Of a DNA stretch of 64,000 bases, positions 1-64,000 are shown one piece after another (position 1 is the first letter of the stretch; the number at the start of each line of letters is the position of its first letter). Where the stretch lies: the NCBI GenBank assembly GCA_965242865.1, contig CBDETK010000013.1:2848001-2912000 (forward strand). The letters run 5' to 3'. Made by a program: the position numbers and the translations under genes. This DNA comes from Candidatus Latescibacterota bacterium. Its GTDB lineage: Bacteria > Latescibacterota > UBA2968 > UBA8231. Below the pieces are notes generated by a model. That model was not told the origin of the DNA. It did not search any database and saw nothing but the letters and a program-made list of their open reading frames with translations.

Positions 1-1871
1 GCGTCTCTGCCCAAGAACTCAAGCGCGAAGAAATGATCAAGCTGCCCATCGCGCTTGCCGAGCACGACACTTGGCAGAACGCAGTGAACGGCGCCATCGC
101 CGCCCGTGCTTCGCTTGCCGAGACCGCCAAGGACGATGCTTTCTACATCCGTCCCATCGTCTTGTTGCAAGCCCAGCCAAAAAACCAAGAAGTAACGGTT
201 GACGCCCTGAAAAAGCACCTGATGGACATTGAGCAAATCCCAGAAAGCAAAATCGCCATTGTCACGGGCGACCAGCGCGAACTCGACGCCATTGACTTGT
301 TCGACCGCACCTGTCCCATTGAATACGTCATTACAATCGAGGCACTCAAAGAAGGATGGGATTGCTCGTTCGCGTACATTTTCTGCTCGGTATCGCGCAT
401 CCAAAGCGCGACCGATGTCGAGCAACTGCTCGGCCGCGTCCTGCGGATGCCCTACGCCAAGCGACGCCAAGCACCCGACCTCAACAAAGCCTACGCCTTC
501 CTATCCGAGCCATCTTTTGGCGAAGCGGCCCGCGCCTTGGCCGACAAATTGGTAGATATGGGCTTTGAGGAAGACGAAGCCCTCGACAACATCGAGCCGG
601 TGCAGCAGACGCTCGACCTTCAGAACGACTTGTTTGAGCCACGGGAAAAGCCGGAGCCGGTATTCAGATATACGACCCCAGCCACCGCGGAAATCCTGTC
701 CGAACTCAGCGAGGCCGAGTACGACGGATTGCAGGTGCGCGAAACTGCTGAAGGACAGGTCGAAATCGCGCTTACCGGCTGGGTCAATCAGGACCGCGAG
801 CAGGCGATTGCGGCGACGTTGCCCGAACAGGAGCGAAAAGGGTTTGCCACAGCCGTTGCCCAACACCGCGCCGCAGTCAAAGAACACCTATCCCCGGCCG
901 AACAGGGGCAGCCATTCAACGTTCCGCGTCTCATGGCGGAAATCCAAGGCACCCTAGAATACGCCGATGCGGATGTGTTCATGGAATACCACGACTGGTC
1001 GCTGCTCAATTATTCGCCGAAAATGGACGAAGGGGAATTCACTATCCGCGAGACAGCACACAGCTTTGAAATTGACCTCGACGGCAACCGCGTCTCCTAC
1101 CAATTCGCCAGCGAAGCGGAGCAATTGGCACTGGACATGGCCGCCGAAGGCTGGACCGCCGAGGCCCTCGTCCTGTGGCTCGACCGTCAGGTGCGCCAGA
1201 TGGACATTCACCAAAGCGAATTGCTCAAATGGCTACGCCAACTCGTCGATCACCTGCTCAACACGCACGGCATGTCCATTGCCGCACTGATGCGTTGCAA
1301 GTTCTTGCTCGCCAAGAAAATCGAAAGCAAAATCGCGGCCATTCGCCAAGAGGAACGCAGCGGTGTCTATCAGCAGCATCTCTTTGAATCCGCGGCCAAC
1401 CCAACGGTCTCATTCGACGCGGCCTTCTCCTTTGCGGACGACATGTACTGGGATCAACGGTGCTATCGCGGGCGTTGGAAACCGCGCAAGCACTTTCTCG
1501 GCCCGGATCGCGTTCCCGCCTTTGACGGCGCGGACGATGGCGAGGAAATGCAATGCGCTCAAGTCATCGACAGTCTGGCGACCGTGAAGTACTGGATTCG
1601 CAATGTCGCACGCCATCCCAACTCGTTTTGGCTGCCCACCGCAACGGACAAATTCTACCCAGACTTTGTCGCCTTGCTAACCGACGGTCGCCTCCTCGTC
1701 GTCGAATACAAGGGCGCCCACATCGCCGAAGGGTCGGATACCAATGAGAAGCGGACCATTGGTGCCCTGTGGGAGCGGGAAAGCAGCGGTAAGGGCCTGT
1801 TCGCAGTCGCGGAGAAAATGGTCGATGAGAAAGACCTGCGGCAGCAATTCACAGAAAAGATCGGAATTTGA
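1..1871 (+). CDS. res: Type III restriction-like Res subunit (SF2 helicase + PD-(D/E)xK nuclease), 5'-truncated by the window edge
   Basis: Frame is open from position 3. Motifs ALKEGWDC (V), EQLLGRVLRMP (VI) and C-terminal FYPDFVA...VVEYKG nuclease motif. Confidence 0.85.
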   Translation, partial: VSAQELKREEMIKLPIALAEHDTWQNAVNGAIAARASLAETAKDDAFYIRPIVLLQAQPKNQEVTVDALKKHLMDIEQIPESKIAIVTGDQRELDAIDLFDRTCPIEYVITIEALKEGWDCSFAYIFCSVSRIQSATDVEQLLGRVLRMPYAKRRQAPDLNKAYAFLSEPSFGEAARALADKLVDMGFEEDEALDNIEPVQQTLDLQNDLFEPREKPEPVFRYTTPATAEILSELSEAEYDGLQVRETAEGQVEIALTGWVNQDREQAIAATLPEQERKGFATAVAQHRAAVKEHLSPAEQGQPFNVPRLMAEIQGTLEYADADVFMEYHDWSLLNYSPKMDEGEFTIRETAHSFEIDLDGNRVSYQFASEAEQLALDMAAEGWTAEALVLWLDRQVRQMDIHQSELLKWLRQLVDHLLNTHGMSIAALMRCKFLLAKKIESKIAAIRQEERSGVYQQHLFESAANPTVSFDAAFSFADDMYWDQRCYRGRWKPRKHFLGPDRVPAFDGADDGEEMQCAQVIDSLATVKYWIRNVARHPNSFWLPTATDKFYPDFVALLTDGRLLVVEYKGAHIAEGSDTNEKRTIGALWERESSGKGLFAVAEKMVDEKDLRQQFTEKIGI

Positions 1872-1928
1872 ACGATCACCCCGACGAACGGTCGTAAGGT
1901 AGGACGTATAACCGCTTAGGATGCGTAG

Positions 1929-3206
1929 ATGAGCTATGCCCAGCTAACACGCTTCATGTTGCCCCTAGTGGTGACGGCGCTGGTGCAAGAGCTTAGCGGC
2001 CAGTTCCTCAACGGCGGCATGGCGCGGATGCCGCGGGCGGTCGAAACGCTGGCCGCCTTTGGCTTGGCCTTTGGCTTGGCCTTATTCCTCGCCGGCACCC
2101 TATCCCAAGTGCGGCAACTCGGCTTAGTCCTCGTCGAACACGCCCAAGGCTACCGGGTCTGCTGCCGCTTTGTGCTCGCGGCCGGGCTGCTGTTGGCTGG
2201 CATTTTAGCCTGCTTGGCCCTGACGCCGCTGGGGACTTGGATCATCGACGACCTGCACGGGGTCGATCCCACACTCGGCGACCCCGTGCGCTCGGCCCTG
2301 CTGTGGCTCGTCCCCTACCCCGTCTTGCAGGGGATGACGCGCTTTTACAGCGGTGTGCTCATCCGCGTCCGCCGCACCGACATCCCCGCCTACGCCACCA
2401 CCACCGGGATCGCCCTCAGCATCCTCGCGGTCTTCGCGCTGCTGCCGCTCGGCTTTGTCCGCCAGACCCCAATCGCGTTGCCGGTCCTCGCCGTGTACGC
2501 GGGTGCGCTCGCCGAGCTGGGCGTGGTCGCGTGGGGCCGCTGGCACTTGGTGCGCTGGCCCGCACGAGCCAATGCGCCGGTCCTAACGTACCTATACGTT
2601 CTGCGCTTCTTCTGGCCCTTGGCGCTGATCATGGCCGTGCAGGCCGGCACCCGGCCCCTGATCAACATGTTTGTCGCTCGCAGTGCCGATGGCATCCAAG
2701 CACTGGCCGTGCTGACCATCGTCTATGCGCTCGGCCACATCCCGTACGGCTGGCTCAACGAACTACGCAACCTGCCGACAGCCTTTCGCCAAGAAGGGGA
2801 TTTGGCCAAAATTCGCCGCTTCTGCTGGGGCTGTTGTCTGTTTTCCTGTGCTTGGATGGTGGCGCTGTTTTGGACGCCGGCTGTCCACTACATCCTCGGT
2901 GCTTGGATCGGCATCGGTCCCGAGCTGATCGCCGACTGCAGGACGCCCTTGCTCCTGTTTACGGGCTTTCCCTTTGTCGTCAGCCTGCGTAGCTACTTCC
3001 ACGGCATCGGTCTGCTCCAGCGCCGCACCCAAGCCATGGCGCCGAGTGCGCCGTCGCGGGTGGCGACCGTCTTGCTGATGCTAGCCCTGCTCGCCAATTT
3101 CGACCTCCACGGCGCGACCCAAGCCGTGGGTGCCCTAATCAGCGGCCACACTGTGGAGGCCCTCGTCGTCTGGTGGAGCATCGGGCGCGGTCGGCGAGCC
3201 TCTTGA
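1929..3206 (+). CDS. ANKH-like (MATE/MOP-fold) multipass membrane transporter
   Basis: About 10-12 hydrophobic segments. [28 protein letters not shown], FWTP and HGAT motifs match vertebrate ANKH as recalled. Confidence 0.75.
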   Translation: [425 protein letters not shown]

Positions 3207-3273
3207 CGCCGCTAGGTCTGTGTCCAACGTTCTACGCAGACTTTCCCAACGACAAACCTCGGAAAGGGACGCC

Positions 3274-4917
3274 ATGTCCATGAACGGCAACCAAGCCATT
3301 GCCCACATCCTCAAGGCCGAAGGCGTTGCGTGGCTATCGGCCTTTCCCGCCCAGCCGCTGATTGACGAGGCGGCCCGCGCGGGGATCCGACCCGTTATCT
3401 GCCGCCAAGAGCGGACGGGCGTCAACATGGCCGACGGCTTCAGCCGCACGACCAACGGCCGCCCTTTTGGCGTCTTTACCATGCAGACCGGGCCGGGGGC
3501 CGAAAACGCGCTCGGCGGCGCGGCCCAGGCCTACGCCGACTCCATCCCCCTGCTGCTCCTGCCCGGAGGGGTAGCCACGGCCCGCACCCAAGTGCCGCCC
3601 AACTTCGACTCGGTAGCCAACTATCGCGGCATCACCAAGTGGGCCGCCCACATCAACCAAGTCGAGCGCGTTCCCGGGCTGATGCGCCGGGCCTTTAGCC
3701 AGCTCGCCCACGGCCGCCCCGGGCCGGTGCTCGTAGAAATCCCCAGCGACTTAGGCACCGCCGAGCTCCCCGAGGACTTTGACTACCAGCCGATCAAAGC
3801 CTATAAGTCCGGGGCCGACCCGGACGCGGTCCGCGACTTGGTTGCCGCGCTGGTCCAGGCCGAATGTCCGGTCATCAACGCGGGACACGGCGTACTGTGG
3901 GCCGAAGCTACGGACCCGCTAGTAGCCCTCGCCGAGCTGCTCAACGTGCCGGTTATGACCACCTTGGCCGGCAAGAGCGCGTTTCCCGAAAACCATCCGC
4001 TCGCGCTGGGCACCGGCGGCTACACCGGTACGCTGATGGTCGATCGCTTCCTGCAAAAGACCGACTTCGTCTTGGGCGTGGGCACCAGCTTTACCATCTC
4101 AAACTTCAACGCCCCCATGCCCGCTCGCGCCGTCTTGGCGCAGGTGACCAACTGCGCCGAGGACCTCAACAAGGACTACCGGATTAGCTTGGGGGCCATC
4201 GGCGATGCGCGGATCGTGCTGGACCAGATCGCCGAGGAAGTCCGCCGACAGCTCGGGGCTGACGGGCGGGCTGACGGGCGCGGGGTCGCGGCCGAGATCG
4301 CGGCGATTCGCGCTGAGTTCAATGCTGCGTGGGCGCCGAAATTCCGCTCGGACGAGGTGCCGATAAACCCCTACCGGGTCTTCGCCGAACTCGCCCGCGC
4401 CGTGGATGTGCCCAACACCATCATCACCCACGACTCGGGCTATCCCCGCGATCAGCTCGTGCCGTTTTGGCGGCCCCAAATCCCCAGAGGGTATCTCGGC
4501 TGGGGCAAGTCAACCCAGCTCGGTTACGGCTTGGGCTTGGCACTGGGGGCCAAGTTGGCCGCGCTAGACAAGCAGGTCATCAACATCATGGGCGACGCGG
4601 CTTTTGGCATGGCGGGCCTCGATATTGAGACCGCGGTGCGCGCAGAAATTCCCATTCTCACGGTGGTGCTCAACAACGGCGTAATGACCCACTACGACCA
4701 GTACATGCCCTACTCCAGTGAACACTACCAGAGCAATCGCCTCGGCGGCCACTACGCACAGGTAGCCGAGGCCCTCGGTGCCCACGCCGAGCGCGTCGAA
4801 ACGCCCTTAGAGTTGGCACCGGCCATCCAACGCGCCCTCGCAGCCAACCGCGAAGGCCGCGCCGCCTTGGTGGAGGTGATGACCAAGGCGGAAGAAAACA
4901 TCGCCAAGTTTTGGTAA
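3274..4917 (+). CDS. Thiamine-diphosphate-dependent enzyme, acetolactate synthase-like family
   Basis: RQE..G..MADG, GPG..N, GRPGPV and the ThDP motif GDAAFGM...NN. GGAAAGGG RBS-like sequence before ATG 3274. Confidence 0.85.
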   Translation: MSMNGNQAIAHILKAEGVAWLSAFPAQPLIDEAARAGIRPVICRQERTGVNMADGFSRTTNGRPFGVFTMQTGPGAENALGGAAQAYADSIPLLLLPGGVATARTQVPPNFDSVANYRGITKWAAHINQVERVPGLMRRAFSQLAHGRPGPVLVEIPSDLGTAELPEDFDYQPIKAYKSGADPDAVRDLVAALVQAECPVINAGHGVLWAEATDPLVALAELLNVPVMTTLAGKSAFPENHPLALGTGGYTGTLMVDRFLQKTDFVLGVGTSFTISNFNAPMPARAVLAQVTNCAEDLNKDYRISLGAIGDARIVLDQIAEEVRRQLGADGRADGRGVAAEIAAIRAEFNAAWAPKFRSDEVPINPYRVFAELARAVDVPNTIITHDSGYPRDQLVPFWRPQIPRGYLGWGKSTQLGYGLGLALGAKLAALDKQVINIMGDAAFGMAGLDIETAVRAEIPILTVVLNNGVMTHYDQYMPYSSEHYQSNRLGGHYAQVAEALGAHAERVETPLELAPAIQRALAANREGRAALVEVMTKAEENIAKFW

Positions 4918-4948
4918 AGGGGAACGCCATGGGGGCCGTGTACTACAA

Positions 4949-5141
4949 ATGATGCCTTACACAATCACAACTGAAACAACACAAGATAAGTCGCGTCTCC
5001 TCGACTATTTTCGCGATCATGGAGAGGAAAAGCTAGCTAAACTTAAACAAGAAATCGGAGGTGAAAATTACAAGAAGCTGGCGAGCAAAATAAATAAAGC
5101 ACTGATCAAAAGCCTAAAATCATTTAGGGAAGCAGTCATAA
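4949..5141 (+). pseudogene. AT-rich 5' gene fragment truncated by IS5 insertion
   Basis: The ORF runs into the IS left end. Removing the IS puts it in frame with the 6076-7226 ATPase body. Confidence 0.55.
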
Positions 5142-6072
5142 GAAGCTGTCTGAAAACTCTGTGATGTATCGCGTATTTGAGTTGGCGTACTCATTGAGCC
5201 ATCTTCAGGTTTCGCCAAAAAATCTGAACAGAAAGGCTCGTATAATGAGTACGCCGCATGGTCAATATGCCACCGATGTAACCGATGCGCAATGGCCGCC
5301 GATCGAACCGGTACTGCCGGCTCCGATTTGGCGTCCCAAGGGTCCGGGTCGGCCACCGCGCGACCGGCGCCCGATCGTCCATGGTATTTTGTATCTGACG
5401 AAGGCCGGCTGTCCTTGGGCGTTGTTGCCGCTTTGTTTTGGTCCTTGGAAGACGGTGTATGATGCCTTCCGCCGCTGGAGTCGCCAAGGGGTCTGGGCGC
5501 AGGTGTTGGGTCGGCTCACTCAGCAGGAACGTCGTCGTACCGGCCGGGCGGCTACGCCATCGTCTGGCTGTATCGACAGCCAGACGATAAAGACTGCAAC
5601 CCAAGGTAAAACAACTGGATATGACGCCGGAAAAAAATCCAAGGACGCAAACGTCCTCTATTAGTCGACTCCTTGGGCTTGCTTCAACAGGTGGTGGTCA
5701 CCGCCGCCGATGTCGAAGACCGGGCAGGCTTGAAGCAGGTGTTGACCCGCTATCAGGCGACCGGCACTCCCCGGTTACGCAAACTGTGGGGCGATGGCGG
5801 CTATCGCGGCGCGGCGATCCGAACATGGGTGGCCAACCTCAAAAAGACGCACAAGATCGACTTGGAAATCGTCGCCAAACAAGGCCCCGGATGTACCGTA
5901 CTCAAACGGCGTTGGGTCGTTGAGCGCACCTGGGCATGGTTGATGAATTTTAGACGCCATGCCCGAGAGTATGAGGTCCTGACGCGCCATAGCGAAGCCT
6001 TGATTCAGATCGCCATGATCCACCTAGTACTTAAACGAATCAAATAGAAAAATATAGTTTTCAGACCGCTTC
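5142..6072 (+). mobile_element. IS5-family insertion sequence (IS1031/IS427-like), TAA target duplication
   Basis: TIRs GAAGCTGTCTGAAAAC (from 5142) and GTTTTCAGACCGCTTC (to 6072). TAA at 5139-5141 and 6073-6075. Confidence 0.92.
5245..6047 (+). CDS. tnp: IS5 transposase in two ORFs joined by a -1 frameshift at the A7 run 5631-5637
   Basis: Y.TD.TD.QW, GCPW..LP..FGPW.TVY..F.RW and IDSQ. The -1 shift restores GYDAGKKIQGRKR..LVDSLG, followed by DGGY and RWVVERT. Confidence 0.9.
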
Positions 6073-6075
6073 TAA

Positions 6076-7226
6076 ATATTAACGAATCGGAGGAGCTTTT
6101 TGAAATGGCCCTAAGTGGCGGTTTAGTGGCTTTTGAGGATATTGGCCTAGGTATGGCGAAGTCTGTATCGATAGGGGTGGAAACAGGTTGGGAGCAGAAT
6201 AAAGAAAAAGCGTATCCCAAGTCGTTTATTATATATAGATTGAATGGTGTAGAGTGGAGTCGGTTTACGCGAACAGAAACTCTGAATCGGAATTGGAATA
6301 GGGCGCATCCCTTCTTTGAGCAGGCGGAGAAAAAGATTCAAGGTATAGCGAACCACCACCATCGTTCCCATTTAAGCCTGTATTTCAAAGATATGGATAA
6401 AAATGTTCATCTGAGTATTAAAAGCATTGTGGAGAGAATGATAAAAAGAATAAACTATTTGGGGCCATTCCGAGAAATACCTTCTCGTCATTTTAGACCA
6501 CAAAGAACGCCCGATGAATCACTATGGGCAAAGGGGATAGAGGCATGGAATATACTTGGCAGAGATCCTAAGTTGATCGAAAAAACAAACTCCTACATGG
6601 AAGATTTTTTGAAACTGGGATATACCATTAAGCTAGAAGAATCTGTCTCGCTAGATGCGGTCCTGACGAACCTAAACGAGCTTGACAGGCCCTACAAATT
6701 AGAAGAACAAATTGATCATATCAAAAAAGTCCCTCGCCAAATTACCTTGAAGATCCATAACGAAGAAAATGATATTGACTTGGATCTTCCAGATGTCGGT
6801 CTTGGCATTTCCCAAGTTATTCCCATTTTGGTGGGGGTTTCGCATACGGGACGGTCAGTAGCTCCTGATAAGATAGGCATTTTCGCGGTTGAAGAGCCGG
6901 AACTCCATCTTCACCCTGCCGCTCAGGTTGCACTGGGTGACGTGTTTATTGACGGCATACAAAACAGCAATCCTACCTTCCTCATCGAAACGCATTCTGA
7001 GCATTTGCTACTGCGATTGCTGCGCCGCGTACATGAGACCTCTAGTACACGGATTGATTCAAAATCCAAGTTGCCACCTAACGATTTATCTGTAGTTTAT
7101 GTTCAGGCAACGCCAGCAGGTGCTAAGTTTATCCCTGTCTCTGTAACAGATGACGGAGATTTTGATGAACCTTGGCCAGAAGGTTTTTTTGAAGAACGCG
7201 ACTCAGAACTATTTTATTATGCTTAG
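6076..7226 (+). pseudogene. ABC-like AAA ATPase with DUF3696-type C-terminus, lacking the N-terminal Walker A
   Basis: YLGPFR, signature DVGLGISQV, Walker B VEEPELHLHP..Q, IETHSEHLL and terminal WPEGFF are present. There is no GxxxxGKS/T in the remaining part. Confidence 0.8.
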
Positions 7227-8167
7227 AGCGTATACGAAAATCATGTCAATCGTTTTACTACTTGAAAAATAATCAGCACGGAAGCGAGCTGAATGAATGC
7301 TTGGTAATGGGTTATCTTTTTTTCCCATCGGATCAGCAACCGGCGGAATCGATGATGCCCTGCCTGGGTTCGTTCGACGACCCATCGCCGGGGCGGATTT
7401 TTCTTTTGGGTTCGCCGTGTGTCCGGGTCGGCTTTGCCTTGGGGCACATGGATGTGATAGTCGCGTTGGGTGGCCCCTTTGAGGACTTCGGTGTATTCAT
7501 AGCCTCTGTCGAGACACAAATGGTGCAACCGATAGACGACTTTCTTGGGTCTTTCCACCACGAGACGATCCAACGTCGCCAAGGCGACGGCTTTGTCCGG
7601 CGTATTAGCCCCCGTTATTTGCACGGCCAGCGGTACGCCGCGCTGGTCGGTCCACACCGACCGTTTGGTGCCCTGTTTCCCTCGGTCCACGGGCGAAGGC
7701 CCGGTCGCTTCGCCGCCCAAGGGGGCTTTGGTAATCACCCCATCGAGGGCTTGCCATTTCCACGCAATCCCCACTTCCCTATTATAGTAGTGCAACAGGG
7801 TCTGCCACGCCCGGAAAAACACGCCTTGTTGAACCCACGGGCGGAACCGACCAGGCACCGTCGAGCCGGGAGGATAGGCTGGCCGCGGAAGGGCTTGCCA
7901 CGGGCAGCCGCTACGCAGCACAACGATCAGGGCGTCGAAAATAACGCGGTTGGGGGTGGCTGGACGTCCGACCGTGCCGGGTGGTTTATCCGGTCCCAGT
8001 ATCGGCGCGATCTGATGCCACAAGGCGTCCGGGGTATGCCAAAGCGGAGCCTGCGAATGGGTCTTGGTGACCATGACTTTCCTCCTCTGAATTGAGGTCA
8101 AATGCTACGGAAAGTGTAGGTTGCCAAGACCTTTTTATCAACTGAAAAACAATTTTCGTATACGCTC
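7226..8167 (-). mobile_element. Second IS5-family insertion sequence, TTA target duplication
   Basis: Perfect 16-bp TIRs GAGCGTATACGAAAAT (7226-7241) and ATTTTCGTATACGCTC (8152-8167). TTA at 7223-7225 and 8168-8170. Confidence 0.93.
7241..8074 (-). CDS. tnp: IS5-family transposase, single ORF, probably degenerate
   Basis: LRSGCPW.ALP, ALDG, DRGKQGTKRS..TD..G.PL, LDRGY and RWVVERT...RFRRL. Confidence 0.88.
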   Translation of the reverse strand: MVTKTHSQAPLWHTPDALWHQIAPILGPDKPPGTVGRPATPNRVIFDALIVVLRSGCPWQALPRPAYPPGSTVPGRFRPWVQQGVFFRAWQTLLHYYNREVGIAWKWQALDGVITKAPLGGEATGPSPVDRGKQGTKRSVWTDQRGVPLAVQITGANTPDKAVALATLDRLVVERPKKVVYRLHHLCLDRGYEYTEVLKGATQRDYHIHVPQGKADPDTRRTQKKNPPRRWVVERTQAGHHRFRRLLIRWEKKITHYQAFIQLASVLIIFQVVKRLT

Positions 8168-8170
8168 TTA

Positions 8171-9087
8171 ACGTTTTCGCTATTGATCCAAAAGTAGGTC
8201 GAGATTTAGATCAGTTTCGATACTGCACAAAGCACTGCCATCCATCGAAAGGGCGTTTGATTGCAGATTTGCCACCTGGCGGTTGGTCAGTAGAGACAGC
8301 TAAATGCATTGATCTATTAGATAATCTCCGTCCTGTAAAAAGAAAACAATTAAAGAGAACGCTGGAAAAGGTGCGAGCTCAACTGGTGGATCGTCCAGGC
8401 ACTAATTGGGATTATCTCGAATCTTCTTGGGTTACTAATGCAGAGAACGAACATCGGCGAGAGCCGTTTTCTTTAATTGTCAGCCCTGATTACGATGAGG
8501 CTGACGATGAGGATCGAAAGTACCCTCCGAGTGAACTCAATAATGAAGTAAGTGCTTGGAATACACCTAATGGTGTTCAAATTAAGCGCAGTCCGGGAGA
8601 ATTCGCGAAAGCTATCCTACCAATGCTTCGACTCGCTAAGGAGATCCATTTTGTAGATAGATTTTTCAATGTAAAAGCGGGGAGTTTATATACCGAAAAT
8701 TACAGGCAGATTATCGAGGATTTAGCCAAATACCACAATCCATTTTATTCTTTTCCATCACTGGTAATACATTGCTGTCCAAAAGCCGACGAAGTTTCTA
8801 CAAGCGATTACTTTAAGGATGGCCTGAAAAAACACTACGCGCCCTTAATACCACAAGAAAAGTCTATAAAGGTTCTCTTGTGGGAAACAGAAATCACACC
8901 ACCAAGAGGAGCTCATCCTTTTCACAATCGCTATGTTCTGTCTAATCATTGCGGCGTAATAGCCGGATATGGTACTGATAGCTCAAAAGACGAGACTGAT
9001 GCATCAGATACTCTTGTAATTCTTCCCGAAAACGCATACAAAGAAATATGGAGAATCCGAAAGAAAAAATGGCCCGGAGCTAGTTAA
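8171..9087 (+). pseudogene. ATPase-partner protein (putative PLD-like/HxR nuclease); native ATG at 7219 cut off by the IS
   Basis: Removing the IS gives ATG CTT AAC GTT TTC GCT ATT GAT CCA (MLNVFAIDP...), overlapping the ATPase stop. Contains HFVDRFF and FHNRYVLS...GYGTD. AT-rich. Confidence 0.65.
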
Positions 9088-9136
9088 AAGAAGAGTTTAC
9101 GATTCCTGAAAAATAGAGATTTATTGCTAACCCCCG

Positions 9137-9380
9137 CGAGGCACTCAAGAACCGTCGCCGCGACGCGGTCATCGCCACCAAGTTTTTCAACCCCATGGGG
9201 CCTGGCCCAACGATTCGGGAATGTCGCGGGGGCGCATTATGAACGCCATCGAAGACAGCCTCCAGCGCCTCCAGACCGATTACATCGACCTCTATTACAT
9301 CCACCGCGTGGATACCCAAACCCCTTTGGAGGAGATGCTACGCGCCCTCGACGATTTGGTCCGCCAAGGTAAGCCGAAGG
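9137..9380 (+). pseudogene. Aldo/keto reductase internal fragment, frameshifted
   Basis: [10 protein letters not shown], then after a frameshift [41 protein letters not shown]. No start or end. Confidence 0.75.
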
Positions 9381-9387
9381 CTCTGAC

Positions 9388-9545
9388 GTGGTCACCTGCT
9401 GGCTGCCTTTGGCCGAAGCCACGGTAGAGACCGGCTGCATGGAGGTCTTGCCCGGCCTCGTCGAAACCGGCTATCTCCGGCATTTGGCGGCCGGCGGCAC
9501 CACCATCGCCCCCGAGGCCATGCCCCAAACCGCACCCATTCCCAA
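9388..9545 (+). pseudogene. PhyH-family dioxygenase internal fragment
   Basis: [21 protein letters not shown] is the typical PhyH beta-strand motif. It directly abuts the AKR fragment. Confidence 0.6.
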
Positions 9546-9629
9546 CGATTGCCGACGTTCAAAAAACGCCGGCAATTTTTTTATGATCAAGAGACTTCTG
9601 ACGGCTCTACAGCAGCGATTTTTCAGGTC

Positions 9630-9750
9630 TCCTTGACAAAATATGTAAAACGTATCAAATTATTGTTTCCTATGTCAAACTATTGATTTATAATATAGAC
9701 ACTTGGTTGTCAATATGGACATCTGACAGGCGTTATAGACCAAATCTACC
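9630..9750 (+). promoter_or_regulatory. AT-rich promoter/operator region of the TBDR operon
   Basis: TTGACA at 9633 and TATAAT near 9689 lie in an AT-rich tract. Their spacing does not fit a single canonical promoter, so the exact elements are uncertain. Confidence 0.4.
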
Positions 9751-9758
9751 TTGCTCCC

Positions 9759-12074
9759 ATGTACGCACTCTTTGCCTACTGTGTTTTTATGACGATCTGT
9801 GCCGCTCCAGCGGTCGCCCAAAGCGGAACGACCGTCATTAGCGGTACGATTACCGACAGCACTGGGGTCCCCCTCGCGGGGATCGCGGTCTCGCTAGCCG
9901 AGGTAGGCACCTATACGGATGCCGACGGCCAGTACGTGCTCACGAACCTCCGGCCTGGTTCCTATACTCTAGCCATTTCCGCTATCGGTTATCAGAAACA
10001 ATCTCTCGCAATTGCACTGGTCGCGGGCCAAACCCTGACTCTCGACGCCGCTCTCGCAGAAGAGATTTTCTCAGTACAGGAAACCATCGTAGAGGGCAAG
10101 TCGGCTGCGGAACAACTGCGGCAACGGGGGTACGCGGTCTCCGTAATTGAGAGCGCGAGACAGAAGAATTTAACTTCCGACGTCAATGCGGTCCTTAAAA
10201 GCATCCCAGGGATCAACCTGCGGCAGACCGGTGGGCTTGGGTCGGGCTTCAGGCTCTCCTTAAACGGGTTGTCGGGCAACCAGATCCGTTACTTTATCGA
10301 CGGTGTGCCGATGGAAAATTTCGGCGCGGCCCTGTCGCTTGACAACTACCCCGTCAACCTCATTGACAAGATAGAGGTTTACAAGGGCGTAGTACCCGTG
10401 TCGCTCGGGGCCGACGCCTTGGGCGGGGCCGTCAATATAGTGACCGACCTCCAACAGCGGTCATTTCTCGATGTAGCCTTTGGCAATGGATCGTTCACTA
10501 CGCGACGGGCCTCGTTCAACGGCCAGTACGCCGACGGAGACTTCTTCCTCAAGATCGCGTCCTTTTACAACCACGCGGACAACGACTACTGGATGGACGA
10601 TAGCCCGGTCCACGACTTGGAGTTGGGCAATGCGCTAGGCGCGATACGCACTCGGCGATTCCACGACGACTTTACCTCAGCCATGGTACAAGGCGAAGCA
10701 GGGTTGCTCGCTAAAAAGCGTGCGGATAGGCTCTCGCTAGGAGTTATCGCGGCGGTGAGTAGGAAGGATTACCAACACCCGGACAACAACATCAACCGGG
10801 TATTCGGGGGATTTCACACGACCAACAGCACCGTCTTGTCGTCGATAAACTACGGCAACCGATTCACCGACAACTTGGCCCTGAAGCTCTTTGCCATCAG
10901 CGGTCGAATAATTACCAACGTGGTGGACGCCAGCACCCGCAAGTACAACTGGACTGGCGATTCTATGGAACGATCACCGGACGATCCCAAGGGCGAATTA
11001 GCCGAACGGCGCTCCTCGCTCGAATTGTCGGATTGGATACTGAGGAGCAATATCGGCACCGATTACTCCATAGACGAGCGACATAGCCTGAGTCTAAACG
11101 CCACCCAGAGCTATCTGCGACGGACAGGTGAGGACACAGTAGATCGCTTCAATCGCTCCTTTGAGTCCCCTAACTACATCCACAAGAACTTGCTCGGCCT
11201 AGCCTATACATACAGCCGCGCCGACGCCTTTGAAGCCACCATTTTCGGTAAGCGTTACTGGTATGCTGGACGGATCATCACCCAAGACTACCAAAACAAC
11301 GACATAACGACCCGAACCGAGCTAGATGCAACAGGATACGGCTTAGCCGTATCGTACCGCCCTACCGCCACCATCCAGCTAAAGTCGTCCTTTGAACGGG
11401 CATATCGCGTTCCAGAAGGCTTTGAGATTCTCGGCGATGGCATCTACATCAACCCCAACCCTGCGTTGCGACCAGAGACCAGCCGCAATTTCAACCTAGG
11501 CTGGCGCTTGACCCCACATCTAGTCAAAGCGGAAGCCAACTTCTTCTATCGCTTCTCGGAGGATTTTATCCGCTTCAACCCCCTAGGGCCATTCGGCGAA
11601 TACGAAAACCTAGAGGACGTGAGAACAGTGGGAGTGGAAGGAGAGATCGACACCAATTACCGCGATCTCGTCGCCGTCAATGCCAACATCACCTATCAGC
11701 TCCTGACCGACCAGACTCGCTTTGACGAAGGGCTACCCAACGCCAATTACCGCAGCAGGATTCCCAACGTGCCTCACCTTTTTGCCAATACTCGAATCGG
11801 CTTGAGCCGCAACCGGCGGTGGCACTTCTACTGGAGTATCCACTTCGTCGAGGCGTTTTTCCTACTGTGGGAAAACTTGGGCGACAGGGAACACAAAAAC
11901 ATCATCCCTCGACAGTTGACTCACGACTTCGAGACCGAGTACGCGCTAAACGGTGGTCTCTACAACGCATCCCTAACCGTCAACAACCTCACCAACGCGC
12001 GCGTCTATGACCACTTCAACATCCAGAAACCGGGCCGGTCCGTACATATCAAAATCAGGTATTCTCTCAAGTAA
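9759..12074 (+). CDS. TonB-dependent receptor with N-terminal carboxypeptidase-regulatory-like domain (XusA-like)
   Basis: Signal peptide, SGTITD..G.PL.G domain, plug motif IEVYKG..P..LG.DALGGAVNI, NP.L.PE.S and C-terminal PGRS....IRY. Confidence 0.92.
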   Translation: MYALFAYCVFMTICAAPAVAQSGTTVISGTITDSTGVPLAGIAVSLAEVGTYTDADGQYVLTNLRPGSYTLAISAIGYQKQSLAIALVAGQTLTLDAALAEEIFSVQETIVEGKSAAEQLRQRGYAVSVIESARQKNLTSDVNAVLKSIPGINLRQTGGLGSGFRLSLNGLSGNQIRYFIDGVPMENFGAALSLDNYPVNLIDKIEVYKGVVPVSLGADALGGAVNIVTDLQQRSFLDVAFGNGSFTTRRASFNGQYADGDFFLKIASFYNHADNDYWMDDSPVHDLELGNALGAIRTRRFHDDFTSAMVQGEAGLLAKKRADRLSLGVIAAVSRKDYQHPDNNINRVFGGFHTTNSTVLSSINYGNRFTDNLALKLFAISGRIITNVVDASTRKYNWTGDSMERSPDDPKGELAERRSSLELSDWILRSNIGTDYSIDERHSLSLNATQSYLRRTGEDTVDRFNRSFESPNYIHKNLLGLAYTYSRADAFEATIFGKRYWYAGRIITQDYQNNDITTRTELDATGYGLAVSYRPTATIQLKSSFERAYRVPEGFEILGDGIYINPNPALRPETSRNFNLGWRLTPHLVKAEANFFYRFSEDFIRFNPLGPFGEYENLEDVRTVGVEGEIDTNYRDLVAVNANITYQLLTDQTRFDEGLPNANYRSRIPNVPHLFANTRIGLSRNRRWHFYWSIHFVEAFFLLWENLGDREHKNIIPRQLTHDFETEYALNGGLYNASLTVNNLTNARVYDHFNIQKPGRSVHIKIRYSLK

Positions 12075-12100
12075 AATTTAACCCAATCAAGGAGGTAGCC

Positions 12101-13363
12101 ATGTGGCATCTTAATTTTCCCATTATCAAGTACGGCAACAAGCTGTTTCTCCGGCTGGGAGTGGCATTCTCTTTGGCGTTGATGGCTTGCGGCGACGACG
12201 ACAAGGTGACAAATCCCGGGACAACGACTGGACCGACGGAAATATCAGGCATCACGATGGCCTTTAAGACTACTGGCGGGGACGAGACCGAATTCATCAT
12301 CACCCGGGATGACATCCTCTCCGGCGAGATTTCGGCTGTCGGCGAAGGGATCGAGCAGACCGGATGGCGATTCTACTACCCAGTCGGCAAAACCCTCTTC
12401 GCTTCGGGATACAGCGACGATAACCAATGTGCCGGCTACATCAACGATGGTAGCGGCACCTTGGCCAAAAAGGGCGAATTTATTTTTGAAAACGCGCTGG
12501 AAATGTTCGGTCACTCTGACGATGATCAGACACTGCTGGCGATGGAGATCCCTAGGGCGGGTTTTGCCAATCGCCGGCTCCACTTCGTCGACGTCAACAC
12601 CGTATTTGTGACCAAGATCGTAGGTACGCAAATTTTCGCGTCGTCGGATTCGCTCGTGGCGTGGCCGACCGCTCTCCAAGTCAGAGGCGATAAGCTCTTC
12701 GTGCCTTTCCACAAGCTAGACGCTGCTGGCTTTTTCACCACTCCCAGCCCGGACAGCGCCTTCGTCGCCGTTTATTCCTATCCCGATGTTGGCTCCGAGC
12801 CGGAAAAGATCATCGCCGACCCTAGAACGTCCAATATCGGCGTCAACGGTGCCACTACCGGCTTGATCGAAACCGCCAGCGGCGACCTGTATTCCTTTTC
12901 CAGCGGTGCCGCAATGGCCGGCTTTTCCCCCGCTTCTACCAAGCCCTCGGGCATCTTGAGGATACGGTCGGGTAGCACCGACTTCGATCCCGATTACTTC
13001 TTTGATGTCGAGGCGGCGACCGGAGGCGGGAAGCTCTTCTGGTTTGATCATATCGGCGGCGAGCGGGCCATCGCACGGATCATAACATCGGATGGCGGCC
13101 TGTGGGCGGCCTTCGGCCGGGAGGTTTTTAACCAGCAGTTGGCGATCCTCGACCTAGCGAATCAGACTGCGACCGAAGTCGCCAATGTGCCTTTACACGC
13201 CAAGCGCTATTCCTCGCCGGTGATGGTGGAAGAAGGCAAAGTCTATGTCAGCATCGAAACGGCGAGTGAAGCCCATGTCTATCAAGTGGATATCGCCACG
13301 GCGACCGCGACCCAGGGAGCTAGGATTAACGGTAAAACCATTAAAGGCTTTTACAGGTTATAG
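12101..13363 (+). CDS. DUF4374-family surface lipoprotein (XusB-like)
   Basis: Lipobox LMAC followed by acidic GDDD. GDLYSFS and PSGILRI..G...FD.DYFFD motifs. Lies between the TBDR and the PepSY gene. Confidence 0.8.
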   Translation: MWHLNFPIIKYGNKLFLRLGVAFSLALMACGDDDKVTNPGTTTGPTEISGITMAFKTTGGDETEFIITRDDILSGEISAVGEGIEQTGWRFYYPVGKTLFASGYSDDNQCAGYINDGSGTLAKKGEFIFENALEMFGHSDDDQTLLAMEIPRAGFANRRLHFVDVNTVFVTKIVGTQIFASSDSLVAWPTALQVRGDKLFVPFHKLDAAGFFTTPSPDSAFVAVYSYPDVGSEPEKIIADPRTSNIGVNGATTGLIETASGDLYSFSSGAAMAGFSPASTKPSGILRIRSGSTDFDPDYFFDVEAATGGGKLFWFDHIGGERAIARIITSDGGLWAAFGREVFNQQLAILDLANQTATEVANVPLHAKRYSSPVMVEEGKVYVSIETASEAHVYQVDIATATATQGARINGKTIKGFYRL

Positions 13364-13374
13364 GCGACTGAAAG

Positions 13375-13414
13375 GGGCCTTGGTCCGCCATCTCGAACCA
13401 AGGCCCTGCCTTTT
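13375..13414 (+). terminator. Intergenic stem-loop (partial terminator or mRNA stabiliser)
   Basis: Perfect 10-bp stem GGGCCTTGGT/ACCAAGGCCC followed by TGCCTTTT. Confidence 0.6.
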
Positions 13415-13416
13415 AC

Positions 13417-14535
13417 ATGCAAAGACCAATTAAGAAGTTCGTCCTGAAGATACACGAGATCCTCGGTTTGGCCACGGGGATCGTCGTGTTCATCGTCGCC
13501 ATCACCGGCTGCTGTTGGGTATTCAAGGAGGAAATACAGGGTCTCTACCTAAAAAAGCAGGAGGTCGAAGCGCGCCAAGCCCCAATGATAACCCCCACCG
13601 CAGCCAAGATAGCGGCACAAGCGGTCTTCCCCGACAAGCATATCCACGGTACGCGCTACGGCGAGCCGGGCCAAGCCGTCGAAGTCATTTTTTACCAAGA
13701 CGAACCCCGGTTTTACCGCAGCGTCTTCCTCGATCCCTATACTGGAGACGTGTTACACTCAGAAGATCATTTTTCCGGTTTTTTTGCGTTTGTGCTAGAT
13801 GGCCATCTCAGGCTCTGGCTGCCTCCAGCAGTTGGCTCTAATGTCGTATCGGTATCTGTCTTGTTGTTTTTACTCATCCTTACCACCGGGCTCGTACTCT
13901 GGTGGCCTCATGGCAACAACCGCAAACAGCGATTCACCTTTGTCTGGCGCGATGCTACTCGGTGGCGACGGAAAAACTTCGATCTGCATGCCATCGCAGG
14001 GTTTTACGTTTTGTCCTTGTCCTTTGTGCTTGCCTTTACCGGCTGTGTTATGGCCTTTGATTGGTTTGGCTACTGGGTGTACAAATCGTCGGGAGGGACA
14101 AAAATACCGCAGTTTATTGTCCCAGACAATATACACATCGCGGGATCGCTACAGAATTCCTCTACGCGCCCCATTGATCGCCTCATCGCCCAGCTACAAA
14201 GGGACAATCCACGAGCAACCAGCTTTGAGATCCACTATCCGGCTAGCGATTCTTCCAGTATCTATGTCGAGGTGTCGCACCAACAAGGGGTTTACTACAG
14301 TTCGGACTACCGTTTCTTCGACCAAAGTACCCTTGAAGAAATCGAAACCCCAAGCATATATGGACGCTATACCGATGCCCGTTTCGCCGATAAGGTGATG
14401 CGCATGAACTACGACATCCACGTCGGTGCCATTGGGGGCCTATTAGGTAAGATCATCGCCTTTGCAGCTAGTGCGATCGCCGCAACACTGCCCGTTACGG
14501 GCTTTCTACTGTGGTATGGCAGAAGATACCGCTGA
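13417..14535 (+). CDS. PepSY-associated TM helix protein, ferric-chelate reductase-like (XusC-like)
   Basis: IH..LGL..G.....AITG, DPYTG.V, H..LWL, TGL.LWWP, DLH...G and YDIHVG...G..G motifs. Confidence 0.9.
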   Translation: MQRPIKKFVLKIHEILGLATGIVVFIVAITGCCWVFKEEIQGLYLKKQEVEARQAPMITPTAAKIAAQAVFPDKHIHGTRYGEPGQAVEVIFYQDEPRFYRSVFLDPYTGDVLHSEDHFSGFFAFVLDGHLRLWLPPAVGSNVVSVSVLLFLLILTTGLVLWWPHGNNRKQRFTFVWRDATRWRRKNFDLHAIAGFYVLSLSFVLAFTGCVMAFDWFGYWVYKSSGGTKIPQFIVPDNIHIAGSLQNSSTRPIDRLIAQLQRDNPRATSFEIHYPASDSSSIYVEVSHQQGVYYSSDYRFFDQSTLEEIETPSIYGRYTDARFADKVMRMNYDIHVGAIGGLLGKIIAFAASAIAATLPVTGFLLWYGRRYR

Positions 14536-14621
14536 TCGGTGCTTATTGCGCGATCTTGCTGCTTGGGCGTAACTTCTTACGTCCGGCCGAAACTCTCACC
14601 AAACCATTTACAGGGGGCAAC

Positions 14622-16562
14622 ATGGACCTAGACGAACTGCTGAGCGACGTGGACCTAGACGAACTGCTGCGCCTCTACGACGAGGCGGCCGAGGAGCTGA
14701 TGCAAGTCGCTCTCAGCGATGGCCACTTTGCCGGCCGCGATGCAAGCGAAATCACTTGGCCGGTGGGCAGCGACCTCAACGCGCTCACGCGCCGCGCCGA
14801 CCTGATCGGCAGCATTCACGAAGGCATCCCCTCGCTCCGCGACAAGCGCCTGCAAGAGGCTTATGACCACTACGAGCGCGTCGGCCCCGCCTATCACCGA
14901 GCGAACCGTCTTTACCTAGCAACGCGCCAGCTCTTCGTCGAACGCGGGCACGGCGATGCACTCGATTTCCACGCGCTCTACCAATCGGTCTATCTACACG
15001 CCCTAGGCCGCGACAACCCCTACGCCCTTGACGAAGGAGAAGCCGCCCTCGTCAAGTTGCGGGTCGCCCGCGTGCCCCTGTCCCACGCCCACGCCGTCGC
15101 CGAAAAGCTGCAAGCCGGGGGTGGGCGAAAAGAACCCGCCGCCGACTCGGGCGACGATCCGCGCTTGGCCGAGCACTATGCCTGCGAAATCAATGGGGGG
15201 CGTCACGCCGGAACGCTGCGCGACCTGCTCAGCGAGGTTGCCGAGCGCGTCGTCGATTACCTCGCCGCTGGCGAACATCTCGCCATCCGCTTCAACGCCT
15301 ATAGCAACTTTATCTATCTCGGTATATCGGTGTGGAAGGCCATCACGGACGCCGATTTGCTCTTGGCCCGCATTGAGGGACGGGTGCGACCCCAATGGCA
15401 TCAAAAGCTGGGCAAGTTGGTCCTGTTGGGTAAGGGCATGCTACTCAAGTTCCTCCAAGCCCACTCCGAAGACCCCGCCCAAATCAAGCCGAGGGAGTTT
15501 TGGTACGGCCAAGAGTACAGCTACCTGACCCGCGACATGATTGACCTGACGCGCCGCTTAGTCGCCCACGTCAACCGACTCGCGGGCCGAGTGCCGGGGA
15601 AAGTCGAGCGGGTGGTCCTGCCCCCCCTGCTTACCAGCAAGGTCAAAGGTCGCTTTCTCGAATACCAGCACGTCGGGCGACGCCAGACCCTCGGCCCATG
15701 GCGACGCCGGGCACGCCTCTTGCGGTGGGCTTGGCTCTATTACCGCACCGGACGCCAAAAAATGAGCCTCCTAGCGAAGCAGCTCCCCGAAGCGGAGCGT
15801 CTCAAAGCGGCCAGCGCACAAAGCGGCGAATGGGGGCGGAAGTCGCTGGACATTTTCGATATTGAACTGACCATCAGTGCCGATCCGCTCTTTGCCGCGA
15901 CCGCCCGCGACCTCGACCTAGCGAATAAGCAGGCCAAGGTTCTCTTTCTTCCCACGCACCGCAGCCTCTTCGACCATCCGGTGATGAGCAGCCTGCTCCA
16001 CGACCCCCGCTTCCTCGAGCTGATGGGCTGGCGCGAACCCGCCGCGCCTGTGATGCTCGCCCGCGCCCGCCTCACCGAACCCGCAACCCTGCGCCTTGGC
16101 GGTCGCTCTTTTTCCCTGATTGGCTTTACGACCGAGGAAGTAGATACCATGATGGAGGCCGTTGACGGGCACGTCATTATGACCCGCTCGGCTGACGCGC
16201 GCAGTCCCACGCGCCGCTTTGCCAAGCTCCTCGCCGAGCGGCCGGGCGTCGTCTATGGCGAGGGCACCACCGCCGCCTTTGAGCATCAGTGCCTACCCAT
16301 GCAGCACGCGCTCTTTGCGTACCTACCGCCCGACGTGATCATCGTGCCGCTGGCTTTGCGCGGCATCCACTCGTTGTGGCCCAAGTGCCCGCGCGGCAAT
16401 CTCGACATCGGCAGCGGGCGGGTCGAAGTGGTGGTCTGCCCGCCGATGCTCGGCGAAACCACGCTCTTGCCGCGCAAGCGCGCCCTGCGGACGCAGCTAG
16501 AGCCGGCTACGCTCTTCCAAGCCATGCACATTGCGCGGCTTTTTAATCCAGAACCGGGCTAG
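14622..16562 (+). CDS. Glycerolipid acyltransferase (PlsC domain) with a large N-terminal helical domain
   Basis: PTHRSLFD (HX4D), YGEGT and IVPLALRG. GGGGG RBS-like sequence before ATG 14622. Confidence 0.75.
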   Translation: MDLDELLSDVDLDELLRLYDEAAEELMQVALSDGHFAGRDASEITWPVGSDLNALTRRADLIGSIHEGIPSLRDKRLQEAYDHYERVGPAYHRANRLYLATRQLFVERGHGDALDFHALYQSVYLHALGRDNPYALDEGEAALVKLRVARVPLSHAHAVAEKLQAGGGRKEPAADSGDDPRLAEHYACEINGGRHAGTLRDLLSEVAERVVDYLAAGEHLAIRFNAYSNFIYLGISVWKAITDADLLLARIEGRVRPQWHQKLGKLVLLGKGMLLKFLQAHSEDPAQIKPREFWYGQEYSYLTRDMIDLTRRLVAHVNRLAGRVPGKVERVVLPPLLTSKVKGRFLEYQHVGRRQTLGPWRRRARLLRWAWLYYRTGRQKMSLLAKQLPEAERLKAASAQSGEWGRKSLDIFDIELTISADPLFAATARDLDLANKQAKVLFLPTHRSLFDHPVMSSLLHDPRFLELMGWREPAAPVMLARARLTEPATLRLGGRSFSLIGFTTEEVDTMMEAVDGHVIMTRSADARSPTRRFAKLLAERPGVVYGEGTTAAFEHQCLPMQHALFAYLPPDVIIVPLALRGIHSLWPKCPRGNLDIGSGRVEVVVCPPMLGETTLLPRKRALRTQLEPATLFQAMHIARLFNPEPG

Positions 16563-16775
16563 GGAGCAAGGAAATCGAGCCGTGCCCCGAACCTCGAACC
16601 CCTCGCCCTTCTGCGCGACCAGTGGCGCGCCGAGCCGAGCGGCCATGGGGGTAAGAGGACGCGGATTGACGCCTAAACACCTGCGCGGCAGATATTGTAA
16701 TTTGCGGCGCGAATGGTTATCGTAATGGACGCGGCTAAAACCGCACAAATACCAAAGGCCAAAAGGAATCAGGCG

Positions 16776-18155
16776 ATGCAACCTGTCAAATTTATTTTCA
16801 AAAAAATTGGCCCTATAAAAGAGGCCGAAATGGAATTAGGCGACATCACGATCATTGCCGGGCGCAACAACACTGGGAAGACGTATCTGGTGTACACGCT
16901 TTACGGCTTTCTGAAACAGTGGAAATGGCCAATTAAAAATGAAAAAATTGTTAAAGAAATGATAGAGATAGATAAGGATCGATTCAAGCGCACCGTAGAT
17001 AGAGAAACACTCGATCAAGATCGAAAAAAAATAATCCGTGAGGTGACCCGTTCCTTCTCGCAAGAAGACTTGGCCAGTGTATTTAATTCGCCAAGCGGTA
17101 CTTTCTCGGGATCTTCTATTGAAGTCAAATTTCTCGACGAATTCCCTCTCGACGAATATTTTAAAAATTTACCGATTGATATTCCTTTCAAAAAAGATGG
17201 CCTTGTTTCAATTCGGCACGATGGAACCGATATTATCGCAATCTACAAAAACGCAAGGGAACAAGAGCCCGATGACTCTTTTTTTCCTATTTTTATCTCG
17301 TTTTTTTACCGTCGATTTTTGTTTCCAGAACTGTCTTTTGAACCGTTCATCTTTTCTGCTGAACGCTTTAGTATTTCGCTTTTCTACAGAGAACTCGATT
17401 CTACCAAGAGCCAAGTGGTGGATTATTTGCAGAAAATGGACGACGACAAAGATAGAGATCGCATTTCTCCATATATCTTCATAGACAAAACGACCAGTCG
17501 CTACGCGCTTCCCATAAAAGACAACATTGACTACACCAGGGACATATCTAATCTAAAAGGACAAAGAAGCGAGCTTTACGACTCCAAATTGTTTGACAAA
17601 ATCAAGGACATGATGGAAGGCTATTATAGCAGTTCCAATGACGATATCGCATTTATCTCCAAGCGCAAGGGACGCAGCTTTAATCTACCGTTGCACATCG
17701 CGTCCTCCTCAGCACGTGGACTATCCGACTTATATTTCTACCTGCGTCACACAGCAAAAGAAAATCAACTCGTCATCATCGACGAGCCAGAGAGCCATCT
17801 CGATACAGCCAACCAAATACTACTGGCGAGATTGTTGGCGCGGATGATACAGTCCAATCTGAAGGTTCTGATAACCACCCACAGCGACTACATCATCAAG
17901 GAAATCAACAATCTCATCATGCTTAGTAGGACGTTCAAAGAGAAAAAGAAGGTCGTTAAGGATCTGGGGTACAAAGAAGACGACTTTATCAAGCCAGCCT
18001 CCGTCCGGGCGTATGTCGCAGAGGGGGATAGCTTGACCAGGTGTGAAATTGATGAATTTGGCATCGACATGCCCGTCTTCGACGAAACCATTAATAAAAT
18101 CAATCGGACCTCAAATGAACTTGCCTCGCGCCTCATAGAAGAAAGGGATGCGTGA
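16776..18155 (+). CDS. ABC-like AAA ATPase (AAA_15/AAA_21 type), AT-rich
   Basis: Walker A GRNNTGKT, signature-like ASSSARGL, Walker B IIDEPESHL and ITTHSDY. Confidence 0.88.
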   Translation: MQPVKFIFKKIGPIKEAEMELGDITIIAGRNNTGKTYLVYTLYGFLKQWKWPIKNEKIVKEMIEIDKDRFKRTVDRETLDQDRKKIIREVTRSFSQEDLASVFNSPSGTFSGSSIEVKFLDEFPLDEYFKNLPIDIPFKKDGLVSIRHDGTDIIAIYKNAREQEPDDSFFPIFISFFYRRFLFPELSFEPFIFSAERFSISLFYRELDSTKSQVVDYLQKMDDDKDRDRISPYIFIDKTTSRYALPIKDNIDYTRDISNLKGQRSELYDSKLFDKIKDMMEGYYSSSNDDIAFISKRKGRSFNLPLHIASSSARGLSDLYFYLRHTAKENQLVIIDEPESHLDTANQILLARLLARMIQSNLKVLITTHSDYIIKEINNLIMLSRTFKEKKKVVKDLGYKEDDFIKPASVRAYVAEGDSLTRCEIDEFGIDMPVFDETINKINRTSNELASRLIEERDA

Positions 18156-18720
18156 AATGGCGATAAATTCGGTATTGGAAAGAGTTCTGAAAGAAGATGT
18201 TGTGGAGACGCCAAGTAGGGATAAAACGATCACCCTTCAGGAAAAGGACCCGAACGTCAATATGGAGGTGAAAATAGTTACACAGTCTGCGTCCGTTATC
18301 GCGATACGAATGAGTGCTAGGAACCACTTATCAACTATGCAAGATGGTCCATGGAAGCAGATATGCGACTATCTGCTAGTTGTTGAATCCGCCGATAAAA
18401 TTCACGCCGTTTTCATTGAACTGAAGAAGACTCTTACAAAAGAGGAAAGGCCAAGAGAACAGCTACGACGATCCCCGCCACTTTTAGAATATCTTCTTTC
18501 CGTCTGCAAAATTGAGGATAATAGCATTGACACAACGCGAATAAACACCAACTATTTCATTATAGGGGAAAAATTGAACGAAAAGATCGACATGGAGCCG
18601 GTGAGAATTGATCCTAATAAAATGATTGAAAAGGAGCAGTACAAGGGGATCGAAATTGCGACATCGACCAAGAAAAGATTCACTCTCAATGAATTGATAA
18701 CCTTAAATGAGGCAGCATGA
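18148..18720 (+). CDS. Putative PD-(D/E)xK-like nuclease partner of the ATPase
   Basis: Overlaps the ATPase stop. CDYLLV...VFIELKK motif. AT-rich. Confidence 0.6.
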   Translation: MREMAINSVLERVLKEDVVETPSRDKTITLQEKDPNVNMEVKIVTQSASVIAIRMSARNHLSTMQDGPWKQICDYLLVVESADKIHAVFIELKKTLTKEERPREQLRRSPPLLEYLLSVCKIEDNSIDTTRINTNYFIIGEKLNEKIDMEPVRIDPNKMIEKEQYKGIEIATSTKKRFTLNELITLNEAA

Positions 18721-18917
18721 CGAAAACTGTACCAGCCCCGAGATTAGAATCGACCGTTCCTAGAGGTACGGCAGCTCCGGCGTATCACCTGTCGGAATCG
18801 TTGGATCGGTTGAGCCTGTCAACGCAGATGAAAAACCGAGTAGTTCTCGTTCCCGTCCACACGCAAACACTGACGATCCTCAAATGGGTTCGCCCGTTGA
18901 TCGCAGAAGTTAATAGG

Positions 18918-21900
18918 CTAAAAGAGCGATAGCTGTTCAGTCCCGCGTCGGCGCGGCATGGCCACCTCCTCGCGCACGAGCAACCGAGCGGGAATCTCAT
19001 CTACAAACGGCGATAGCGCACTCTGCACCCGCTCGCCATAGTGCTGGCGACTGCGCGCCCGCAGCAACACCAACTCCTCCTCCGCTCGCGTCATGCCCAC
19101 GTAAAAGAGCCGCCGCTCCTCGGCGAGGTCGGCGTCCCGCTCGCGGAAGGGGACGAGGCCGTCCTCCACCCCGCAGACAAATACCACTGGAAACTCCAAG
19201 CCCTTGGCTGCGTGCAAGGTCATCAGCGCAACGGCCTCCGGGCCTTGGGGGCCGCCCCGCTCCTCGTAGTCGGCCTCTGCGCCTAGGAGCACGGTCTCCA
19301 AAAGCTGGGCGAGCGTTCCGGCCTCGTCCGCTACGCGAGCCAAGTGCTCCAAGTCCTCGTCCTCCGGGTCGCCGAACTCGGCCTGCCAGCGGCGCACCCA
19401 AGCACCCGCCCCCTCCTCGGCGGCCCATTGCCTGTATTCTGCTATCCGCGCCTCTAGTGCCTCAACCCGGCTTTGCGCGGCGGGCGACAGTTCTCCCTGC
19501 CGCACTTGGCGCAAAATGTGCGGCTCCGCGCCCATGGCCTCTAGTGCCTGCCAGCGGCGGAGGTCCTCTTGCGAAATTGAGGCGTAGCGGACAAACGCCA
19601 AGGCCGCTCGCACCGCTGGTGCTTGGAGAAAGCCCTTCTGCCCGACGAGCCGGTAGGGCAGGCCCTCCTTGCGGAAGCACTCCTCCAGCACTTGGCCCTG
19701 ACGGCCGGTGCGGAAGAGCACGGCAAAGTCGGCGAAGCTGCGGGTGCCCTCTCCGCCGGCATCGGCCTGCACCATATCGGTGCCGCCGACCATGCGGGCA
19801 ATCTCCCGCACCACCGCAATGCCCTCGGCCGTCTCGCTCGGCACCTCGATTAGGCGGAGCCGATCCTTTGCCGGGCGCATGGCTGCGAGCTCAATGGCCT
19901 CGCGCCCCGGATTGTGGCCGACGACAGCCGCGGCCGCCTCGACAATATGCCCCTGGGAGCGGTAGTTCGCGCCTAGATGGAATAGCTGTAGGCCCGAGAA
20001 GCGGTCGCGCAACCGGGCGAAGTACGCGGGCGAAGCGCCGCGAAAGCTGTAGATCGCTTGATCTGGGTCGCCGATGGCCATGAGGCCCGCGCCTGCACCC
20101 GCCAACTGGAGGACCAACCTATACTGGGCGGCGTTGAGGTCTTGGAACTCGTCTATCAGCAGATAGGGGAAACGCGCCCGCACCTGTTCCCGCACGGCCG
20201 CATCCCCTTCTAAGAGGCGCAGCAAATCCAAGAGGATGTCGTCGTAATCGCAAGCGCCGGCCGCATGGAGAACCGCCTGATAGGCGCTGTAGTGCGGTCG
20301 CCACTCTTCGGCCACTTCATCCGGCCCCTGCGCCGCGGCCTTGGCCAGCGAGATGGCGCGGCTGGCCGCGGCGACCGGCCCCGGCAAACCAGCATCGACC
20401 AGCGTCCCTTCGAGCAACCGGCGCGCTTCCACCTCGTCGAGCACCAGCTTTGGCTCGCCGCCTAGCTGGCGCAAGAGCGACAACGCCAAGCGGTGGAAGG
20501 TCCCCACCTGCATCGCGCCCAGCCCGGACTCACCGCCCAATAACGCGCTCAATCGCTGCCGCATCTGTCCAGCCGCTCGCCGCGTAAAGGTAATGGCCAT
20601 GATCTGCCCCGGGTCCACGCCGCTTGCGACCAGCCGCGCAATGCGCCGCGTCAACACCCGGGTCTTGCCCGACCCCGGGCCAGCCACGACCACTAAAGGC
20701 CCGCCGGCGGCCTCTTCGATTTGCCGCTGTGCAGCGTCGGGCGCGGCCGTGGCCTGCGTCGCTGGTGCGGTGCTAGCGGGTTTTGGCCGCGGCACCGGCA
20801 CCGCGGCCTCAGCCGTCTTTGCGACCGCCGGTCCCAAGTTGAACAACGCCCCCTGCCCCTGTAAGCGCGTCCGCTCCTCCTCGCTGAACACGCTGATCAC
20901 GCCGTACTCCCCATCGTGGCCCGGGTAGATTTCGACTTCGCCGCAGCGCATCCGGCGCACGCCTTCGGCCACCAACGGCCCGCCGCAGCTTTCAATCGCG
21001 TTGAGTCCGGCGCGGCGCAAGACTTCGAGTTCCGGGCCGATCTCGGCCAAGAGGCGGTCGTACACGGCGCGGACTTTTTTGCTTTTCGGGCCAACGCCCA
21101 CCGCTGCGCCGATTACTTCGTCGAGCGGGATCAAGTATTCGTAGGAAGGAGCGACGTCCGGGCGAAACCCCTCCGGGCGGTCGGCCAGCCGCTCCACCCG
21201 ATGCAAAACCCCCACCGTCAGCTTGCGTCCGCACACCGGGCAGATTCCTTTAGCGGCTAGCGTTTGCGCGGGCTTGTAGCACACCGAGCACTTGCGGTGG
21301 CCGTCGTAGTGGTACTTGCCTTCTTCGGGATAGAACTCCAAGGTGCCCAAAAAGCGCGCTGGGTCGCGGTCTTTGAGCGCAGCGTAGATGCCCGGATACG
21401 AGCGCTCCGCATCAAAGCACGTGGCTTCGCGGGCCAGTTTTTGCGGCGAGTGCGCGTCGGAATTGGAGATGATCGCATAGCGGTCGAGGGCCGACAGGCG
21501 CCAATTCATCGGCGGGTCCGAGGACAGGCCGGTCTCTACCGCGAAGATGTGCGGCAGCAGATCCTCATAGCACTCCTCCAACGAGTCAAAGCCCGAAGAG
21601 GCCCCCAGAGCGGCAAAGTGCGGCGTCCATATATGGGCTGGGACGAAGAGCACATTTTCGTCGGCTTCGAGACAAATTTCCAAAAGGTCGCGGCTGTCTA
21701 GCCCCAAGATGGGCCGACCGTCGGACTGCAAGTTGCCAATGGTGCCGAGGCGGCGGTTGAGTCGGGCGACGGATTCGAGGGAGGGCAGGATGACGACGTG
21801 GTGGATCTTGCGGGTCTTGTCGCCCTTCTTGTAGATGGTGCTGATTTCCACCGAAAGCATGAAGCGCACGGCGCGGCGGCAGTGCTCGGGCAGTTCTCGT

Positions 21901-22124
21901 TCTACGGCGGCGCGCCGGCCGGGTTCGAGTTGGTACAGCCCCTCTTCGGCCGGTTCGAGCTGCTCTGACAGCTCGGCAAACCACGCTGGATGCGTGTAAT
22001 CGCCGGTGCCGACGACGTCAACGCCCTTGAGTGCCGACCACTTGTGCAAATTGGCGGGGTTGAGCTCGCGGCTGGTCGCTCGCGCAAAACGCGAGTGCAG
22101 GTGTACGTCGATGATGAACTGCAT
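18918..22124 (-). CDS. Endonuclease Q (PHP) - UvrD/PcrA helicase fusion
   Basis: N-terminal D.H.HSRF, GTGD.THP, PAHIWTP, ETGLSSD, NSDAHS and GKYH.DGHRKC..CPVCG. C-terminal AGPGSGKT, DEFQD, GDPDQAIY.FRG, NYRS, TLHAAKGLEF and EERRLFYVGMTRA. Confidence 0.92.
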   Translation of the reverse strand: MQFIIDVHLHSRFARATSRELNPANLHKWSALKGVDVVGTGDYTHPAWFAELSEQLEPAEEGLYQLEPGRRAAVERELPEHCRRAVRFMLSVEISTIYKKGDKTRKIHHVVILPSLESVARLNRRLGTIGNLQSDGRPILGLDSRDLLEICLEADENVLFVPAHIWTPHFAALGASSGFDSLEECYEDLLPHIFAVETGLSSDPPMNWRLSALDRYAIISNSDAHSPQKLAREATCFDAERSYPGIYAALKDRDPARFLGTLEFYPEEGKYHYDGHRKCSVCYKPAQTLAAKGICPVCGRKLTVGVLHRVERLADRPEGFRPDVAPSYEYLIPLDEVIGAAVGVGPKSKKVRAVYDRLLAEIGPELEVLRRAGLNAIESCGGPLVAEGVRRMRCGEVEIYPGHDGEYGVISVFSEEERTRLQGQGALFNLGPAVAKTAEAAVPVPRPKPASTAPATQATAAPDAAQRQIEEAAGGPLVVVAGPGSGKTRVLTRRIARLVASGVDPGQIMAITFTRRAAGQMRQRLSALLGGESGLGAMQVGTFHRLALSLLRQLGGEPKLVLDEVEARRLLEGTLVDAGLPGPVAAASRAISLAKAAAQGPDEVAEEWRPHYSAYQAVLHAAGACDYDDILLDLLRLLEGDAAVREQVRARFPYLLIDEFQDLNAAQYRLVLQLAGAGAGLMAIGDPDQAIYSFRGASPAYFARLRDRFSGLQLFHLGANYRSQGHIVEAAAAVVGHNPGREAIELAAMRPAKDRLRLIEVPSETAEGIAVVREIARMVGGTDMVQADAGGEGTRSFADFAVLFRTGRQGQVLEECFRKEGLPYRLVGQKGFLQAPAVRAALAFVRYASISQEDLRRWQALEAMGAEPHILRQVRQGELSPAAQSRVEALEARIAEYRQWAAEEGAGAWVRRWQAEFGDPEDEDLEHLARVADEAGTLAQLLETVLLGAEADYEERGGPQGPEAVALMTLHAAKGLEFPVVFVCGVEDGLVPFRERDADLAEERRLFYVGMTRAEEELVLLRARSRQHYGERVQSALSPFVDEIPARLLVREEVAMPRRRGTEQLSLF

Positions 22125-22154
22125 GTTGGATCCTCGTTGGCTTGTAGGGTTGCC

Positions 22155-23051
22155 TTAATCCCGCCCGACCCAGTTGGCGACCACAATGCCCAAAGCCACC
22201 AACCCCATGCTGGCCAGCAGATAGGGCGATATGGCCTCGTCCAACAGCGCGGCACTCAACAGCACCCCTACCACCGGCGTGACAAAGCTGAAGCCTCCCA
22301 ATCGCCCCGGCGAGTGATGGCGGAGCAGAAAGACTAGGATGATAAAGCACAGCCCGGCGACGGCGATGCCTTGGTAGAGTACGCCAGCGACGACCGGGCC
22401 GGTTAGGGCGTATTCGGCCTCGGATTCCAAGAACACACTCCAAGCGGCGAACAACGGCAGGCTCAGCACGGCCTGCCAAAAAAGCACCTGATAGGGGTTA
22501 AGCCCCTGTACCAGCCGCTTGATCACCACCTGTCGCAAGCCCAACAACAAGCCGCTAACGGCCACCATCGCGTCGCCGAGCAGGTATTGGGTGTCGGCCA
22601 GTGCCAGCGACTCCCAAAACAACAGCACCACGCCGACAAACGAAATGGCCAAGCCGAGCCACCGCCCCAAGCCCAAGCGGTCGCCGACGAGCAAGTGCGC
22701 GAAGAGTGCCGTGGAGAAGGGATAGATGTTGACCACCACTCCCGAGCGGCTGGCCGTGGTATATTGAGTGCCGGCGTTCAAAAGCCATATTTGCAGCGCG
22801 AAAAGCAGTGCCAAGCCGCCCAGTCCCTTCCACTCGCTAAGGGGCGTCCGCAGCCGAATACCAGCAAAAAGTGCCCCGACCCATACGGTCAGAGCACCCA
22901 GCGCGAAGCGCAAGCCAGCCATGGCCGCGGGCGGCACCCCGTCGAGACCCATCTTGATCGCCACCGGATTGCCGCCCCACAGCACGGCGGTCACCAGGGC
23001 GAGGGCACCGGCCTTCAACCCGACGGCCTCGTTGCGGATTTCAGCGGCCAA
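22155..23051 (-). CDS. DMT/EamA-family transporter
   Basis: Two EamA repeats (LWG.N...K, P......RF; TPV.GV......L.E), about 10 TM segments. Confidence 0.88.
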   Translation of the reverse strand: MAAEIRNEAVGLKAGALALVTAVLWGGNPVAIKMGLDGVPPAAMAGLRFALGALTVWVGALFAGIRLRTPLSEWKGLGGLALLFALQIWLLNAGTQYTTASRSGVVVNIYPFSTALFAHLLVGDRLGLGRWLGLAISFVGVVLLFWESLALADTQYLLGDAMVAVSGLLLGLRQVVIKRLVQGLNPYQVLFWQAVLSLPLFAAWSVFLESEAEYALTGPVVAGVLYQGIAVAGLCFIILVFLLRHHSPGRLGGFSFVTPVVGVLLSAALLDEAISPYLLASMGLVALGIVVANWVGRD

Positions 23052-23052
23052 C

Positions 23053-23703
23053 TTAGTCGATGATCTCGGCCTTGACGATGTAATCGAGATTGGGAAAGTT
23101 TTCTTGGAGATAGGCGTTGCCGCGCCCGGCGATCTGCCCTTGGTTGGGTTGCTGGCCGTACTCGGCGTTGATCTGGTCGACCACCTCCATGCCTTCTACC
23201 ACCTCGCCGAAGGGCGCAAACCCCATACCGTCGAGATTGGCGTTGTCGCCCAAGTTGATAAAGAGCTGGGTCGTGCGCGTATTGGGTTGGTTGGTTTTGG
23301 CGTACGTGATTCGTCCGCGCGTGTTGCTCTGCTTGACCGGGTCGTCGAGAATGTTGGCTTGGCGCCAAGCCATGTTCAGCTTTGGATTGCCGCTCAAGCC
23401 CCACTGCACCACAAAGCCGGGCACCACGCGGAAGAAGCGTTGCTCGTCGTAAAAGCCGTTGCGGACCAAGTTGTAGAAGCGGTCAGCACCGCGCGGCGCC
23501 CAATCGCGCGTCACTTGAATGACGACCGGGCCGGCGCTAGTCTCCAAGCGCACTGCGAATTCGTCCGGGGCCTGCTCCTTGAAGGCTTCGCCCGCAGGAT
23601 CCATTAAGAGCTCCTTGTTTGCTTCGTTTGCTTCCCCACCTTGGCCGCCGGTTCCACAACCGAAAGCCCAAAGTGCGATGATGAGTAGTGTGCTCGGCTT
23701 CAT
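23053..23703 (-). CDS. Cyclophilin-type peptidyl-prolyl isomerase, lipoprotein
   Basis: Lipobox AFGC. WAP.GADRFYNLV..GFY...FFRV.PGFVVQ.G, TQ.FINL.DN..LD and F.PFG.V.EGM.VVD. Confidence 0.92.
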   Translation of the reverse strand: MKPSTLLIIALWAFGCGTGGQGGEANEANKELLMDPAGEAFKEQAPDEFAVRLETSAGPVVIQVTRDWAPRGADRFYNLVRNGFYDEQRFFRVVPGFVVQWGLSGNPKLNMAWRQANILDDPVKQSNTRGRITYAKTNQPNTRTTQLFINLGDNANLDGMGFAPFGEVVEGMEVVDQINAEYGQQPNQGQIAGRGNAYLQENFPNLDYIVKAEIID

Positions 23704-23738
23704 AATGTTATGCCTTTTGCTTGATGTGCAGATTTTCG

Positions 23739-25976
23739 CTACAGCCCGCTCGCCGCTGCGACGAGTGCCTCGGTCGTAATGCCGAAGTGTGCCCACGTCT
23801 CTAAGTGGCCTTCGGACGGGGCCGTCGTCGGGTCGGTAATGCCGATGTGCGCGGCCGGAATCCCGAGGTCGTTGGCGATGCCCGCCACCAGCCCGGCAAA
23901 ACCGCGCAGGCCGACGTTAGCCGCGCCGATCAGGCCATCTTCTATGGTTACTACGCCTTGGGGATAGCGGCTTACGAGCTTTTCGAGGGCACCGTCGGGC
24001 AGCGGTAGCCCGTTGACGATGTGGGCATCCACCGCGCCTTTGAGCTGGGCAGCCGCCTCGCCAGCGAGAAAAGCCGGCGCGCCAAAAGCCAAGATCGCCC
24101 GCTCGGCACCGGGATAGGTGCGATAGGCCGTCACCGGCGTCCAAGGGTCGCCCGCTTCCCACAGCGGCCCGGTGCCGTCTTGCTTTTCGAGGATGGGCAG
24201 GGAGTCGCGCGGGATGCCGATGACGTGCCCGCCGTAGTGCGCCGCCATATCGCAGACCGCCAAAAACGCCGCCCGCGCATCGGCCGGCCCGTAGAAGCGG
24301 TGCAGATAGGGCAGATAGCTCAAGCCGACGTTGATCCACTCCAAACCCCAGCCCGAAAAGTGATCGCGGCCGGTGCAGGCCCCCACGTGCGAGACGTGGA
24401 AGGCGACGTTGAGGCCCTCGTTGACGCCGGTGAGGTTGCGCTGATAACGCCAGACGTCAAAGCCTTCGCGGGCAATGCCCTCGTAAAAGGCGGCAAACGT
24501 CGATACCACATTGAACTGCGGCCCCGGCCCGCGCATGGCCAACCCGTTGGTAATCAGACAAGCGGCTTGCTCCTCAATGCTCATCTCGAACTGGTGATCA
24601 GCGGCCAAGAACCCACGCGCCTTCGCCAATTTGGTCGAGGGGTCGAGGTCGCAGCTAACCACGAAGACGTCGTCGGGAAAATGCGCGGCCACGGCCGCGT
24701 ACCCCGCTTCGGAACCGGCGCGCGGGCTTTCGCTGGTGCCCATCGCGGGCAGGCTCACCTCTTCTCGCGCACTTTGCGGCAGGACCAAGTTGCGGCTGCC
24801 GGGAGCGGGTCTGGCCCGGGTTTCGACTGGACGCTTCTGCGCTCGGCGCAGGCCCGCTAGGGCTTGGCAGGCGGCCGCTGTTTTTTGGAACATCGGGTTG
24901 CCCAGCACTTGCGCGGCGTCGCGGCCCTTCAGATGGCCGTCGTGATGCCCTTCGCCGCCGGGGAGCTTGTTGACCAAGAAGAGGCACTCGAGCATCGGCA
25001 CTAGGTCGCGGTAGCTCATCAGCGAGCCGGGAACCCAGACGCGGGTGCTCAGGTCAACGCCGTGCTCGGCCGCAAACGTTGCGACCTCGGGACCAATGCC
25101 CAAGCGTGCGCCAAAGTCGCCGAGGCCCTCGTGCGTTCCCGTGGGATAGATCAGCGATGGCTGGCCCTGCCGCGCCAGTTCGTAGCCCTGGCGATAGGCT
25201 TCGTAGAGCACCGCGGCGTCGTGCAAGGTCTCGATCTCAATGACTTCCACGCCCAGTGCCGCGACGATCGGGCGCGGGTCCTTGTCCATGATGCCCTCGG
25301 TAGGGCCCGAAAGCTGGATGCCGTTGCGGTGCATGACAAAGGTGATGGGCGCCCCGTGGACAGCTGCGCCGTTGAAGCCGTTGAGGGCTTGGCCCGAAAT
25401 GTACCCGGCGTCGCCGCAGTGGCAGACGACCCAGCTATCCGCGCCGACCTTGGCCCGCTTGCCGAGGGCTTGGCCCACTGCCACCGGGATCATCACCCCT
25501 AAGCGCCCGCCGTTGAGTTGGGTGCCGCCCGGCAGCCAAGCCACGTGCCCGGGAGCGTCGAGCCCGCGGCGAAACCCCTCGACGACGAGCTGCTCATCGA
25601 CAAAGCCCAGGGCCGCCAAGGCCGCGTAGTAGCCCACGGAGGTGTGGGCGTGTTCAATGGTGTATTCGATGCGTTCGTAGTCGGTGACAGCCAAGGTCAG
25701 CAAGAGCGGCGGAATCAGCTCTAGACCGCCGCCGAGATGATCCAGCTCGCCGATTGCGGCCAGCGAGGCCAGCGAGCGAATCGCCAACTCGGCGGCTTCG
25801 ATCTGCAAGCCCTCTAGGGCGGCGATTTGCTCGGGGTGCAACGTTTGTTGTTGGCCGATATGTACGGTGAGCGGCAAGACCTCGGAATGCACCTGCTCGC
25901 CTAGGTAGCGCACTCCGCCCAACAGCGCTTTGTTGCGCTGCCGCTGGCCTGCTTGCGCCGCTTCGATCCCCCGCAT
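23739..25976 (-). CDS. Divergent single-chain transketolase-like ThDP enzyme
   Basis: DHLGGG, HAH...YY, PGH, G.LG..I..A.G.A, GDAG...N, DL..ST, MSIEEQ, STFAAF and C-terminal V.TIED..FGIT. Confidence 0.75.
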   Translation of the reverse strand: MRGIEAAQAGQRQRNKALLGGVRYLGEQVHSEVLPLTVHIGQQQTLHPEQIAALEGLQIEAAELAIRSLASLAAIGELDHLGGGLELIPPLLLTLAVTDYERIEYTIEHAHTSVGYYAALAALGFVDEQLVVEGFRRGLDAPGHVAWLPGGTQLNGGRLGVMIPVAVGQALGKRAKVGADSWVVCHCGDAGYISGQALNGFNGAAVHGAPITFVMHRNGIQLSGPTEGIMDKDPRPIVAALGVEVIEIETLHDAAVLYEAYRQGYELARQGQPSLIYPTGTHEGLGDFGARLGIGPEVATFAAEHGVDLSTRVWVPGSLMSYRDLVPMLECLFLVNKLPGGEGHHDGHLKGRDAAQVLGNPMFQKTAAACQALAGLRRAQKRPVETRARPAPGSRNLVLPQSAREEVSLPAMGTSESPRAGSEAGYAAVAAHFPDDVFVVSCDLDPSTKLAKARGFLAADHQFEMSIEEQAACLITNGLAMRGPGPQFNVVSTFAAFYEGIAREGFDVWRYQRNLTGVNEGLNVAFHVSHVGACTGRDHFSGWGLEWINVGLSYLPYLHRFYGPADARAAFLAVCDMAAHYGGHVIGIPRDSLPILEKQDGTGPLWEAGDPWTPVTAYRTYPGAERAILAFGAPAFLAGEAAAQLKGAVDAHIVNGLPLPDGALEKLVSRYPQGVVTIEDGLIGAANVGLRGFAGLVAGIANDLGIPAAHIGITDPTTAPSEGHLETWAHFGITTEALVAAASGL

Positions 25977-26031
25977 GTACAGCTCCCTAAGTGGGTATTT
26001 TCAGTTGAGTAACGGACAGTAAAAGTATAAA

Positions 26032-27042
26032 CTAACGCGGCTTGAATTGCACCGCCAATTTCTCGGCCCACGCCTTGTTCGCGTCGATCGTGCGCCCGGC
26101 ATTGTGCGGCGTATGCACCACGTTGTGCCGCCCCAGCAGGGGATCGTCCAACGGCAGCGGCTCTTGGTCCCACACGTCGGCCGCTAGGCTCAACTCGTCG
26201 GCCAGCACGCGGCGGCGGATTGCGTCGGTATCGCAGATTTTGGCCCTAGTCACCAGCACCACCAGACAGCCCTTGGGCAGCGCGTCGATGTGCCCAGCCT
26301 CGACCAAGCCGCACGTCGATTCCGTCAGCGGCACCATGGGCGCGAACACCTCGGCATCGGCGACGAGCTGCTCCAGATGGTACACGCGGCGCGACCCAGC
26401 CCGGTGGAAGCACGGCTCGGTGGCAAACGGATCCCAAGCCGCCACCTCAGCGCCGAGCATGGCAGCGAAGCTGGCGTAGCGGCTGGCGATATTGCCGGCC
26501 CCGACAATGCGCACCCGCTTGCCGCCCAGCGTGCCGTTGGCAAAGGCCGGGTCGTCGCCAAATTGGTGTCCCCGCGCCCCGGGCCGCCCCAGGCCTTCGG
26601 GCGGCTCGTAGTCCCAAGGCGCTTGGCTTTGGATGATCGCTCGGTGCAGCTGGGGAATTCGCCGCAGCCCGCACAGAGTCAAGGCCAAGCCAAATTCCGC
26701 CACGGTCTGCGACCAAAACCCTTCGCTCGGATGGTCGTACACCGCGACGCCAGCCTCGGCTAGGTACTCGCTACAGCCCTCGCCGAGCCGCCGGCCATAA
26801 GACCCCTGAAAGGTCGCCTCCTGCAACGCGCTGAACCGCTTTAGGCACGTCAGGCGCACTGGCACGCCGAGCGTGGCCAATCGCGTCACTGGGCGCGGGT
26901 CCTCCACGATCTCGCCCAAGGGCCGCTCGTCGCCATGGGCGAGACGCACAAAGCCCGCTTTGGGCCACAAGGTGCGGAAGTGGTCGGCGGCAAAGGGCCA
27001 AACGCCGTCAAAATCTGGATGCACTGCGATCAAATCGCCCAT
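26032..27042 (-). CDS. D-isomer-specific 2-hydroxyacid dehydrogenase family protein
   Basis: VAEF, Rossmann IVGAGNIA, PLTEST.GL, DVW..EP and HTPHNAG. Confidence 0.88.
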   Translation of the reverse strand: MGDLIAVHPDFDGVWPFAADHFRTLWPKAGFVRLAHGDERPLGEIVEDPRPVTRLATLGVPVRLTCLKRFSALQEATFQGSYGRRLGEGCSEYLAEAGVAVYDHPSEGFWSQTVAEFGLALTLCGLRRIPQLHRAIIQSQAPWDYEPPEGLGRPGARGHQFGDDPAFANGTLGGKRVRIVGAGNIASRYASFAAMLGAEVAAWDPFATEPCFHRAGSRRVYHLEQLVADAEVFAPMVPLTESTCGLVEAGHIDALPKGCLVVLVTRAKICDTDAIRRRVLADELSLAADVWDQEPLPLDDPLLGRHNVVHTPHNAGRTIDANKAWAEKLAVQFKPR

Positions 27043-27043
27043 G

Positions 27044-27925
27044 TTACTCGCTCGCTTCCCGAAAAAATGGCTGCGTCCAAGCAAACGCCTCTCCAGCCCC
27101 CCAACACTCAAAGCGCACGTACCCCGCCTGCGCCGGCACTTCCACCTCGATTTCCCGCCCATCGGCCACGGCGATTCGCTTCGCGCCCGCGCACAACGCC
27201 ACGATCCGCGCCGCATTCTCCGTCTCGATCCAGACCCGGTTCCCCTCGACTTGGATATGGTTGATCTCGACGCCGGTCGAGGCGTAAAAGCGGCCGGCGC
27301 GCAGGGCCTTTACCACGCCGTGGGCGGTCTCCTCTTCCACATAAGCCACATTCCACCCCAACCCCACATCGCCCTCGGCCGCGTGGCTGTCGTCGTTGGC
27401 AAACCCCCACAGGCGTCTTCCCGCGCTCAGCAGCATGTCCCAGCGATTCGTCGCGTAGGGGCTGCCCTCCAAGCGGCCGATCACGCCGTTGTAAATCTCC
27501 AAACCCACATAGCCTTCACAGACCTGCAAAAGCTCCTGCGGACAGTGGTTGAAATGGCCGCGCCAGTTGGGATGATTAAAAAGAACAAACCCACCGCCCG
27601 ATTCATTGACCTCGTCGAGTACCTGCTGCCGCTCCGCATGGGGAGCGACCCGCGCTGCGGCCCCTACGTGCAAAATATGCGGGCCGTTGGCTGTAATCTC
27701 ATTGCCCGGCACCAAAATCATCCCTTGGGCGTCGTATTGCTCGTAGTCTGCCGAGGACGTATAGATGTCGTGGTCGGAGATCGCCAAGAAGCCGTAGCCG
27801 CGGCTGGCGTAGTCGTCGAGTACCGCTTGGTGGTCGCGCTCGCCATCGCTGGCGGTGGTGTGTGCGTGCAGGTTGCCGGCTAGCCAGCGTCCGCCGCTCA
27901 AATTCTGATAGGGATGTTCGATCAT
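27044..27925 (-). CDS. PHP-domain metallohydrolase (CehA/McbA-like)
   Basis: GNLH.HTT.SDG, FLAISDH, G.E, NHP.W, EIYN and A.DDSH. Confidence 0.85.
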   Translation of the reverse strand: MIEHPYQNLSGGRWLAGNLHAHTTASDGERDHQAVLDDYASRGYGFLAISDHDIYTSSADYEQYDAQGMILVPGNEITANGPHILHVGAAARVAPHAERQQVLDEVNESGGGFVLFNHPNWRGHFNHCPQELLQVCEGYVGLEIYNGVIGRLEGSPYATNRWDMLLSAGRRLWGFANDDSHAAEGDVGLGWNVAYVEEETAHGVVKALRAGRFYASTGVEINHIQVEGNRVWIETENAARIVALCAGAKRIAVADGREIEVEVPAQAGYVRFECWGAGEAFAWTQPFFREASE

Positions 27926-28045
27926 TGGAGTCTCCTTTTGGTTGGGAAGCGGCCTCAAAATACGGGAGCACCCTGCCGGCGACAAGGGAAGCCCCCGCCG
28001 GAGCGGTGTTGACGCGAAAAGCAAGCGGCCCTTTAATTCCGCTTA

Positions 28046-28061
28046 GCAGCGGTCTGAAAAC
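28046..28061. repeat. Orphan IS5-like terminal inverted repeat
   Basis: TTA-GCAGCGGTCTGAAAAC is 15/16 identical to the reverse complement of the right TIR of the 5142-6072 element. Confidence 0.55.
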
Positions 28062-28087
28062 CCATCTTGGGTCGTGCTGAACAAACC

Positions 28088-28177
28088 GTAGGGGGCCGGC
28101 CCCTGTGCCGGCCCCCGTCGTTCCCACGAAAGAACGTCACCCCGTGCTCCGACACGGGGCGGGAATCCACCCCGTAC
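28088..28177. repeat. GTAG-type REP-like palindrome pair
   Basis: GTAG overlapping the start of a 10-bp hairpin GGGGGCCGGC/GCCGGCCCCC. A second hairpin ACGGGGCGG/CCACCCCGT ends in GTAC. Confidence 0.55.
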
Positions 28178-28225
28178 CGTTTGGACGTAAAGGACAACCA
28201 CCAGACCCGTCCAGCGGAGGACCTA

Positions 28226-29059
28226 ATGGTCACCGACCTCGAAAACTATCTCTTTGACCTGCGCGGCTACCTGCACTTAGAGGGCGCGCTGACCGCCGAC
28301 GAGGTCCAAGCGCTCAACGATTGCCTCAACGCCATCCCCCCGCTGGAGCCGGGCGACTGGTACGGCCACGTCCACGCCCACACGTACGGCACGGTGGATG
28401 GCCTCAACTTGCAGCAAATCTACGAGGCGGGCGAACCTTTTGAGCGGATGATCGACCATCCCGCTTGGCTCGAGAAAGTGCAGCACTTCGTCGGCGGCGA
28501 GGGCACGTTCGACCACGCCCACGGGCCGCTTTTCATCGACGAAAACTTTGCCAACTTCCGCCAACGAGGCGAGGCCATTGGCCTGCATTCCGGCGGCTAC
28601 CCGCCCATCATGCGCAACCAATTCCGCTACCACGGCGGACGCTACATGTGCGGCCAAATCAACATCCTCGTCGCGCTCACGGACATCGGCCCGGGCGACG
28701 GCGGCACCATGCTAATCCCCGGCAGCCACAAGTCCAATTTCGCGCACCCCCACTTAGAGCGGCATCGCATGCGGCCCGGCGGCGCGACCGTCGAGGGCAT
28801 TGCCGGTGCGGTCGAATGCTTTATGGCCCGAGGCGACGCCCTGCTCTTCGTCGATGGGCTCTCGCACGGCTCGGCCCGGCGCAATAACGAAGGCTCCCGC
28901 CGGATTTTCGTCTATCGCTACGGCCCCTCTTGGGGCAACTTCCGCCACGGCTACCACCCCTCGGACGAGCTGTTGGTGCGCTTGACGCCCGAGCGGCGGC
29001 AGATCGTCTGGCCGCAGCGGCCCCGGCCCCAAGGGCCGCAAAAAAAGGCCATTGAGTAA
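28226..29059 (+). CDS. PhyH-family Fe(II)/2-oxoglutarate oxygenase (HxG variant)
   Basis: YLFDLRGYL, LHSGG, ALTD..PGDGG...IPGSHK and GD.L.F...L.HG. GGAGG RBS. Confidence 0.88.
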   Translation: MVTDLENYLFDLRGYLHLEGALTADEVQALNDCLNAIPPLEPGDWYGHVHAHTYGTVDGLNLQQIYEAGEPFERMIDHPAWLEKVQHFVGGEGTFDHAHGPLFIDENFANFRQRGEAIGLHSGGYPPIMRNQFRYHGGRYMCGQINILVALTDIGPGDGGTMLIPGSHKSNFAHPHLERHRMRPGGATVEGIAGAVECFMARGDALLFVDGLSHGSARRNNEGSRRIFVYRYGPSWGNFRHGYHPSDELLVRLTPERRQIVWPQRPRPQGPQKKAIE

Positions 29060-29062
29060 GCT

Positions 29063-29944
29063 ATGAAAGGCATCATTCTCGCCGGCGGCGCTGGCACGCG
29101 CCTTTACCCTTTGACCGTATCGGTCTCCAAGCAGCTGCTGCCGATCTTTGACAAGCCGATGATTTACTACCCGCTGTCGGTGTTCATGCTGGCCGATATC
29201 CGCGAGATCCTCATCATCTCCAGCCCAGAGCACACCGCGCTCTACCGCCAGCTCTTCGGCGATGGCGAGCGGCTGGGGTTGCGCATTGAATACGCAGTCC
29301 AGCCGCGGCCCGAGGGCGTGGCCCACGCCTTTGTCGTGGGGGCGGATTTTGCCGGCCGCGACCCCTGTGCCTTGATATTCGGCGACAACTTCCTCTACGG
29401 GCACGGGCTGACTGCGATTCTACAGCGCGCCAGCCAACTGCGGGAGGGCGGATTGGTTTTCGCGTACTACGTGAGCGACCCCACGCGCTACGGGATCGTC
29501 GAGTTCGACGGAGCGGGCCACCCCAGCCGCATTGTAGAGAAGCCGCAAACCCCCCAGTCCAACTACGCGGTCATCGGCCTTTACTTTTACGATGGCGAGG
29601 TCGTCGACATCGTCCGCGGCCTCGAGCCTTCGGCCCGCGGCGAGCTGGAAATCACCGATGTCAACAACGAGTACCTGCGCCGCCAGCAGCTCAAGGTCAA
29701 AGTGTTGGGACGAGGCTTCGCTTGGTTCGACACCGGGACGCACGAGAGCCTCCTAGAGGCCAGTGACTTCGTCCAAACCATTGAGCACCGGCAGGGGCTT
29801 AAAGTGGGCTGCATTGAGGAAATAGCGTACCGCAAGGGCTACATTGGCGCGGACCAGCTCCTCCGCATCGCCCATTACTCCAAAGACAATGCGTATTGTC
29901 TCTACCTGAAGGCCCTCGTCGAACAGCCCGGGCCGACGTTCTGA
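29063..29944 (+). CDS. rmlA: Glucose-1-phosphate thymidylyltransferase
   Basis: MKGIILAGG.GTRLYP.T..VSKQLLP..DKPMIYYPL, PS.RGELEITD and RGFAW.DTGT. Confidence 0.96.
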   Translation: MKGIILAGGAGTRLYPLTVSVSKQLLPIFDKPMIYYPLSVFMLADIREILIISSPEHTALYRQLFGDGERLGLRIEYAVQPRPEGVAHAFVVGADFAGRDPCALIFGDNFLYGHGLTAILQRASQLREGGLVFAYYVSDPTRYGIVEFDGAGHPSRIVEKPQTPQSNYAVIGLYFYDGEVVDIVRGLEPSARGELEITDVNNEYLRRQQLKVKVLGRGFAWFDTGTHESLLEASDFVQTIEHRQGLKVGCIEEIAYRKGYIGADQLLRIAHYSKDNAYCLYLKALVEQPGPTF

Positions 29945-29950
29945 CGCCTT

Positions 29951-29978
29951 TTGACTTATCGGCCCACCGCCATACTTT
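29951..29978 (+). promoter_or_regulatory. Possible sigma70-type promoter for oadGBA
   Basis: TTGACT-16 bp-TACTTT upstream of oadG. Confidence 0.3.
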
Positions 29979-30011
29979 AATGTTTTTCACCTTCCACCCA
30001 GCCATTTAGAC

Positions 30012-30260
30012 ATGAAGCAACTCGCACTTGACAACCCCGTCGCCCAGGGATTAGACCTGGCCTTTGTGGGCATGAGCATCGTCTTTACCGCCTTGGTATT
30101 GGTCAGCGTCTTTATTGATGCTTTGCCGCGGATTCTCGCCGCGATCAACCCGCATATCCCCCCAGCCCAGCTCCACACGCAGAGCCAGAGCAAAGAAACC
30201 AACGCCGCGGCCATCGCCGCCATCAGCGTTGCCTTGCACGCGCGACGCCAAGGCGACTAA
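30012..30260 (+). CDS. oadG: Na+-translocating decarboxylase gamma subunit
   Basis: Single TM G...AFVGM.IVF..L..., then AAAIAAI. Confidence 0.85.
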   Translation: MKQLALDNPVAQGLDLAFVGMSIVFTALVLVSVFIDALPRILAAINPHIPPAQLHTQSQSKETNAAAIAAISVALHARRQGD

Positions 30261-30266
30261 GCGGCC

Positions 30267-31394
30267 ATGGCGATTCTCCTCGAATTCCTCACCACCACGG
30301 CCGTGGCCAACATGTCGGGCGGCAACCTGTTGATGCTGGCGATCGGCGCGGTCTTCATCCTCCTCGCCATCCGCAAAGACTACGAGCCGCTGCTGCTGCT
30401 GCCGATCGGCTTCGGCTGCATCGTCGGCAATATCCCGTCTATCGCCAGCATGGCCATCGGCGTGTACGACGAAGGCAGCGTGCTCTACTACATCTACTTC
30501 GGCGTCAGCCAAGGGATCTTTCCGCCGCTTATCTTTCTCGGCATCGGCGCGATGACCGACTTTTCGACCATGCTCTCCAGCCCCCGGCTGGTGCTGCTGG
30601 GCGCAGCCGCGCAAACGGGCATTTTCCTCACCCTGATCGGTGCGCTGTACCTAGGCTTCACCCCGGCCGAGGCCGGGGCCATTGGCATTATCGGCGGCGC
30701 CGACGGGCCAACGGCGATCTTCCTCGCGGCCAAGCTGGCACCCCACCTGTTGGGAGCTATCGCCATCGCCGCGTATTCCTACATGGCCCTCGTGCCCGTC
30801 ATCCAACCGCCGGTGATGAAACTGCTGACCACGCGCCGCGAGCGGCTGATCCGCATGAAGCCCCCACGCGAGGTCTCGCAGCGCGAAAAGATCATCTTTC
30901 CCATCGCCGCCTTTCTCATCTGCGCCCTCCTCGCCCCGGGCGCGATCGGCCTGATCGGCATGCTGTGCTTAGGCAATCTGCTCAAGGAAAGCGGCGTCAC
31001 CGAGCGCTTGGCCCAGACCGCCCGCACCGCGCTGGTCGATATCGTCACCATTCTCCTCGGGTTTTCGGTCGGCTGCTCAACCCACGCCCAGACCTTTCTC
31101 ACGCCCCAGTCGGTGCTCATTTTCAGCCTCGGCGCCCTGTCCTTTGCAATCGCCACGGCCACCGGCGTACTCTTCGCCAAGTTTTTGAACCTCTTCACCC
31201 AAGACAAAATCAATCCCCTCGTCGGCGCGGCCGGGGTCTCGGCCGTGCCGGACTCGGCCCGCGTAGTGCAGATGATGGGCCAGCAGGAAGACCCCAACAA
31301 CTACCTCCTGATGCACGCGATGGCCCCCAATGTCGCCGGCGTCATCGGCTCGGCTGTCGGCGCCGGCGTCTTGTGGGCGGTGCTGGTGGGATAG
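30267..31394 (+). CDS. oadB: Na+-translocating decarboxylase beta subunit
   Basis: EPLLLLPIGFG, FPPLIFLGIGAMTDF, IGIIGGADGPT, GVSAVP and MAPNVAGVIGS. Confidence 0.96.
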   Translation: MAILLEFLTTTAVANMSGGNLLMLAIGAVFILLAIRKDYEPLLLLPIGFGCIVGNIPSIASMAIGVYDEGSVLYYIYFGVSQGIFPPLIFLGIGAMTDFSTMLSSPRLVLLGAAAQTGIFLTLIGALYLGFTPAEAGAIGIIGGADGPTAIFLAAKLAPHLLGAIAIAAYSYMALVPVIQPPVMKLLTTRRERLIRMKPPREVSQREKIIFPIAAFLICALLAPGAIGLIGMLCLGNLLKESGVTERLAQTARTALVDIVTILLGFSVGCSTHAQTFLTPQSVLIFSLGALSFAIATATGVLFAKFLNLFTQDKINPLVGAAGVSAVPDSARVVQMMGQQEDPNNYLLMHAMAPNVAGVIGSAVGAGVLWAVLVG

Positions 31395-31411
31395 ACAACG
31401 AGGATGCAACC

Positions 31412-33211
31412 GTGAGCAAGAAGAAAGTTCGCTTCATGTGTACCGCCTTCCGAGACGGCTTTCAGTCGGTCTATGGAGCGCGCGTTTTCACGTCCGATTT
31501 TCTGCCCGCGGTCGCTGCGGCGAAGGAAGCTGGCATCAACTACTTTGAGGCCGGCGGCGGCGCTTGTTTCCAGTCGTTCTACTTCTACTGCGGCGAAGAC
31601 GCCTTTGCCGCGATGGACGCCTTTCGCGCAACGGCCGGCCCAGACGCCGAATTACAGACCTTGGCGCGGGGAGTCAATGTGGTCGGCCTCGAATCGCAGC
31701 CGAGCGACATCATCAAGCTCCACGCCGAGCTCTTCAAAAAGCACGGCATCACCACCATCCGCAATTTCGACGCGCTCAACGACGTCGATAACCTCATCTA
31801 CTCGGGGCAGTGCATTGTGGATGCCGGGCTCAACCACCAAGTCTGCATCACCCTGATGGAGCTGCCGCCGGGCTGCTCCGGTGCCCACGACGCGGCCTTC
31901 TACGCCCATACCTTGCGCCAGATACTAGACGCCGGCATCCCGTACGACTCGGTCTGCTTTAAGGACGCTTCGGGCACGGCCGTGCCCTCCAAAGTCCATG
32001 AGACCATTTCCCAAGCGCGTCGCCTGCTGCCCGAGGGCACCTTCATCCACTTCCACACCCACGAAACGGCCGGCATTGGCGTCAGCGCCAACCTGGCCGC
32101 CCTCGACGCGGGGGCCGACGCCATCGACCTGTCCATGGCCCCTTGCTCCGGCGGCACCTGCCAGCCCGACATCATCGTCATGTGGCACGCGCTGCGCGGC
32201 TCCGATTACGATCTCGACATCGACGTCGACAAGATCCGCGAGGCCGAGGAAGTCTTTAAGGAGCGCATGGCCTCCTACTTCCTGCCCCCCGAAGCGGTGG
32301 CGGTCGAGCCGATGATTCCTTGGAGCCCCATGCCCGGCGGCGCCCTGACGGCCAACACCCAGATGCTGCGCGACAACGGCATCATGGACAAGTACCCAGA
32401 CATGATCAAGGCCATGCGCGAGGTCGTCGAAAAGGGCGGGTTCGGCACCTCGGTGACGCCGGTCTCGCAATTTTACTTTCAGCAGGCTTTTAACAACGTC
32501 ATGTTCGGCCCTTGGGAGCGGATCGCCGCGCCCTACGGCCAAATGGTCTTGGGCTACTTTGGCAAGACGCCCGTCGCGCCCGACCCCTCGGTCGTGGAGA
32601 TCGCGGCCCAACAACTCGAGCTAGAGCCAACGACCCAAAAGCCGCTCGCCCGCAACGACGCCGACCCGAACAAAGGCGTCGAACCGGCCCGCAACCAACT
32701 GCGGGAAGCCGGCCTCCCCGAGACGGACGAAAACATTTTCATCGTCGCCACCTGCCAAGACAAGGGCCTTGCCTTCCTCAAGGGCGAAGGCGAGATCGGG
32801 GTGCGCAAGATAGAAAAGGATTTACAAGAACCCCCCCCGGCCGACGGGCCGGCGCGCTATGAGGTCACCGTGGATGGCCGCCGCTATGCCGTAGCCATTG
32901 ACGGCGACACAGCCACTGTGGATGGCCGCCGCTTCCAAGTCAGCTTGGACCCAGCCACAGACGCGGCCGCTGTCCCGCCGACCCCCAAGGCCCAAGACAG
33001 CACTCCGGTACAAGCCCAGATGCCCGGGAAAGTAATCCGCCACCTCGTCCAAGTCGGTGCCTCCGTCCAAACGGGCGATGGCATCATAGTGCTCGAAGCC
33101 ATGAAGATGGAAATGCCGGTAACAGCACCCGTCGGCGGCACGGTGGCCGATATTTTGGTCCAGGCCGGGGATCAGGTGGCCGACGGACAGGTGCTGGCGC
33201 ACATACGCTGA
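31412..33211 (+). CDS. oadA: Oxaloacetate decarboxylase alpha subunit (carboxyltransferase + biotinyl domain)
   Basis: GTG start after GAGG. RDGFQS, FDALND, KDASG, HTHET, MPGG, VTPVSQ and biotin motif EAMKM. Confidence 0.92.
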   Translation: MSKKKVRFMCTAFRDGFQSVYGARVFTSDFLPAVAAAKEAGINYFEAGGGACFQSFYFYCGEDAFAAMDAFRATAGPDAELQTLARGVNVVGLESQPSDIIKLHAELFKKHGITTIRNFDALNDVDNLIYSGQCIVDAGLNHQVCITLMELPPGCSGAHDAAFYAHTLRQILDAGIPYDSVCFKDASGTAVPSKVHETISQARRLLPEGTFIHFHTHETAGIGVSANLAALDAGADAIDLSMAPCSGGTCQPDIIVMWHALRGSDYDLDIDVDKIREAEEVFKERMASYFLPPEAVAVEPMIPWSPMPGGALTANTQMLRDNGIMDKYPDMIKAMREVVEKGGFGTSVTPVSQFYFQQAFNNVMFGPWERIAAPYGQMVLGYFGKTPVAPDPSVVEIAAQQLELEPTTQKPLARNDADPNKGVEPARNQLREAGLPETDENIFIVATCQDKGLAFLKGEGEIGVRKIEKDLQEPPPADGPARYEVTVDGRRYAVAIDGDTATVDGRRFQVSLDPATDAAAVPPTPKAQDSTPVQAQMPGKVIRHLVQVGASVQTGDGIIVLEAMKMEMPVTAPVGGTVADILVQAGDQVADGQVLAHIR

Positions 33212-33278
33212 TAACTGATAACCGCTCCACAGCGGACCAACCCGTCCCTACGGCTTATCAAAACGACTATTATGGATC

Positions 33279-33752
33279 GTGGAACAAACGGTTTACATTG
33301 AGACATCGATTTTTAGCTTCTACTATGAGCGTCGTACTGAACCAGCAGCTATTGCGATGCGCGACTGGACACGTCAATGGTGGGATCGGTGCCGCTCTCA
33401 TTACCTAATATCGACCAGCACAGCCGTTCTGGCTGAATTGGATGCTGGTAATCTGTCACATCGAGATGACGCTTTACGTTTGGCTGCTACTCTGCCGGCC
33501 ATTCCAGCCGGGGACGAGATCGGCGAGATTGTAGAGGTCTATATTCAGCATCATCTGATGCCGCGTAATCCTCTTGGAGATGCCTTGCATCTGGCTTTGG
33601 CATCATTTTATAAATTTGATTATCTCCTCACTTGGAACTGTGTGCATCTTGCCAATGCCAATAAAATTGGACACATCCGTCGCATCAATGCACTATTGGG
33701 CTTACATGTGCCAATTTTGACAACACCCCTAGAACTGATGGGAGGTGAATAG
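33279..33752 (+). CDS. PIN-domain (VapC-like) toxin
   Basis: VYIETS, S..V..E, DALHLA.A and LLTWN..H.AN. Lower GC. Confidence 0.85.
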   Translation: MEQTVYIETSIFSFYYERRTEPAAIAMRDWTRQWWDRCRSHYLISTSTAVLAELDAGNLSHRDDALRLAATLPAIPAGDEIGEIVEVYIQHHLMPRNPLGDALHLALASFYKFDYLLTWNCVHLANANKIGHIRRINALLGLHVPILTTPLELMGGE

Positions 33753-33754
33753 TC

Positions 33755-33949
33755 ATGGATACCTATCGAGAATTGATTGACAGCATACGAGAGAGCCGAA
33801 GGCGAATGTCAGAGGAATGCAACCATGATCCGGCCAGATACCTAGCGTATTTGCAGTCTTTCAATGCCAGATATTCAAAGCAAATTGAATCATTTCAAAA
33901 ACTGCGTGATTCTGCTCATGCGGAAAATTTGATGTCTTCGTCAGAATAA
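33755..33949 (+). CDS. Small putative antitoxin downstream of the PIN gene
   Basis: 64 aa, 2 bp after the PIN stop, GGAGG RBS. I..IR..R..MS.E..HD pattern. Confidence 0.6.
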   Translation: MDTYRELIDSIRESRRRMSEECNHDPARYLAYLQSFNARYSKQIESFQKLRDSAHAENLMSSSE

Positions 33950-33987
33950 GGCCTCCTTGCCAAGAACGAGCAACCCAAAAACGCTGC

Positions 33988-34695
33988 TCATGCCCTTACA
34001 TCTCCGACCCACACCTCGCGTCGCGTCCCATCGTCTTCGCGCAGCAGCAGTTGCCCGGCGGGGCCAAAGCCCAGCACCACGCCCGTATGGCCGCCGACTG
34101 CGACGTATTGGCCCAAGTTGGCGCAGTGCGACTCCCACGGCGCACTCAGCGCAGCAAAGCCGCCTTTTTCCCAGCGTCCGATCCACACCTGCAAATGCGC
34201 CAGCAGCTCGCCCAAGGCCCCCTCTACCGTGCGCTCGGCTCCGGTCTCGACCCGCAGCGAGGTGGCGGGCTGGGCGATGGACGCGGCCTCGTCGGCATCC
34301 ATGTTGACGTTGAGGCCGATTCCGAGGACCACCCCTGTACAGCGCTCGGCCAAAATGCCGCAAATTTTGCGGCCGCCCACGAGCACATCGTTGGGCCACT
34401 TGGTCTGCGCCGCCAAGCCATTTTCTTTTAGATAAGCTACCGCGCCCAAGGCCGCAGCTTGCGGCAGCGACAGGAGCTGCAAGGGCGACGCATCGGGCCG
34501 CAACAGCGCGGAAAAGGTCAAGTTGCGACCGGGCCGGGCGAGCCATTGCCGCTCGTAGCGGCCCCGGCCAGCGGTCTGGGACCGGGCCGCTAGCACGAAG
34601 CCATCGGGCAGGTTGCGACCCGTGCGCAGCCACTCGATCAAGGTTGTATTGGTCGAGGGCAATTCGTCGTGCCACTGGGGTTTTTGGAATCGCAT
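33988..34695 (-). CDS. birA: Biotin-protein ligase (monofunctional, no HTH)
   Basis: STN, QTAGRGR..R.W, KWPNDV..G.KI.GIL.E and GIGLNV. Confidence 0.94.
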   Translation of the reverse strand: MRFQKPQWHDELPSTNTTLIEWLRTGRNLPDGFVLAARSQTAGRGRYERQWLARPGRNLTFSALLRPDASPLQLLSLPQAAALGAVAYLKENGLAAQTKWPNDVLVGGRKICGILAERCTGVVLGIGLNVNMDADEAASIAQPATSLRVETGAERTVEGALGELLAHLQVWIGRWEKGGFAALSAPWESHCANLGQYVAVGGHTGVVLGFGPAGQLLLREDDGTRREVWVGDVRA

Positions 34696-34755
34696 CGTTT
34701 GATAATATAATATCTATGTTGGTATTTTTGCCTTTTAACGATCGGAGCCAATCTC

Positions 34756-36120
34756 ATGCCTGTTTCTAGACGCCAATTTCTCAAAAGTGCCGCAGCCGTT
34801 TCCGTCGGTTTTGCCGGCCTCCATCGCCACCTTGCTTGGGGCGATTCTGCACGCGCAAACCGCTTTGGGCCGCTCGTGCGCGACCCCGCAGGCATCCTCG
34901 ACCTGCCCGAAGGATTTAGCTATCGGATTCTCTCGCGCGTCGGCCAAGCCATGGACGACGGCCTGCGGGTGCCGGGCGCAGCCGACGGGATGGCCGCTTT
35001 TCCCGGGGCCGAGGGCCGCGTCGTTTTGGTGCGCAACCACGAGTTGAGCAGCGGGGCGCGGGAGGCCGGGGCCTTTGGCGACGCCAACGAGGCGTTGGGC
35101 AAGCTGCCCAAAGAAGATCTGTACGATTGGGGGCACGGCGAGCTGCCGGGCTTGGGCGGCACCACAACCGTCGTGTACAACCCACAAACCGGCGCAGTGG
35201 AGCGGGAATTTCTCAGCTTGGCTGGCACGGCCATCAACTGCGCTGGCGGCCCGACCCCGTGGCATAGCTGGGTTAGTTGCGAAGAGACGACCCAGCGGAT
35301 GGACGCGCCGATCGAAAAAGACCACGGCTACAACTTCGAGGTTCCCGCGACCACAGCAATCCGCCGCGCCGCGCCAGTGCCACTCAAGGCCATGGGGCGC
35401 TTCAGGCACGAGGCCATCGCCGTTGATCCCCGCTCGGGCATCGTCTATCAGACCGAAGATACGGACGACGGCTTGATTTACCGCTACATCCCCGACGCCC
35501 CGGGCAAACTAACGGCTGGCCGGCTGCAAGCCTTGGCCGCAATTGACCATCCGAGCTTGGATACCCGCAACTGGGAAAAAGAGCTGGTGCGCCGAGGCGA
35601 GCCGCTCGCCGTGCGCTGGGTCGATATAGAAAACGTCGAGTCGCCGGGCGACGATTTGCGCTTGCAGGGATTTGACGGCAAGGGCTGCGCCCGCTTTGCC
35701 CGCGGCGAGGGCATGTGGTATGGCCGCGAGGCGATTTACTTTGCTTGCACCAGCGGCGGCCGCCAAAAGAAAGGGCAGATTTTCCGCTACCAGCCTAGCT
35801 CTGACGAGAGCCAAGCCCCGGGGACGCTCGAACTGTTCGTCGAGCCAAACGATGGCGATCTAGTCGACAACGCCGACAACCTCACGGTCTCGCCTTTTGG
35901 CGATTTGATAGTCTGCGAGGACGGCAGCGGGGACAACAACTTGGTCGGCGTAACGCCCGCTGGCCAGATTTACCGCTTCGGGCACAATCGCATGAACGAG
36001 TCCGAATTCGCCGGCGCGACCTTCTCGCCCGACGGGCACGTGCTCTTCGTCAATATCCAGCACCCCGGGACCACACTGGCCATCTACGGCCCTTGGGATC
36101 AGCGGCGGTCTGACGGTTAG
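34756..36120 (+). CDS. phoX: PhoX-family alkaline phosphatase, Tat-exported
   Basis: SRRQFLK Tat signal. LVRNHE, NCAGG.TPW..W.SCEE, GRF.HEA, R.EG, DN.T..P.G....CED and NIQHPG. Confidence 0.92.
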   Translation: MPVSRRQFLKSAAAVSVGFAGLHRHLAWGDSARANRFGPLVRDPAGILDLPEGFSYRILSRVGQAMDDGLRVPGAADGMAAFPGAEGRVVLVRNHELSSGAREAGAFGDANEALGKLPKEDLYDWGHGELPGLGGTTTVVYNPQTGAVEREFLSLAGTAINCAGGPTPWHSWVSCEETTQRMDAPIEKDHGYNFEVPATTAIRRAAPVPLKAMGRFRHEAIAVDPRSGIVYQTEDTDDGLIYRYIPDAPGKLTAGRLQALAAIDHPSLDTRNWEKELVRRGEPLAVRWVDIENVESPGDDLRLQGFDGKGCARFARGEGMWYGREAIYFACTSGGRQKKGQIFRYQPSSDESQAPGTLELFVEPNDGDLVDNADNLTVSPFGDLIVCEDGSGDNNLVGVTPAGQIYRFGHNRMNESEFAGATFSPDGHVLFVNIQHPGTTLAIYGPWDQRRSDG

Positions 36121-36301
36121 CTCTTCAGGCCAACATGCTCGTTCCGTGAAAACGGAAGCACTTGAATAGGTTAGGCTCCCTTTGTATTTTCTTTGGGCCG
36201 CCCTGAAATGACAGGGCCTGTAGCGGGTTAGGCATATATGACACCCTCCTTTAGAGAAAGGCGGTTGATTTGCTCACGCAAAATCCCGGACAGATGTCTA
36301 A

Positions 36302-36568
36302 ATGGATACTTATATTGTTACTTTTGAAGTAGATGACTCTAGGCAAGAGCCCCTAAGAGATCAACTAAAGAAGTTTGGTTCTTATTGTCCTATTCACGGT
36401 AACTGCTGGGCCATTATATCGGATAAACCTCCTGCCGAAATTAGAAATTTTCTAGCCGAGGCTCTTTCCGATCAGGACCGTATCTTTGTCATTCGATCCG
36501 GGACATATTCTGCGTGGAGGAATGCCTATAGTGAAAAACATAGTGACTGGTTAAAGGAAAAATTGTAA
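36302..36568 (+). CDS. Small ferredoxin-fold-like protein (Cas2/VapD-like)
   Basis: 88 aa. YIVTFEV start, W.I.S, D..DRIFV and W...WL end. AT-rich. Confidence 0.55.
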   Translation: MDTYIVTFEVDDSRQEPLRDQLKKFGSYCPIHGNCWAIISDKPPAEIRNFLAEALSDQDRIFVIRSGTYSAWRNAYSEKHSDWLKEKL

Positions 36569-36981
36569 TGGCTTCACTTCCCCCTCTACCCCCACATGAC
36601 GAAGAAAGTCTTCCAGTAAGACGAGGTAGAGTCGACTCGGTTGATTTATTTGAGGTCAAAGAAGGAGAGTTAGAAAAAATAGAATCAGGATTGAAAGATA
36701 CGCCGTTGGATTTGTCCTATGCAAGCATACTCCTTTCATCTGGACTTACATGTATAGGGTCATTGGCGACCTCTGATTTTAAGTGGGAGATAGCAAAATT
36801 TCTGTACGTATCCATTGCGTTCTTCGGCCCGATCTTTAGTATTTATTTTTTCTTTCGCTGGCGGAGTAAAAGATCTTCTAACGCTAGTGTTATAGACACG
36901 ATTAAAAAGAGAATTGAGACCAAGAACGGAGGTTCAAAAGATCGACCATCCGATGAGAACACCCCTTCCTTTTTGGGATGA
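36568..36981 (+). CDS. Two-TM membrane protein, translationally coupled to the upstream gene
   Basis: TAATG stop/start overlap. Two hydrophobic segments followed by a basic tail. Confidence 0.65.
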   Translation: MASLPPLPPHDEESLPVRRGRVDSVDLFEVKEGELEKIESGLKDTPLDLSYASILLSSGLTCIGSLATSDFKWEIAKFLYVSIAFFGPIFSIYFFFRWRSKRSSNASVIDTIKKRIETKNGGSKDRPSDENTPSFLG

Positions 36982-37259
36982 GAGAGGCTCTTTCCTCCTA
37001 GGCTATTTTCAAACGAATACACTACCGAATTTTCTCTTAGGGCTAGGCTACCCGCGCCCGCGTCCGGCAGACGATACAGTGCTGTGTAGTATTCGACACA
37101 TGCTTCTTGCGGTACGTGCTCGTCTTCTTCTGAGAAATGGGAGCGCGAAGCGTTGGTACGCCAATTGCAAGAGTCTTGGACCGGCTGTTCCGACGAGTTA
37201 TATTTTTCGTGCGAGACGCCACCACGCTCCAAGCCTCTAATGCAAAGGAAGTTCACTTG

Positions 37260-39869
37260 ATGCCCCTGTTTGACGATCTAAAGCAATCTGCTTCTGAATG
37301 GCGCAAAGGCGGATATACCTGTGATGACTACCCACTTATCGGCGAAATCCTCGCGTTCCAGCGGGATACACCGGAAGGCATCTCAACGCTCAGGTTCCTG
37401 CGCGAACCCCAGTTTCTCGCCCTTGAGGTGTACTGGTATATCCGGCTCAAACGGAACACCCCTCACATCATAGACCTCTATAAGCACTACTACGGAGACG
37501 ATAAGAAAACTTTTTTTGAGACTCTCGGCGTTACCATATCGAGGGATGCGCTGGAGTGGGCGACCCTAGAAGCCGTTCTCAAGAAAGTCAAAAGCGATCC
37601 CGACTTTGTCGCGGAAAAGAAAATTCAGGCATTGCACGAGGCCGCGATGCTAGACTATCCGAGTTACATCCTCGCCTTGGCCATGGGTGCCGGAAAAACC
37701 GTGCTGATCGGGACGATTATCGCCACTGAGTTTGCCATGTCCCTGCGCTATCCCAACGGCCATTTTATGAGAAACGCGCTTGTGTTTGCGCCCGGCACGA
37801 CGATTATAGAATCCTTGCGCGAACTTAGCGACATGCCTTATGAAAGCATTCTGCCGCCCGACCTCTATCGAGATTTTGCCGCCAATTTGAAAATTGAGTA
37901 TCCGAGCAACGAAAAGGACATACAAGCCCAGACGGGCAGCAGTTACAATCTGGTCATTACCAATACAGAGAAGATCAGTCTGCGTGCTAGGAGAAGAAGC
38001 AATCAGACCGAACTAGATTTCAAAGAAAAGGAGCTGCAAGCGAACTTGAGATTGCAAAAAATCGCCAGCCTGCCGAATCTCGGCGTCTTCTCCGATGAAG
38101 CGCATCACACCTACGGGAACACCTTTAAGCAACTAAAGCGGGTGCGGGAAACCATCAACTACATCCACGAGCAAACCCCGATCATAGCCGTAGTCAACAC
38201 CACCGGGACGCCTTATTACAAGAAACAGTATCTGAAAGAGGTCATTGTCTGGTACGGACTTGGAGACGGCATCAAGGACAACATTCTCAAAGGTCTCAAC
38301 GATGGGATTCACCTATACAACATTGGCAAGCGGTCGGAACAGAGCGTGTTCAACGACATCATCCGGGAGTTTTTCAACCAATACGGCAAGGTCTCGCTCC
38401 CCAACGGAGCAAAGGCAAAAATTGCCTTTTACTTTAAGACACAGGATCACTTGGACGACTCTCGTCCTTGGATTGAGCAGGCCATGACGAGCATGGGCGA
38501 AAGCGTCTCTCAGATATTGGTCAATACCCAGCAATCGAGCACGACGGAAGTGGATGAATTTAAGCGTCTCAACAACCCGACTAACCAGAAGCGCGTGATT
38601 CTTCTGATCGGCAAAGGCGTCGAAGGATGGAACTGTCCGAGTCTGTTTGCCTGTGCGCTCATCAAAGAGCAGACGACGAGCAACAATTATGTTTTGCAGG
38701 CGGCGACCCGGTGCCTGCGACAAGTACCGGGGAACGGGCACTCGGCAAAGGTATTTCTCGATTACGGCAATGTGCGGACGCTAGAAAAGGAACTAAAAGA
38801 CAATTTTGGCACTGACCTCGACCTGCTCAGCGCGGCATCGGGCGATAAAGAGACCGTAACGCTGCGTATTGTAAAAACGGATCTACCCAAACTAGAAATC
38901 ACTCGCACGATCAAGCGGGCTGGCCGCACTGAAAAGCCAAGCGGCAATCTCATCCTGAACAAACCGGAATCGCAAGAAGCTCCTGCAGTGATCCGCAGCA
39001 TTCTGACGCCGGATTTCAGCGGACTACAGGAAATCCTGATGCCAACGGGCGACACCAAGGAACTGCTGGTCGTAGCGGAAACGACAGGTTGCCATGCTGC
39101 CGCTTGGAAAATTGCCGTGCGCTACCATCTGCCGGTGATACCAATTTTGAAGAAGCTCAACCGCTTATATCCCGAAGGCGAAATGCCGAGTACTCATTTA
39201 TACGGACTGTTTCAGCAAGTTGAAGAGCAGCAGGCGGACTACGAGACTATCGAGGAAAAAGTCACCGAGGCGATGGCCCTAATTCGGGTTCAGGATGAGA
39301 GCGGAATGGACCTCTTTGCAAAGGACGAGGACGGCGTTTACGTCCACCACTTGCGCCTGCTCAGGCGAACTTATGACCGGATGAGAGACGGCGGGCTGTT
39401 CGCTGACCGCGAGGAGTATGCAGACGAGCGCGACTTGAGCTTCCACTACACGCCGTACAACTTCGACAGCGAACCGGAGCGTTCCTTCTTCCGACAGATT
39501 TTATTCGCACTCAACACCAATCCCGACGACGTGACAGCCTTTTTATTCACCGGCGGCCTAACAGACCCCAATAAGACCGACTTCCATTTTGAATACATGG
39601 GCGAGGACAAGCGATACCACCGCTATTTCCCCGACTTTGTCATTGTCAAGAAAACGGGTGAATTTTATATTGTCGAGGTTAAGGCTGAGAATGAGCGCGG
39701 CGACAGGACAGTGGAGGCGAAAAGGAAGGCCGTGGAGCGGTTACAGAATATGCAGCCGGATAAATTCAAATATAACGTCGTTTATACTCAGGCTGCTGCC
39801 ATAAGCACAGAGCATATCAAACCAATTGCCGATTGGGTTCAAAAACCAAAAGCATCGTCTCGGCAATAA
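37260..39869 (+). CDS. res: Type III restriction-like Res subunit
   Basis: LREPQ..A, Walker A AMGAGKT, DEAHH, TGTP, EGWNCP, QAATRCLR and nuclease YFPDF...IVEVK. Confidence 0.88.
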   Translation: MPLFDDLKQSASEWRKGGYTCDDYPLIGEILAFQRDTPEGISTLRFLREPQFLALEVYWYIRLKRNTPHIIDLYKHYYGDDKKTFFETLGVTISRDALEWATLEAVLKKVKSDPDFVAEKKIQALHEAAMLDYPSYILALAMGAGKTVLIGTIIATEFAMSLRYPNGHFMRNALVFAPGTTIIESLRELSDMPYESILPPDLYRDFAANLKIEYPSNEKDIQAQTGSSYNLVITNTEKISLRARRRSNQTELDFKEKELQANLRLQKIASLPNLGVFSDEAHHTYGNTFKQLKRVRETINYIHEQTPIIAVVNTTGTPYYKKQYLKEVIVWYGLGDGIKDNILKGLNDGIHLYNIGKRSEQSVFNDIIREFFNQYGKVSLPNGAKAKIAFYFKTQDHLDDSRPWIEQAMTSMGESVSQILVNTQQSSTTEVDEFKRLNNPTNQKRVILLIGKGVEGWNCPSLFACALIKEQTTSNNYVLQAATRCLRQVPGNGHSAKVFLDYGNVRTLEKELKDNFGTDLDLLSAASGDKETVTLRIVKTDLPKLEITRTIKRAGRTEKPSGNLILNKPESQEAPAVIRSILTPDFSGLQEILMPTGDTKELLVVAETTGCHAAAWKIAVRYHLPVIPILKKLNRLYPEGEMPSTHLYGLFQQVEEQQADYETIEEKVTEAMALIRVQDESGMDLFAKDEDGVYVHHLRLLRRTYDRMRDGGLFADREEYADERDLSFHYTPYNFDSEPERSFFRQILFALNTNPDDVTAFLFTGGLTDPNKTDFHFEYMGEDKRYHRYFPDFVIVKKTGEFYIVEVKAENERGDRTVEAKRKAVERLQNMQPDKFKYNVVYTQAAAISTEHIKPIADWVQKPKASSRQ

Positions 39870-39882
39870 GGGAGCTAGCATA

Positions 39883-40335
39883 ATGGACGAGAAACAGGAG
39901 CTTCTGGAAATCTACAAGCTACACGCCGAACTTGCGGACAGAGTGAGTCAAAGACGAGAAGGAGCAAATAGGCTCTTCGTAAGTCTGCTGACGGGCACGT
40001 TAATTTTTCTCGCCGCTTTTTTGAGATATGGCGAGGAAACCATGCCTATCGATGCAATTTTGACCACCGTTAGTATTTTTGGGGTTTTTCTCTCCGTAGC
40101 ATGGTATGTCATTATCCGATCCTATCGCCAACTCAACTCGGGAAAATTTGCCGCTTTACACGAGTTAGAAGAAAAACTCGCCTATCCCTTTTTTAAGCGT
40201 GAATGGGAGTTGTTAGAGGAAGGCAAAAAAAGAAGTCGCTACTGGAAACTCACAGTTGTTGAGACCTTCCTTCCCTTTATCTTTTTTATCCTTTATATCG
40301 CTCTAATTATCATTTTTTTCACTATTTGCAGGTAA
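39883..40335 (+). CDS. Small 3-TM membrane protein (RipA/SLATT/Pycsar-effector-like)
   Basis: YK...E.AD..S.RR..AN..F, W...I.SY.QLN..KF....ELE..L...F..EW, then a terminal TM. Lower GC than flanks. Confidence 0.65.
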   Translation: MDEKQELLEIYKLHAELADRVSQRREGANRLFVSLLTGTLIFLAAFLRYGEETMPIDAILTTVSIFGVFLSVAWYVIIRSYRQLNSGKFAALHELEEKLAYPFFKREWELLEEGKKRSRYWKLTVVETFLPFIFFILYIALIIIFFTICR

Positions 40336-40347
40336 GCAGGTAAACAA

Positions 40348-42078
40348 ATGCAAACCCCGCTCAAAATCGCCCCGCTCAAAGGGCGTCCCATGCTCCATTG
40401 GGTCGGCAAGAAACCGCTGGACGTCGTGCGGCATTTTCCAGCGCAGCTATGTGAGACGGTGGAAGTTAAAGATCCGCCGGCCGAACCATCCTATAAGGAA
40501 TTTGCCAAGAGCAGTTACAACCTGCTATTCCACGGCGATAACAAGGAAATTCTCTCTTCTCTCTTGATCGCCGGGTTCAGGGGCAAGGTCGATCTCATTT
40601 ACATCGACCCGCCGTTTGATTCGGCCTCGGATTACGTCCGCAAAGTCAGGTTGCGCGGGCAATCCAAAATGCTCAAAGGCGAGGGACATACTTCTATCGA
40701 GCAGACGCAATACGAGGATATTTGGGCGAATGACAATTACTTGCAGTTCATGTATGAACGGTTGATTCTACTGCGGGAATTGCTGAGCGACAAGGGGAGT
40801 ATTTACCTGCATTGCGACTGGCATAAAAGCCATCACCTGCGGTTTTTGTTGGACGAGGTATTTGGAGCAGAAAATTTTGGCAACGAAATTATCTGGTGCT
40901 ATACCTTTCCTGGGCCGTCCCCACAAAACTTCCCAAGAAAACATGACAATATATTGCGATACAAGAAAATCAACGGCAATGCTATTTTTAATCCCGATGA
41001 CATACGGATACCATACAAGGCTGATTTTACAGCAGTAAGAACAATTGGCGGTGCAGAATATGATGCTGATTCCCAAATAGCTAGGCATGGGAAAGGTAAA
41101 GTTCCAGAATCGTGGTGGGTTGATATGTCAAATGTCTCAGCTTGGCGAGACGAACTTCTTGACTTCCCAACCCAAAAACCCGAAACCCTGTTAGAGCGCA
41201 TTATCAAAGCCTCAAGTAACGAAGGCTCCATCGTCCTCGACTGCTTCTGCGGCTCCGGCACCACCGCGGCCGTTGCCGAAAAGCTAGGCCGTCGCTGGAT
41301 CGTGGCAGATTTGAACAAGGGCGCGATTCAAACCACCATCAAGCGGGTACAAAAAATCATCGATCAAAAAAACGGCGACTTGATAGACAATGGCCGCGGC
41401 TTCATTCACTATCGGGTCAACAACTACAACTTCGCCAAGCAGAACGGGCTCGAGAAAATTATCATCTCTAAGTACGGCATCCAAAAAGACAACGGCGACC
41501 TGTTTTTCGACGGCATAGTCGGCGGCAAGTTGGCGAAAATCATCGACCTGAACAGGCCGTTGAACCGGATGGATGTCCAGATCATCAAAGATGAAATTGC
41601 CCACAATCGCCCGGACGAAACCCGGGATATTGCCGTTTTCTGCAACGGCTCTGAAATGGGCATCATCGACGAACTCGCCCAAGAGAGAAGCCCGATCAAC
41701 AAGATCACGATCTGCGACATTCAGCAAGACGGGGTAACAATAGACCAGCCTGCTGAAGCGGATGTGCAAATCGCTAAGAAAGGTAAAAAAGCGACGATCA
41801 AAATTGCCGACTACATCAGCCCTGCCATTCTGGCGAGAATGGAAATAGACAGAACCTTCTTTAACGAACAAATCGGCGACTTCCGAGCGCAGATCGACTG
41901 CGTTCTGATGGACACGGACTACAACGGCGAGAATTTCAACATCGCGGTAAGCGATCTGCCGCAGAAGAGATCTGACTTTATCAAAGGCGAATACGAACTG
42001 ACGCTCCCCCGCACCAGCGCAAAAGTCGCGGTCAAGATCGTAGATATGCTGGGAGAGGAAGTTGTTGTGGTCGAGTGA
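40348..42078 (+). CDS. mod: Type III RM Mod subunit (N6-adenine DNA methyltransferase, beta class)
   Basis: GDN, IYIDPPF, YLQFM..RL, TQKPE.LL.RII and DCFCGSGTT. Lower-GC TRD-like segment at about 40860-41160. Confidence 0.92.
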
Positions 42079-42088
42079 TTGACCTCTT

Positions 42089-44068
42089 ATGAGCCAGCCC
42101 TGTATCCATGACGCGGCCTCTCTCAAGCCGCCCCAAGCCGTTCTCGACGCCGCGTTGGCCCGGCTCGGCTTTGAGCAGTTTCTGTCCGGTCAACGCGAAG
42201 CCATCGAAGCCCTGCTGGCCACGGGTCGCCTGCTTTTGGTCGCCCCCACCGGCGGCGGCAAGAGCTTGACCTACCAGTTGCCCGCGGCCCTCCTGCCGGG
42301 CACTACCTTAGTGGTCTCGCCGCTCATCGCCCTGATGCACGATCAAGTCCAAGCGTTAGAGAGGCGTGGCCTCGCCGCTACGTACCTATCCTCAACCCTC
42401 GATGGCGACGAGTTGCGCCGCCGCATGTACGGAGTGGCCCAAGGCCAGTACAAGCTGGTCTATGCCGCGCCCGAGCGGCTGACCTTCTCCGGCTTTCGCG
42501 CCCTCCTGAGCCAGATCAAGTGCCCGCTTATTGCCGTGGACGAGGCCCATTGCATCAGCGAGTGGGGCCACGACTTCCGCCCCGAGTACTTGCAGATTGG
42601 CGAGCTGATACGCGAGTTGCCCGACTGTCGGGTGCTCGCCTGTACCGCCACGGCCACGCCAGTGGTGCGCGACGAAATCCTCGAGCGCCTCGGGCTACCC
42701 AGCGACACCCCCCAGCTAGTACACGGCTTTGCCCGGCCCAACCTCTCGCTGCGAGTCGCCGAAATCAACAGCGCGGCCGAGCGGCGGCGGCAAATCGACG
42801 CCCTGCTGGCCGAAGCCCTCGGCCCCTCCGGCCAGCAGCCGGGGACCGCCATCGTCTATGCCCCTACCCGCAAGAGCACCGAGGAAGAGGCCGCCCGCCT
42901 GCAAGGGACCGGCTGGCGGGTCGCCGCCTATCACGCGGGCATGACCGGGCCAGACCGCGACGCCGTTCAGTCCGCCTTTATTCAAGGCCAAATCCAAATC
43001 GTGGTGGCGACCAACGCCTTTGGCATGGGCATTGACCGCGCCGATGTGCGCGCCATCGCCCACTTGGCCCCGCCCAGCTCCATTGAAGCGTACTATCAGG
43101 AGGTGGGCCGCGCCGGGCGCGACGGGCAAGCCGCGTACTGCCTGCTGCTAATCTCCCCCGGCGACATGGCCCTGCGCCGCCACCTAATCGAAAGCGATGC
43201 CAACGGACGCGCCCCGGACCAAGCCGTGGTCCAGCACAAGTGGAATCTCTTTTTGGAACTAATGCGCTGGAGCGAGGGCGGGTCCTGTCGCCACGACGCG
43301 ATCTTGCGCTACTTCGGCGACGAGGCGGAAACGCTGTCGGGCTGCGGCCGCTGCGATGTCTGCGCCAGTCTCTCCCACGCCGAGGCGAGCGACGCCACAG
43401 AGGTTGCCACCACCGTGCGCAAGGCCCTTTGCGCGGTGGCCCGGCTGCACGGACGCTACGGCATCCTAATGGCGGCCAAGCTCCTGCGCGGCACCCAAGA
43501 CGCACGCCTTGCACGCGACGGGCTCGATCGGACGCCGACCTTTGGCATCCTCAAGGACCACTCTGAGCGGTGGCTTTTGCGGCTTTTGCGCCGGTTGGTC
43601 ACGGCCGGTTGGGTCGATTTTTATGGCGGCGAGCGGCCGGTCGTCGTCCTCACGGAAGAAGGACGCCAAGTCATCCACGCCGAGCGACCCGCCCGCCTGC
43701 TCTTGCCGCCCCAGTCGGCCTCGCTCCCGGCCGGCCGCGCCCACTCACGCGCCCCTGACCCCTCTTCGATTTCTACGGGTTCTGGCTCAGCCCGCACCAC
43801 CCGCGCCCGCCCGCGCACCCCCGATCTCAGCGGAGATTTCGACGAAAACGCCCAAGCCCTCTTTGAAGCACTGCGGCACTACCGCATGACGCTGGCCCGC
43901 GAAGAAAAGGTCCCTCCCTACGTCATCGCCAGCGACCGCACCCTCCGCGACATCGTCTTGCTGCGGCCCGCCAGCCTCGAAGAACTCAAGCTGGCGCACG
44001 GCATCGGCCCGGCCAAGGCCGAAAAATACGGCGATGGCCTGCTATCCATCGTCCGACGGGCCGCCTAA
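42089..44068 (+). CDS. recQ: RecQ helicase with Zn-binding, RQC and HRDC domains
   Basis: PTGGGKSL.YQLP, DEAHCISEWGHDFRPEY, YYQEVGRAGRDG, CR....YF...CG.CD.C and HRDC PPYVI.SD. Confidence 0.95.
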   Translation: MSQPCIHDAASLKPPQAVLDAALARLGFEQFLSGQREAIEALLATGRLLLVAPTGGGKSLTYQLPAALLPGTTLVVSPLIALMHDQVQALERRGLAATYLSSTLDGDELRRRMYGVAQGQYKLVYAAPERLTFSGFRALLSQIKCPLIAVDEAHCISEWGHDFRPEYLQIGELIRELPDCRVLACTATATPVVRDEILERLGLPSDTPQLVHGFARPNLSLRVAEINSAAERRRQIDALLAEALGPSGQQPGTAIVYAPTRKSTEEEAARLQGTGWRVAAYHAGMTGPDRDAVQSAFIQGQIQIVVATNAFGMGIDRADVRAIAHLAPPSSIEAYYQEVGRAGRDGQAAYCLLLISPGDMALRRHLIESDANGRAPDQAVVQHKWNLFLELMRWSEGGSCRHDAILRYFGDEAETLSGCGRCDVCASLSHAEASDATEVATTVRKALCAVARLHGRYGILMAAKLLRGTQDARLARDGLDRTPTFGILKDHSERWLLRLLRRLVTAGWVDFYGGERPVVVLTEEGRQVIHAERPARLLLPPQSASLPAGRAHSRAPDPSSISTGSGSARTTRARPRTPDLSGDFDENAQALFEALRHYRMTLAREEKVPPYVIASDRTLRDIVLLRPASLEELKLAHGIGPAKAEKYGDGLLSIVRRAA

Positions 44069-44090
44069 CTCGCGCACGGGAGTACCGTTT

Positions 44091-45062
44091 ATGGCTACAA
44101 TTCGCTGGGGGATCATTGGCTGCGGCGACGTCACCGAAGTAAAGAGTGGCCCCGCGCTGTACAAGACTCGCGATTCCGAGCTGGTCGCGGTCATGCGCCG
44201 CAACGCGGACAGAGCCCGCGATTACGCCGAGCGCCACCGCGTACCTCGCTGGTACGACCACGCCGACGCGCTCATCGGCGACCCGGACGTCAATGCGGTC
44301 TATATCGCGACGCCTCCCGACACCCACGCTTCCTACACTGCCCAAGTCGCCCGGGCCGGCAAACCTGTGTACGTCGAAAAACCAATGGCGCGCAATCACG
44401 GCGAGTGTTTGGCGATGATCGACGCCTGCGCCCGGGCCGAGGTGCCGCTTTTTGTCGCGTACTACCGCCGCGCCTTGCCCGCGTTTCTCAAGGTCCAGTC
44501 GCTCGTCGAGGAAGGGGCCATCGGCGCGGTGCGCTTCGCCTCCATCGCGCTTTGCCAACCCGCATCCGAGGACCCGGACGACCTGCCTTGGCGCGTCGTC
44601 CCCGCGATCTCGGGCGGTGGCTACTTCTTCGACCTCGCCTCGCACCAGCTCGACTTCCTCGACTTTCTGCTCGGCCCCATCGCCCAAGCCTCGGGCCACG
44701 CGACCAACCAAGCGAGGCTCTATCAGGCCGAAGATGCGGTTGCCGCCAGCTTCGCCTTTGAGTCCGGCGCACTCGGCGCAGGCGTCTGGAACTTTGCCGC
44801 CGACCAGCCCCGCGACCGGATCGAAATCGTCGGCGACAAGGGCCGGATCGCCTTTTCCACGTTTGCCTTCACCCCGGTCGAATTGGAGACGGACGCCGGC
44901 ACTGAGACCTTTGCCTTTAATCCTCCTGAACACGTGCAGCAGCCACTCGTCCAAACCATCGTCAATGCCCTGTTGGGCCGGGGCACTTGCCCCAGCACCG
45001 GCGCAAGTGCCGCCCGCACCAACCGCGTCATGGAGCAGATCGTCCGCGGCAATGGCCGCTAG
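44091..45062 (+). CDS. Gfo/Idh/MocA oxidoreductase
   Basis: WGIIGCG, VYIATP...H, VEKPMA and D..SH.LD. Confidence 0.92.
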   Translation: MATIRWGIIGCGDVTEVKSGPALYKTRDSELVAVMRRNADRARDYAERHRVPRWYDHADALIGDPDVNAVYIATPPDTHASYTAQVARAGKPVYVEKPMARNHGECLAMIDACARAEVPLFVAYYRRALPAFLKVQSLVEEGAIGAVRFASIALCQPASEDPDDLPWRVVPAISGGGYFFDLASHQLDFLDFLLGPIAQASGHATNQARLYQAEDAVAASFAFESGALGAGVWNFAADQPRDRIEIVGDKGRIAFSTFAFTPVELETDAGTETFAFNPPEHVQQPLVQTIVNALLGRGTCPSTGASAARTNRVMEQIVRGNGR

Positions 45063-45084
45063 CCAGCGAGTAGCTGCAACGCGG

Positions 45085-45575
45085 TTTCTCGGTTCAATAG
45101 CGCGGCATCCTTCACAGCGTCTCGTAGCCCAACATCGCGTCTCGGGCCAGTGCGCGAATGCGCTGGGCGGCCCGCAGCAGCTTGGGACGGGCGGCGATGG
45201 CCGCTAGGCGGTCCAGCTCCTTTAGGTCCAAGGCCCCCAAGTCGAGGCGCAGTTCCTTGAGATAAGCCGGTGCATCGCCGTGCGGCTGTAAATAGATCAA
45301 GTCGAGCAGGGCCTTTTCTGGCGCGGCGACAAAAGCCGACTGGCCCCGAGCCAAATCGACCTGTTGGTATCCGTAGAGCAGATTGGGCTTGAGATGGCGA
45401 TAGGAAAAGCGTCCTAGCGGCGTCTGGCAGAGTTGGGGCCGCTCGGGGGTCGCGCTGGTCACTTCCGGCACGTACTCGGGAATCACACCGGCGTGTGCCA
45501 ACGCCGACAAACCGCTGACATAAGAGCCGCGCACTAGGCGATTGGCAACGAGGAAGGGATAAGGATCGACGCCCG
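45085..45575 (-). pseudogene. AbiEi-type antitoxin lacking its N-terminus, plus a possible stub of the downstream AbiEii gene
   Basis: ANRL...SYVS..SAL...G.IPE and A.PEKALLD..Y. No credible start. The GTGA overlap at the stop opens a frame that ends after about 18 codons. Confidence 0.65.
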
Positions 45576-45715
45576 CCGTCGGGCAAGGACAATGGCCCCT
45601 GAGACCTCCCGTACAATGGCATTTTGACAATCATGTTGGGCTGTGGCCGGAATTTTCGTATATACCGACCAAAAGGGAGGTTCGACATGCGAACTCGCAG
45701 AAAGTGGGCCGCCTA

Positions 45716-46714
45716 ATGCGGGCGTTGGTAACGGGCGGCACCGGCTTTGTCGGCCGGGCCTTGGTCCGCGCCCTCGTCGCGGGCGGCGCACAAATCCGGG
45801 TGCTGGCGCGGCCCACTAGTCAGACGAAGGGGCTGGAGCGTTTGGGCGTTGAGATCATTCGCGGCGACATTCTCGTCCGTGCGAGCATCGAAGCCGCGCT
45901 CGACGGGTGCGATACCCTGTTCCACGCTGCGGCACTCTACGACCTGTGGGGGTTGGACGAGGCCGAACTTTTGGCCACTGAAACCGAGGGAACCCGCAAC
46001 GCCATGGCCGCGGCGTTGGCGGTCGGCGTCGCCAAGGTCATCTATACCAGCACGGCCGTCTGTATTGGCGAGGCCAAAGGCCAAGTCGCCACCGAGGCAA
46101 CGGTCCATCGCGGCTACTTTCTCTCGCGGTATGAAAAAGCCAAACGCGCAGCCGAGCAGGTGGCGTTCGCGTATGCGGAAAGAGGGGTGCCGCTCGTCTG
46201 CGTCCAGCCCGCGGCCATCTACGGCCCGGGCGATCTCAAGCCCACCGGACGCTTTATCCTCAACTTGCTCAACGGTCGGGTTCCCGCGCTCTTTCCCGGC
46301 TGGGTGAGCTTGATATACATCGACGACGCGGCGCGGGGGCACGTGCTGGCGGCTGAAAAGGGCCGGGTGGGGGAACGCTATATACTCGCGGGCACGGTCG
46401 GCCAGTTGACCGAACTCGGCCAACGGATCTGTCGGTTAGCTGGCCGCTGGGTGCCGCCGACCATTCCCACGCCGCTGGCCGCTCCCTACGCACTCGGCGG
46501 CGAGGTCCTGGCGCACCTGACCCGCCGACCGCCGGTCCTGTCTTGGGAAACCTACCGCCTCATCGCCCACGGCTTCTGCGCCGACGGTCGCCGGGCCACC
46601 GCTGAGTTGGGTCTGGCCTATACAACTCAAGAAGAAGGGTTGACGCGGACGATCAATTGGTGCTGGGAGCAGGGCTTGCTCCGCCGCCGACCAGCCTGCA
46701 CCCGCGAGCCGTAA
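45716..46714 (+). CDS. NAD-dependent epimerase/dehydratase (HpnA/dihydroflavonol reductase-like)
   Basis: VTGGTGFVG, FHAAA.Y, Y..AK..AE and P..IYGPGD..PTG. Confidence 0.88.
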   Translation: MRALVTGGTGFVGRALVRALVAGGAQIRVLARPTSQTKGLERLGVEIIRGDILVRASIEAALDGCDTLFHAAALYDLWGLDEAELLATETEGTRNAMAAALAVGVAKVIYTSTAVCIGEAKGQVATEATVHRGYFLSRYEKAKRAAEQVAFAYAERGVPLVCVQPAAIYGPGDLKPTGRFILNLLNGRVPALFPGWVSLIYIDDAARGHVLAAEKGRVGERYILAGTVGQLTELGQRICRLAGRWVPPTIPTPLAAPYALGGEVLAHLTRRPPVLSWETYRLIAHGFCADGRRATAELGLAYTTQEEGLTRTINWCWEQGLLRRRPACTREP

Positions 46715-46723
46715 TTCGCTTAC

Positions 46724-47569
46724 TTATGAAAGCCCCTCTCGTTCGACAATGCCTTTGATTTTTGGGAAGGGTGCTACTTCGATCAGTTCGAGGGTCTCGG
46801 GCGAGAGCCGTGCCTTTACGCCTTCGGGCAAAGGATTGGAAGCGGGAATGTGCTGGCTGCAATAGCGCAGGGTCAAGAAGCGGCGCTGGCGGTCTTTGGG
46901 CTGCCAAGAAAGGGCACCGTGGACGACCAACTCGGAAATGACGACCACGTCCCCGGCCTTGGGGTTGAAATTGACCACGCCCTCGGGCACTTCGGTCGAG
47001 TTGTAGCCGTCGTTGTACGTGCCGTCCTCATAGCTGCCCGGGTAGAACATTTCCAGCGGGCGGGAGAAGTTGGCCTTGTGCGAGCCGGGCAGGATGATGA
47101 GCCCGCCGTCGCCCGGCTGCACATCCGTCAGGTAAAAGAAAAAGACCAAGTCATTGCAGGAAATGCGGCCGTTGTGGACTTGGTAGCGACGCCAGCCCGG
47201 CACGGCCGACCGCAGCGCACTCTCGTGGCCCGAGTGCAGGGGATGGAAGGGTTTGCCGTGGAAATCGACCATCATGTTGCCGCCGCTGAGCCGCGGTCGG
47301 TCATCAAGCAATTCCTTGATGATCGGCCAAGTCACCGGGTGCATGGTCAGGGCTTCAAGGGCTTTGTCAAAGGCAAAGGCGTGCAAATACCAGTTGAAAT
47401 GCTCGCGCTCGAGATTGATCGCAAAGCCGTCGGGCACTCGGTCGGGTGGGGTGTCGATATAGCGCTGCGCCGCTTCTTGGGCCTTTTGCAACGCTGCGCC
47501 TTGGAGCACGCCTTCGAGGTGCAGGTAGCCGGTCAAATCGAAGAAGTAACGCTGTTCGGGGGTCATCAT
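46724..47569 (-). CDS. PhyH-family Fe(II)/2-oxoglutarate oxygenase (HxG variant)
   Basis: QRYFFDLTGYL, PLHSG, YLTDV.PGDGG...LPGSHK and KAGD......L.HG. Confidence 0.88.
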   Translation of the reverse strand: MMTPEQRYFFDLTGYLHLEGVLQGAALQKAQEAAQRYIDTPPDRVPDGFAINLEREHFNWYLHAFAFDKALEALTMHPVTWPIIKELLDDRPRLSGGNMMVDFHGKPFHPLHSGHESALRSAVPGWRRYQVHNGRISCNDLVFFFYLTDVQPGDGGLIILPGSHKANFSRPLEMFYPGSYEDGTYNDGYNSTEVPEGVVNFNPKAGDVVVISELVVHGALSWQPKDRQRRFLTLRYCSQHIPASNPLPEGVKARLSPETLELIEVAPFPKIKGIVEREGLS

Positions 47570-47642
47570 CGGCGATCCTTTGTTAAGAGTGATTGTGCCG
47601 GTGCAAGATAGGGAATTTCGCCCCTGCTTTTCAAGGCGGCCC

Positions 47643-49532
47643 CTACCACGGCCGGGCATAAGAGGGCTTGTTGACGAAACGCTCCATGCCCAAGTCGAGC
47701 CGAATGGCCGCGCCCGCTTGGAGGCCGACGGTGAAGCGGCGGCCCTGTACGGCGACCGTTTTGTCCGCTAGCTGGCCCTGCACGGTCTGCTGGTATTGGG
47801 CGGCGTGGGTGTGCCCAAGGCCGGCTTCTGCTGCCGCGATGGCCCGGCGCTGCTGGTAGGAGACGCGGGTGAAGTTGTGCTCGCCAAAGGCCCCGGCCTG
47901 CAGCAAGACCTCGCGCTCCTGCGTCGGGTGCAGGTTGACCAAGTGCAGGACGGCCCGGTCGGCCGCGAGCGATTCCACCAAGGCGGCCACATCCGGCGGC
48001 AAGCCCGGCCGGCCGCGTTGCGGGTCGAAGTAGCGCAGGCGGGCCATGAGCAGGCCGCCGTTGTACATGAAGAGCGGGGCCCCCATCGTCAATTGCACCA
48101 AGCCCTCAACGGTGACGGGGTTCCGCACTTGCAGATAGGCGTCGCTGTACGTAGCAGGGTCTTGCTGGTCGTCGCGCATAAAGGCCAAGCGCTGATAGAC
48201 TTGCGCGTGGTTGTGCCGCAGGATGTCCACCGGATATTCCGGGTAGTTGCCGGCGAGATAGGCGGTCCACGCGGCTTCGTGGCCGCCGCCGTGCTTGGAA
48301 AAGTGCGAGCGCACCTGCCGCCCGTTGTCGGGGCTGCGCTGCTGGTTGAGCCGCTCTAGGTCCGCTTGCTCCATGCTCATGCACCAGAGGTGGGTCGTGG
48401 GCTGGGCCTGCATGGGGCTGTAGCCATCCCAGCCTTTGTCGTGGTAGAAGTGCGGCGCATACAGCGTCTGGCCTCTCATTTCTCCTTGCTGCATCAGCAC
48501 GTCAATTTGGGAACGCGGGAAGTCCATGTAGCGCAAGTCGCCGGAGAGCAAGGTCGCGTTTTCAGCGGCCGCAATGCAGGCGTCGCTCAGGTGGTGCCAG
48601 CCGTGCGGCCAAGTCCAGCCATAGTAGCCGCCGTACCACTTGCCGTCGATGTATTCGCCGATCTGCCCGGAAAGGCCAATGTTGTCGGGCAGGATGCCGT
48701 TGTTTTGCCGGGTGCGCTCGATCCAAGCCTCGGTGTATTCCTCGACCCAAGCTCGGTACTTGTCATCGCCGCGGCACAGGTAGGCGTTGGTCACCATGCT
48801 GGTCGCGGCGAGGTTGCAGGCCACATCGCCGCGGCTCATCCGCTCGACGAGGGTTTGGCCCATCTTCTCTTCCATGCCCGGCTTTTGCAAATCCTCAACC
48901 GTGGCAATGCCGGGAACGTCGTGGAACGGCAAGGGCCAAGGCTTCCACTGGGCGTAGCGATAGGCCGTGTAGTGCTTTGCAAAGTTGCGGTGCGCCGGCC
49001 CCATACTGCCGTTGTGGGCGCAGCGGATGAGCTTTTTCTCGGCGTCGTAATTGGGGGCCGCTGGGTCTTCGTTGAGATAGAAACCCGCATAGCGTTGGGC
49101 GCGCTCGACGTTCTTTTGGTGCGTTGGATCGGCGAGGCACAGCAAGTAGAAAAACAAGTACCCTTCGCCTTGGTGCATCCAGTCGTATCCTTGCTCGTAT
49201 TCTTTGACGACCATAGAGTGGCCGTGGCCGGTGTCGTAGCGGGCAAACTGCCGGGTGATGCCCTCCCAAGCGCGGTGGGAATAGTCTAGAACGCGATCGC
49301 TGCCGCCGAGCAAGTAAAAGAGCGGCCAGTTGTGAAAGCTCTCGTACGCGTCGTCGAGGCCGTCAATGCCACTAAAGTCGTCTTTAGGCGGCCACATCAC
49401 CGAGCCGTCCGGGCGCACGTAGCGTTCCCAAAGCGGATGGACGGCGGCGTCCATCAGGTCGATTAAGCTGCGCTCGAGCACGGCCCATTGGGGCGGCTCG
49501 ACAAACGGTATGTTCCCTTCGATTCGGACCAC
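47643..49532 (-). CDS. Conserved hypothetical protein, possibly an (alpha/alpha)6-barrel hydrolase or lyase
   Basis: 629 aa with coding-like codon bias and a GGAGG RBS. Aromatic/acidic motifs DDAYESFHNW, YDWMHQGEG and WYGGYYGWTWPHG. The fold is inferred. Confidence 0.6.
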   Translation of the reverse strand: MVRIEGNIPFVEPPQWAVLERSLIDLMDAAVHPLWERYVRPDGSVMWPPKDDFSGIDGLDDAYESFHNWPLFYLLGGSDRVLDYSHRAWEGITRQFARYDTGHGHSMVVKEYEQGYDWMHQGEGYLFFYLLCLADPTHQKNVERAQRYAGFYLNEDPAAPNYDAEKKLIRCAHNGSMGPAHRNFAKHYTAYRYAQWKPWPLPFHDVPGIATVEDLQKPGMEEKMGQTLVERMSRGDVACNLAATSMVTNAYLCRGDDKYRAWVEEYTEAWIERTRQNNGILPDNIGLSGQIGEYIDGKWYGGYYGWTWPHGWHHLSDACIAAAENATLLSGDLRYMDFPRSQIDVLMQQGEMRGQTLYAPHFYHDKGWDGYSPMQAQPTTHLWCMSMEQADLERLNQQRSPDNGRQVRSHFSKHGGGHEAAWTAYLAGNYPEYPVDILRHNHAQVYQRLAFMRDDQQDPATYSDAYLQVRNPVTVEGLVQLTMGAPLFMYNGGLLMARLRYFDPQRGRPGLPPDVAALVESLAADRAVLHLVNLHPTQEREVLLQAGAFGEHNFTRVSYQQRRAIAAAEAGLGHTHAAQYQQTVQGQLADKTVAVQGRRFTVGLQAGAAIRLDLGMERFVNKPSYARPW

Positions 49533-49543
49533 TTTCAGCCTCC

Positions 49544-51217
49544 TCAGGTAGTGCGGACGAGGGCCTCCACCCGGGCGCGGAAGACCTCAATTTGCGTTGC
49601 GTATTGGTGGCGCAATTGGATGATGAACTGCCCAAAGAGCCGCTCCTGCTTTTGGCGGCGCACCAACGCCCGGGCGCGGTGCTCGGCCGGCGCGAAGGGC
49701 CTTGGGGCGGCGTTGATCGTCGAATCGAGCAAGCGGAAAATGGCGTAGTACGGGCCGCTGACCGGGTCCGAACTTAACACCTCGTCCGCAGCGACCTCCA
49801 AGGCAATGGGACCGATGAGTGCGCCGATTTTTTGCCCTTGCGCGGCCTCAAAGAGCGGGACGAATTGTTGCTTCTCCCAAGGATGCAGGTGGAACTCGCC
49901 TTGGTTCGCACGGCCGCGCCGGCGCAGGGTGTGCTCGGCCGCGAGCGCGCCCAAGTCGCCGCCGCGCTCCACTTCCTCGCGCAACGCGAGGGCCTCCTCC
50001 TCGGTGCGGAGCAAAATCTCCTGCACGGCGATCGATTCGAGAGGGCGGAACAGGTCGGGGTGGCGGTCGTAGAACGCCCGGGCCTCTTCGCGGCTGGCAA
50101 AGACGCCATTGACCACGTCCCGACGCATGGCCACCAGCAGGTTGGACAGCCACCGCCTTTGGAACCAAGCCACCACTTCTTCGTCGCGGTCGACGCCCGC
50201 CCGATACGCGCCGGCCAAGAGCAGCGCGCGCGGCTCGACGATGTCTTTGACGAACCAGTCGAACCGCTCGGGCGCGTCTGCGGGGAAGCCGACGCCCAGC
50301 TCGCGGGCAAAATTGAGCAGCTCGCCGATGGTAAAGACGCCGCTGGCGTGTTCGTAGATCGGCTGTGTGCACTCGTCCGCAGAAAACGCCTTAGCCCCCT
50401 GCCCGATGCGCCCGCGGACGCGCTCCAAGGCGTGCTCGTGAACCGCAAAGTCGAGTTCCTGCCGCAAGCGGGCCGACAGCGCCAGCACGGCCGGCGGCAG
50501 CTTCTCCTTGAGCAATTCGGCCTCAATGATCGACTGCACGACCGAGAGTTTGACCGGGGCTTCGGCCGTCACCTCGTACACGCCGAATTGGTCGTTGAAG
50601 AGCACCGGCTCCGACAACTGACCCGGGGCCAGCGGAAAGACTTCTTCCCGCAAGATGGGCGGATGCAACTCGTCCTTGAGTAGATAGCGTCCCCCTTCTA
50701 GCTGGGTCTCGGCGAGCACGGTGCGGTCGGCATATAGGTCAAAGTCGGCGCCGCTCTCCAAGGCCGCCTTGATTGCTTGAGCCTCTTGTCTGGTGGCGAC
50801 GACGATGCGCCGCACCTGCACGGCGCGATCGCGACCCGTCTTTTGCTGGTGGGCCAGCATTTCCTCGTGCGTGTGGACGATCTCGTCGTGTACCTCTAAC
50901 TGCAAAAAGCGGCGCAACACGCGGTCGCTGTGCAGTTTGTCCAGCTTGCGGCGAAAGTCGGCGCGTTGGTCGAGGCCCCGCTTTTTGGCCTCTAAGACCA
51001 TGAGCTCCTTGTCGATCATGGTCTGCAAGTAGTCGAAATAGGCGTCAGCACCCGTCTTTTTGCTCCGCAGATCGGGGTGTAGCCTTTCTTCAAACTCCAG
51101 CAACTGGGGAACGTCGATTTCCACCTCGCCGACTCGGGTCACCACCAAGTTTTCGGTGGGTGGGGCGCAGGCCCAGAAGCCGAGGAGCCACAGCCAATGT
51201 ATCGCCGATCTAGTCAC
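49544..51217 (-). CDS. SurA/PrsA-like parvulin PPIase lipoprotein with two rotamase-like domains
   Basis: Likely GTG start overlapping the upstream stop. Lipobox FWAC, L.....K.RGLD, RRIVV....A......L..G.DF, G.LS.PV and a second EIL.....A.......G.D...LA..H repeat. Confidence 0.8.
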   Translation of the reverse strand: MTRSAIHWLWLLGFWACAPPTENLVVTRVGEVEIDVPQLLEFEERLHPDLRSKKTGADAYFDYLQTMIDKELMVLEAKKRGLDQRADFRRKLDKLHSDRVLRRFLQLEVHDEIVHTHEEMLAHQQKTGRDRAVQVRRIVVATRQEAQAIKAALESGADFDLYADRTVLAETQLEGGRYLLKDELHPPILREEVFPLAPGQLSEPVLFNDQFGVYEVTAEAPVKLSVVQSIIEAELLKEKLPPAVLALSARLRQELDFAVHEHALERVRGRIGQGAKAFSADECTQPIYEHASGVFTIGELLNFARELGVGFPADAPERFDWFVKDIVEPRALLLAGAYRAGVDRDEEVVAWFQRRWLSNLLVAMRRDVVNGVFASREEARAFYDRHPDLFRPLESIAVQEILLRTEEEALALREEVERGGDLGALAAEHTLRRRGRANQGEFHLHPWEKQQFVPLFEAAQGQKIGALIGPIALEVAADEVLSSDPVSGPYYAIFRLLDSTINAAPRPFAPAEHRARALVRRQKQERLFGQFIIQLRHQYATQIEVFRARVEALVRTT

Positions 51218-54065
51218 TAAGCCCTGCTTGTACTGTGACAAACGTCAAACCGCTGGTTTCGGTCTTGGCCTTCTGCGCGGCGCGCTCGATCTGCCGCTTG
51301 TCGATGCGAAGCCCCACTTGCGACATGAGCTTGTAGCCCAAGTACGAGGTCGTATTGGACAGTTGCACGGCCAAGGACGTCTCGTCGTAGTCCCCGGTGG
51401 GGTCGTCTGGGGCGACGGTGGCCTCGTCCACTGCCATGTCGCGGAAGCGCAAGTGCTCTGCGCCGAGTTGGACGACCGAGCGTTTCATAAAGGGCACCGT
51501 TACCAATACCGAGGCCAGCGCGCTCCAATCGCGCCGCTCGGCCGTGGGAGTCCCTAACTGCCGCTCGATATTGAACGGGGTGTCGTCCATGAACAGCTCC
51601 TGCTTGAGGCGCGGCAACGCGGTTATGCGGCCCAGTTGCACTGGGTACTCGGCCTTGTTGATCAGCCCCAAGCGCCGCGCATGGTGCTGCAAGGGGCGGC
51701 CATCGCGGTCAACGGCATCTTCTCGCCGCTGCTCGATGAATTCGTACAGCAGCTTGCTCTCGCTCTCGAAGCCATGGCGGCGGTACTCAGCACCGATCCA
51801 CAGCTTGTTGACCAAGGCATCGCCCATGCCCAGCGGATCGCGAATGGCGATCATGTTGCCCGAAGAAGGGCTCGGGCGGCCGAGCACGGGGCGCAGCTGA
51901 ATCCACTGGACCAAGTCTTCGGCGATCGCGTCGGCCACCCACTTGAACGCATTGTACGCCGTCAGCGTACCCAATCCGGCAAAGCTCTGCTCGTACGCAA
52001 GGAGGGCATAGTACGTGCGGTTGCGTGCGCCGGTCGTCGGCTTGCGCTCCCACACCCGTCCTGTCGTCAGCTTGAGCGCGGGCCGGAGGTCCGCGCTTAG
52101 ATAGGCGTTGTAGCCGCGCCGGTCGCGCTTGTACGGGTAGTCGGGCTCATCGTCGTTTTCAAAGCGGTCGCCCCAGCCATTGTTGTTCAAGTCGAGGGCA
52201 AAAAGATACTCGGGCCGATCGATGTGGTAGCGGAGAAAAGGCTCTTCGTAGTCGGGCAGAAAATTGGGACGCTCGCGCAGATCGTTTTGATTGAAGTCGG
52301 AAATGAAGTCGTTGTTCTCGTCGAGGCCCGGAAAGACCGCGTCGTCGGCAAAGCCCTCAAAGGTGCGGGCGCGGAGCCCGCGCTGGTCGGCGGTGCGGCC
52401 GTCGTCAAAGCGGCGCTTTTGGTCGTTGATGCGGTCGTTGTCGTCGTTGTCATCGACAAAGTCGTACCCGTGCCGCGCCCGCGCTTCGTCGTCGTTGGAC
52501 CAATCCACCCGACCGCTGCTATCGACAAAGCGCGGGCTCGTGTTGTACTCGGCGTCTAGGCCGAAGGCCTCGCCAAAAAAGAAAAACCGGGCGAAGCGAC
52601 GCGAGACCTTGAACATCCAGCCGAGGGCGGCGCGATCTCCGCCAATGCCCGAGGACGCCTGGTGCGTATCCCGCGTCCGCGTGGGGTACTGGGTGAATTG
52701 GTGGTTGACGTTGAGTTCGCCATACACGCGGAAGCCTGCCCAATCGTCGGCCTGTAGCGTCAGCCCGGCCACCTGCGTCGCGGTCGGCAGCCCGTAGTCG
52801 AAGACGACCGTCCGCTGGTTGGAGTTGTCCCAGACGTTGCCCTCGGCCCGGGCGACGGTGCGAAACTGCGGCTGCTCGCCGCTGGGGTTGTTGTCGGTCT
52901 GGCGGTTGGACGTGACTTCTACCTTGTAGTCGTTGCCCAACACCAAGCGGAAGCGCACCCGGCTGATCTGGTTGACCAAGTCCGCGCTCGGCACCACCGC
53001 CTCTAGGTCCAAGACCGCGGGATCGTCGTCGGAAAATGCGTATTCGAGCAAGATCTGGCTCGCCTCGCCCCGGCCCTCGGCCGTCAGAAAACCACCGCGC
53101 TCAATGCCGCCGACGATGCGCGGCGCAAAGCCAATCTGGCTGCCAATCAGCAAGGTGTCGCGCTCGCCGATCCGCGTCTCGATTTCAATATCGCTGCTAA
53201 AAAGCACGGCCCCACCGCCCCCATCTTCGGGCGAATCGTCGGTCAGCCGCACCACGATGCGGTCGATGCGTCCGTCGAGCTGGCCGCTCGTCAGCTTGCC
53301 CTTGAGCGGGTGGCCCTCAAAGCGGTCAGAGGCTGTCCGGCCGTTGTGCGCGTTGAGAAAGGTGCCGCCGATCCGCGTGGTAGCGCCGAGGGACCAGACC
53401 ACGCGCCCGCCGACGAGATTGGTGAAGTTGTCCTCTGTCACGGGAAAGGGGTCCGTGCGGAAAAGCGGCAGGTTGATCCGCGACATGAGCACGGTAGCTG
53501 TCAGGCGATCGGCCGCGTAGTTGAACATGACGCCATTGTACGCGGTCTTGCGAAAGGTCATGGGCGTCAGCATGGCGAAGATCTCGTCGCCGATGAGCAC
53601 GGAGAAATAGTGCTGGCCCTTGGCGTCGCCGGCAATGACCAAGTTGTTGAACCACGAACCGTATTGGCCGGCCTGCAAAATGCCCGAGCCGCCCGAGCCG
53701 GTCGGCTGGACCTGACGCCAGTCGTAGATCAACCAGCCCTTGTTCAAGAAGCGCCCATAGAGGTCGTAGAAGTACCCGCCCTCCAAAGCGGGATCGAGGT
53801 AGCGTCGATAGGGGTCGCGCGCGTAGTTGGTGTAGCTCCACTGCCGGCGGTACTCGCCGGCAACCTCGGCCGGCAGATACCATTTTTGCACGGAGGGATA
53901 GACCGCCTCCATGCACAGCCCGGTGCCGGCCGAATAGTACACGGGCTGGCCCGCTTCAATGCGGCCCAAGCGGTGGCCGTAGTCCGCGCGTTGGGCGTTG
54001 AGCGGCGCGGCCCAGAGCAGCGCGACCGAGCAGAGCGCGCCGACGCAGCGCAAGCGGGCGTTCAT
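51210..54065 (-). CDS. Large secreted/outer-membrane protein with Asp/Asn-rich loops (paralog A)
   Basis: Signal peptide. DDNDDND, DENNDFISD and DLNNNG loops. Amphipathic beta-strand C-terminal region ending FVTVQAGL. Confidence 0.65.
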   Translation of the reverse strand: MNARLRCVGALCSVALLWAAPLNAQRADYGHRLGRIEAGQPVYYSAGTGLCMEAVYPSVQKWYLPAEVAGEYRRQWSYTNYARDPYRRYLDPALEGGYFYDLYGRFLNKGWLIYDWRQVQPTGSGGSGILQAGQYGSWFNNLVIAGDAKGQHYFSVLIGDEIFAMLTPMTFRKTAYNGVMFNYAADRLTATVLMSRINLPLFRTDPFPVTEDNFTNLVGGRVVWSLGATTRIGGTFLNAHNGRTASDRFEGHPLKGKLTSGQLDGRIDRIVVRLTDDSPEDGGGGAVLFSSDIEIETRIGERDTLLIGSQIGFAPRIVGGIERGGFLTAEGRGEASQILLEYAFSDDDPAVLDLEAVVPSADLVNQISRVRFRLVLGNDYKVEVTSNRQTDNNPSGEQPQFRTVARAEGNVWDNSNQRTVVFDYGLPTATQVAGLTLQADDWAGFRVYGELNVNHQFTQYPTRTRDTHQASSGIGGDRAALGWMFKVSRRFARFFFFGEAFGLDAEYNTSPRFVDSSGRVDWSNDDEARARHGYDFVDDNDDNDRINDQKRRFDDGRTADQRGLRARTFEGFADDAVFPGLDENNDFISDFNQNDLRERPNFLPDYEEPFLRYHIDRPEYLFALDLNNNGWGDRFENDDEPDYPYKRDRRGYNAYLSADLRPALKLTTGRVWERKPTTGARNRTYYALLAYEQSFAGLGTLTAYNAFKWVADAIAEDLVQWIQLRPVLGRPSPSSGNMIAIRDPLGMGDALVNKLWIGAEYRRHGFESESKLLYEFIEQRREDAVDRDGRPLQHHARRLGLINKAEYPVQLGRITALPRLKQELFMDDTPFNIERQLGTPTAERRDWSALASVLVTVPFMKRSVVQLGAEHLRFRDMAVDEATVAPDDPTGDYDETSLAVQLSNTTSYLGYKLMSQVGLRIDKRQIERAAQKAKTETSGLTFVTVQAGLSD

Positions 54066-54069
54066 GCCG

Positions 54070-56826
54070 CTACTCCAGCCCCGCGTACACGGTGATGAAA
54101 CTGGTGCTAAAGGCGCGGATTTCATGGGTCCGCTCCAAGCCTTCACTCCCGATGATCACCCGCTCCTCCCACAGGCGCGTGTAACTAAAGCCAAACTGCG
54201 TCGTCAGCCGGTAGCCCAAGTAGGAGCCAGCACTGGACCACTGCAGGGCCAGCACCAAGTTGCGGAAGTCGCCCGTAGGCCCGGCCGGGCCGTTGGCGAG
54301 CTGGTCGTCCTCATTGAGCACCAAGTCCCGGAACAGGGAAAATTCAACGCCTCCTTCCACCAGCGACTGGCTCAACAGCGGATGACTCAGCAGCAGGATG
54401 CCCGTGCCAACCCACTCCTCGCGGTCCTCGGCCCGCGCTTCGAGCGCGGTCTGGTTGAGATACTCGCTCTTGACCTTGGGCTGCAACCTAAAGCCGGCCA
54501 AGCCGCAGGTGTAATCCGCCTTATTGATCAATCCAATTAGGTGGCTGTCTGGGTTGAGCACCGGCCCTTTGACGCGGCTCGCGAACGCACGGCCCTGCTG
54601 CCAAAAACGCTCGTACTTGAACTTGTTGTGCGCGTTTAGGTTGTCGAGCGGCTGATAATCGAGCTGTACGTACGTCGTGTTGATCCACGTGTCCCGCGCG
54701 GGCAGGATGTCGCGCACCAGCGCGAGCGAATTGACTTCGAGGTGCGGCGTCATCTCTCGCCGGTCGTCGGCGATGTCGTCGGCGACGCGCCGCAGCATCT
54801 CAAAGGCCCGCAACCGCCCCCAAGTGAAGTCGCGGTCGTAGGTCAGCAGACCATACGTGGCGCGGTTGCGCCTATCGGAGGCCATGCTCTTTTCGCTCAA
54901 CCTGCCCAGCGTCAGCCGGGTGTGTGGATTGAGAAAGACTCCGGCGTACAGGTTGTATCCCCGGCGATCGGCCTTGTAGGGGTAGTCGGGCAAGTCGTCG
55001 TTTTCAAACCGGTCGATCCAACCATTGTTGTTTAGGTCGATGCCGAACAAAAACTCCGGGCGATCGGCCGCATAGCGGAAGAACGGTTCTTCGTAATCCG
55101 GGATGCGGTTGTTGAGAATGCGGTTGTCGTTTTGGTTGAAGTCGGAGACAAAGTCGTTGTTCTCGTCCCACCCCGGGAAGACGGCCACATCGCCGCCGCC
55201 CTGCGAGAAGCGGAACCAATCGGCCGAGCGGTCTTGGTCGTCGTTGTCGTCGACCAACTCGTACAGGGACATGCGCGGATTGTCGTAGGTAATGCCTCCG
55301 TTGTCATCTACGATAAACGAACTCGTCGAGTACGCTGGGTCTATGCTGTACGCCTCGCCGAAAAAGTAGAACGGGGCGGCCACTTTGGCGGCGTTGACCA
55401 TCCAAGCCTCGGCGTCGCGGGCATGCGTGGCCAGCGAGCGATCGGCGGCTTGGCGCGCCGGGTTGGGGTATTGGCTGTACGCCCGGCTGACATCGAATTC
55501 CGCGTAGAGGTCCACGCCCTTGATATCCGCGGCGTCCAAGGTGAAGCCGTAGATCAAGCGGGACGACGGCAGGCCGTAGTCAAAGACTACTCGCTGCTGA
55601 TTGGAATTGTCCTGCACATTGCCCTCGGCGCGGAGGACGTCGAACAACGCCGGGGACTGCTCCTCAATGTCTTGGCCGGTCAGCGGCAAGACCGGCAGGG
55701 CGTGGGTGCCCGTCTGCCGGTCGGACCAAACCTGCACCTTGTAGTCATTGGCCAAGACCAAGTCGAATTGCACGGCGACGATTTCCGAGGGACGCGGGCC
55801 GGTATAGGCAATATCCGCAAAGTCGTAGTTGATGACGATCCGCTCGTCGCCGTCGGCCGCTAAGGCCCCTTCCTTGGGGGCCCCGCCCGAGACTACGGGC
55901 CACCGCGCTGGATCGGCGACCACATCGCGGAGCCTAAATTGCTCGCGCTCGCCCGTATCGGGATTCTCGCTCGTCAACGCGATGTCGTGCGAAAACAGGG
56001 TGGCCCCGCCCCGCCCATCCTCGGGCGAGTCGTCGCTGAGGACTAGGGCTAGGCCCGATATGGGCAGGCTGCCCTGATTGGCCGCGAGGGTCCCGACAAA
56101 GGGGTTGCGCTCAAACGCATCGGCCACGGTGGTGGAGTTGCGCGCATTGACTAAGTTGGCCCCCACGGCCACGAAATCGCCGATCTGGACCACGGCGCGG
56201 CCAGCCATCAGGTTGGTGGCGTTGGAGACCGCGCTGGGGTCGTCGGGCGTACTGCCGATGACCGGGCGGCTCACCCGCGAAAAGAGCAGCGTGCCCTCGT
56301 ACTTGTCGGCCGCAAAGTCCATCTGCACGCCGCTGAAGGCCGGCTTGGAGAAGGTGAGCGGGGTCAGGGTCGTGCGGATGCGATCGCCCACCGTGATCGC
56401 ATAGTAGAACTGCCCCTGCGAGTCCGAGCTAATGGTGACCGCGTTGAACCAGTTGTTAAAGCGCTGGTCTTTGAAGATGGACGAACCAAACTGCACGGGC
56501 TGGTTTTGACTCCAGTCGTAGATGAGCCAGCCGCGCGTCAAATAGTTGCCGTACAGGTCGTAAAACGGAGAGCCTTCAATCGTGGTGCTGACGTAGCGTT
56601 CGTACGCGTCGCGGGCGTAGTTGGTGTACTGCCACTGCTGCCAACCATAGTCGGCAAACAGTTCCTGCGGCACGTACCAGCGCTGGACCGTGGGATCCAA
56701 CGCGTCGAAAAGCACCCCCGGCCCGCGCGGTTCGTAGGTAATCTCCGCTCCCCAGCGCCGGCCTTGGGCAGCTGCGCTCAGGGCCGCGACGACTAAGGCG
56801 GCGAGTATCCACCGTAGGTCTCTCAT
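54070..56826 (-). CDS. Large secreted/outer-membrane protein with Asp/Asn-rich loops (paralog B)
   Basis: Colinear with paralog A: YTNYAR, YDLYG...GWLIYDW, DDSPEDG.GGA, PG.DENNDF.SDFNQND and DLNNNGW.DRFENDD.PDYPYK. Ends FITVYAGL. Confidence 0.65.
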   Translation of the reverse strand: MRDLRWILAALVVAALSAAAQGRRWGAEITYEPRGPGVLFDALDPTVQRWYVPQELFADYGWQQWQYTNYARDAYERYVSTTIEGSPFYDLYGNYLTRGWLIYDWSQNQPVQFGSSIFKDQRFNNWFNAVTISSDSQGQFYYAITVGDRIRTTLTPLTFSKPAFSGVQMDFAADKYEGTLLFSRVSRPVIGSTPDDPSAVSNATNLMAGRAVVQIGDFVAVGANLVNARNSTTVADAFERNPFVGTLAANQGSLPISGLALVLSDDSPEDGRGGATLFSHDIALTSENPDTGEREQFRLRDVVADPARWPVVSGGAPKEGALAADGDERIVINYDFADIAYTGPRPSEIVAVQFDLVLANDYKVQVWSDRQTGTHALPVLPLTGQDIEEQSPALFDVLRAEGNVQDNSNQQRVVFDYGLPSSRLIYGFTLDAADIKGVDLYAEFDVSRAYSQYPNPARQAADRSLATHARDAEAWMVNAAKVAAPFYFFGEAYSIDPAYSTSSFIVDDNGGITYDNPRMSLYELVDDNDDQDRSADWFRFSQGGGDVAVFPGWDENNDFVSDFNQNDNRILNNRIPDYEEPFFRYAADRPEFLFGIDLNNNGWIDRFENDDLPDYPYKADRRGYNLYAGVFLNPHTRLTLGRLSEKSMASDRRNRATYGLLTYDRDFTWGRLRAFEMLRRVADDIADDRREMTPHLEVNSLALVRDILPARDTWINTTYVQLDYQPLDNLNAHNKFKYERFWQQGRAFASRVKGPVLNPDSHLIGLINKADYTCGLAGFRLQPKVKSEYLNQTALEARAEDREEWVGTGILLLSHPLLSQSLVEGGVEFSLFRDLVLNEDDQLANGPAGPTGDFRNLVLALQWSSAGSYLGYRLTTQFGFSYTRLWEERVIIGSEGLERTHEIRAFSTSFITVYAGLE

Positions 56827-56840
56827 TAGACCCTCCCTAA

Positions 56841-59006
56841 TTAGTACACCAACTCGACGACGCGGACCGCGCTTTCGCCGCCCGCATCGCTAGCCAACGT
56901 CACGCGCACCAAGTAAATGCCCGGCGGTAGCGCGGCCCCATTTCCATCGGCCCCGTCCCAAGGCATGGCGTACGAACCGCCGCCTTGGCGACCGGAGAAT
57001 AGCCGGCGCACCCGGCGGCCGGCCAAATCGACGATTTCTACGTCCACCGGGGCCGGGCTGACCAACCGGCTCAGATCGTAATGCACGTGCGTTGCGTCGT
57101 TGATGCCATCGCCGTTGGGGCTAAAGGGCCGAGGTTCGGAGCGCACGTTGATCAGCAGGGGGCTGCTGCCAGCCAGCGGCACATCGACCGAAAGGCCCCG
57201 GTTCGTGGCCGAGCCAACAGCCACTCGATCTTCATCGCCCGGGGCCAACGCAGCCACGTTGCCGGCGACGACCTCCTGCCCCACGTCGCCCTCGGCGCTG
57301 TTGAAGGCAAAACCGGCGAACTTGGTGCCGTAGCGCAACACGCGGCTGCGAAAGCGAATTTTGAGCTGGGCCGTCTGCCCGGTCGCCAACTCGCTTTCGG
57401 CAATGAGGGGAAAGCGCACGCGAAAGCGACGTGCTGAGATCGACTCAATGGCAAAGCGTCCGCTCGCGTCGGTCGCTGGCAGCACCGCGAGGTCAGCCCC
57501 TGAAAAGTCCGCGGCCTCGACCCGCCCATCGGCCTCGACGACTTCGACGGACTCAATGGCCTCGACCCGCACCGGCGTGGCGATCTCAAACCCGTCAAAG
57601 CCCGTATCTATGCCGGGCCGAATGGAAGTCGGCATCACCGCATAGACGAAATCCACTGGCTCGCCCAACTCGACCTGCCGCGGAAAAATTTCTCCGAGAA
57701 TCTGCGCGGCCGGCGGCGGCGTTGCCACGGTGAAGGCCAGCGGGCCGATGCCGGTGGCCGCCTCCAAGTCCTCGCTGAGAAAGTCGATGCGGAACTGGAT
57801 GTACCGCCTAGGTCCCAGCGAGACAATCGGTACGCCCAATTGGCTGTCCTCGATTTCTGTCTCGGTCAACAGGGCCCCCAATTCGTAGGGCGAGGACCAC
57901 GGGCTCCAAGCGTCTAGGTCGGCCACCACATTGCCCCGCTCGGCCCCCAAGCCCTTGTAGTCGTCCAGCGACAGGGAGAGGGCGTTGCGCTCGGCTAGCG
58001 GCAGGGCCCCAAAGAGCGCCCGCGCTCGCTCCAGCTCGACGCGGTCGAGCTGGAGCTCGCCGCCCTCGGTCTCAACCGCGGCATTCTTTTTCCACGGCAC
58101 CTCGACTTGGGTCCCTTCAAAAAAGAAGCGGCGGGTATAGACTAAGGGACTGTCGTCCAAGCCCGTGCGGGTGCGGACGCGCACACTCGAAAAACCAGCC
58201 GGGCCGACGCTTTCCTCTACCCAGCGAATGGTCCCCCACAAGCCCAAATCTGGGCCGAGGTCGAATATGTTGGATAGGTATTCGGCCGTGGGCACGAAGC
58301 CGGTGCCAAAGACGCGGAACTCGGCGATTTCAAAACCGCTGCTGGTGCGCGACTGCAAGCGAATGAAGCGCACAAATTGAGGGGGAATGCTCAGGTTGAC
58401 CAGCGCGTCTTGGTTGGCCGCATCCAACCGAACCGAGCGCCATTCCGGGCCGCCGGCACCTTGGGTCTCCTCGCTGCCATCGTTGAAAAACAGCTCGTAG
58501 CCGCGGATGAAGTCCTCTTGAAAAGGCGCGGCCGGAAACTCTGGGTGGCCATTGCGCGGGAAAAACTGGACGCGCTGGACCCCAAAGCGCGCGCCGAGGT
58601 CAAAGTCCATGGCCATGCCGCGAATGACGGCCACGTTCTTGCGCTCCAAGGCCGTTTCCCCGTCGCCGTCAATCATCGTCGCGAGCTGCTGCTCAATGCC
58701 CGCTTCGAGCACCGTCGGCGAGGAGACCGAGCCGCCGCGCCCGAGGATGCCGAGGGCTAGGTTGGTGCCTTCGACGACGTTCTGCGGAAAAATCCAACCC
58801 ACCCGTCCCGCGGGGTCAAAGTCGATCACCCCGCCCGGGGTGTTGCCGCGCTCAACGTCTCGGGCCCCGGTCGGAAAGATCGCCTGGATCTGGCCGCCGC
58901 CGTCTTGCCAAGACGAGCCGCTCGCGCCGCCGATGGCAATGCTCCGCGTCTCGGCCCTGCCTTGCAGGGCCGCTAGCAACAGCAGCGCGATCGACAACCC
59001 GTACAT
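56841..59006 (-). CDS. Secreted protein with discoidin-like domain and C-terminal FlgD-Ig/CHU_C-like domain (paralog C)
   Basis: ATG 59006 with signal peptide. DGD..T...FDLG, FSPNGDGIND, DLAGR.VR, WDG and PPGIY. Ends VELVY. Confidence 0.7.
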   Translation of the reverse strand: MYGLSIALLLLAALQGRAETRSIAIGGASGSSWQDGGGQIQAIFPTGARDVERGNTPGGVIDFDPAGRVGWIFPQNVVEGTNLALGILGRGGSVSSPTVLEAGIEQQLATMIDGDGETALERKNVAVIRGMAMDFDLGARFGVQRVQFFPRNGHPEFPAAPFQEDFIRGYELFFNDGSEETQGAGGPEWRSVRLDAANQDALVNLSIPPQFVRFIRLQSRTSSGFEIAEFRVFGTGFVPTAEYLSNIFDLGPDLGLWGTIRWVEESVGPAGFSSVRVRTRTGLDDSPLVYTRRFFFEGTQVEVPWKKNAAVETEGGELQLDRVELERARALFGALPLAERNALSLSLDDYKGLGAERGNVVADLDAWSPWSSPYELGALLTETEIEDSQLGVPIVSLGPRRYIQFRIDFLSEDLEAATGIGPLAFTVATPPPAAQILGEIFPRQVELGEPVDFVYAVMPTSIRPGIDTGFDGFEIATPVRVEAIESVEVVEADGRVEAADFSGADLAVLPATDASGRFAIESISARRFRVRFPLIAESELATGQTAQLKIRFRSRVLRYGTKFAGFAFNSAEGDVGQEVVAGNVAALAPGDEDRVAVGSATNRGLSVDVPLAGSSPLLINVRSEPRPFSPNGDGINDATHVHYDLSRLVSPAPVDVEIVDLAGRRVRRLFSGRQGGGSYAMPWDGADGNGAALPPGIYLVRVTLASDAGGESAVRVVELVY

Positions 59007-59017
59007 CGCAACCCCCC

Positions 59018-61510
59018 TCAATACGCCACGTGAACGAGGCGGTACCTCGCAGTGCGGTCCACGCGGGAGTCGTCGTTGGGCACCACGCCCACTTCTAACA
59101 GGTACAAGCCGGGGGCGACCAGCGCGCCGGCTTGGTCCTCGCACGACCAGCGCAGGGCGTACTCGCCGCTGACTAAGGGGCGCGTCTCCCGCCAGTGCCG
59201 AATCAGGCGGCCCGCTAGATCGTAAATCCGCACGTGGAGCGGCTGAGTGCCGGTCAGCTTGGTGACCGCGAATGAGAACGCCAGCTCGTCGTTGATCCCA
59301 TCGCCATTCGGCGTTGCGATCGCACGGCCCACGCTCAGATCGCCCAGCACGTGGCGCCCGCCTTTGGGGCCGACCAACAGCATCCCCTGCCCGGGCGTCA
59401 ACTCTGTTGCATCCGCTGGATCGACCCGCTGCCAAGAATTTTCAAGAGCCGAATGGCCCAACGACGCCTTGAACACGGCCCCGGGCAGGTAGAGGGCGGT
59501 GGCGAATTGCACCTCTAGCAGATCGGCTGCGGACGGGCCGATGACCTCGTTTAGGCGCACCCACAACGTGTCGGGCGCGGTTGCCACGACTTCGGCCGAG
59601 GTCGCTGGTTCCGCGTGTTCCCATTGAGCTTCGCGCCCCAGTCGCAGGCCGCCAAACTCCAAGGCCATGTTGTCCGGTGCCCTGATCTGCACTTGGTCAA
59701 ACCCCATGCTCTGGGGCGCGAAACTCGGTTTGATGAACAGCGAAAGCTCCTGCTGCTCGCCCAACTTGCCGACGACGCTGGGGGCGATCTCACCCAAAAG
59801 CCGGCGGGCCAGCGGCTCGACGAAGTGGAGCCGAATGGAGCGCAGCACAGCGGCGCGGTGGGGGTCATCCGAAAGCAAGCGGGCCTTGAGCAGCAGAAAT
59901 TGGCGCGGGCTCGGCGAAGTGATCGCCGCCCCGGACGCCTCGTAGGGCAAGCTCCACGCGCTCCAGTCGGCGCCGGGGGCTTCCGTCGTGTCAATCCGCC
60001 CTTTGCTGAAAAAGCCCAAGCCGGCGTAGGCCTCGGCCGAAACCTCGCCCCCGCCGCTGTTGAAATAGCGGTACTCTTCGACCAACTCGTTGCCGGTGCG
60101 CGTCTGAATTTCGATAAAGGTCCCCCGGGCGGCGTCGCCATCCCAGTCAATCGAGACCAAGTTTTTCGAGCCGCCCAAGCGAATGAGCGGCGAAACCAAC
60201 TCGACCTCCGGCTGAAAGCCCTCGCCGTAGAACTGCACCTCGCGCGGCTTGAACTGCCCCCCTCCCCAGAACAAAATCCGCGCAAAGCGCGTGTGCGCCG
60301 GCGCGAACGTATCCACGTCGTACACGTCTCCGGTAAAGTGGCCCGAAGTGGCGCGATTGCGCCGCGCCACCTGCGTCGTCCACACCAGCGAGCCGTCCGC
60401 GGCCAGCGAGCCATCCGAGGTCTGTAGATCGTAATTGGGGAAGCGGCTGCGCTGGCGATCGTAGTAAATCTGCTGCCGATCGATCCAGAAGGAAGAGCCT
60501 AAGTCGAAGAATAACTCCCGCACCTCGTCGGTGCTGGTAAAGGCCAAGGAGGTCTCAAACAGGCCATCGAAGAAGACCGTCGCCGGGGCGTTGTCCAAGA
60601 AGGTGAGCAGCGCGACGCCTTTGCGCTCGGCCAATCCGAGCGAGATGTTTTCCCCGAGCGTCTGAACCTCTAATTCGGCCAGTCGGGGCCGCTCGCGGCG
60701 GTAGCGGCGGATCGCACCGCGCAACGCGGGATCGACCACCTCGTACGTGGCCTCGCTGACCTGCACTTGGCCGGCGCCGGCCTTTTTGTAAAAATCCACC
60801 GCGCCCCGATCCACGGCCGCTAGCTGGTCGTATTGTTCGGCCGCCACCTCTGCTGCGCGCGTACTATCCGTGTCGGTGATCGTCACGCGCACGAAGCGGA
60901 TGTAGTCGCTCTCCATGCGCCCTTCTCGGTCAAAGCGCGTGGGGTGTAGCTCAATGGCAAATTCTCGTTGGTCCTTGTTCGACTTCAAGGTGCGAAAGAC
61001 CGGGTTGAATCGGCGCTGACCTTTTGTTACCTCGCGTCCGTCCGAGGTCAAAACCGCGAATTGCAGAAAGGGATCGCCCAGCTCCGCGCCGACGAATTTG
61101 AGCCGGATGTGGGTGGCCGCTACCAGCCGTCCCAAATCGACCTCAAACCACCACTGGCGCACTGGGCTGGCCGGGTCGGGCTCCCAATAGGTGCTCAAGT
61201 CCCCGTCGAAAAGACGAGCTAGGTCCGCGGCCCGAGTGCCCGCGCTGAGGGCATCGAGCAGGGTTGCGTCCTCCGAGCCTTTGCCGCGCTTGATAAACGC
61301 CGCAATGTCTGACGTGGCCAGTGTGTTCTTGGCCACGAAGTGGGGACGCACGGCCCCGGTTTCGTCTAGATCGAGCGCACCGGCGGGAAAAGTCCACTGC
61401 TGCCAGTGGGTCGGCCGATCGACGACGACCTCGTTCCCGGCGATGGTATGGCCCTGTCCCCAAGCGGCGACCACGCCCCAGATGCTCAGCAACCACGCAG
61501 CATTCAACAA
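59018..61510 (-). CDS. Secreted protein with two discoidin-like domains and FlgD-Ig/CHU_C-like tail (paralog D)
   Basis: TTG start with AGGAG RBS. FDGD.STYW...FEVDLG, a second FDG...T..FFDLG, TPNGDGIND, IYDLAGR and PGLY. Ends VHVAY. Confidence 0.7.
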   Translation of the reverse strand: MLNAAWLLSIWGVVAAWGQGHTIAGNEVVVDRPTHWQQWTFPAGALDLDETGAVRPHFVAKNTLATSDIAAFIKRGKGSEDATLLDALSAGTRAADLARLFDGDLSTYWEPDPASPVRQWWFEVDLGRLVAATHIRLKFVGAELGDPFLQFAVLTSDGREVTKGQRRFNPVFRTLKSNKDQREFAIELHPTRFDREGRMESDYIRFVRVTITDTDSTRAAEVAAEQYDQLAAVDRGAVDFYKKAGAGQVQVSEATYEVVDPALRGAIRRYRRERPRLAELEVQTLGENISLGLAERKGVALLTFLDNAPATVFFDGLFETSLAFTSTDEVRELFFDLGSSFWIDRQQIYYDRQRSRFPNYDLQTSDGSLAADGSLVWTTQVARRNRATSGHFTGDVYDVDTFAPAHTRFARILFWGGGQFKPREVQFYGEGFQPEVELVSPLIRLGGSKNLVSIDWDGDAARGTFIEIQTRTGNELVEEYRYFNSGGGEVSAEAYAGLGFFSKGRIDTTEAPGADWSAWSLPYEASGAAITSPSPRQFLLLKARLLSDDPHRAAVLRSIRLHFVEPLARRLLGEIAPSVVGKLGEQQELSLFIKPSFAPQSMGFDQVQIRAPDNMALEFGGLRLGREAQWEHAEPATSAEVVATAPDTLWVRLNEVIGPSAADLLEVQFATALYLPGAVFKASLGHSALENSWQRVDPADATELTPGQGMLLVGPKGGRHVLGDLSVGRAIATPNGDGINDELAFSFAVTKLTGTQPLHVRIYDLAGRLIRHWRETRPLVSGEYALRWSCEDQAGALVAPGLYLLEVGVVPNDDSRVDRTARYRLVHVAY

Positions 61511-61522
61511 GGCTCCTACTCC

Positions 61523-63478
61523 TCAATAGGCGACGGCAACGGGCCGGATCCGCACTTGGCGTTTCCCGCCGCTTTCGACCTCGACTTGGCAGAGGTACAG
61601 CCCCGGTGCCACGGGCTGGCCGGATTCGTCGCGCCCGTCCCAGCGGCGCGAGTGCCGTCCTGCGCCATCGGCCCCGGCATGCACACGCCGCACCAAGTGA
61701 CCGCTCAAATCCCGCACCAGCACCTGCACGGGCACTGGCTCGGTCACTTTGAGCAACTCGTAGGCGATCTCCAGTCGATCGTTGATTTGGTCGCCGTTGG
61801 GGGTAAAGGCCGCGGTGCTCAGCGACACGGCCCCTAAGACCGCATCGTCTAGGGTCATGGCCTGAACCGAAAGCTGGTTGCCGTCCACGAGCTCGTTGGC
61901 CTCGCCCGCGGCCACGAGCTGGCCGATCTCGGCTGGCTTGGTGCTGTCGAGCACCCGGCCTTCAAAAATGGCGCCAAAGCGAAAAATTTCAGCGCGCACA
62001 TCCACTTCGAGCAGCTCGCGGCTGCGGGCGACATCGAGCCGCGGGAAGCCCAAGACTACGCCGGCATCCTCCGCTGCGGCACTGAAATCCGCCACCGGGA
62101 CGCCGCTGAGGCGCACGGCCTCCACGCCGGCGATCCGGCCGCCGACCAAGCGCAGGTCCAAACCGTCAAACCCTTGGTCGCCCGGTTCAATCGTCGGGCG
62201 CAAGGCATAGGTGAATGTGCGTTCCTCCGCCACGGCCGCCCGCCAAGGATTGACCTCGCCCACCAAGCCGGTCACCAAGCGCGGGGAAACGGCGAATTCG
62301 AGATAGTCGAGCTGACCGCCCGCTTGGCCGAAAGACTTGAATTCGATCCCGAGCTGCACGTAGCGGTGCGAGCGCGTCGCCCGCAGGGCCACGCCCGCGC
62401 TGTCGGCAAATTCGTACGGCGATGACCACAGTTCCCATTGAGCGGTGTCATCGGTGATGGCGCCGCGCGCGATCGGCCCCAAGCGGCCGTAGCTTTTGCG
62501 GGTCAGCAGCTTGCCGTCCTCGCCAAAGGGCACCTGCTCGTCGCCGCGGAAGGTCTTGCGCCAGTACACGAGCGGGGTCTCGTCGGCCCCCGCGCGCGAG
62601 CGAATATCCACGTGCGCCCCTTCGTCCTGCCGCCCTTGCCAGCGCACCCAGCCCAAATTGGCGAATTCGCCTAGGTCGAGAACATTGGACTGGTACGAGG
62701 CCGAGCCTTGGAAACCGCCGCCGTACACCTCCAACTCGGCCAAGTCCCATATCTCGTCTTGCGGCATCACGTGGATCATCAAATAGCGGATGGGCGTTCC
62801 GTCTAGCTCAATGTCGAGTTGTGGGTTTTTGTTTTCGCGAATTTCCGCGACCACCTGCAGCTCAATGCCCTTTTTTTCGTCGGCCTCTCCCAGCGAGCGG
62901 CTCAGCGCGCTCGCGCCGACGAATTCAATCTCGTCAATGCCGCCCCCGGCCTCGGTCTGCGCGGCAACGATGACGTGGGCCACCGAGCGCTCGCTTGCCA
63001 CCTGTGGGACGAAGCGGATCAACCGCGTCGCAAAATCGCCGCCGAGATCAAAGAAAAAGGCCGTGCCGCGGAAGGTATGGGCGTGTTCCCTGGGCCGGGT
63101 CTCCAAAAAAAACGTCGTCGGGTCTCCGTCGGTCACCACGCGCAGCTCGTCGCCGACATCTTCAAAGCCATTGTACGCGCCGTGCTGGAAGTTGCCGCCG
63201 ACCCCGCTCAAGCTGGTCGCCATATTATCGCGCTCGTGGTAAAAAAACGGCGTGATCTGTTCGCGGAGGGCAAGCCCAAAGCTCTCGCCGCCCAAGTTCC
63301 GGTCTAAGTCAGCCCAACTCAACTGGCGGAACTCGGCGCCGGCCTCCACCTCAACCGGAGGCGGCAGACTCTCGCCGCCGATGCGATAGACGACCAAGGC
63401 CGAGGTCGCGCTTGGCTGGCCGCCGAGCACGGCCAACAGGGCCGCGATGAGCCGCGTGGTGCGCTGCACTGTTTTCAC
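61523..63478 (-). CDS. Secreted protein with discoidin-like domain and FlgD-Ig/CHU_C-like tail (paralog E)
   Basis: GTG start with GGAGG RBS and signal peptide. DGDPTT..FFDLG, FTPNGDQIND and WDGRD..G..V.PGLY. Ends VAVAY. Confidence 0.7.
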   Translation of the reverse strand: MKTVQRTTRLIAALLAVLGGQPSATSALVVYRIGGESLPPPVEVEAGAEFRQLSWADLDRNLGGESFGLALREQITPFFYHERDNMATSLSGVGGNFQHGAYNGFEDVGDELRVVTDGDPTTFFLETRPREHAHTFRGTAFFFDLGGDFATRLIRFVPQVASERSVAHVIVAAQTEAGGGIDEIEFVGASALSRSLGEADEKKGIELQVVAEIRENKNPQLDIELDGTPIRYLMIHVMPQDEIWDLAELEVYGGGFQGSASYQSNVLDLGEFANLGWVRWQGRQDEGAHVDIRSRAGADETPLVYWRKTFRGDEQVPFGEDGKLLTRKSYGRLGPIARGAITDDTAQWELWSSPYEFADSAGVALRATRSHRYVQLGIEFKSFGQAGGQLDYLEFAVSPRLVTGLVGEVNPWRAAVAEERTFTYALRPTIEPGDQGFDGLDLRLVGGRIAGVEAVRLSGVPVADFSAAAEDAGVVLGFPRLDVARSRELLEVDVRAEIFRFGAIFEGRVLDSTKPAEIGQLVAAGEANELVDGNQLSVQAMTLDDAVLGAVSLSTAAFTPNGDQINDRLEIAYELLKVTEPVPVQVLVRDLSGHLVRRVHAGADGAGRHSRRWDGRDESGQPVAPGLYLCQVEVESGGKRQVRIRPVAVAY

Positions 63479-63490
63479 GGTAGCACCTCC

Positions 63491-63525
63491 AAGAAGAAGG
63501 GGGAATGGAACCAGCCCATCCCCCC
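63491..63525 (-). terminator. Intra-operon stem-loop with pyrimidine tail
   Basis: Minus strand GGGGGGAUGG-gcugguu-CCAUUCCCCC-UUCUUCUU, between the first gene and paralog E. Confidence 0.6.
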
Positions 63526-63554
63526 TCGTCCTTGCATCTTGCGAGCCGGCCCGC

Positions 63555-64000
63555 TTACTGGACGTAAGCAGACTTGATGCGGCCCCAGCTGTTCTCCTCG
63601 ACCGCACTCTCAATCGCCCCGAAATCGACGCGCGGATCAACGGGGGCCAGCAAGAAATCCGTGGCCGAAGCCGTGGTTTTCCACACATCGCTGGCCCCGG
63701 AGAGAGACCACTGGCCAGAGTGCTCGGCGTCTTGGCCCACGCCGCCGTCGGCACCGGCTACGTCGCTGTCGAAGACCGCCCAGCCCAAGCCGGTGATGTC
63801 GCCCTCGTTGTAGTCGTGGATGACGCTGCCTTCTGGGTCGTTAAAGAGAAAATCATCCCAGGCTTGACGCCGCACCTCGATAAAGGCCGTGGCCTCACCG
63901 CTGCCAATCTCGCCGTCCAAGCGGAAGCCGTGGTCGGCGTAGGGCTGTTCGTCGTGCCACTGCGCTTGGGTCATCCAAAACCACGACCAACTCTCTTGGC
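63555..64000 (-). CDS. C-terminal part of a probably secreted protein (possibly CBM9/DOMON-like) ending SAVEENSWGRIKSAY
   Basis: The frame runs off the window. E......WD and GD..GL.W...D.D pattern, with a terminal AVE..SWGRIK motif. Confidence 0.55.
   Translation of the reverse strand, partial: QESWSWFWMTQAQWHDEQPYADHGFRLDGEIGSGEATAFIEVRRQAWDDFLFNDPEGSVIHDYNEGDITGLGWAVFDSDVAGADGGVGQDAEHSGQWSLSGASDVWKTTASATDFLLAPVDPRVDFGAIESAVEENSWGRIKSAYVQ

Follow-up and report, generated by a model that had tools for sequence, protein, structure and literature searches.

The window analysed here, a 64,000 nt stretch of Latescibacterota DNA, ends in a run of seven minus-strand genes, and the question raised by this locus is whether they encode a self-contained machine for exporting surface proteins, as the original prediction held, or a surface module of another kind. 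According to the ORF analysis of the window, the minus strand holds W, E, D, C, A, B and a gene for a parvulin-type lipoprotein:

W, 63555..64505 (window part 63555..64000), minus strand: 316-aa secreted CBM9-like protein; the remainder lies at L003:555-1505.
E, 61523..63478, minus strand: secreted protein of 651 aa, paralogous to C and D; its C-terminal tail is of the FlgD_ig type (start VKTVQ).
D, 59018..61510, minus strand: 830-aa secreted paralog with an additional N-terminal discoidin (F5/8 type C) domain and a similar tail.
C, 56841..59006, minus strand: 721-aa secreted protein with CBM32/discoidin and Ig-like domains and a PorU-like tail (start MYGLSIALL).
A, 54070..56826, minus strand: 918-aa predicted outer-membrane beta-barrel with a conserved N-terminal region and an Asp/Asn-rich loop block.
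B, 51210..54065, minus strand: ~951-aa paralog of A, counted from start MNARLRC.
SurA/PpiD/PrsA-like parvulin peptidyl-prolyl isomerase, 49544..51241, minus strand: 565 aa, probable lipoprotein (lipobox-like ...GFWAC).

Intergenic gaps of 12 nt (E/D), 11 nt (D/C), 14 nt (C/A) and 4 nt (A/B) were found, with 76 nt between W and E and an overlap of B with the SurA-like gene; these values depend on the starts, which were picked by the hydrophobic N-termini visible in the translations (the longest ORF of B reaches 54146 and encodes 978 aa). The co-directional arrangement that had been described, with gaps of 4–14 nt or overlap below W, was confirmed, as was the paralogy within A/B and within C/D/E. 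A TPR lipoprotein gene lies upstream of the operon, past the window edge, and for the 629-aa neighbour downstream DUF8034 was the sole lead. The promoter/terminator scan of the operon showed no excess over shuffled sequences (2 against 2.3 and 18 against 16.0).

RNA-library contigs over A and B came from four runs of three studies and were 90–95% alike; one contig of 2709 nt spanned the B/A junction and some parts of the operon had no cover, and since such contigs may include DNA and derive from relatives, they give only a hint of expression. Among the contigs listed from the same runs, depth was 365.9 and 126.9 over W and 3–20 over A, B and C, values that are not expression levels.

A and B were 38% identical over their full length (366 of 976 aligned positions), and no Pfam or NCBIfam match was obtained for either at E ≤ 0.01. 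The structure model of A, of moderate confidence (pLDDT 66.3, pTM 0.65), is made of long antiparallel strands and beta-hairpins, and pLDDT falls below 50 in the first ~110 residues and in the Asp/Asn loops; a hydrophobic N-terminus is visible in the translation. The top-ranked Foldseek matches of A were outer-membrane barrels, at TM-scores of merely 0.12–0.28, and all 50 VIA rows were membrane beta-barrels (Z 8.3–13.2), including maltoporin (Z 13.2), MtrB (Z 12.1 over 430 residues) and SlpA (Z 11.4 over 412 residues). A profile of A searched against solved structures returned three chance-level rows alone (E 0.32–0.94). In agreement with the original prediction, A and its paralog B are predicted to form outer-membrane beta-barrels; their family is unclassified. 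When a library of 1.84 billion proteins is clustered at 50% identity, this family accounts for 948 clusters. Conservation in A is highest in the Asp/Asn-rich loop block at residues 516–617, which contains 18 D, 13 N and 6 E and has 45 of its 102 positions invariant in 39 homologs. By the EF-hand consensus, the stretch DLNNNGWIDRFE in A is a putative EF-hand.

Several known barrel families were rejected for A and B. PorP/SprF proteins have a size of about 300 aa, compared with 918 aa and ~951 aa for A and B, and the corresponding profile (PF11751) gave no match at E ≤ 0.01. No Plug or TonB_dep_Rec match was found at E ≤ 0.01, which speaks against a TonB-dependent transporter of the SusC type, and no TonB box was seen in either protein, so that energised uptake is unsupported; a search of the genome for Plug gave 22 places, taken to be ordinary Plug-bearing receptors, of which the single one in the window (10128-10430) lies outside the operon. 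The SprA/Sov translocon (TIGR04189), a protein of about 2100–2400 aa, was rejected as well, as A and B had no NCBIfam match and the only matches in the genome lie outside the window. Usher families had no Pfam match in A or B, and the fold matches to FimD and PapC were no better than those to porins. For SlpA_C (PF21620, cut-off 35 bits) the outcome was mixed: SlpA entries were the two best Foldseek matches of A, and the profile did not match A or B of the window; below the cut-off it scored 16.7 and 16.8 bits in two of ten remote members of the A family and 20.3 bits in one divergent member from the same genome, and these sub-threshold matches fall in one region of the model (positions ~197–304).

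The three cargo-like proteins are diverged paralogs, with C sharing 28% identity with E over 668 columns (E 4e-49) and 25% with D over 635 columns (E 2e-25). In the AlphaFold model of C (pLDDT 85.7, pTM 0.76), residues 78–240 resemble CBM32 modules (best match 4a42_B, Z 14.5, rmsd 2.3, 121 of 126 residues aligned), and D matched F5_F8_type_C (PF00754, 28.4 bits, cut-off 28.2) and F5_F8_type_C_2 (PF22633, 31.6 bits, cut-off 27.8). A CBM32/discoidin domain is present in C by fold and in D by Pfam, as expected from the lectin-like character originally assigned to C, D and E; sugar binding by these domains is putative.

The tails of C, D and E had been read from a PNGDG.ND motif as T9SS type-B C-terminal domains served by a cognate PorP/SprF-type barrel, and this reading was not upheld. 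CHU_C (PF13585, cut-off 27) reached 20.7 bits in C and 21.5 bits in E, with no match listed for D, and TIGR04131 reached 16 bits in D (cut-off 35). A type-A domain (TIGR04183, cut-off 23) was rejected too, its best score being 16.7 bits in C, with none listed for D and E. Instead, FlgD_ig (PF13860, cut-off 27) scored 39.8 bits in C and 45.8 bits in E, and 19.0, below the cut-off, in D. FlgD_ig tails occur at at least 150 places in the genome (149 of 150 scored over the cut-off, from 216 first-look candidates), and about 50 genomic places match the PorU model at its tail positions. Residues 447–721 of C aligned with Porphyromonas gingivalis PorU (6za2_B, Z 11.9, rmsd 2.6, 101 aligned, 26% identity). 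C, D and E carry the FlgD_ig-type tail that is general in this genome and is similar to the C-terminal part of PorU.

By function, T9SS cargo is defined by secretion that depends on SprA, PorV and PorU and by a tail that is recognised and usually removed. Of the canonical T9SS components, SprA (481.9 bits, C13:2954586-2959907, outside the window) and PorU (624.3 bits, encoded elsewhere in the genome) exceeded their cut-offs, and the PorV-like gene adjoining PorU, at 147.4 bits, remained under its cut-off of 250. Of the 121 genomes in the phylum sample, 116 carry SprA, among them genomes of two families that lack the cassette. The PorP_SprF profile gave no match in the genome, and control genomes gave no signal either. 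The supposition that the module is self-contained was not supported, because SprA, PorU and the PorV-like gene are encoded elsewhere; with a general tail on C, D and E, the general T9SS is a simpler candidate exporter than A and B.

W had no Pfam match at E ≤ 0.01, including FlgD_ig, and no NCBIfam match, and a profile of 29 W homologs found no relative among solved structures at E ≤ 1. Its nearest ESM-Atlas clusters (scores 0.97, 0.97 and 0.93) contain CBM9_1 in 37%, 13% and 100% of their members, and from the Pfam family of these clusters W is tentatively considered CBM9-like (PF06452). The C-terminus of W reads ...SWGRIKSAYVQ and ends ...AVEENSWGRIKSAYVQ. Across the 29 homologs, TAVE..SWGxIKAxF was near-invariant and overall identity merely 26–50%. 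WGxIK is a genome-wide C-terminal tag, carried by 60 ORFs compared with 2.2 expected; these belong to several unrelated families, and many are distant from any barrel gene.

The parvulin lipoprotein matched Rotamase_2 in two stretches (50.8 bits, cut-off 27) and Rotamase (29.4 bits). The best NCBIfam rows, for generic peptidylprolyl isomerase, EpsD-type, PpiC and PrsA proteins, were all far below their cut-offs, and no match to the SurA N-terminal domain was listed, so that by sequence the protein is classifiable as far as SurA/PpiD/PrsA-like. The genome encodes 25 homologs of it, and for 20 of them a barrel gene is no more than 10 kb away; this chaperone is private to the cassette, as had been predicted.

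The operon was one of many. The genome contains 25 such clusters with 37 barrel genes, spanning 443,648 bp, so that a single cassette type takes up 7.4% of the genomic DNA; neither Pfam nor NCBIfam has a model for its core barrel family. The original prediction had overlooked both this multiplicity and the genome-wide scope of the WGRIK tail. Within the genome, 73 of the 97 C/D/E genes were found within 10 kb of a barrel gene. Among related loci, the immediate upstream neighbour of A is a C-type gene in 66 of 68 cases, and its immediate downstream neighbour is a B-type gene in 62 of 74. Barrel and C/D/E families were present in all 59 loci of at least 20 kb, W in 56, the chaperone in 51 and the TPR gene in 34; the parvulin lipoprotein and often the TPR lipoprotein accompany the barrel and C/D/E genes. 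Counts across related loci overstate independence, as the loci are kin; the joint recurrence of these gene families exceeds chance, and their synteny is conserved. In the phylum sample, the A and W families were jointly present or absent in 11 of 14 families; the cassette is typical of one Latescibacterota family and is also found in several others, and the expansion in this genome is PUL-like, with first-look candidates of up to 161 per genome in relatives. In the literature searched, mostly outside subscription journals, no description of the cassette, the barrel family, the tag or the layout was found, in line with the original statement that no characterised system with such an architecture was recognised.

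The flanks of all 25 clusters were surveyed (271 ORFs of at least 200 aa), and the Pfam scan covered the first 88 of these. ABC permeases, GFO/IDH/MocA oxidoreductases, epimerases, enolase-superfamily enzymes and PhyH recurred, and by their family assignments these neighbours suggest import and sugar metabolism. No glycoside hydrolase family was among the 25 commonest families of these 88 of 271 ORFs, a list crowded by TPR models. Another neighbour that suggests the same is a polytopic membrane protein (DUF6785/DUF6784) with 29 copies, 10 of which lie no more than 8 kb from a cluster, compared with 4.3 expected (P ~0.007). FG-GAP/ASPIC repeat proteins (20 members in 13 clusters) and PMT_2+TPR membrane proteins (in 9 clusters) were also found.

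The cassette probably assembles a surface complex around a large outer-membrane barrel, and we consider it likely that this complex joins the barrel with T9SS cargo. C, D and E would pass the outer membrane via the general T9SS (SprA, PorU and the PorV-like protein, all encoded elsewhere) and would remain at the surface, on or beside the A/B barrel, with C as the presumed dedicated partner of A. The private chaperone may aid folding or delivery of the barrel or the cargo. The CBM-type domains could bind a glycan or another ligand, which would then pass through the barrel, and the roughly 25 clusters may each serve a separate ligand. The explanation we tentatively prefer, at somewhat less than an even chance, is that the operon is a putative PUL-like surface module that captures a ligand and lets it through, its lectins being displayed by the T9SS; the uptake step through the barrel is itself putative and is proposed with similar reserve. 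Such a cassette would do the work of the SusC/SusD polysaccharide utilisation loci with parts unrelated to theirs. Against a capture function, CBM-type folds are found in adhesins and enzymes too.

A different and rather unlikely possibility is a new outer-membrane surface-assembly system, in which the unclassified large barrels with their putative Ca-binding-type loops would be a docking platform, carrying T9SS-delivered lectins together with proteins that have the short C-terminal tag [ST]xVE..SWGxIK. The parvulin chaperone and the TPR lipoprotein would assist, and dozens of ligand-specific versions would exist per genome; the tag would then be a new envelope sorting or docking signal on ~60 proteins of the genome. 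Display without any transport through the barrel seems unlikely, if slightly more so, and would make A and B cargo-specific outer-membrane receivers or anchors for the adjacent T9SS cargo, as PorP/SprF are for type-B cargo in Flavobacterium, and the clusters an adhesin repertoire (host, particle, cell-cell). The fixed place of C directly upstream of the barrel (66 of 68 loci) mirrors the genetic linkage of type-B substrates to PorP/SprF given in one report (PMC12618676). The Ig-like/CBM multi-domain make-up of C, D and E resembles that of many adhesins, FG-GAP/ASPIC repeat proteins recur in the clusters, and neither TonB-type features in A/B nor CAZyme enrichment in the scanned flanks was found. 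However, A and B have ~900 aa, compared with 273 positions in the PorP_SprF profile that they fail to match, the tails are below the type-B cut-offs, and a barrel of roughly 24 or more strands would far exceed the need of an anchor. The recurrence of sugar-metabolism and membrane-transporter genes nearby also argues against display alone.

The remaining explanations give A and B other tasks. Membership in the SlpA-type family of very large barrels of Deinococcus and Thermus, with C, D, E and W forming a surface lattice or sheath, a general porin function and paralogous clusters serving surface variation, appears improbable. The two best Foldseek matches of A (8agd_A, E 4.2e-9; 8ae1_A, E 1.0e-8) belong to this type, as does 7zgx_A at rank 5, which VIA aligns over 412 residues (Z 11.4), and a few family members gave the SlpA_C scores of 16.7, 16.8 and 20.3 bits; but these are all below the cut-off, with none for A and B of the window, TM-scores were 0.16–0.21, no SLH domain or coiled-coil stalk was found, and 37 divergent copies with private chaperones poorly suit a main structural protein. 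We hold it to be just as doubtful that the A/B pair exports C, D, E and/or W independently of the T9SS, with the periplasmic chaperone and with the WGxIK tag or the tails as recognition signals, in the manner of chaperone-usher or two-partner secretion. A dedicated chaperone, a large barrel and paralogous secreted subunits in each cluster follow chaperone-usher logic, ushers were among the fold matches (FimD, E 2e-6 by Foldseek; PapC, Z 10.5 by VIA), and W carries a conserved C-terminal tag yet has no FlgD_ig match. On the other hand, tails common to at least 150 places and a T9SS in the same genome make a second exporter superfluous, the 60 ORFs with the tag come from several unrelated families and are in many cases remote from barrel genes, the usher matches were no better than porin matches, and A and B had no match to an usher or POTRA family at E ≤ 0.01. 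Polysaccharide export, with the TPR lipoprotein and the barrel acting as in synthase-dependent systems (AlgK/AlgE, PgaA, BcsC, PelB) and the PMT_2-TPR membrane proteins of 9 clusters as glycosyltransferases, would account for the TPR lipoprotein of the cassette and for the fold matches to PgaA, BcsC and PelBC (Z 10.0–11.4). It is very improbable, as 25 such systems in one genome are implausible, the clusters show no recurrent synthase or polymerase genes, the TPR gene is present in only 34 of 59 long loci, and the fold matches are of a generic barrel kind.

The Latescibacterota, a widespread group without cultured members, are believed to feed on complex organic matter. Should each cassette be a unit for capture or uptake of a specific ligand, the cassettes would solve in a second and independent way the problem solved by SusC/SusD in Bacteroidota, and the substrate range of an organism could then be deduced from its MAG. 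As display platforms, they would instead widen the idea of cargo-specific T9SS receivers to bacteria other than Bacteroidota and to barrels other than PorP/SprF. Independently of this, the WGxIK tag offers a testable lead towards a new envelope sorting signal.

Parts of the cassette recall several known systems. With chaperone-usher pilus loci it shares a private periplasmic chaperone, a large barrel, several paralogous secreted subunits and several loci per genome, but its chaperone is a parvulin PPIase and not a PapD-type Ig chaperone, A and B match no usher family, and its subunits carry T9SS-type tails. SlpA, of the S-layer deinoxanthin-binding complex in Deinococcus-Thermus, is likewise a very large barrel and provided the top two Foldseek matches, whereas in the cassette no SLH domain or stalk was found, and its barrels are multi-copy and lie in operons with likely T9SS cargo. 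In Flavobacterium johnsoniae, type-B substrates are genetically linked to cognate PorP/SprF shuttle proteins (PMC12618676), and both arrangements place a protein with a T9SS-type C-terminal domain beside a beta-barrel gene, with many pairs per genome. The cassette differs in that its tails score below the type-B cut-offs and its barrels are about three times larger and have no PorP_SprF match.

Polysaccharide utilisation loci of Bacteroidota combine a SusC-type TonB-dependent transporter with SusD and other surface glycan-binding proteins. Like these loci, the cassette exists in many diverged copies and joins a large outer-membrane barrel to adjacent surface proteins with carbohydrate-binding-type folds, one binding-protein gene having a fixed position beside the barrel gene. 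Unlike them, it has a barrel without a Plug or TonB-dependent receptor domain, binding proteins with T9SS-type tails in place of lipoprotein signals, flanks without glycoside hydrolase enrichment in the part scanned, a CBM9-like protein with a tag, and a parvulin chaperone of its own, whereas one private chaperone per cluster is not known from PULs. By analogy, its layout makes the cassette a candidate for a new equivalent of the loci by which Bacteroidota capture nutrients.

W, E, D, C, A and B belong to a conserved multi-copy cassette, a conclusion which was firmly supported; the cassette combines a barrel, T9SS-type lectin-like cargo, a tagged CBM9-like protein and a private chaperone. In the window, which corresponds to G000:C13:2848001-2912000, seven genes lie on the minus strand between positions 49544 and 64000, the last of which encodes a parvulin-type isomerase (two parvulin stretches in Pfam). 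W is truncated by the end of the window, and its remainder was read from the genome. Genes were called as longest ORFs, with starts picked by hydrophobic N-termini; these starts leave gaps of 12, 11, 14 and 4 nt going from E through to B, and an overlap between B and the last gene, in agreement with the close spacing given in the original prediction. A consensus scan of the operon revealed no internal promoter or terminator signals above shuffled sequences. The cassette and other features of the region are as follows.

66435-71397 in window numbering (3435-8397 of L003, a stretch read from the same genome), upstream of the TPR gene: GT4-type glycosyltransferase, BtrH_N-like protein and 630-aa subtilase (S8)-DUF1611 fusion
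Beyond the window, next gene upstream of W: TPR lipoprotein, 510 aa, read from the genome
63555-64505, minus strand: W, tagged protein
61523-63478, minus strand: E, lectin-like protein
59018-61510, minus strand: D, lectin-like protein
56841-59006, minus strand: C, lectin-like protein
54070-56826, minus strand: A, predicted barrel
51210-54065, minus strand: B, paralog of A
49544-51241, minus strand: last gene, SurA-like parvulin, probable lipoprotein
47643-49532, minus strand: 629-aa protein directly downstream of the cassette, nearest Atlas clusters DUF8034
46724-47659, minus strand: PhyH dioxygenase, downstream of the cassette
45704-46714, plus strand: NAD-dependent epimerase, downstream of the cassette
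44034-45062, plus strand: GFO/IDH/MocA oxidoreductase, downstream of the cassette
42089-44068: RecQ-type helicase, adjoining the low-GC island
36000-42100: low-GC island (GC 0.48-0.51 vs about 0.63 around it)
9759-12074: Plug-domain ORF, 771 aa (Plug match at C13:2858128-2858430, window 10128-10430)

The Plug-domain ORF belongs to a set of 22 candidate TonB-dependent receptors encoded by the genome. A ResIII-type helicase/nuclease (910 aa) and an N6/N4 DNA methylase (576 aa) are encoded in the low-GC island, which thus resembles a restriction-modification unit and may be mobile. Two membrane proteins are encoded beyond the subtilase-DUF1611 fusion gene.

The profile of A gave 39 matches in its own genome, interpreted as 37 genes, which are distributed over 25 clusters with a total of 443,648 bp (7.4% of the genome). 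According to tblastn counts with the window's proteins, 73 of 97 C/D/E-type members, 20 of 25 chaperones, 13 of 20 W-type members and 14 of 26 TPR members have a barrel gene no more than 10 kb away. Among species-representative genomes, related loci were confirmed in at least 497 of 540 candidate stretches, and those kept came nearly all from Latescibacterota or from MAGs labelled Gemmatimonadota. Gene order in 80 kept loci was shuffled among subfamilies. The synteny on which the original prediction was to be judged was found in these loci: the gene directly upstream of A is of C type in 66 of the 68 with enough sequence, the one directly downstream is of B type in 62 of 74, and barrel and C/D/E families are both present in all 59 loci of at least 20 kb, counts which are not independent, as the loci are kin from a few orthologous groups. 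In a sample of 121 genomes of the phylum, the A family was present in 70, including 40 of 40 from its own family, and was absent from two further families in its class (0/29 and 0/13). The W family was present in 68 of the 121, with the same pattern as the A family in 11 of 14 families.

A and B are paralogous over their full length (38% identity), and neither had a Pfam or NCBIfam match at E ≤ 0.01. The model of A, obtained from an alignment of 39 homologs, is of moderate confidence (pLDDT 66.3, pTM 0.65). Long beta-hairpins predominate in it, and the predicted strand list, rather than coordinates, gives roughly 24 or more barrel strands and a beta-rich insertion near residues 258-400. The top ranks of a Foldseek search were outer-membrane barrels (SlpA, MtrB, LptD, TonB-dependent receptors and ushers), with E-values down to 4e-9 yet TM scores of only 0.12-0.28. 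In a search against all fold representatives, the 50 matches listed were all membrane beta-barrels, and the longest alignments among them were with MtrB (430 residues, Z 12.1) and SlpA (412 residues, Z 11.4). A is thus predicted to be a large barrel assignable to no named family; the barrels originally proposed are supported as predictions for A, which was modelled, and for its paralog B.

The signature of the A family is an Asp/Asn-rich block (residues 516-617), in which 45 of 102 positions are invariant, compared with 9-19% by region elsewhere in the protein; the model is poor across this block. One A loop, DLNNNGWIDRFE, may fit the EF-hand consensus. The family comprises 948, 673 and 331 representative clusters at E ≤ 1e-3, 1e-10 and 1e-30, respectively, and among 120 homologs listed the source names shown were all 'hypothetical protein' and none had a precomputed Pfam domain. 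Profile matches also detected three divergent members (G000:C13:499641-502055 and C13:4730914-4740194), which may be a bridge between the A family and other barrels. One of these (E 1e-104) carries a sub-threshold SlpA_C match, and the other two (ORFs of 1003 and 1028 aa) were matched piecewise only.

Sequence comparison showed C, D and E to be paralogs. The model of C is good (pLDDT 85.7), and its residues 78-240 are a CBM32/discoidin domain, matching a Clostridium perfringens CBM32 (Z 14.5) and dozens of galactose-, fucose- and GalNAc-binding modules; D has an F5/8 type C match in Pfam. The C-terminal part of C resembles that of P. gingivalis PorU (Z 11.9, 26% identity), and FlgD_ig was above cut-off in the tails of C and E. 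Against type-B and type-A T9SS models the tails of C, D and E gave matches below the cut-offs only, and the type-B reading made earlier was not upheld. W had no family match in Pfam or NCBIfam, and the ESM-Atlas clusters nearest to it carry CBM9_1.

RNA-library contigs from four runs (three studies), 90-95% alike, span A and B, and one contig bridges the B/A junction; all represent sequence of relatives and possibly DNA. Over the 3' part of W (63596-64000), contig depths were 365.9 and 126.9 in two runs of one study, vs 3-20 in those runs for the contigs that were listed over A, B and C. At most this hints that transcripts of W orthologs could be plentiful, contig depth being unsuited to ranking genes.

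A T9SS, the presence of which had been proposed as a check, was found: SprA and PorU were above cut-offs, and a PorV-like gene adjoins PorU. FlgD_ig tails occur at no fewer than 150 places in the genome. Together, these genes and tails suggest that C, D and E are likely three of many T9SS cargoes, for which export by A and B would not be required. SprA was present in 116 of the 121 genomes, even in two families without the cassette, indicating that the cassette is an add-on to a phylum-wide T9SS. Two long tandem ORF arrays lie outside the window (G000:C13:3157996-3203553 and G000:C13:367171-408498). Their ORFs are mostly ~700-950 aa, each with a terminal FlgD_ig-type tail, and the tail hits, numbering about 18 and about 12 in the two arrays respectively, are spaced at roughly 2.1-2.2 kb. 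Both arrays have the appearance of very large families of paralogs, likely T9SS cargo.

Among the 11,965 stop-to-stop ORFs of at least 150 aa that the genome contains, the motif WGx[IVLM]K is found 82 times, and 60 of these occurrences (2.2 expected) are placed 2-9 residues ahead of the stop. The residue in front of the W is S or T in 56 of these 60, and [ST]x[VI][EQ] is found just upstream in 43. This tag is borne by several unrelated small families and by the W family, in which it is nearly invariant, against 26-50% identity in the remainder of the protein. The tag is not followed by a transmembrane helix and is therefore unlike sortase- or exosortase-type signals. The motif strings were absent from the literature searched, in which few subscription journals are covered.

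Several families recur in or beside the 25 clusters: FG-GAP/ASPIC proteins (20 members, 13 clusters), a polytopic DUF6785/DUF6784 membrane protein (10 members, 8 clusters), PMT_2+TPR membrane proteins (10 members, 9 clusters) and a small lipoprotein without family match (9 members, 8 clusters), as well as GFO/IDH/MocA, epimerase, PhyH, enolase-superfamily and ABC-permease genes. The PhyH, epimerase and GFO/IDH/MocA genes downstream of the present cassette have counterparts beside 3-4 other cassettes. DUF6785 has 29 copies in the genome, 10 of them within 8 kb of a cluster vs 4.3 expected (about 2.3-fold enriched). The DUF6785+DUF6784 protein has 10-12 hydrophobic segments (examples in the genome stretches L086 and L087), and the literature searched made no mention of these domains. 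Of the 271 flank ORFs, 88 were scanned, and the 25 most frequent families in these included none of glycoside hydrolases.

As to function, self-contained export by A and B, as put forward in the original prediction, is opposed by the T9SS (SprA, PorU, PorV-like) encoded elsewhere in the genome, and nothing demands that A or B export C, D and E. Export of a polysaccharide is a further alternative. An SlpA-like envelope lattice would draw on the sub-threshold SlpA_C matches and the top Foldseek ranks of A. The cassette could also be an adhesin platform for display only, with A and B as cargo-specific receivers analogous to the PorP/SprF shuttles (PMC12618676). The favored reading is that the cassette would act as a PUL-like unit which captures a ligand and lets it pass, in view of the number of copies, the CBM-type folds, the constant pairing of C with A, and the transporter and sugar-metabolism neighbors.
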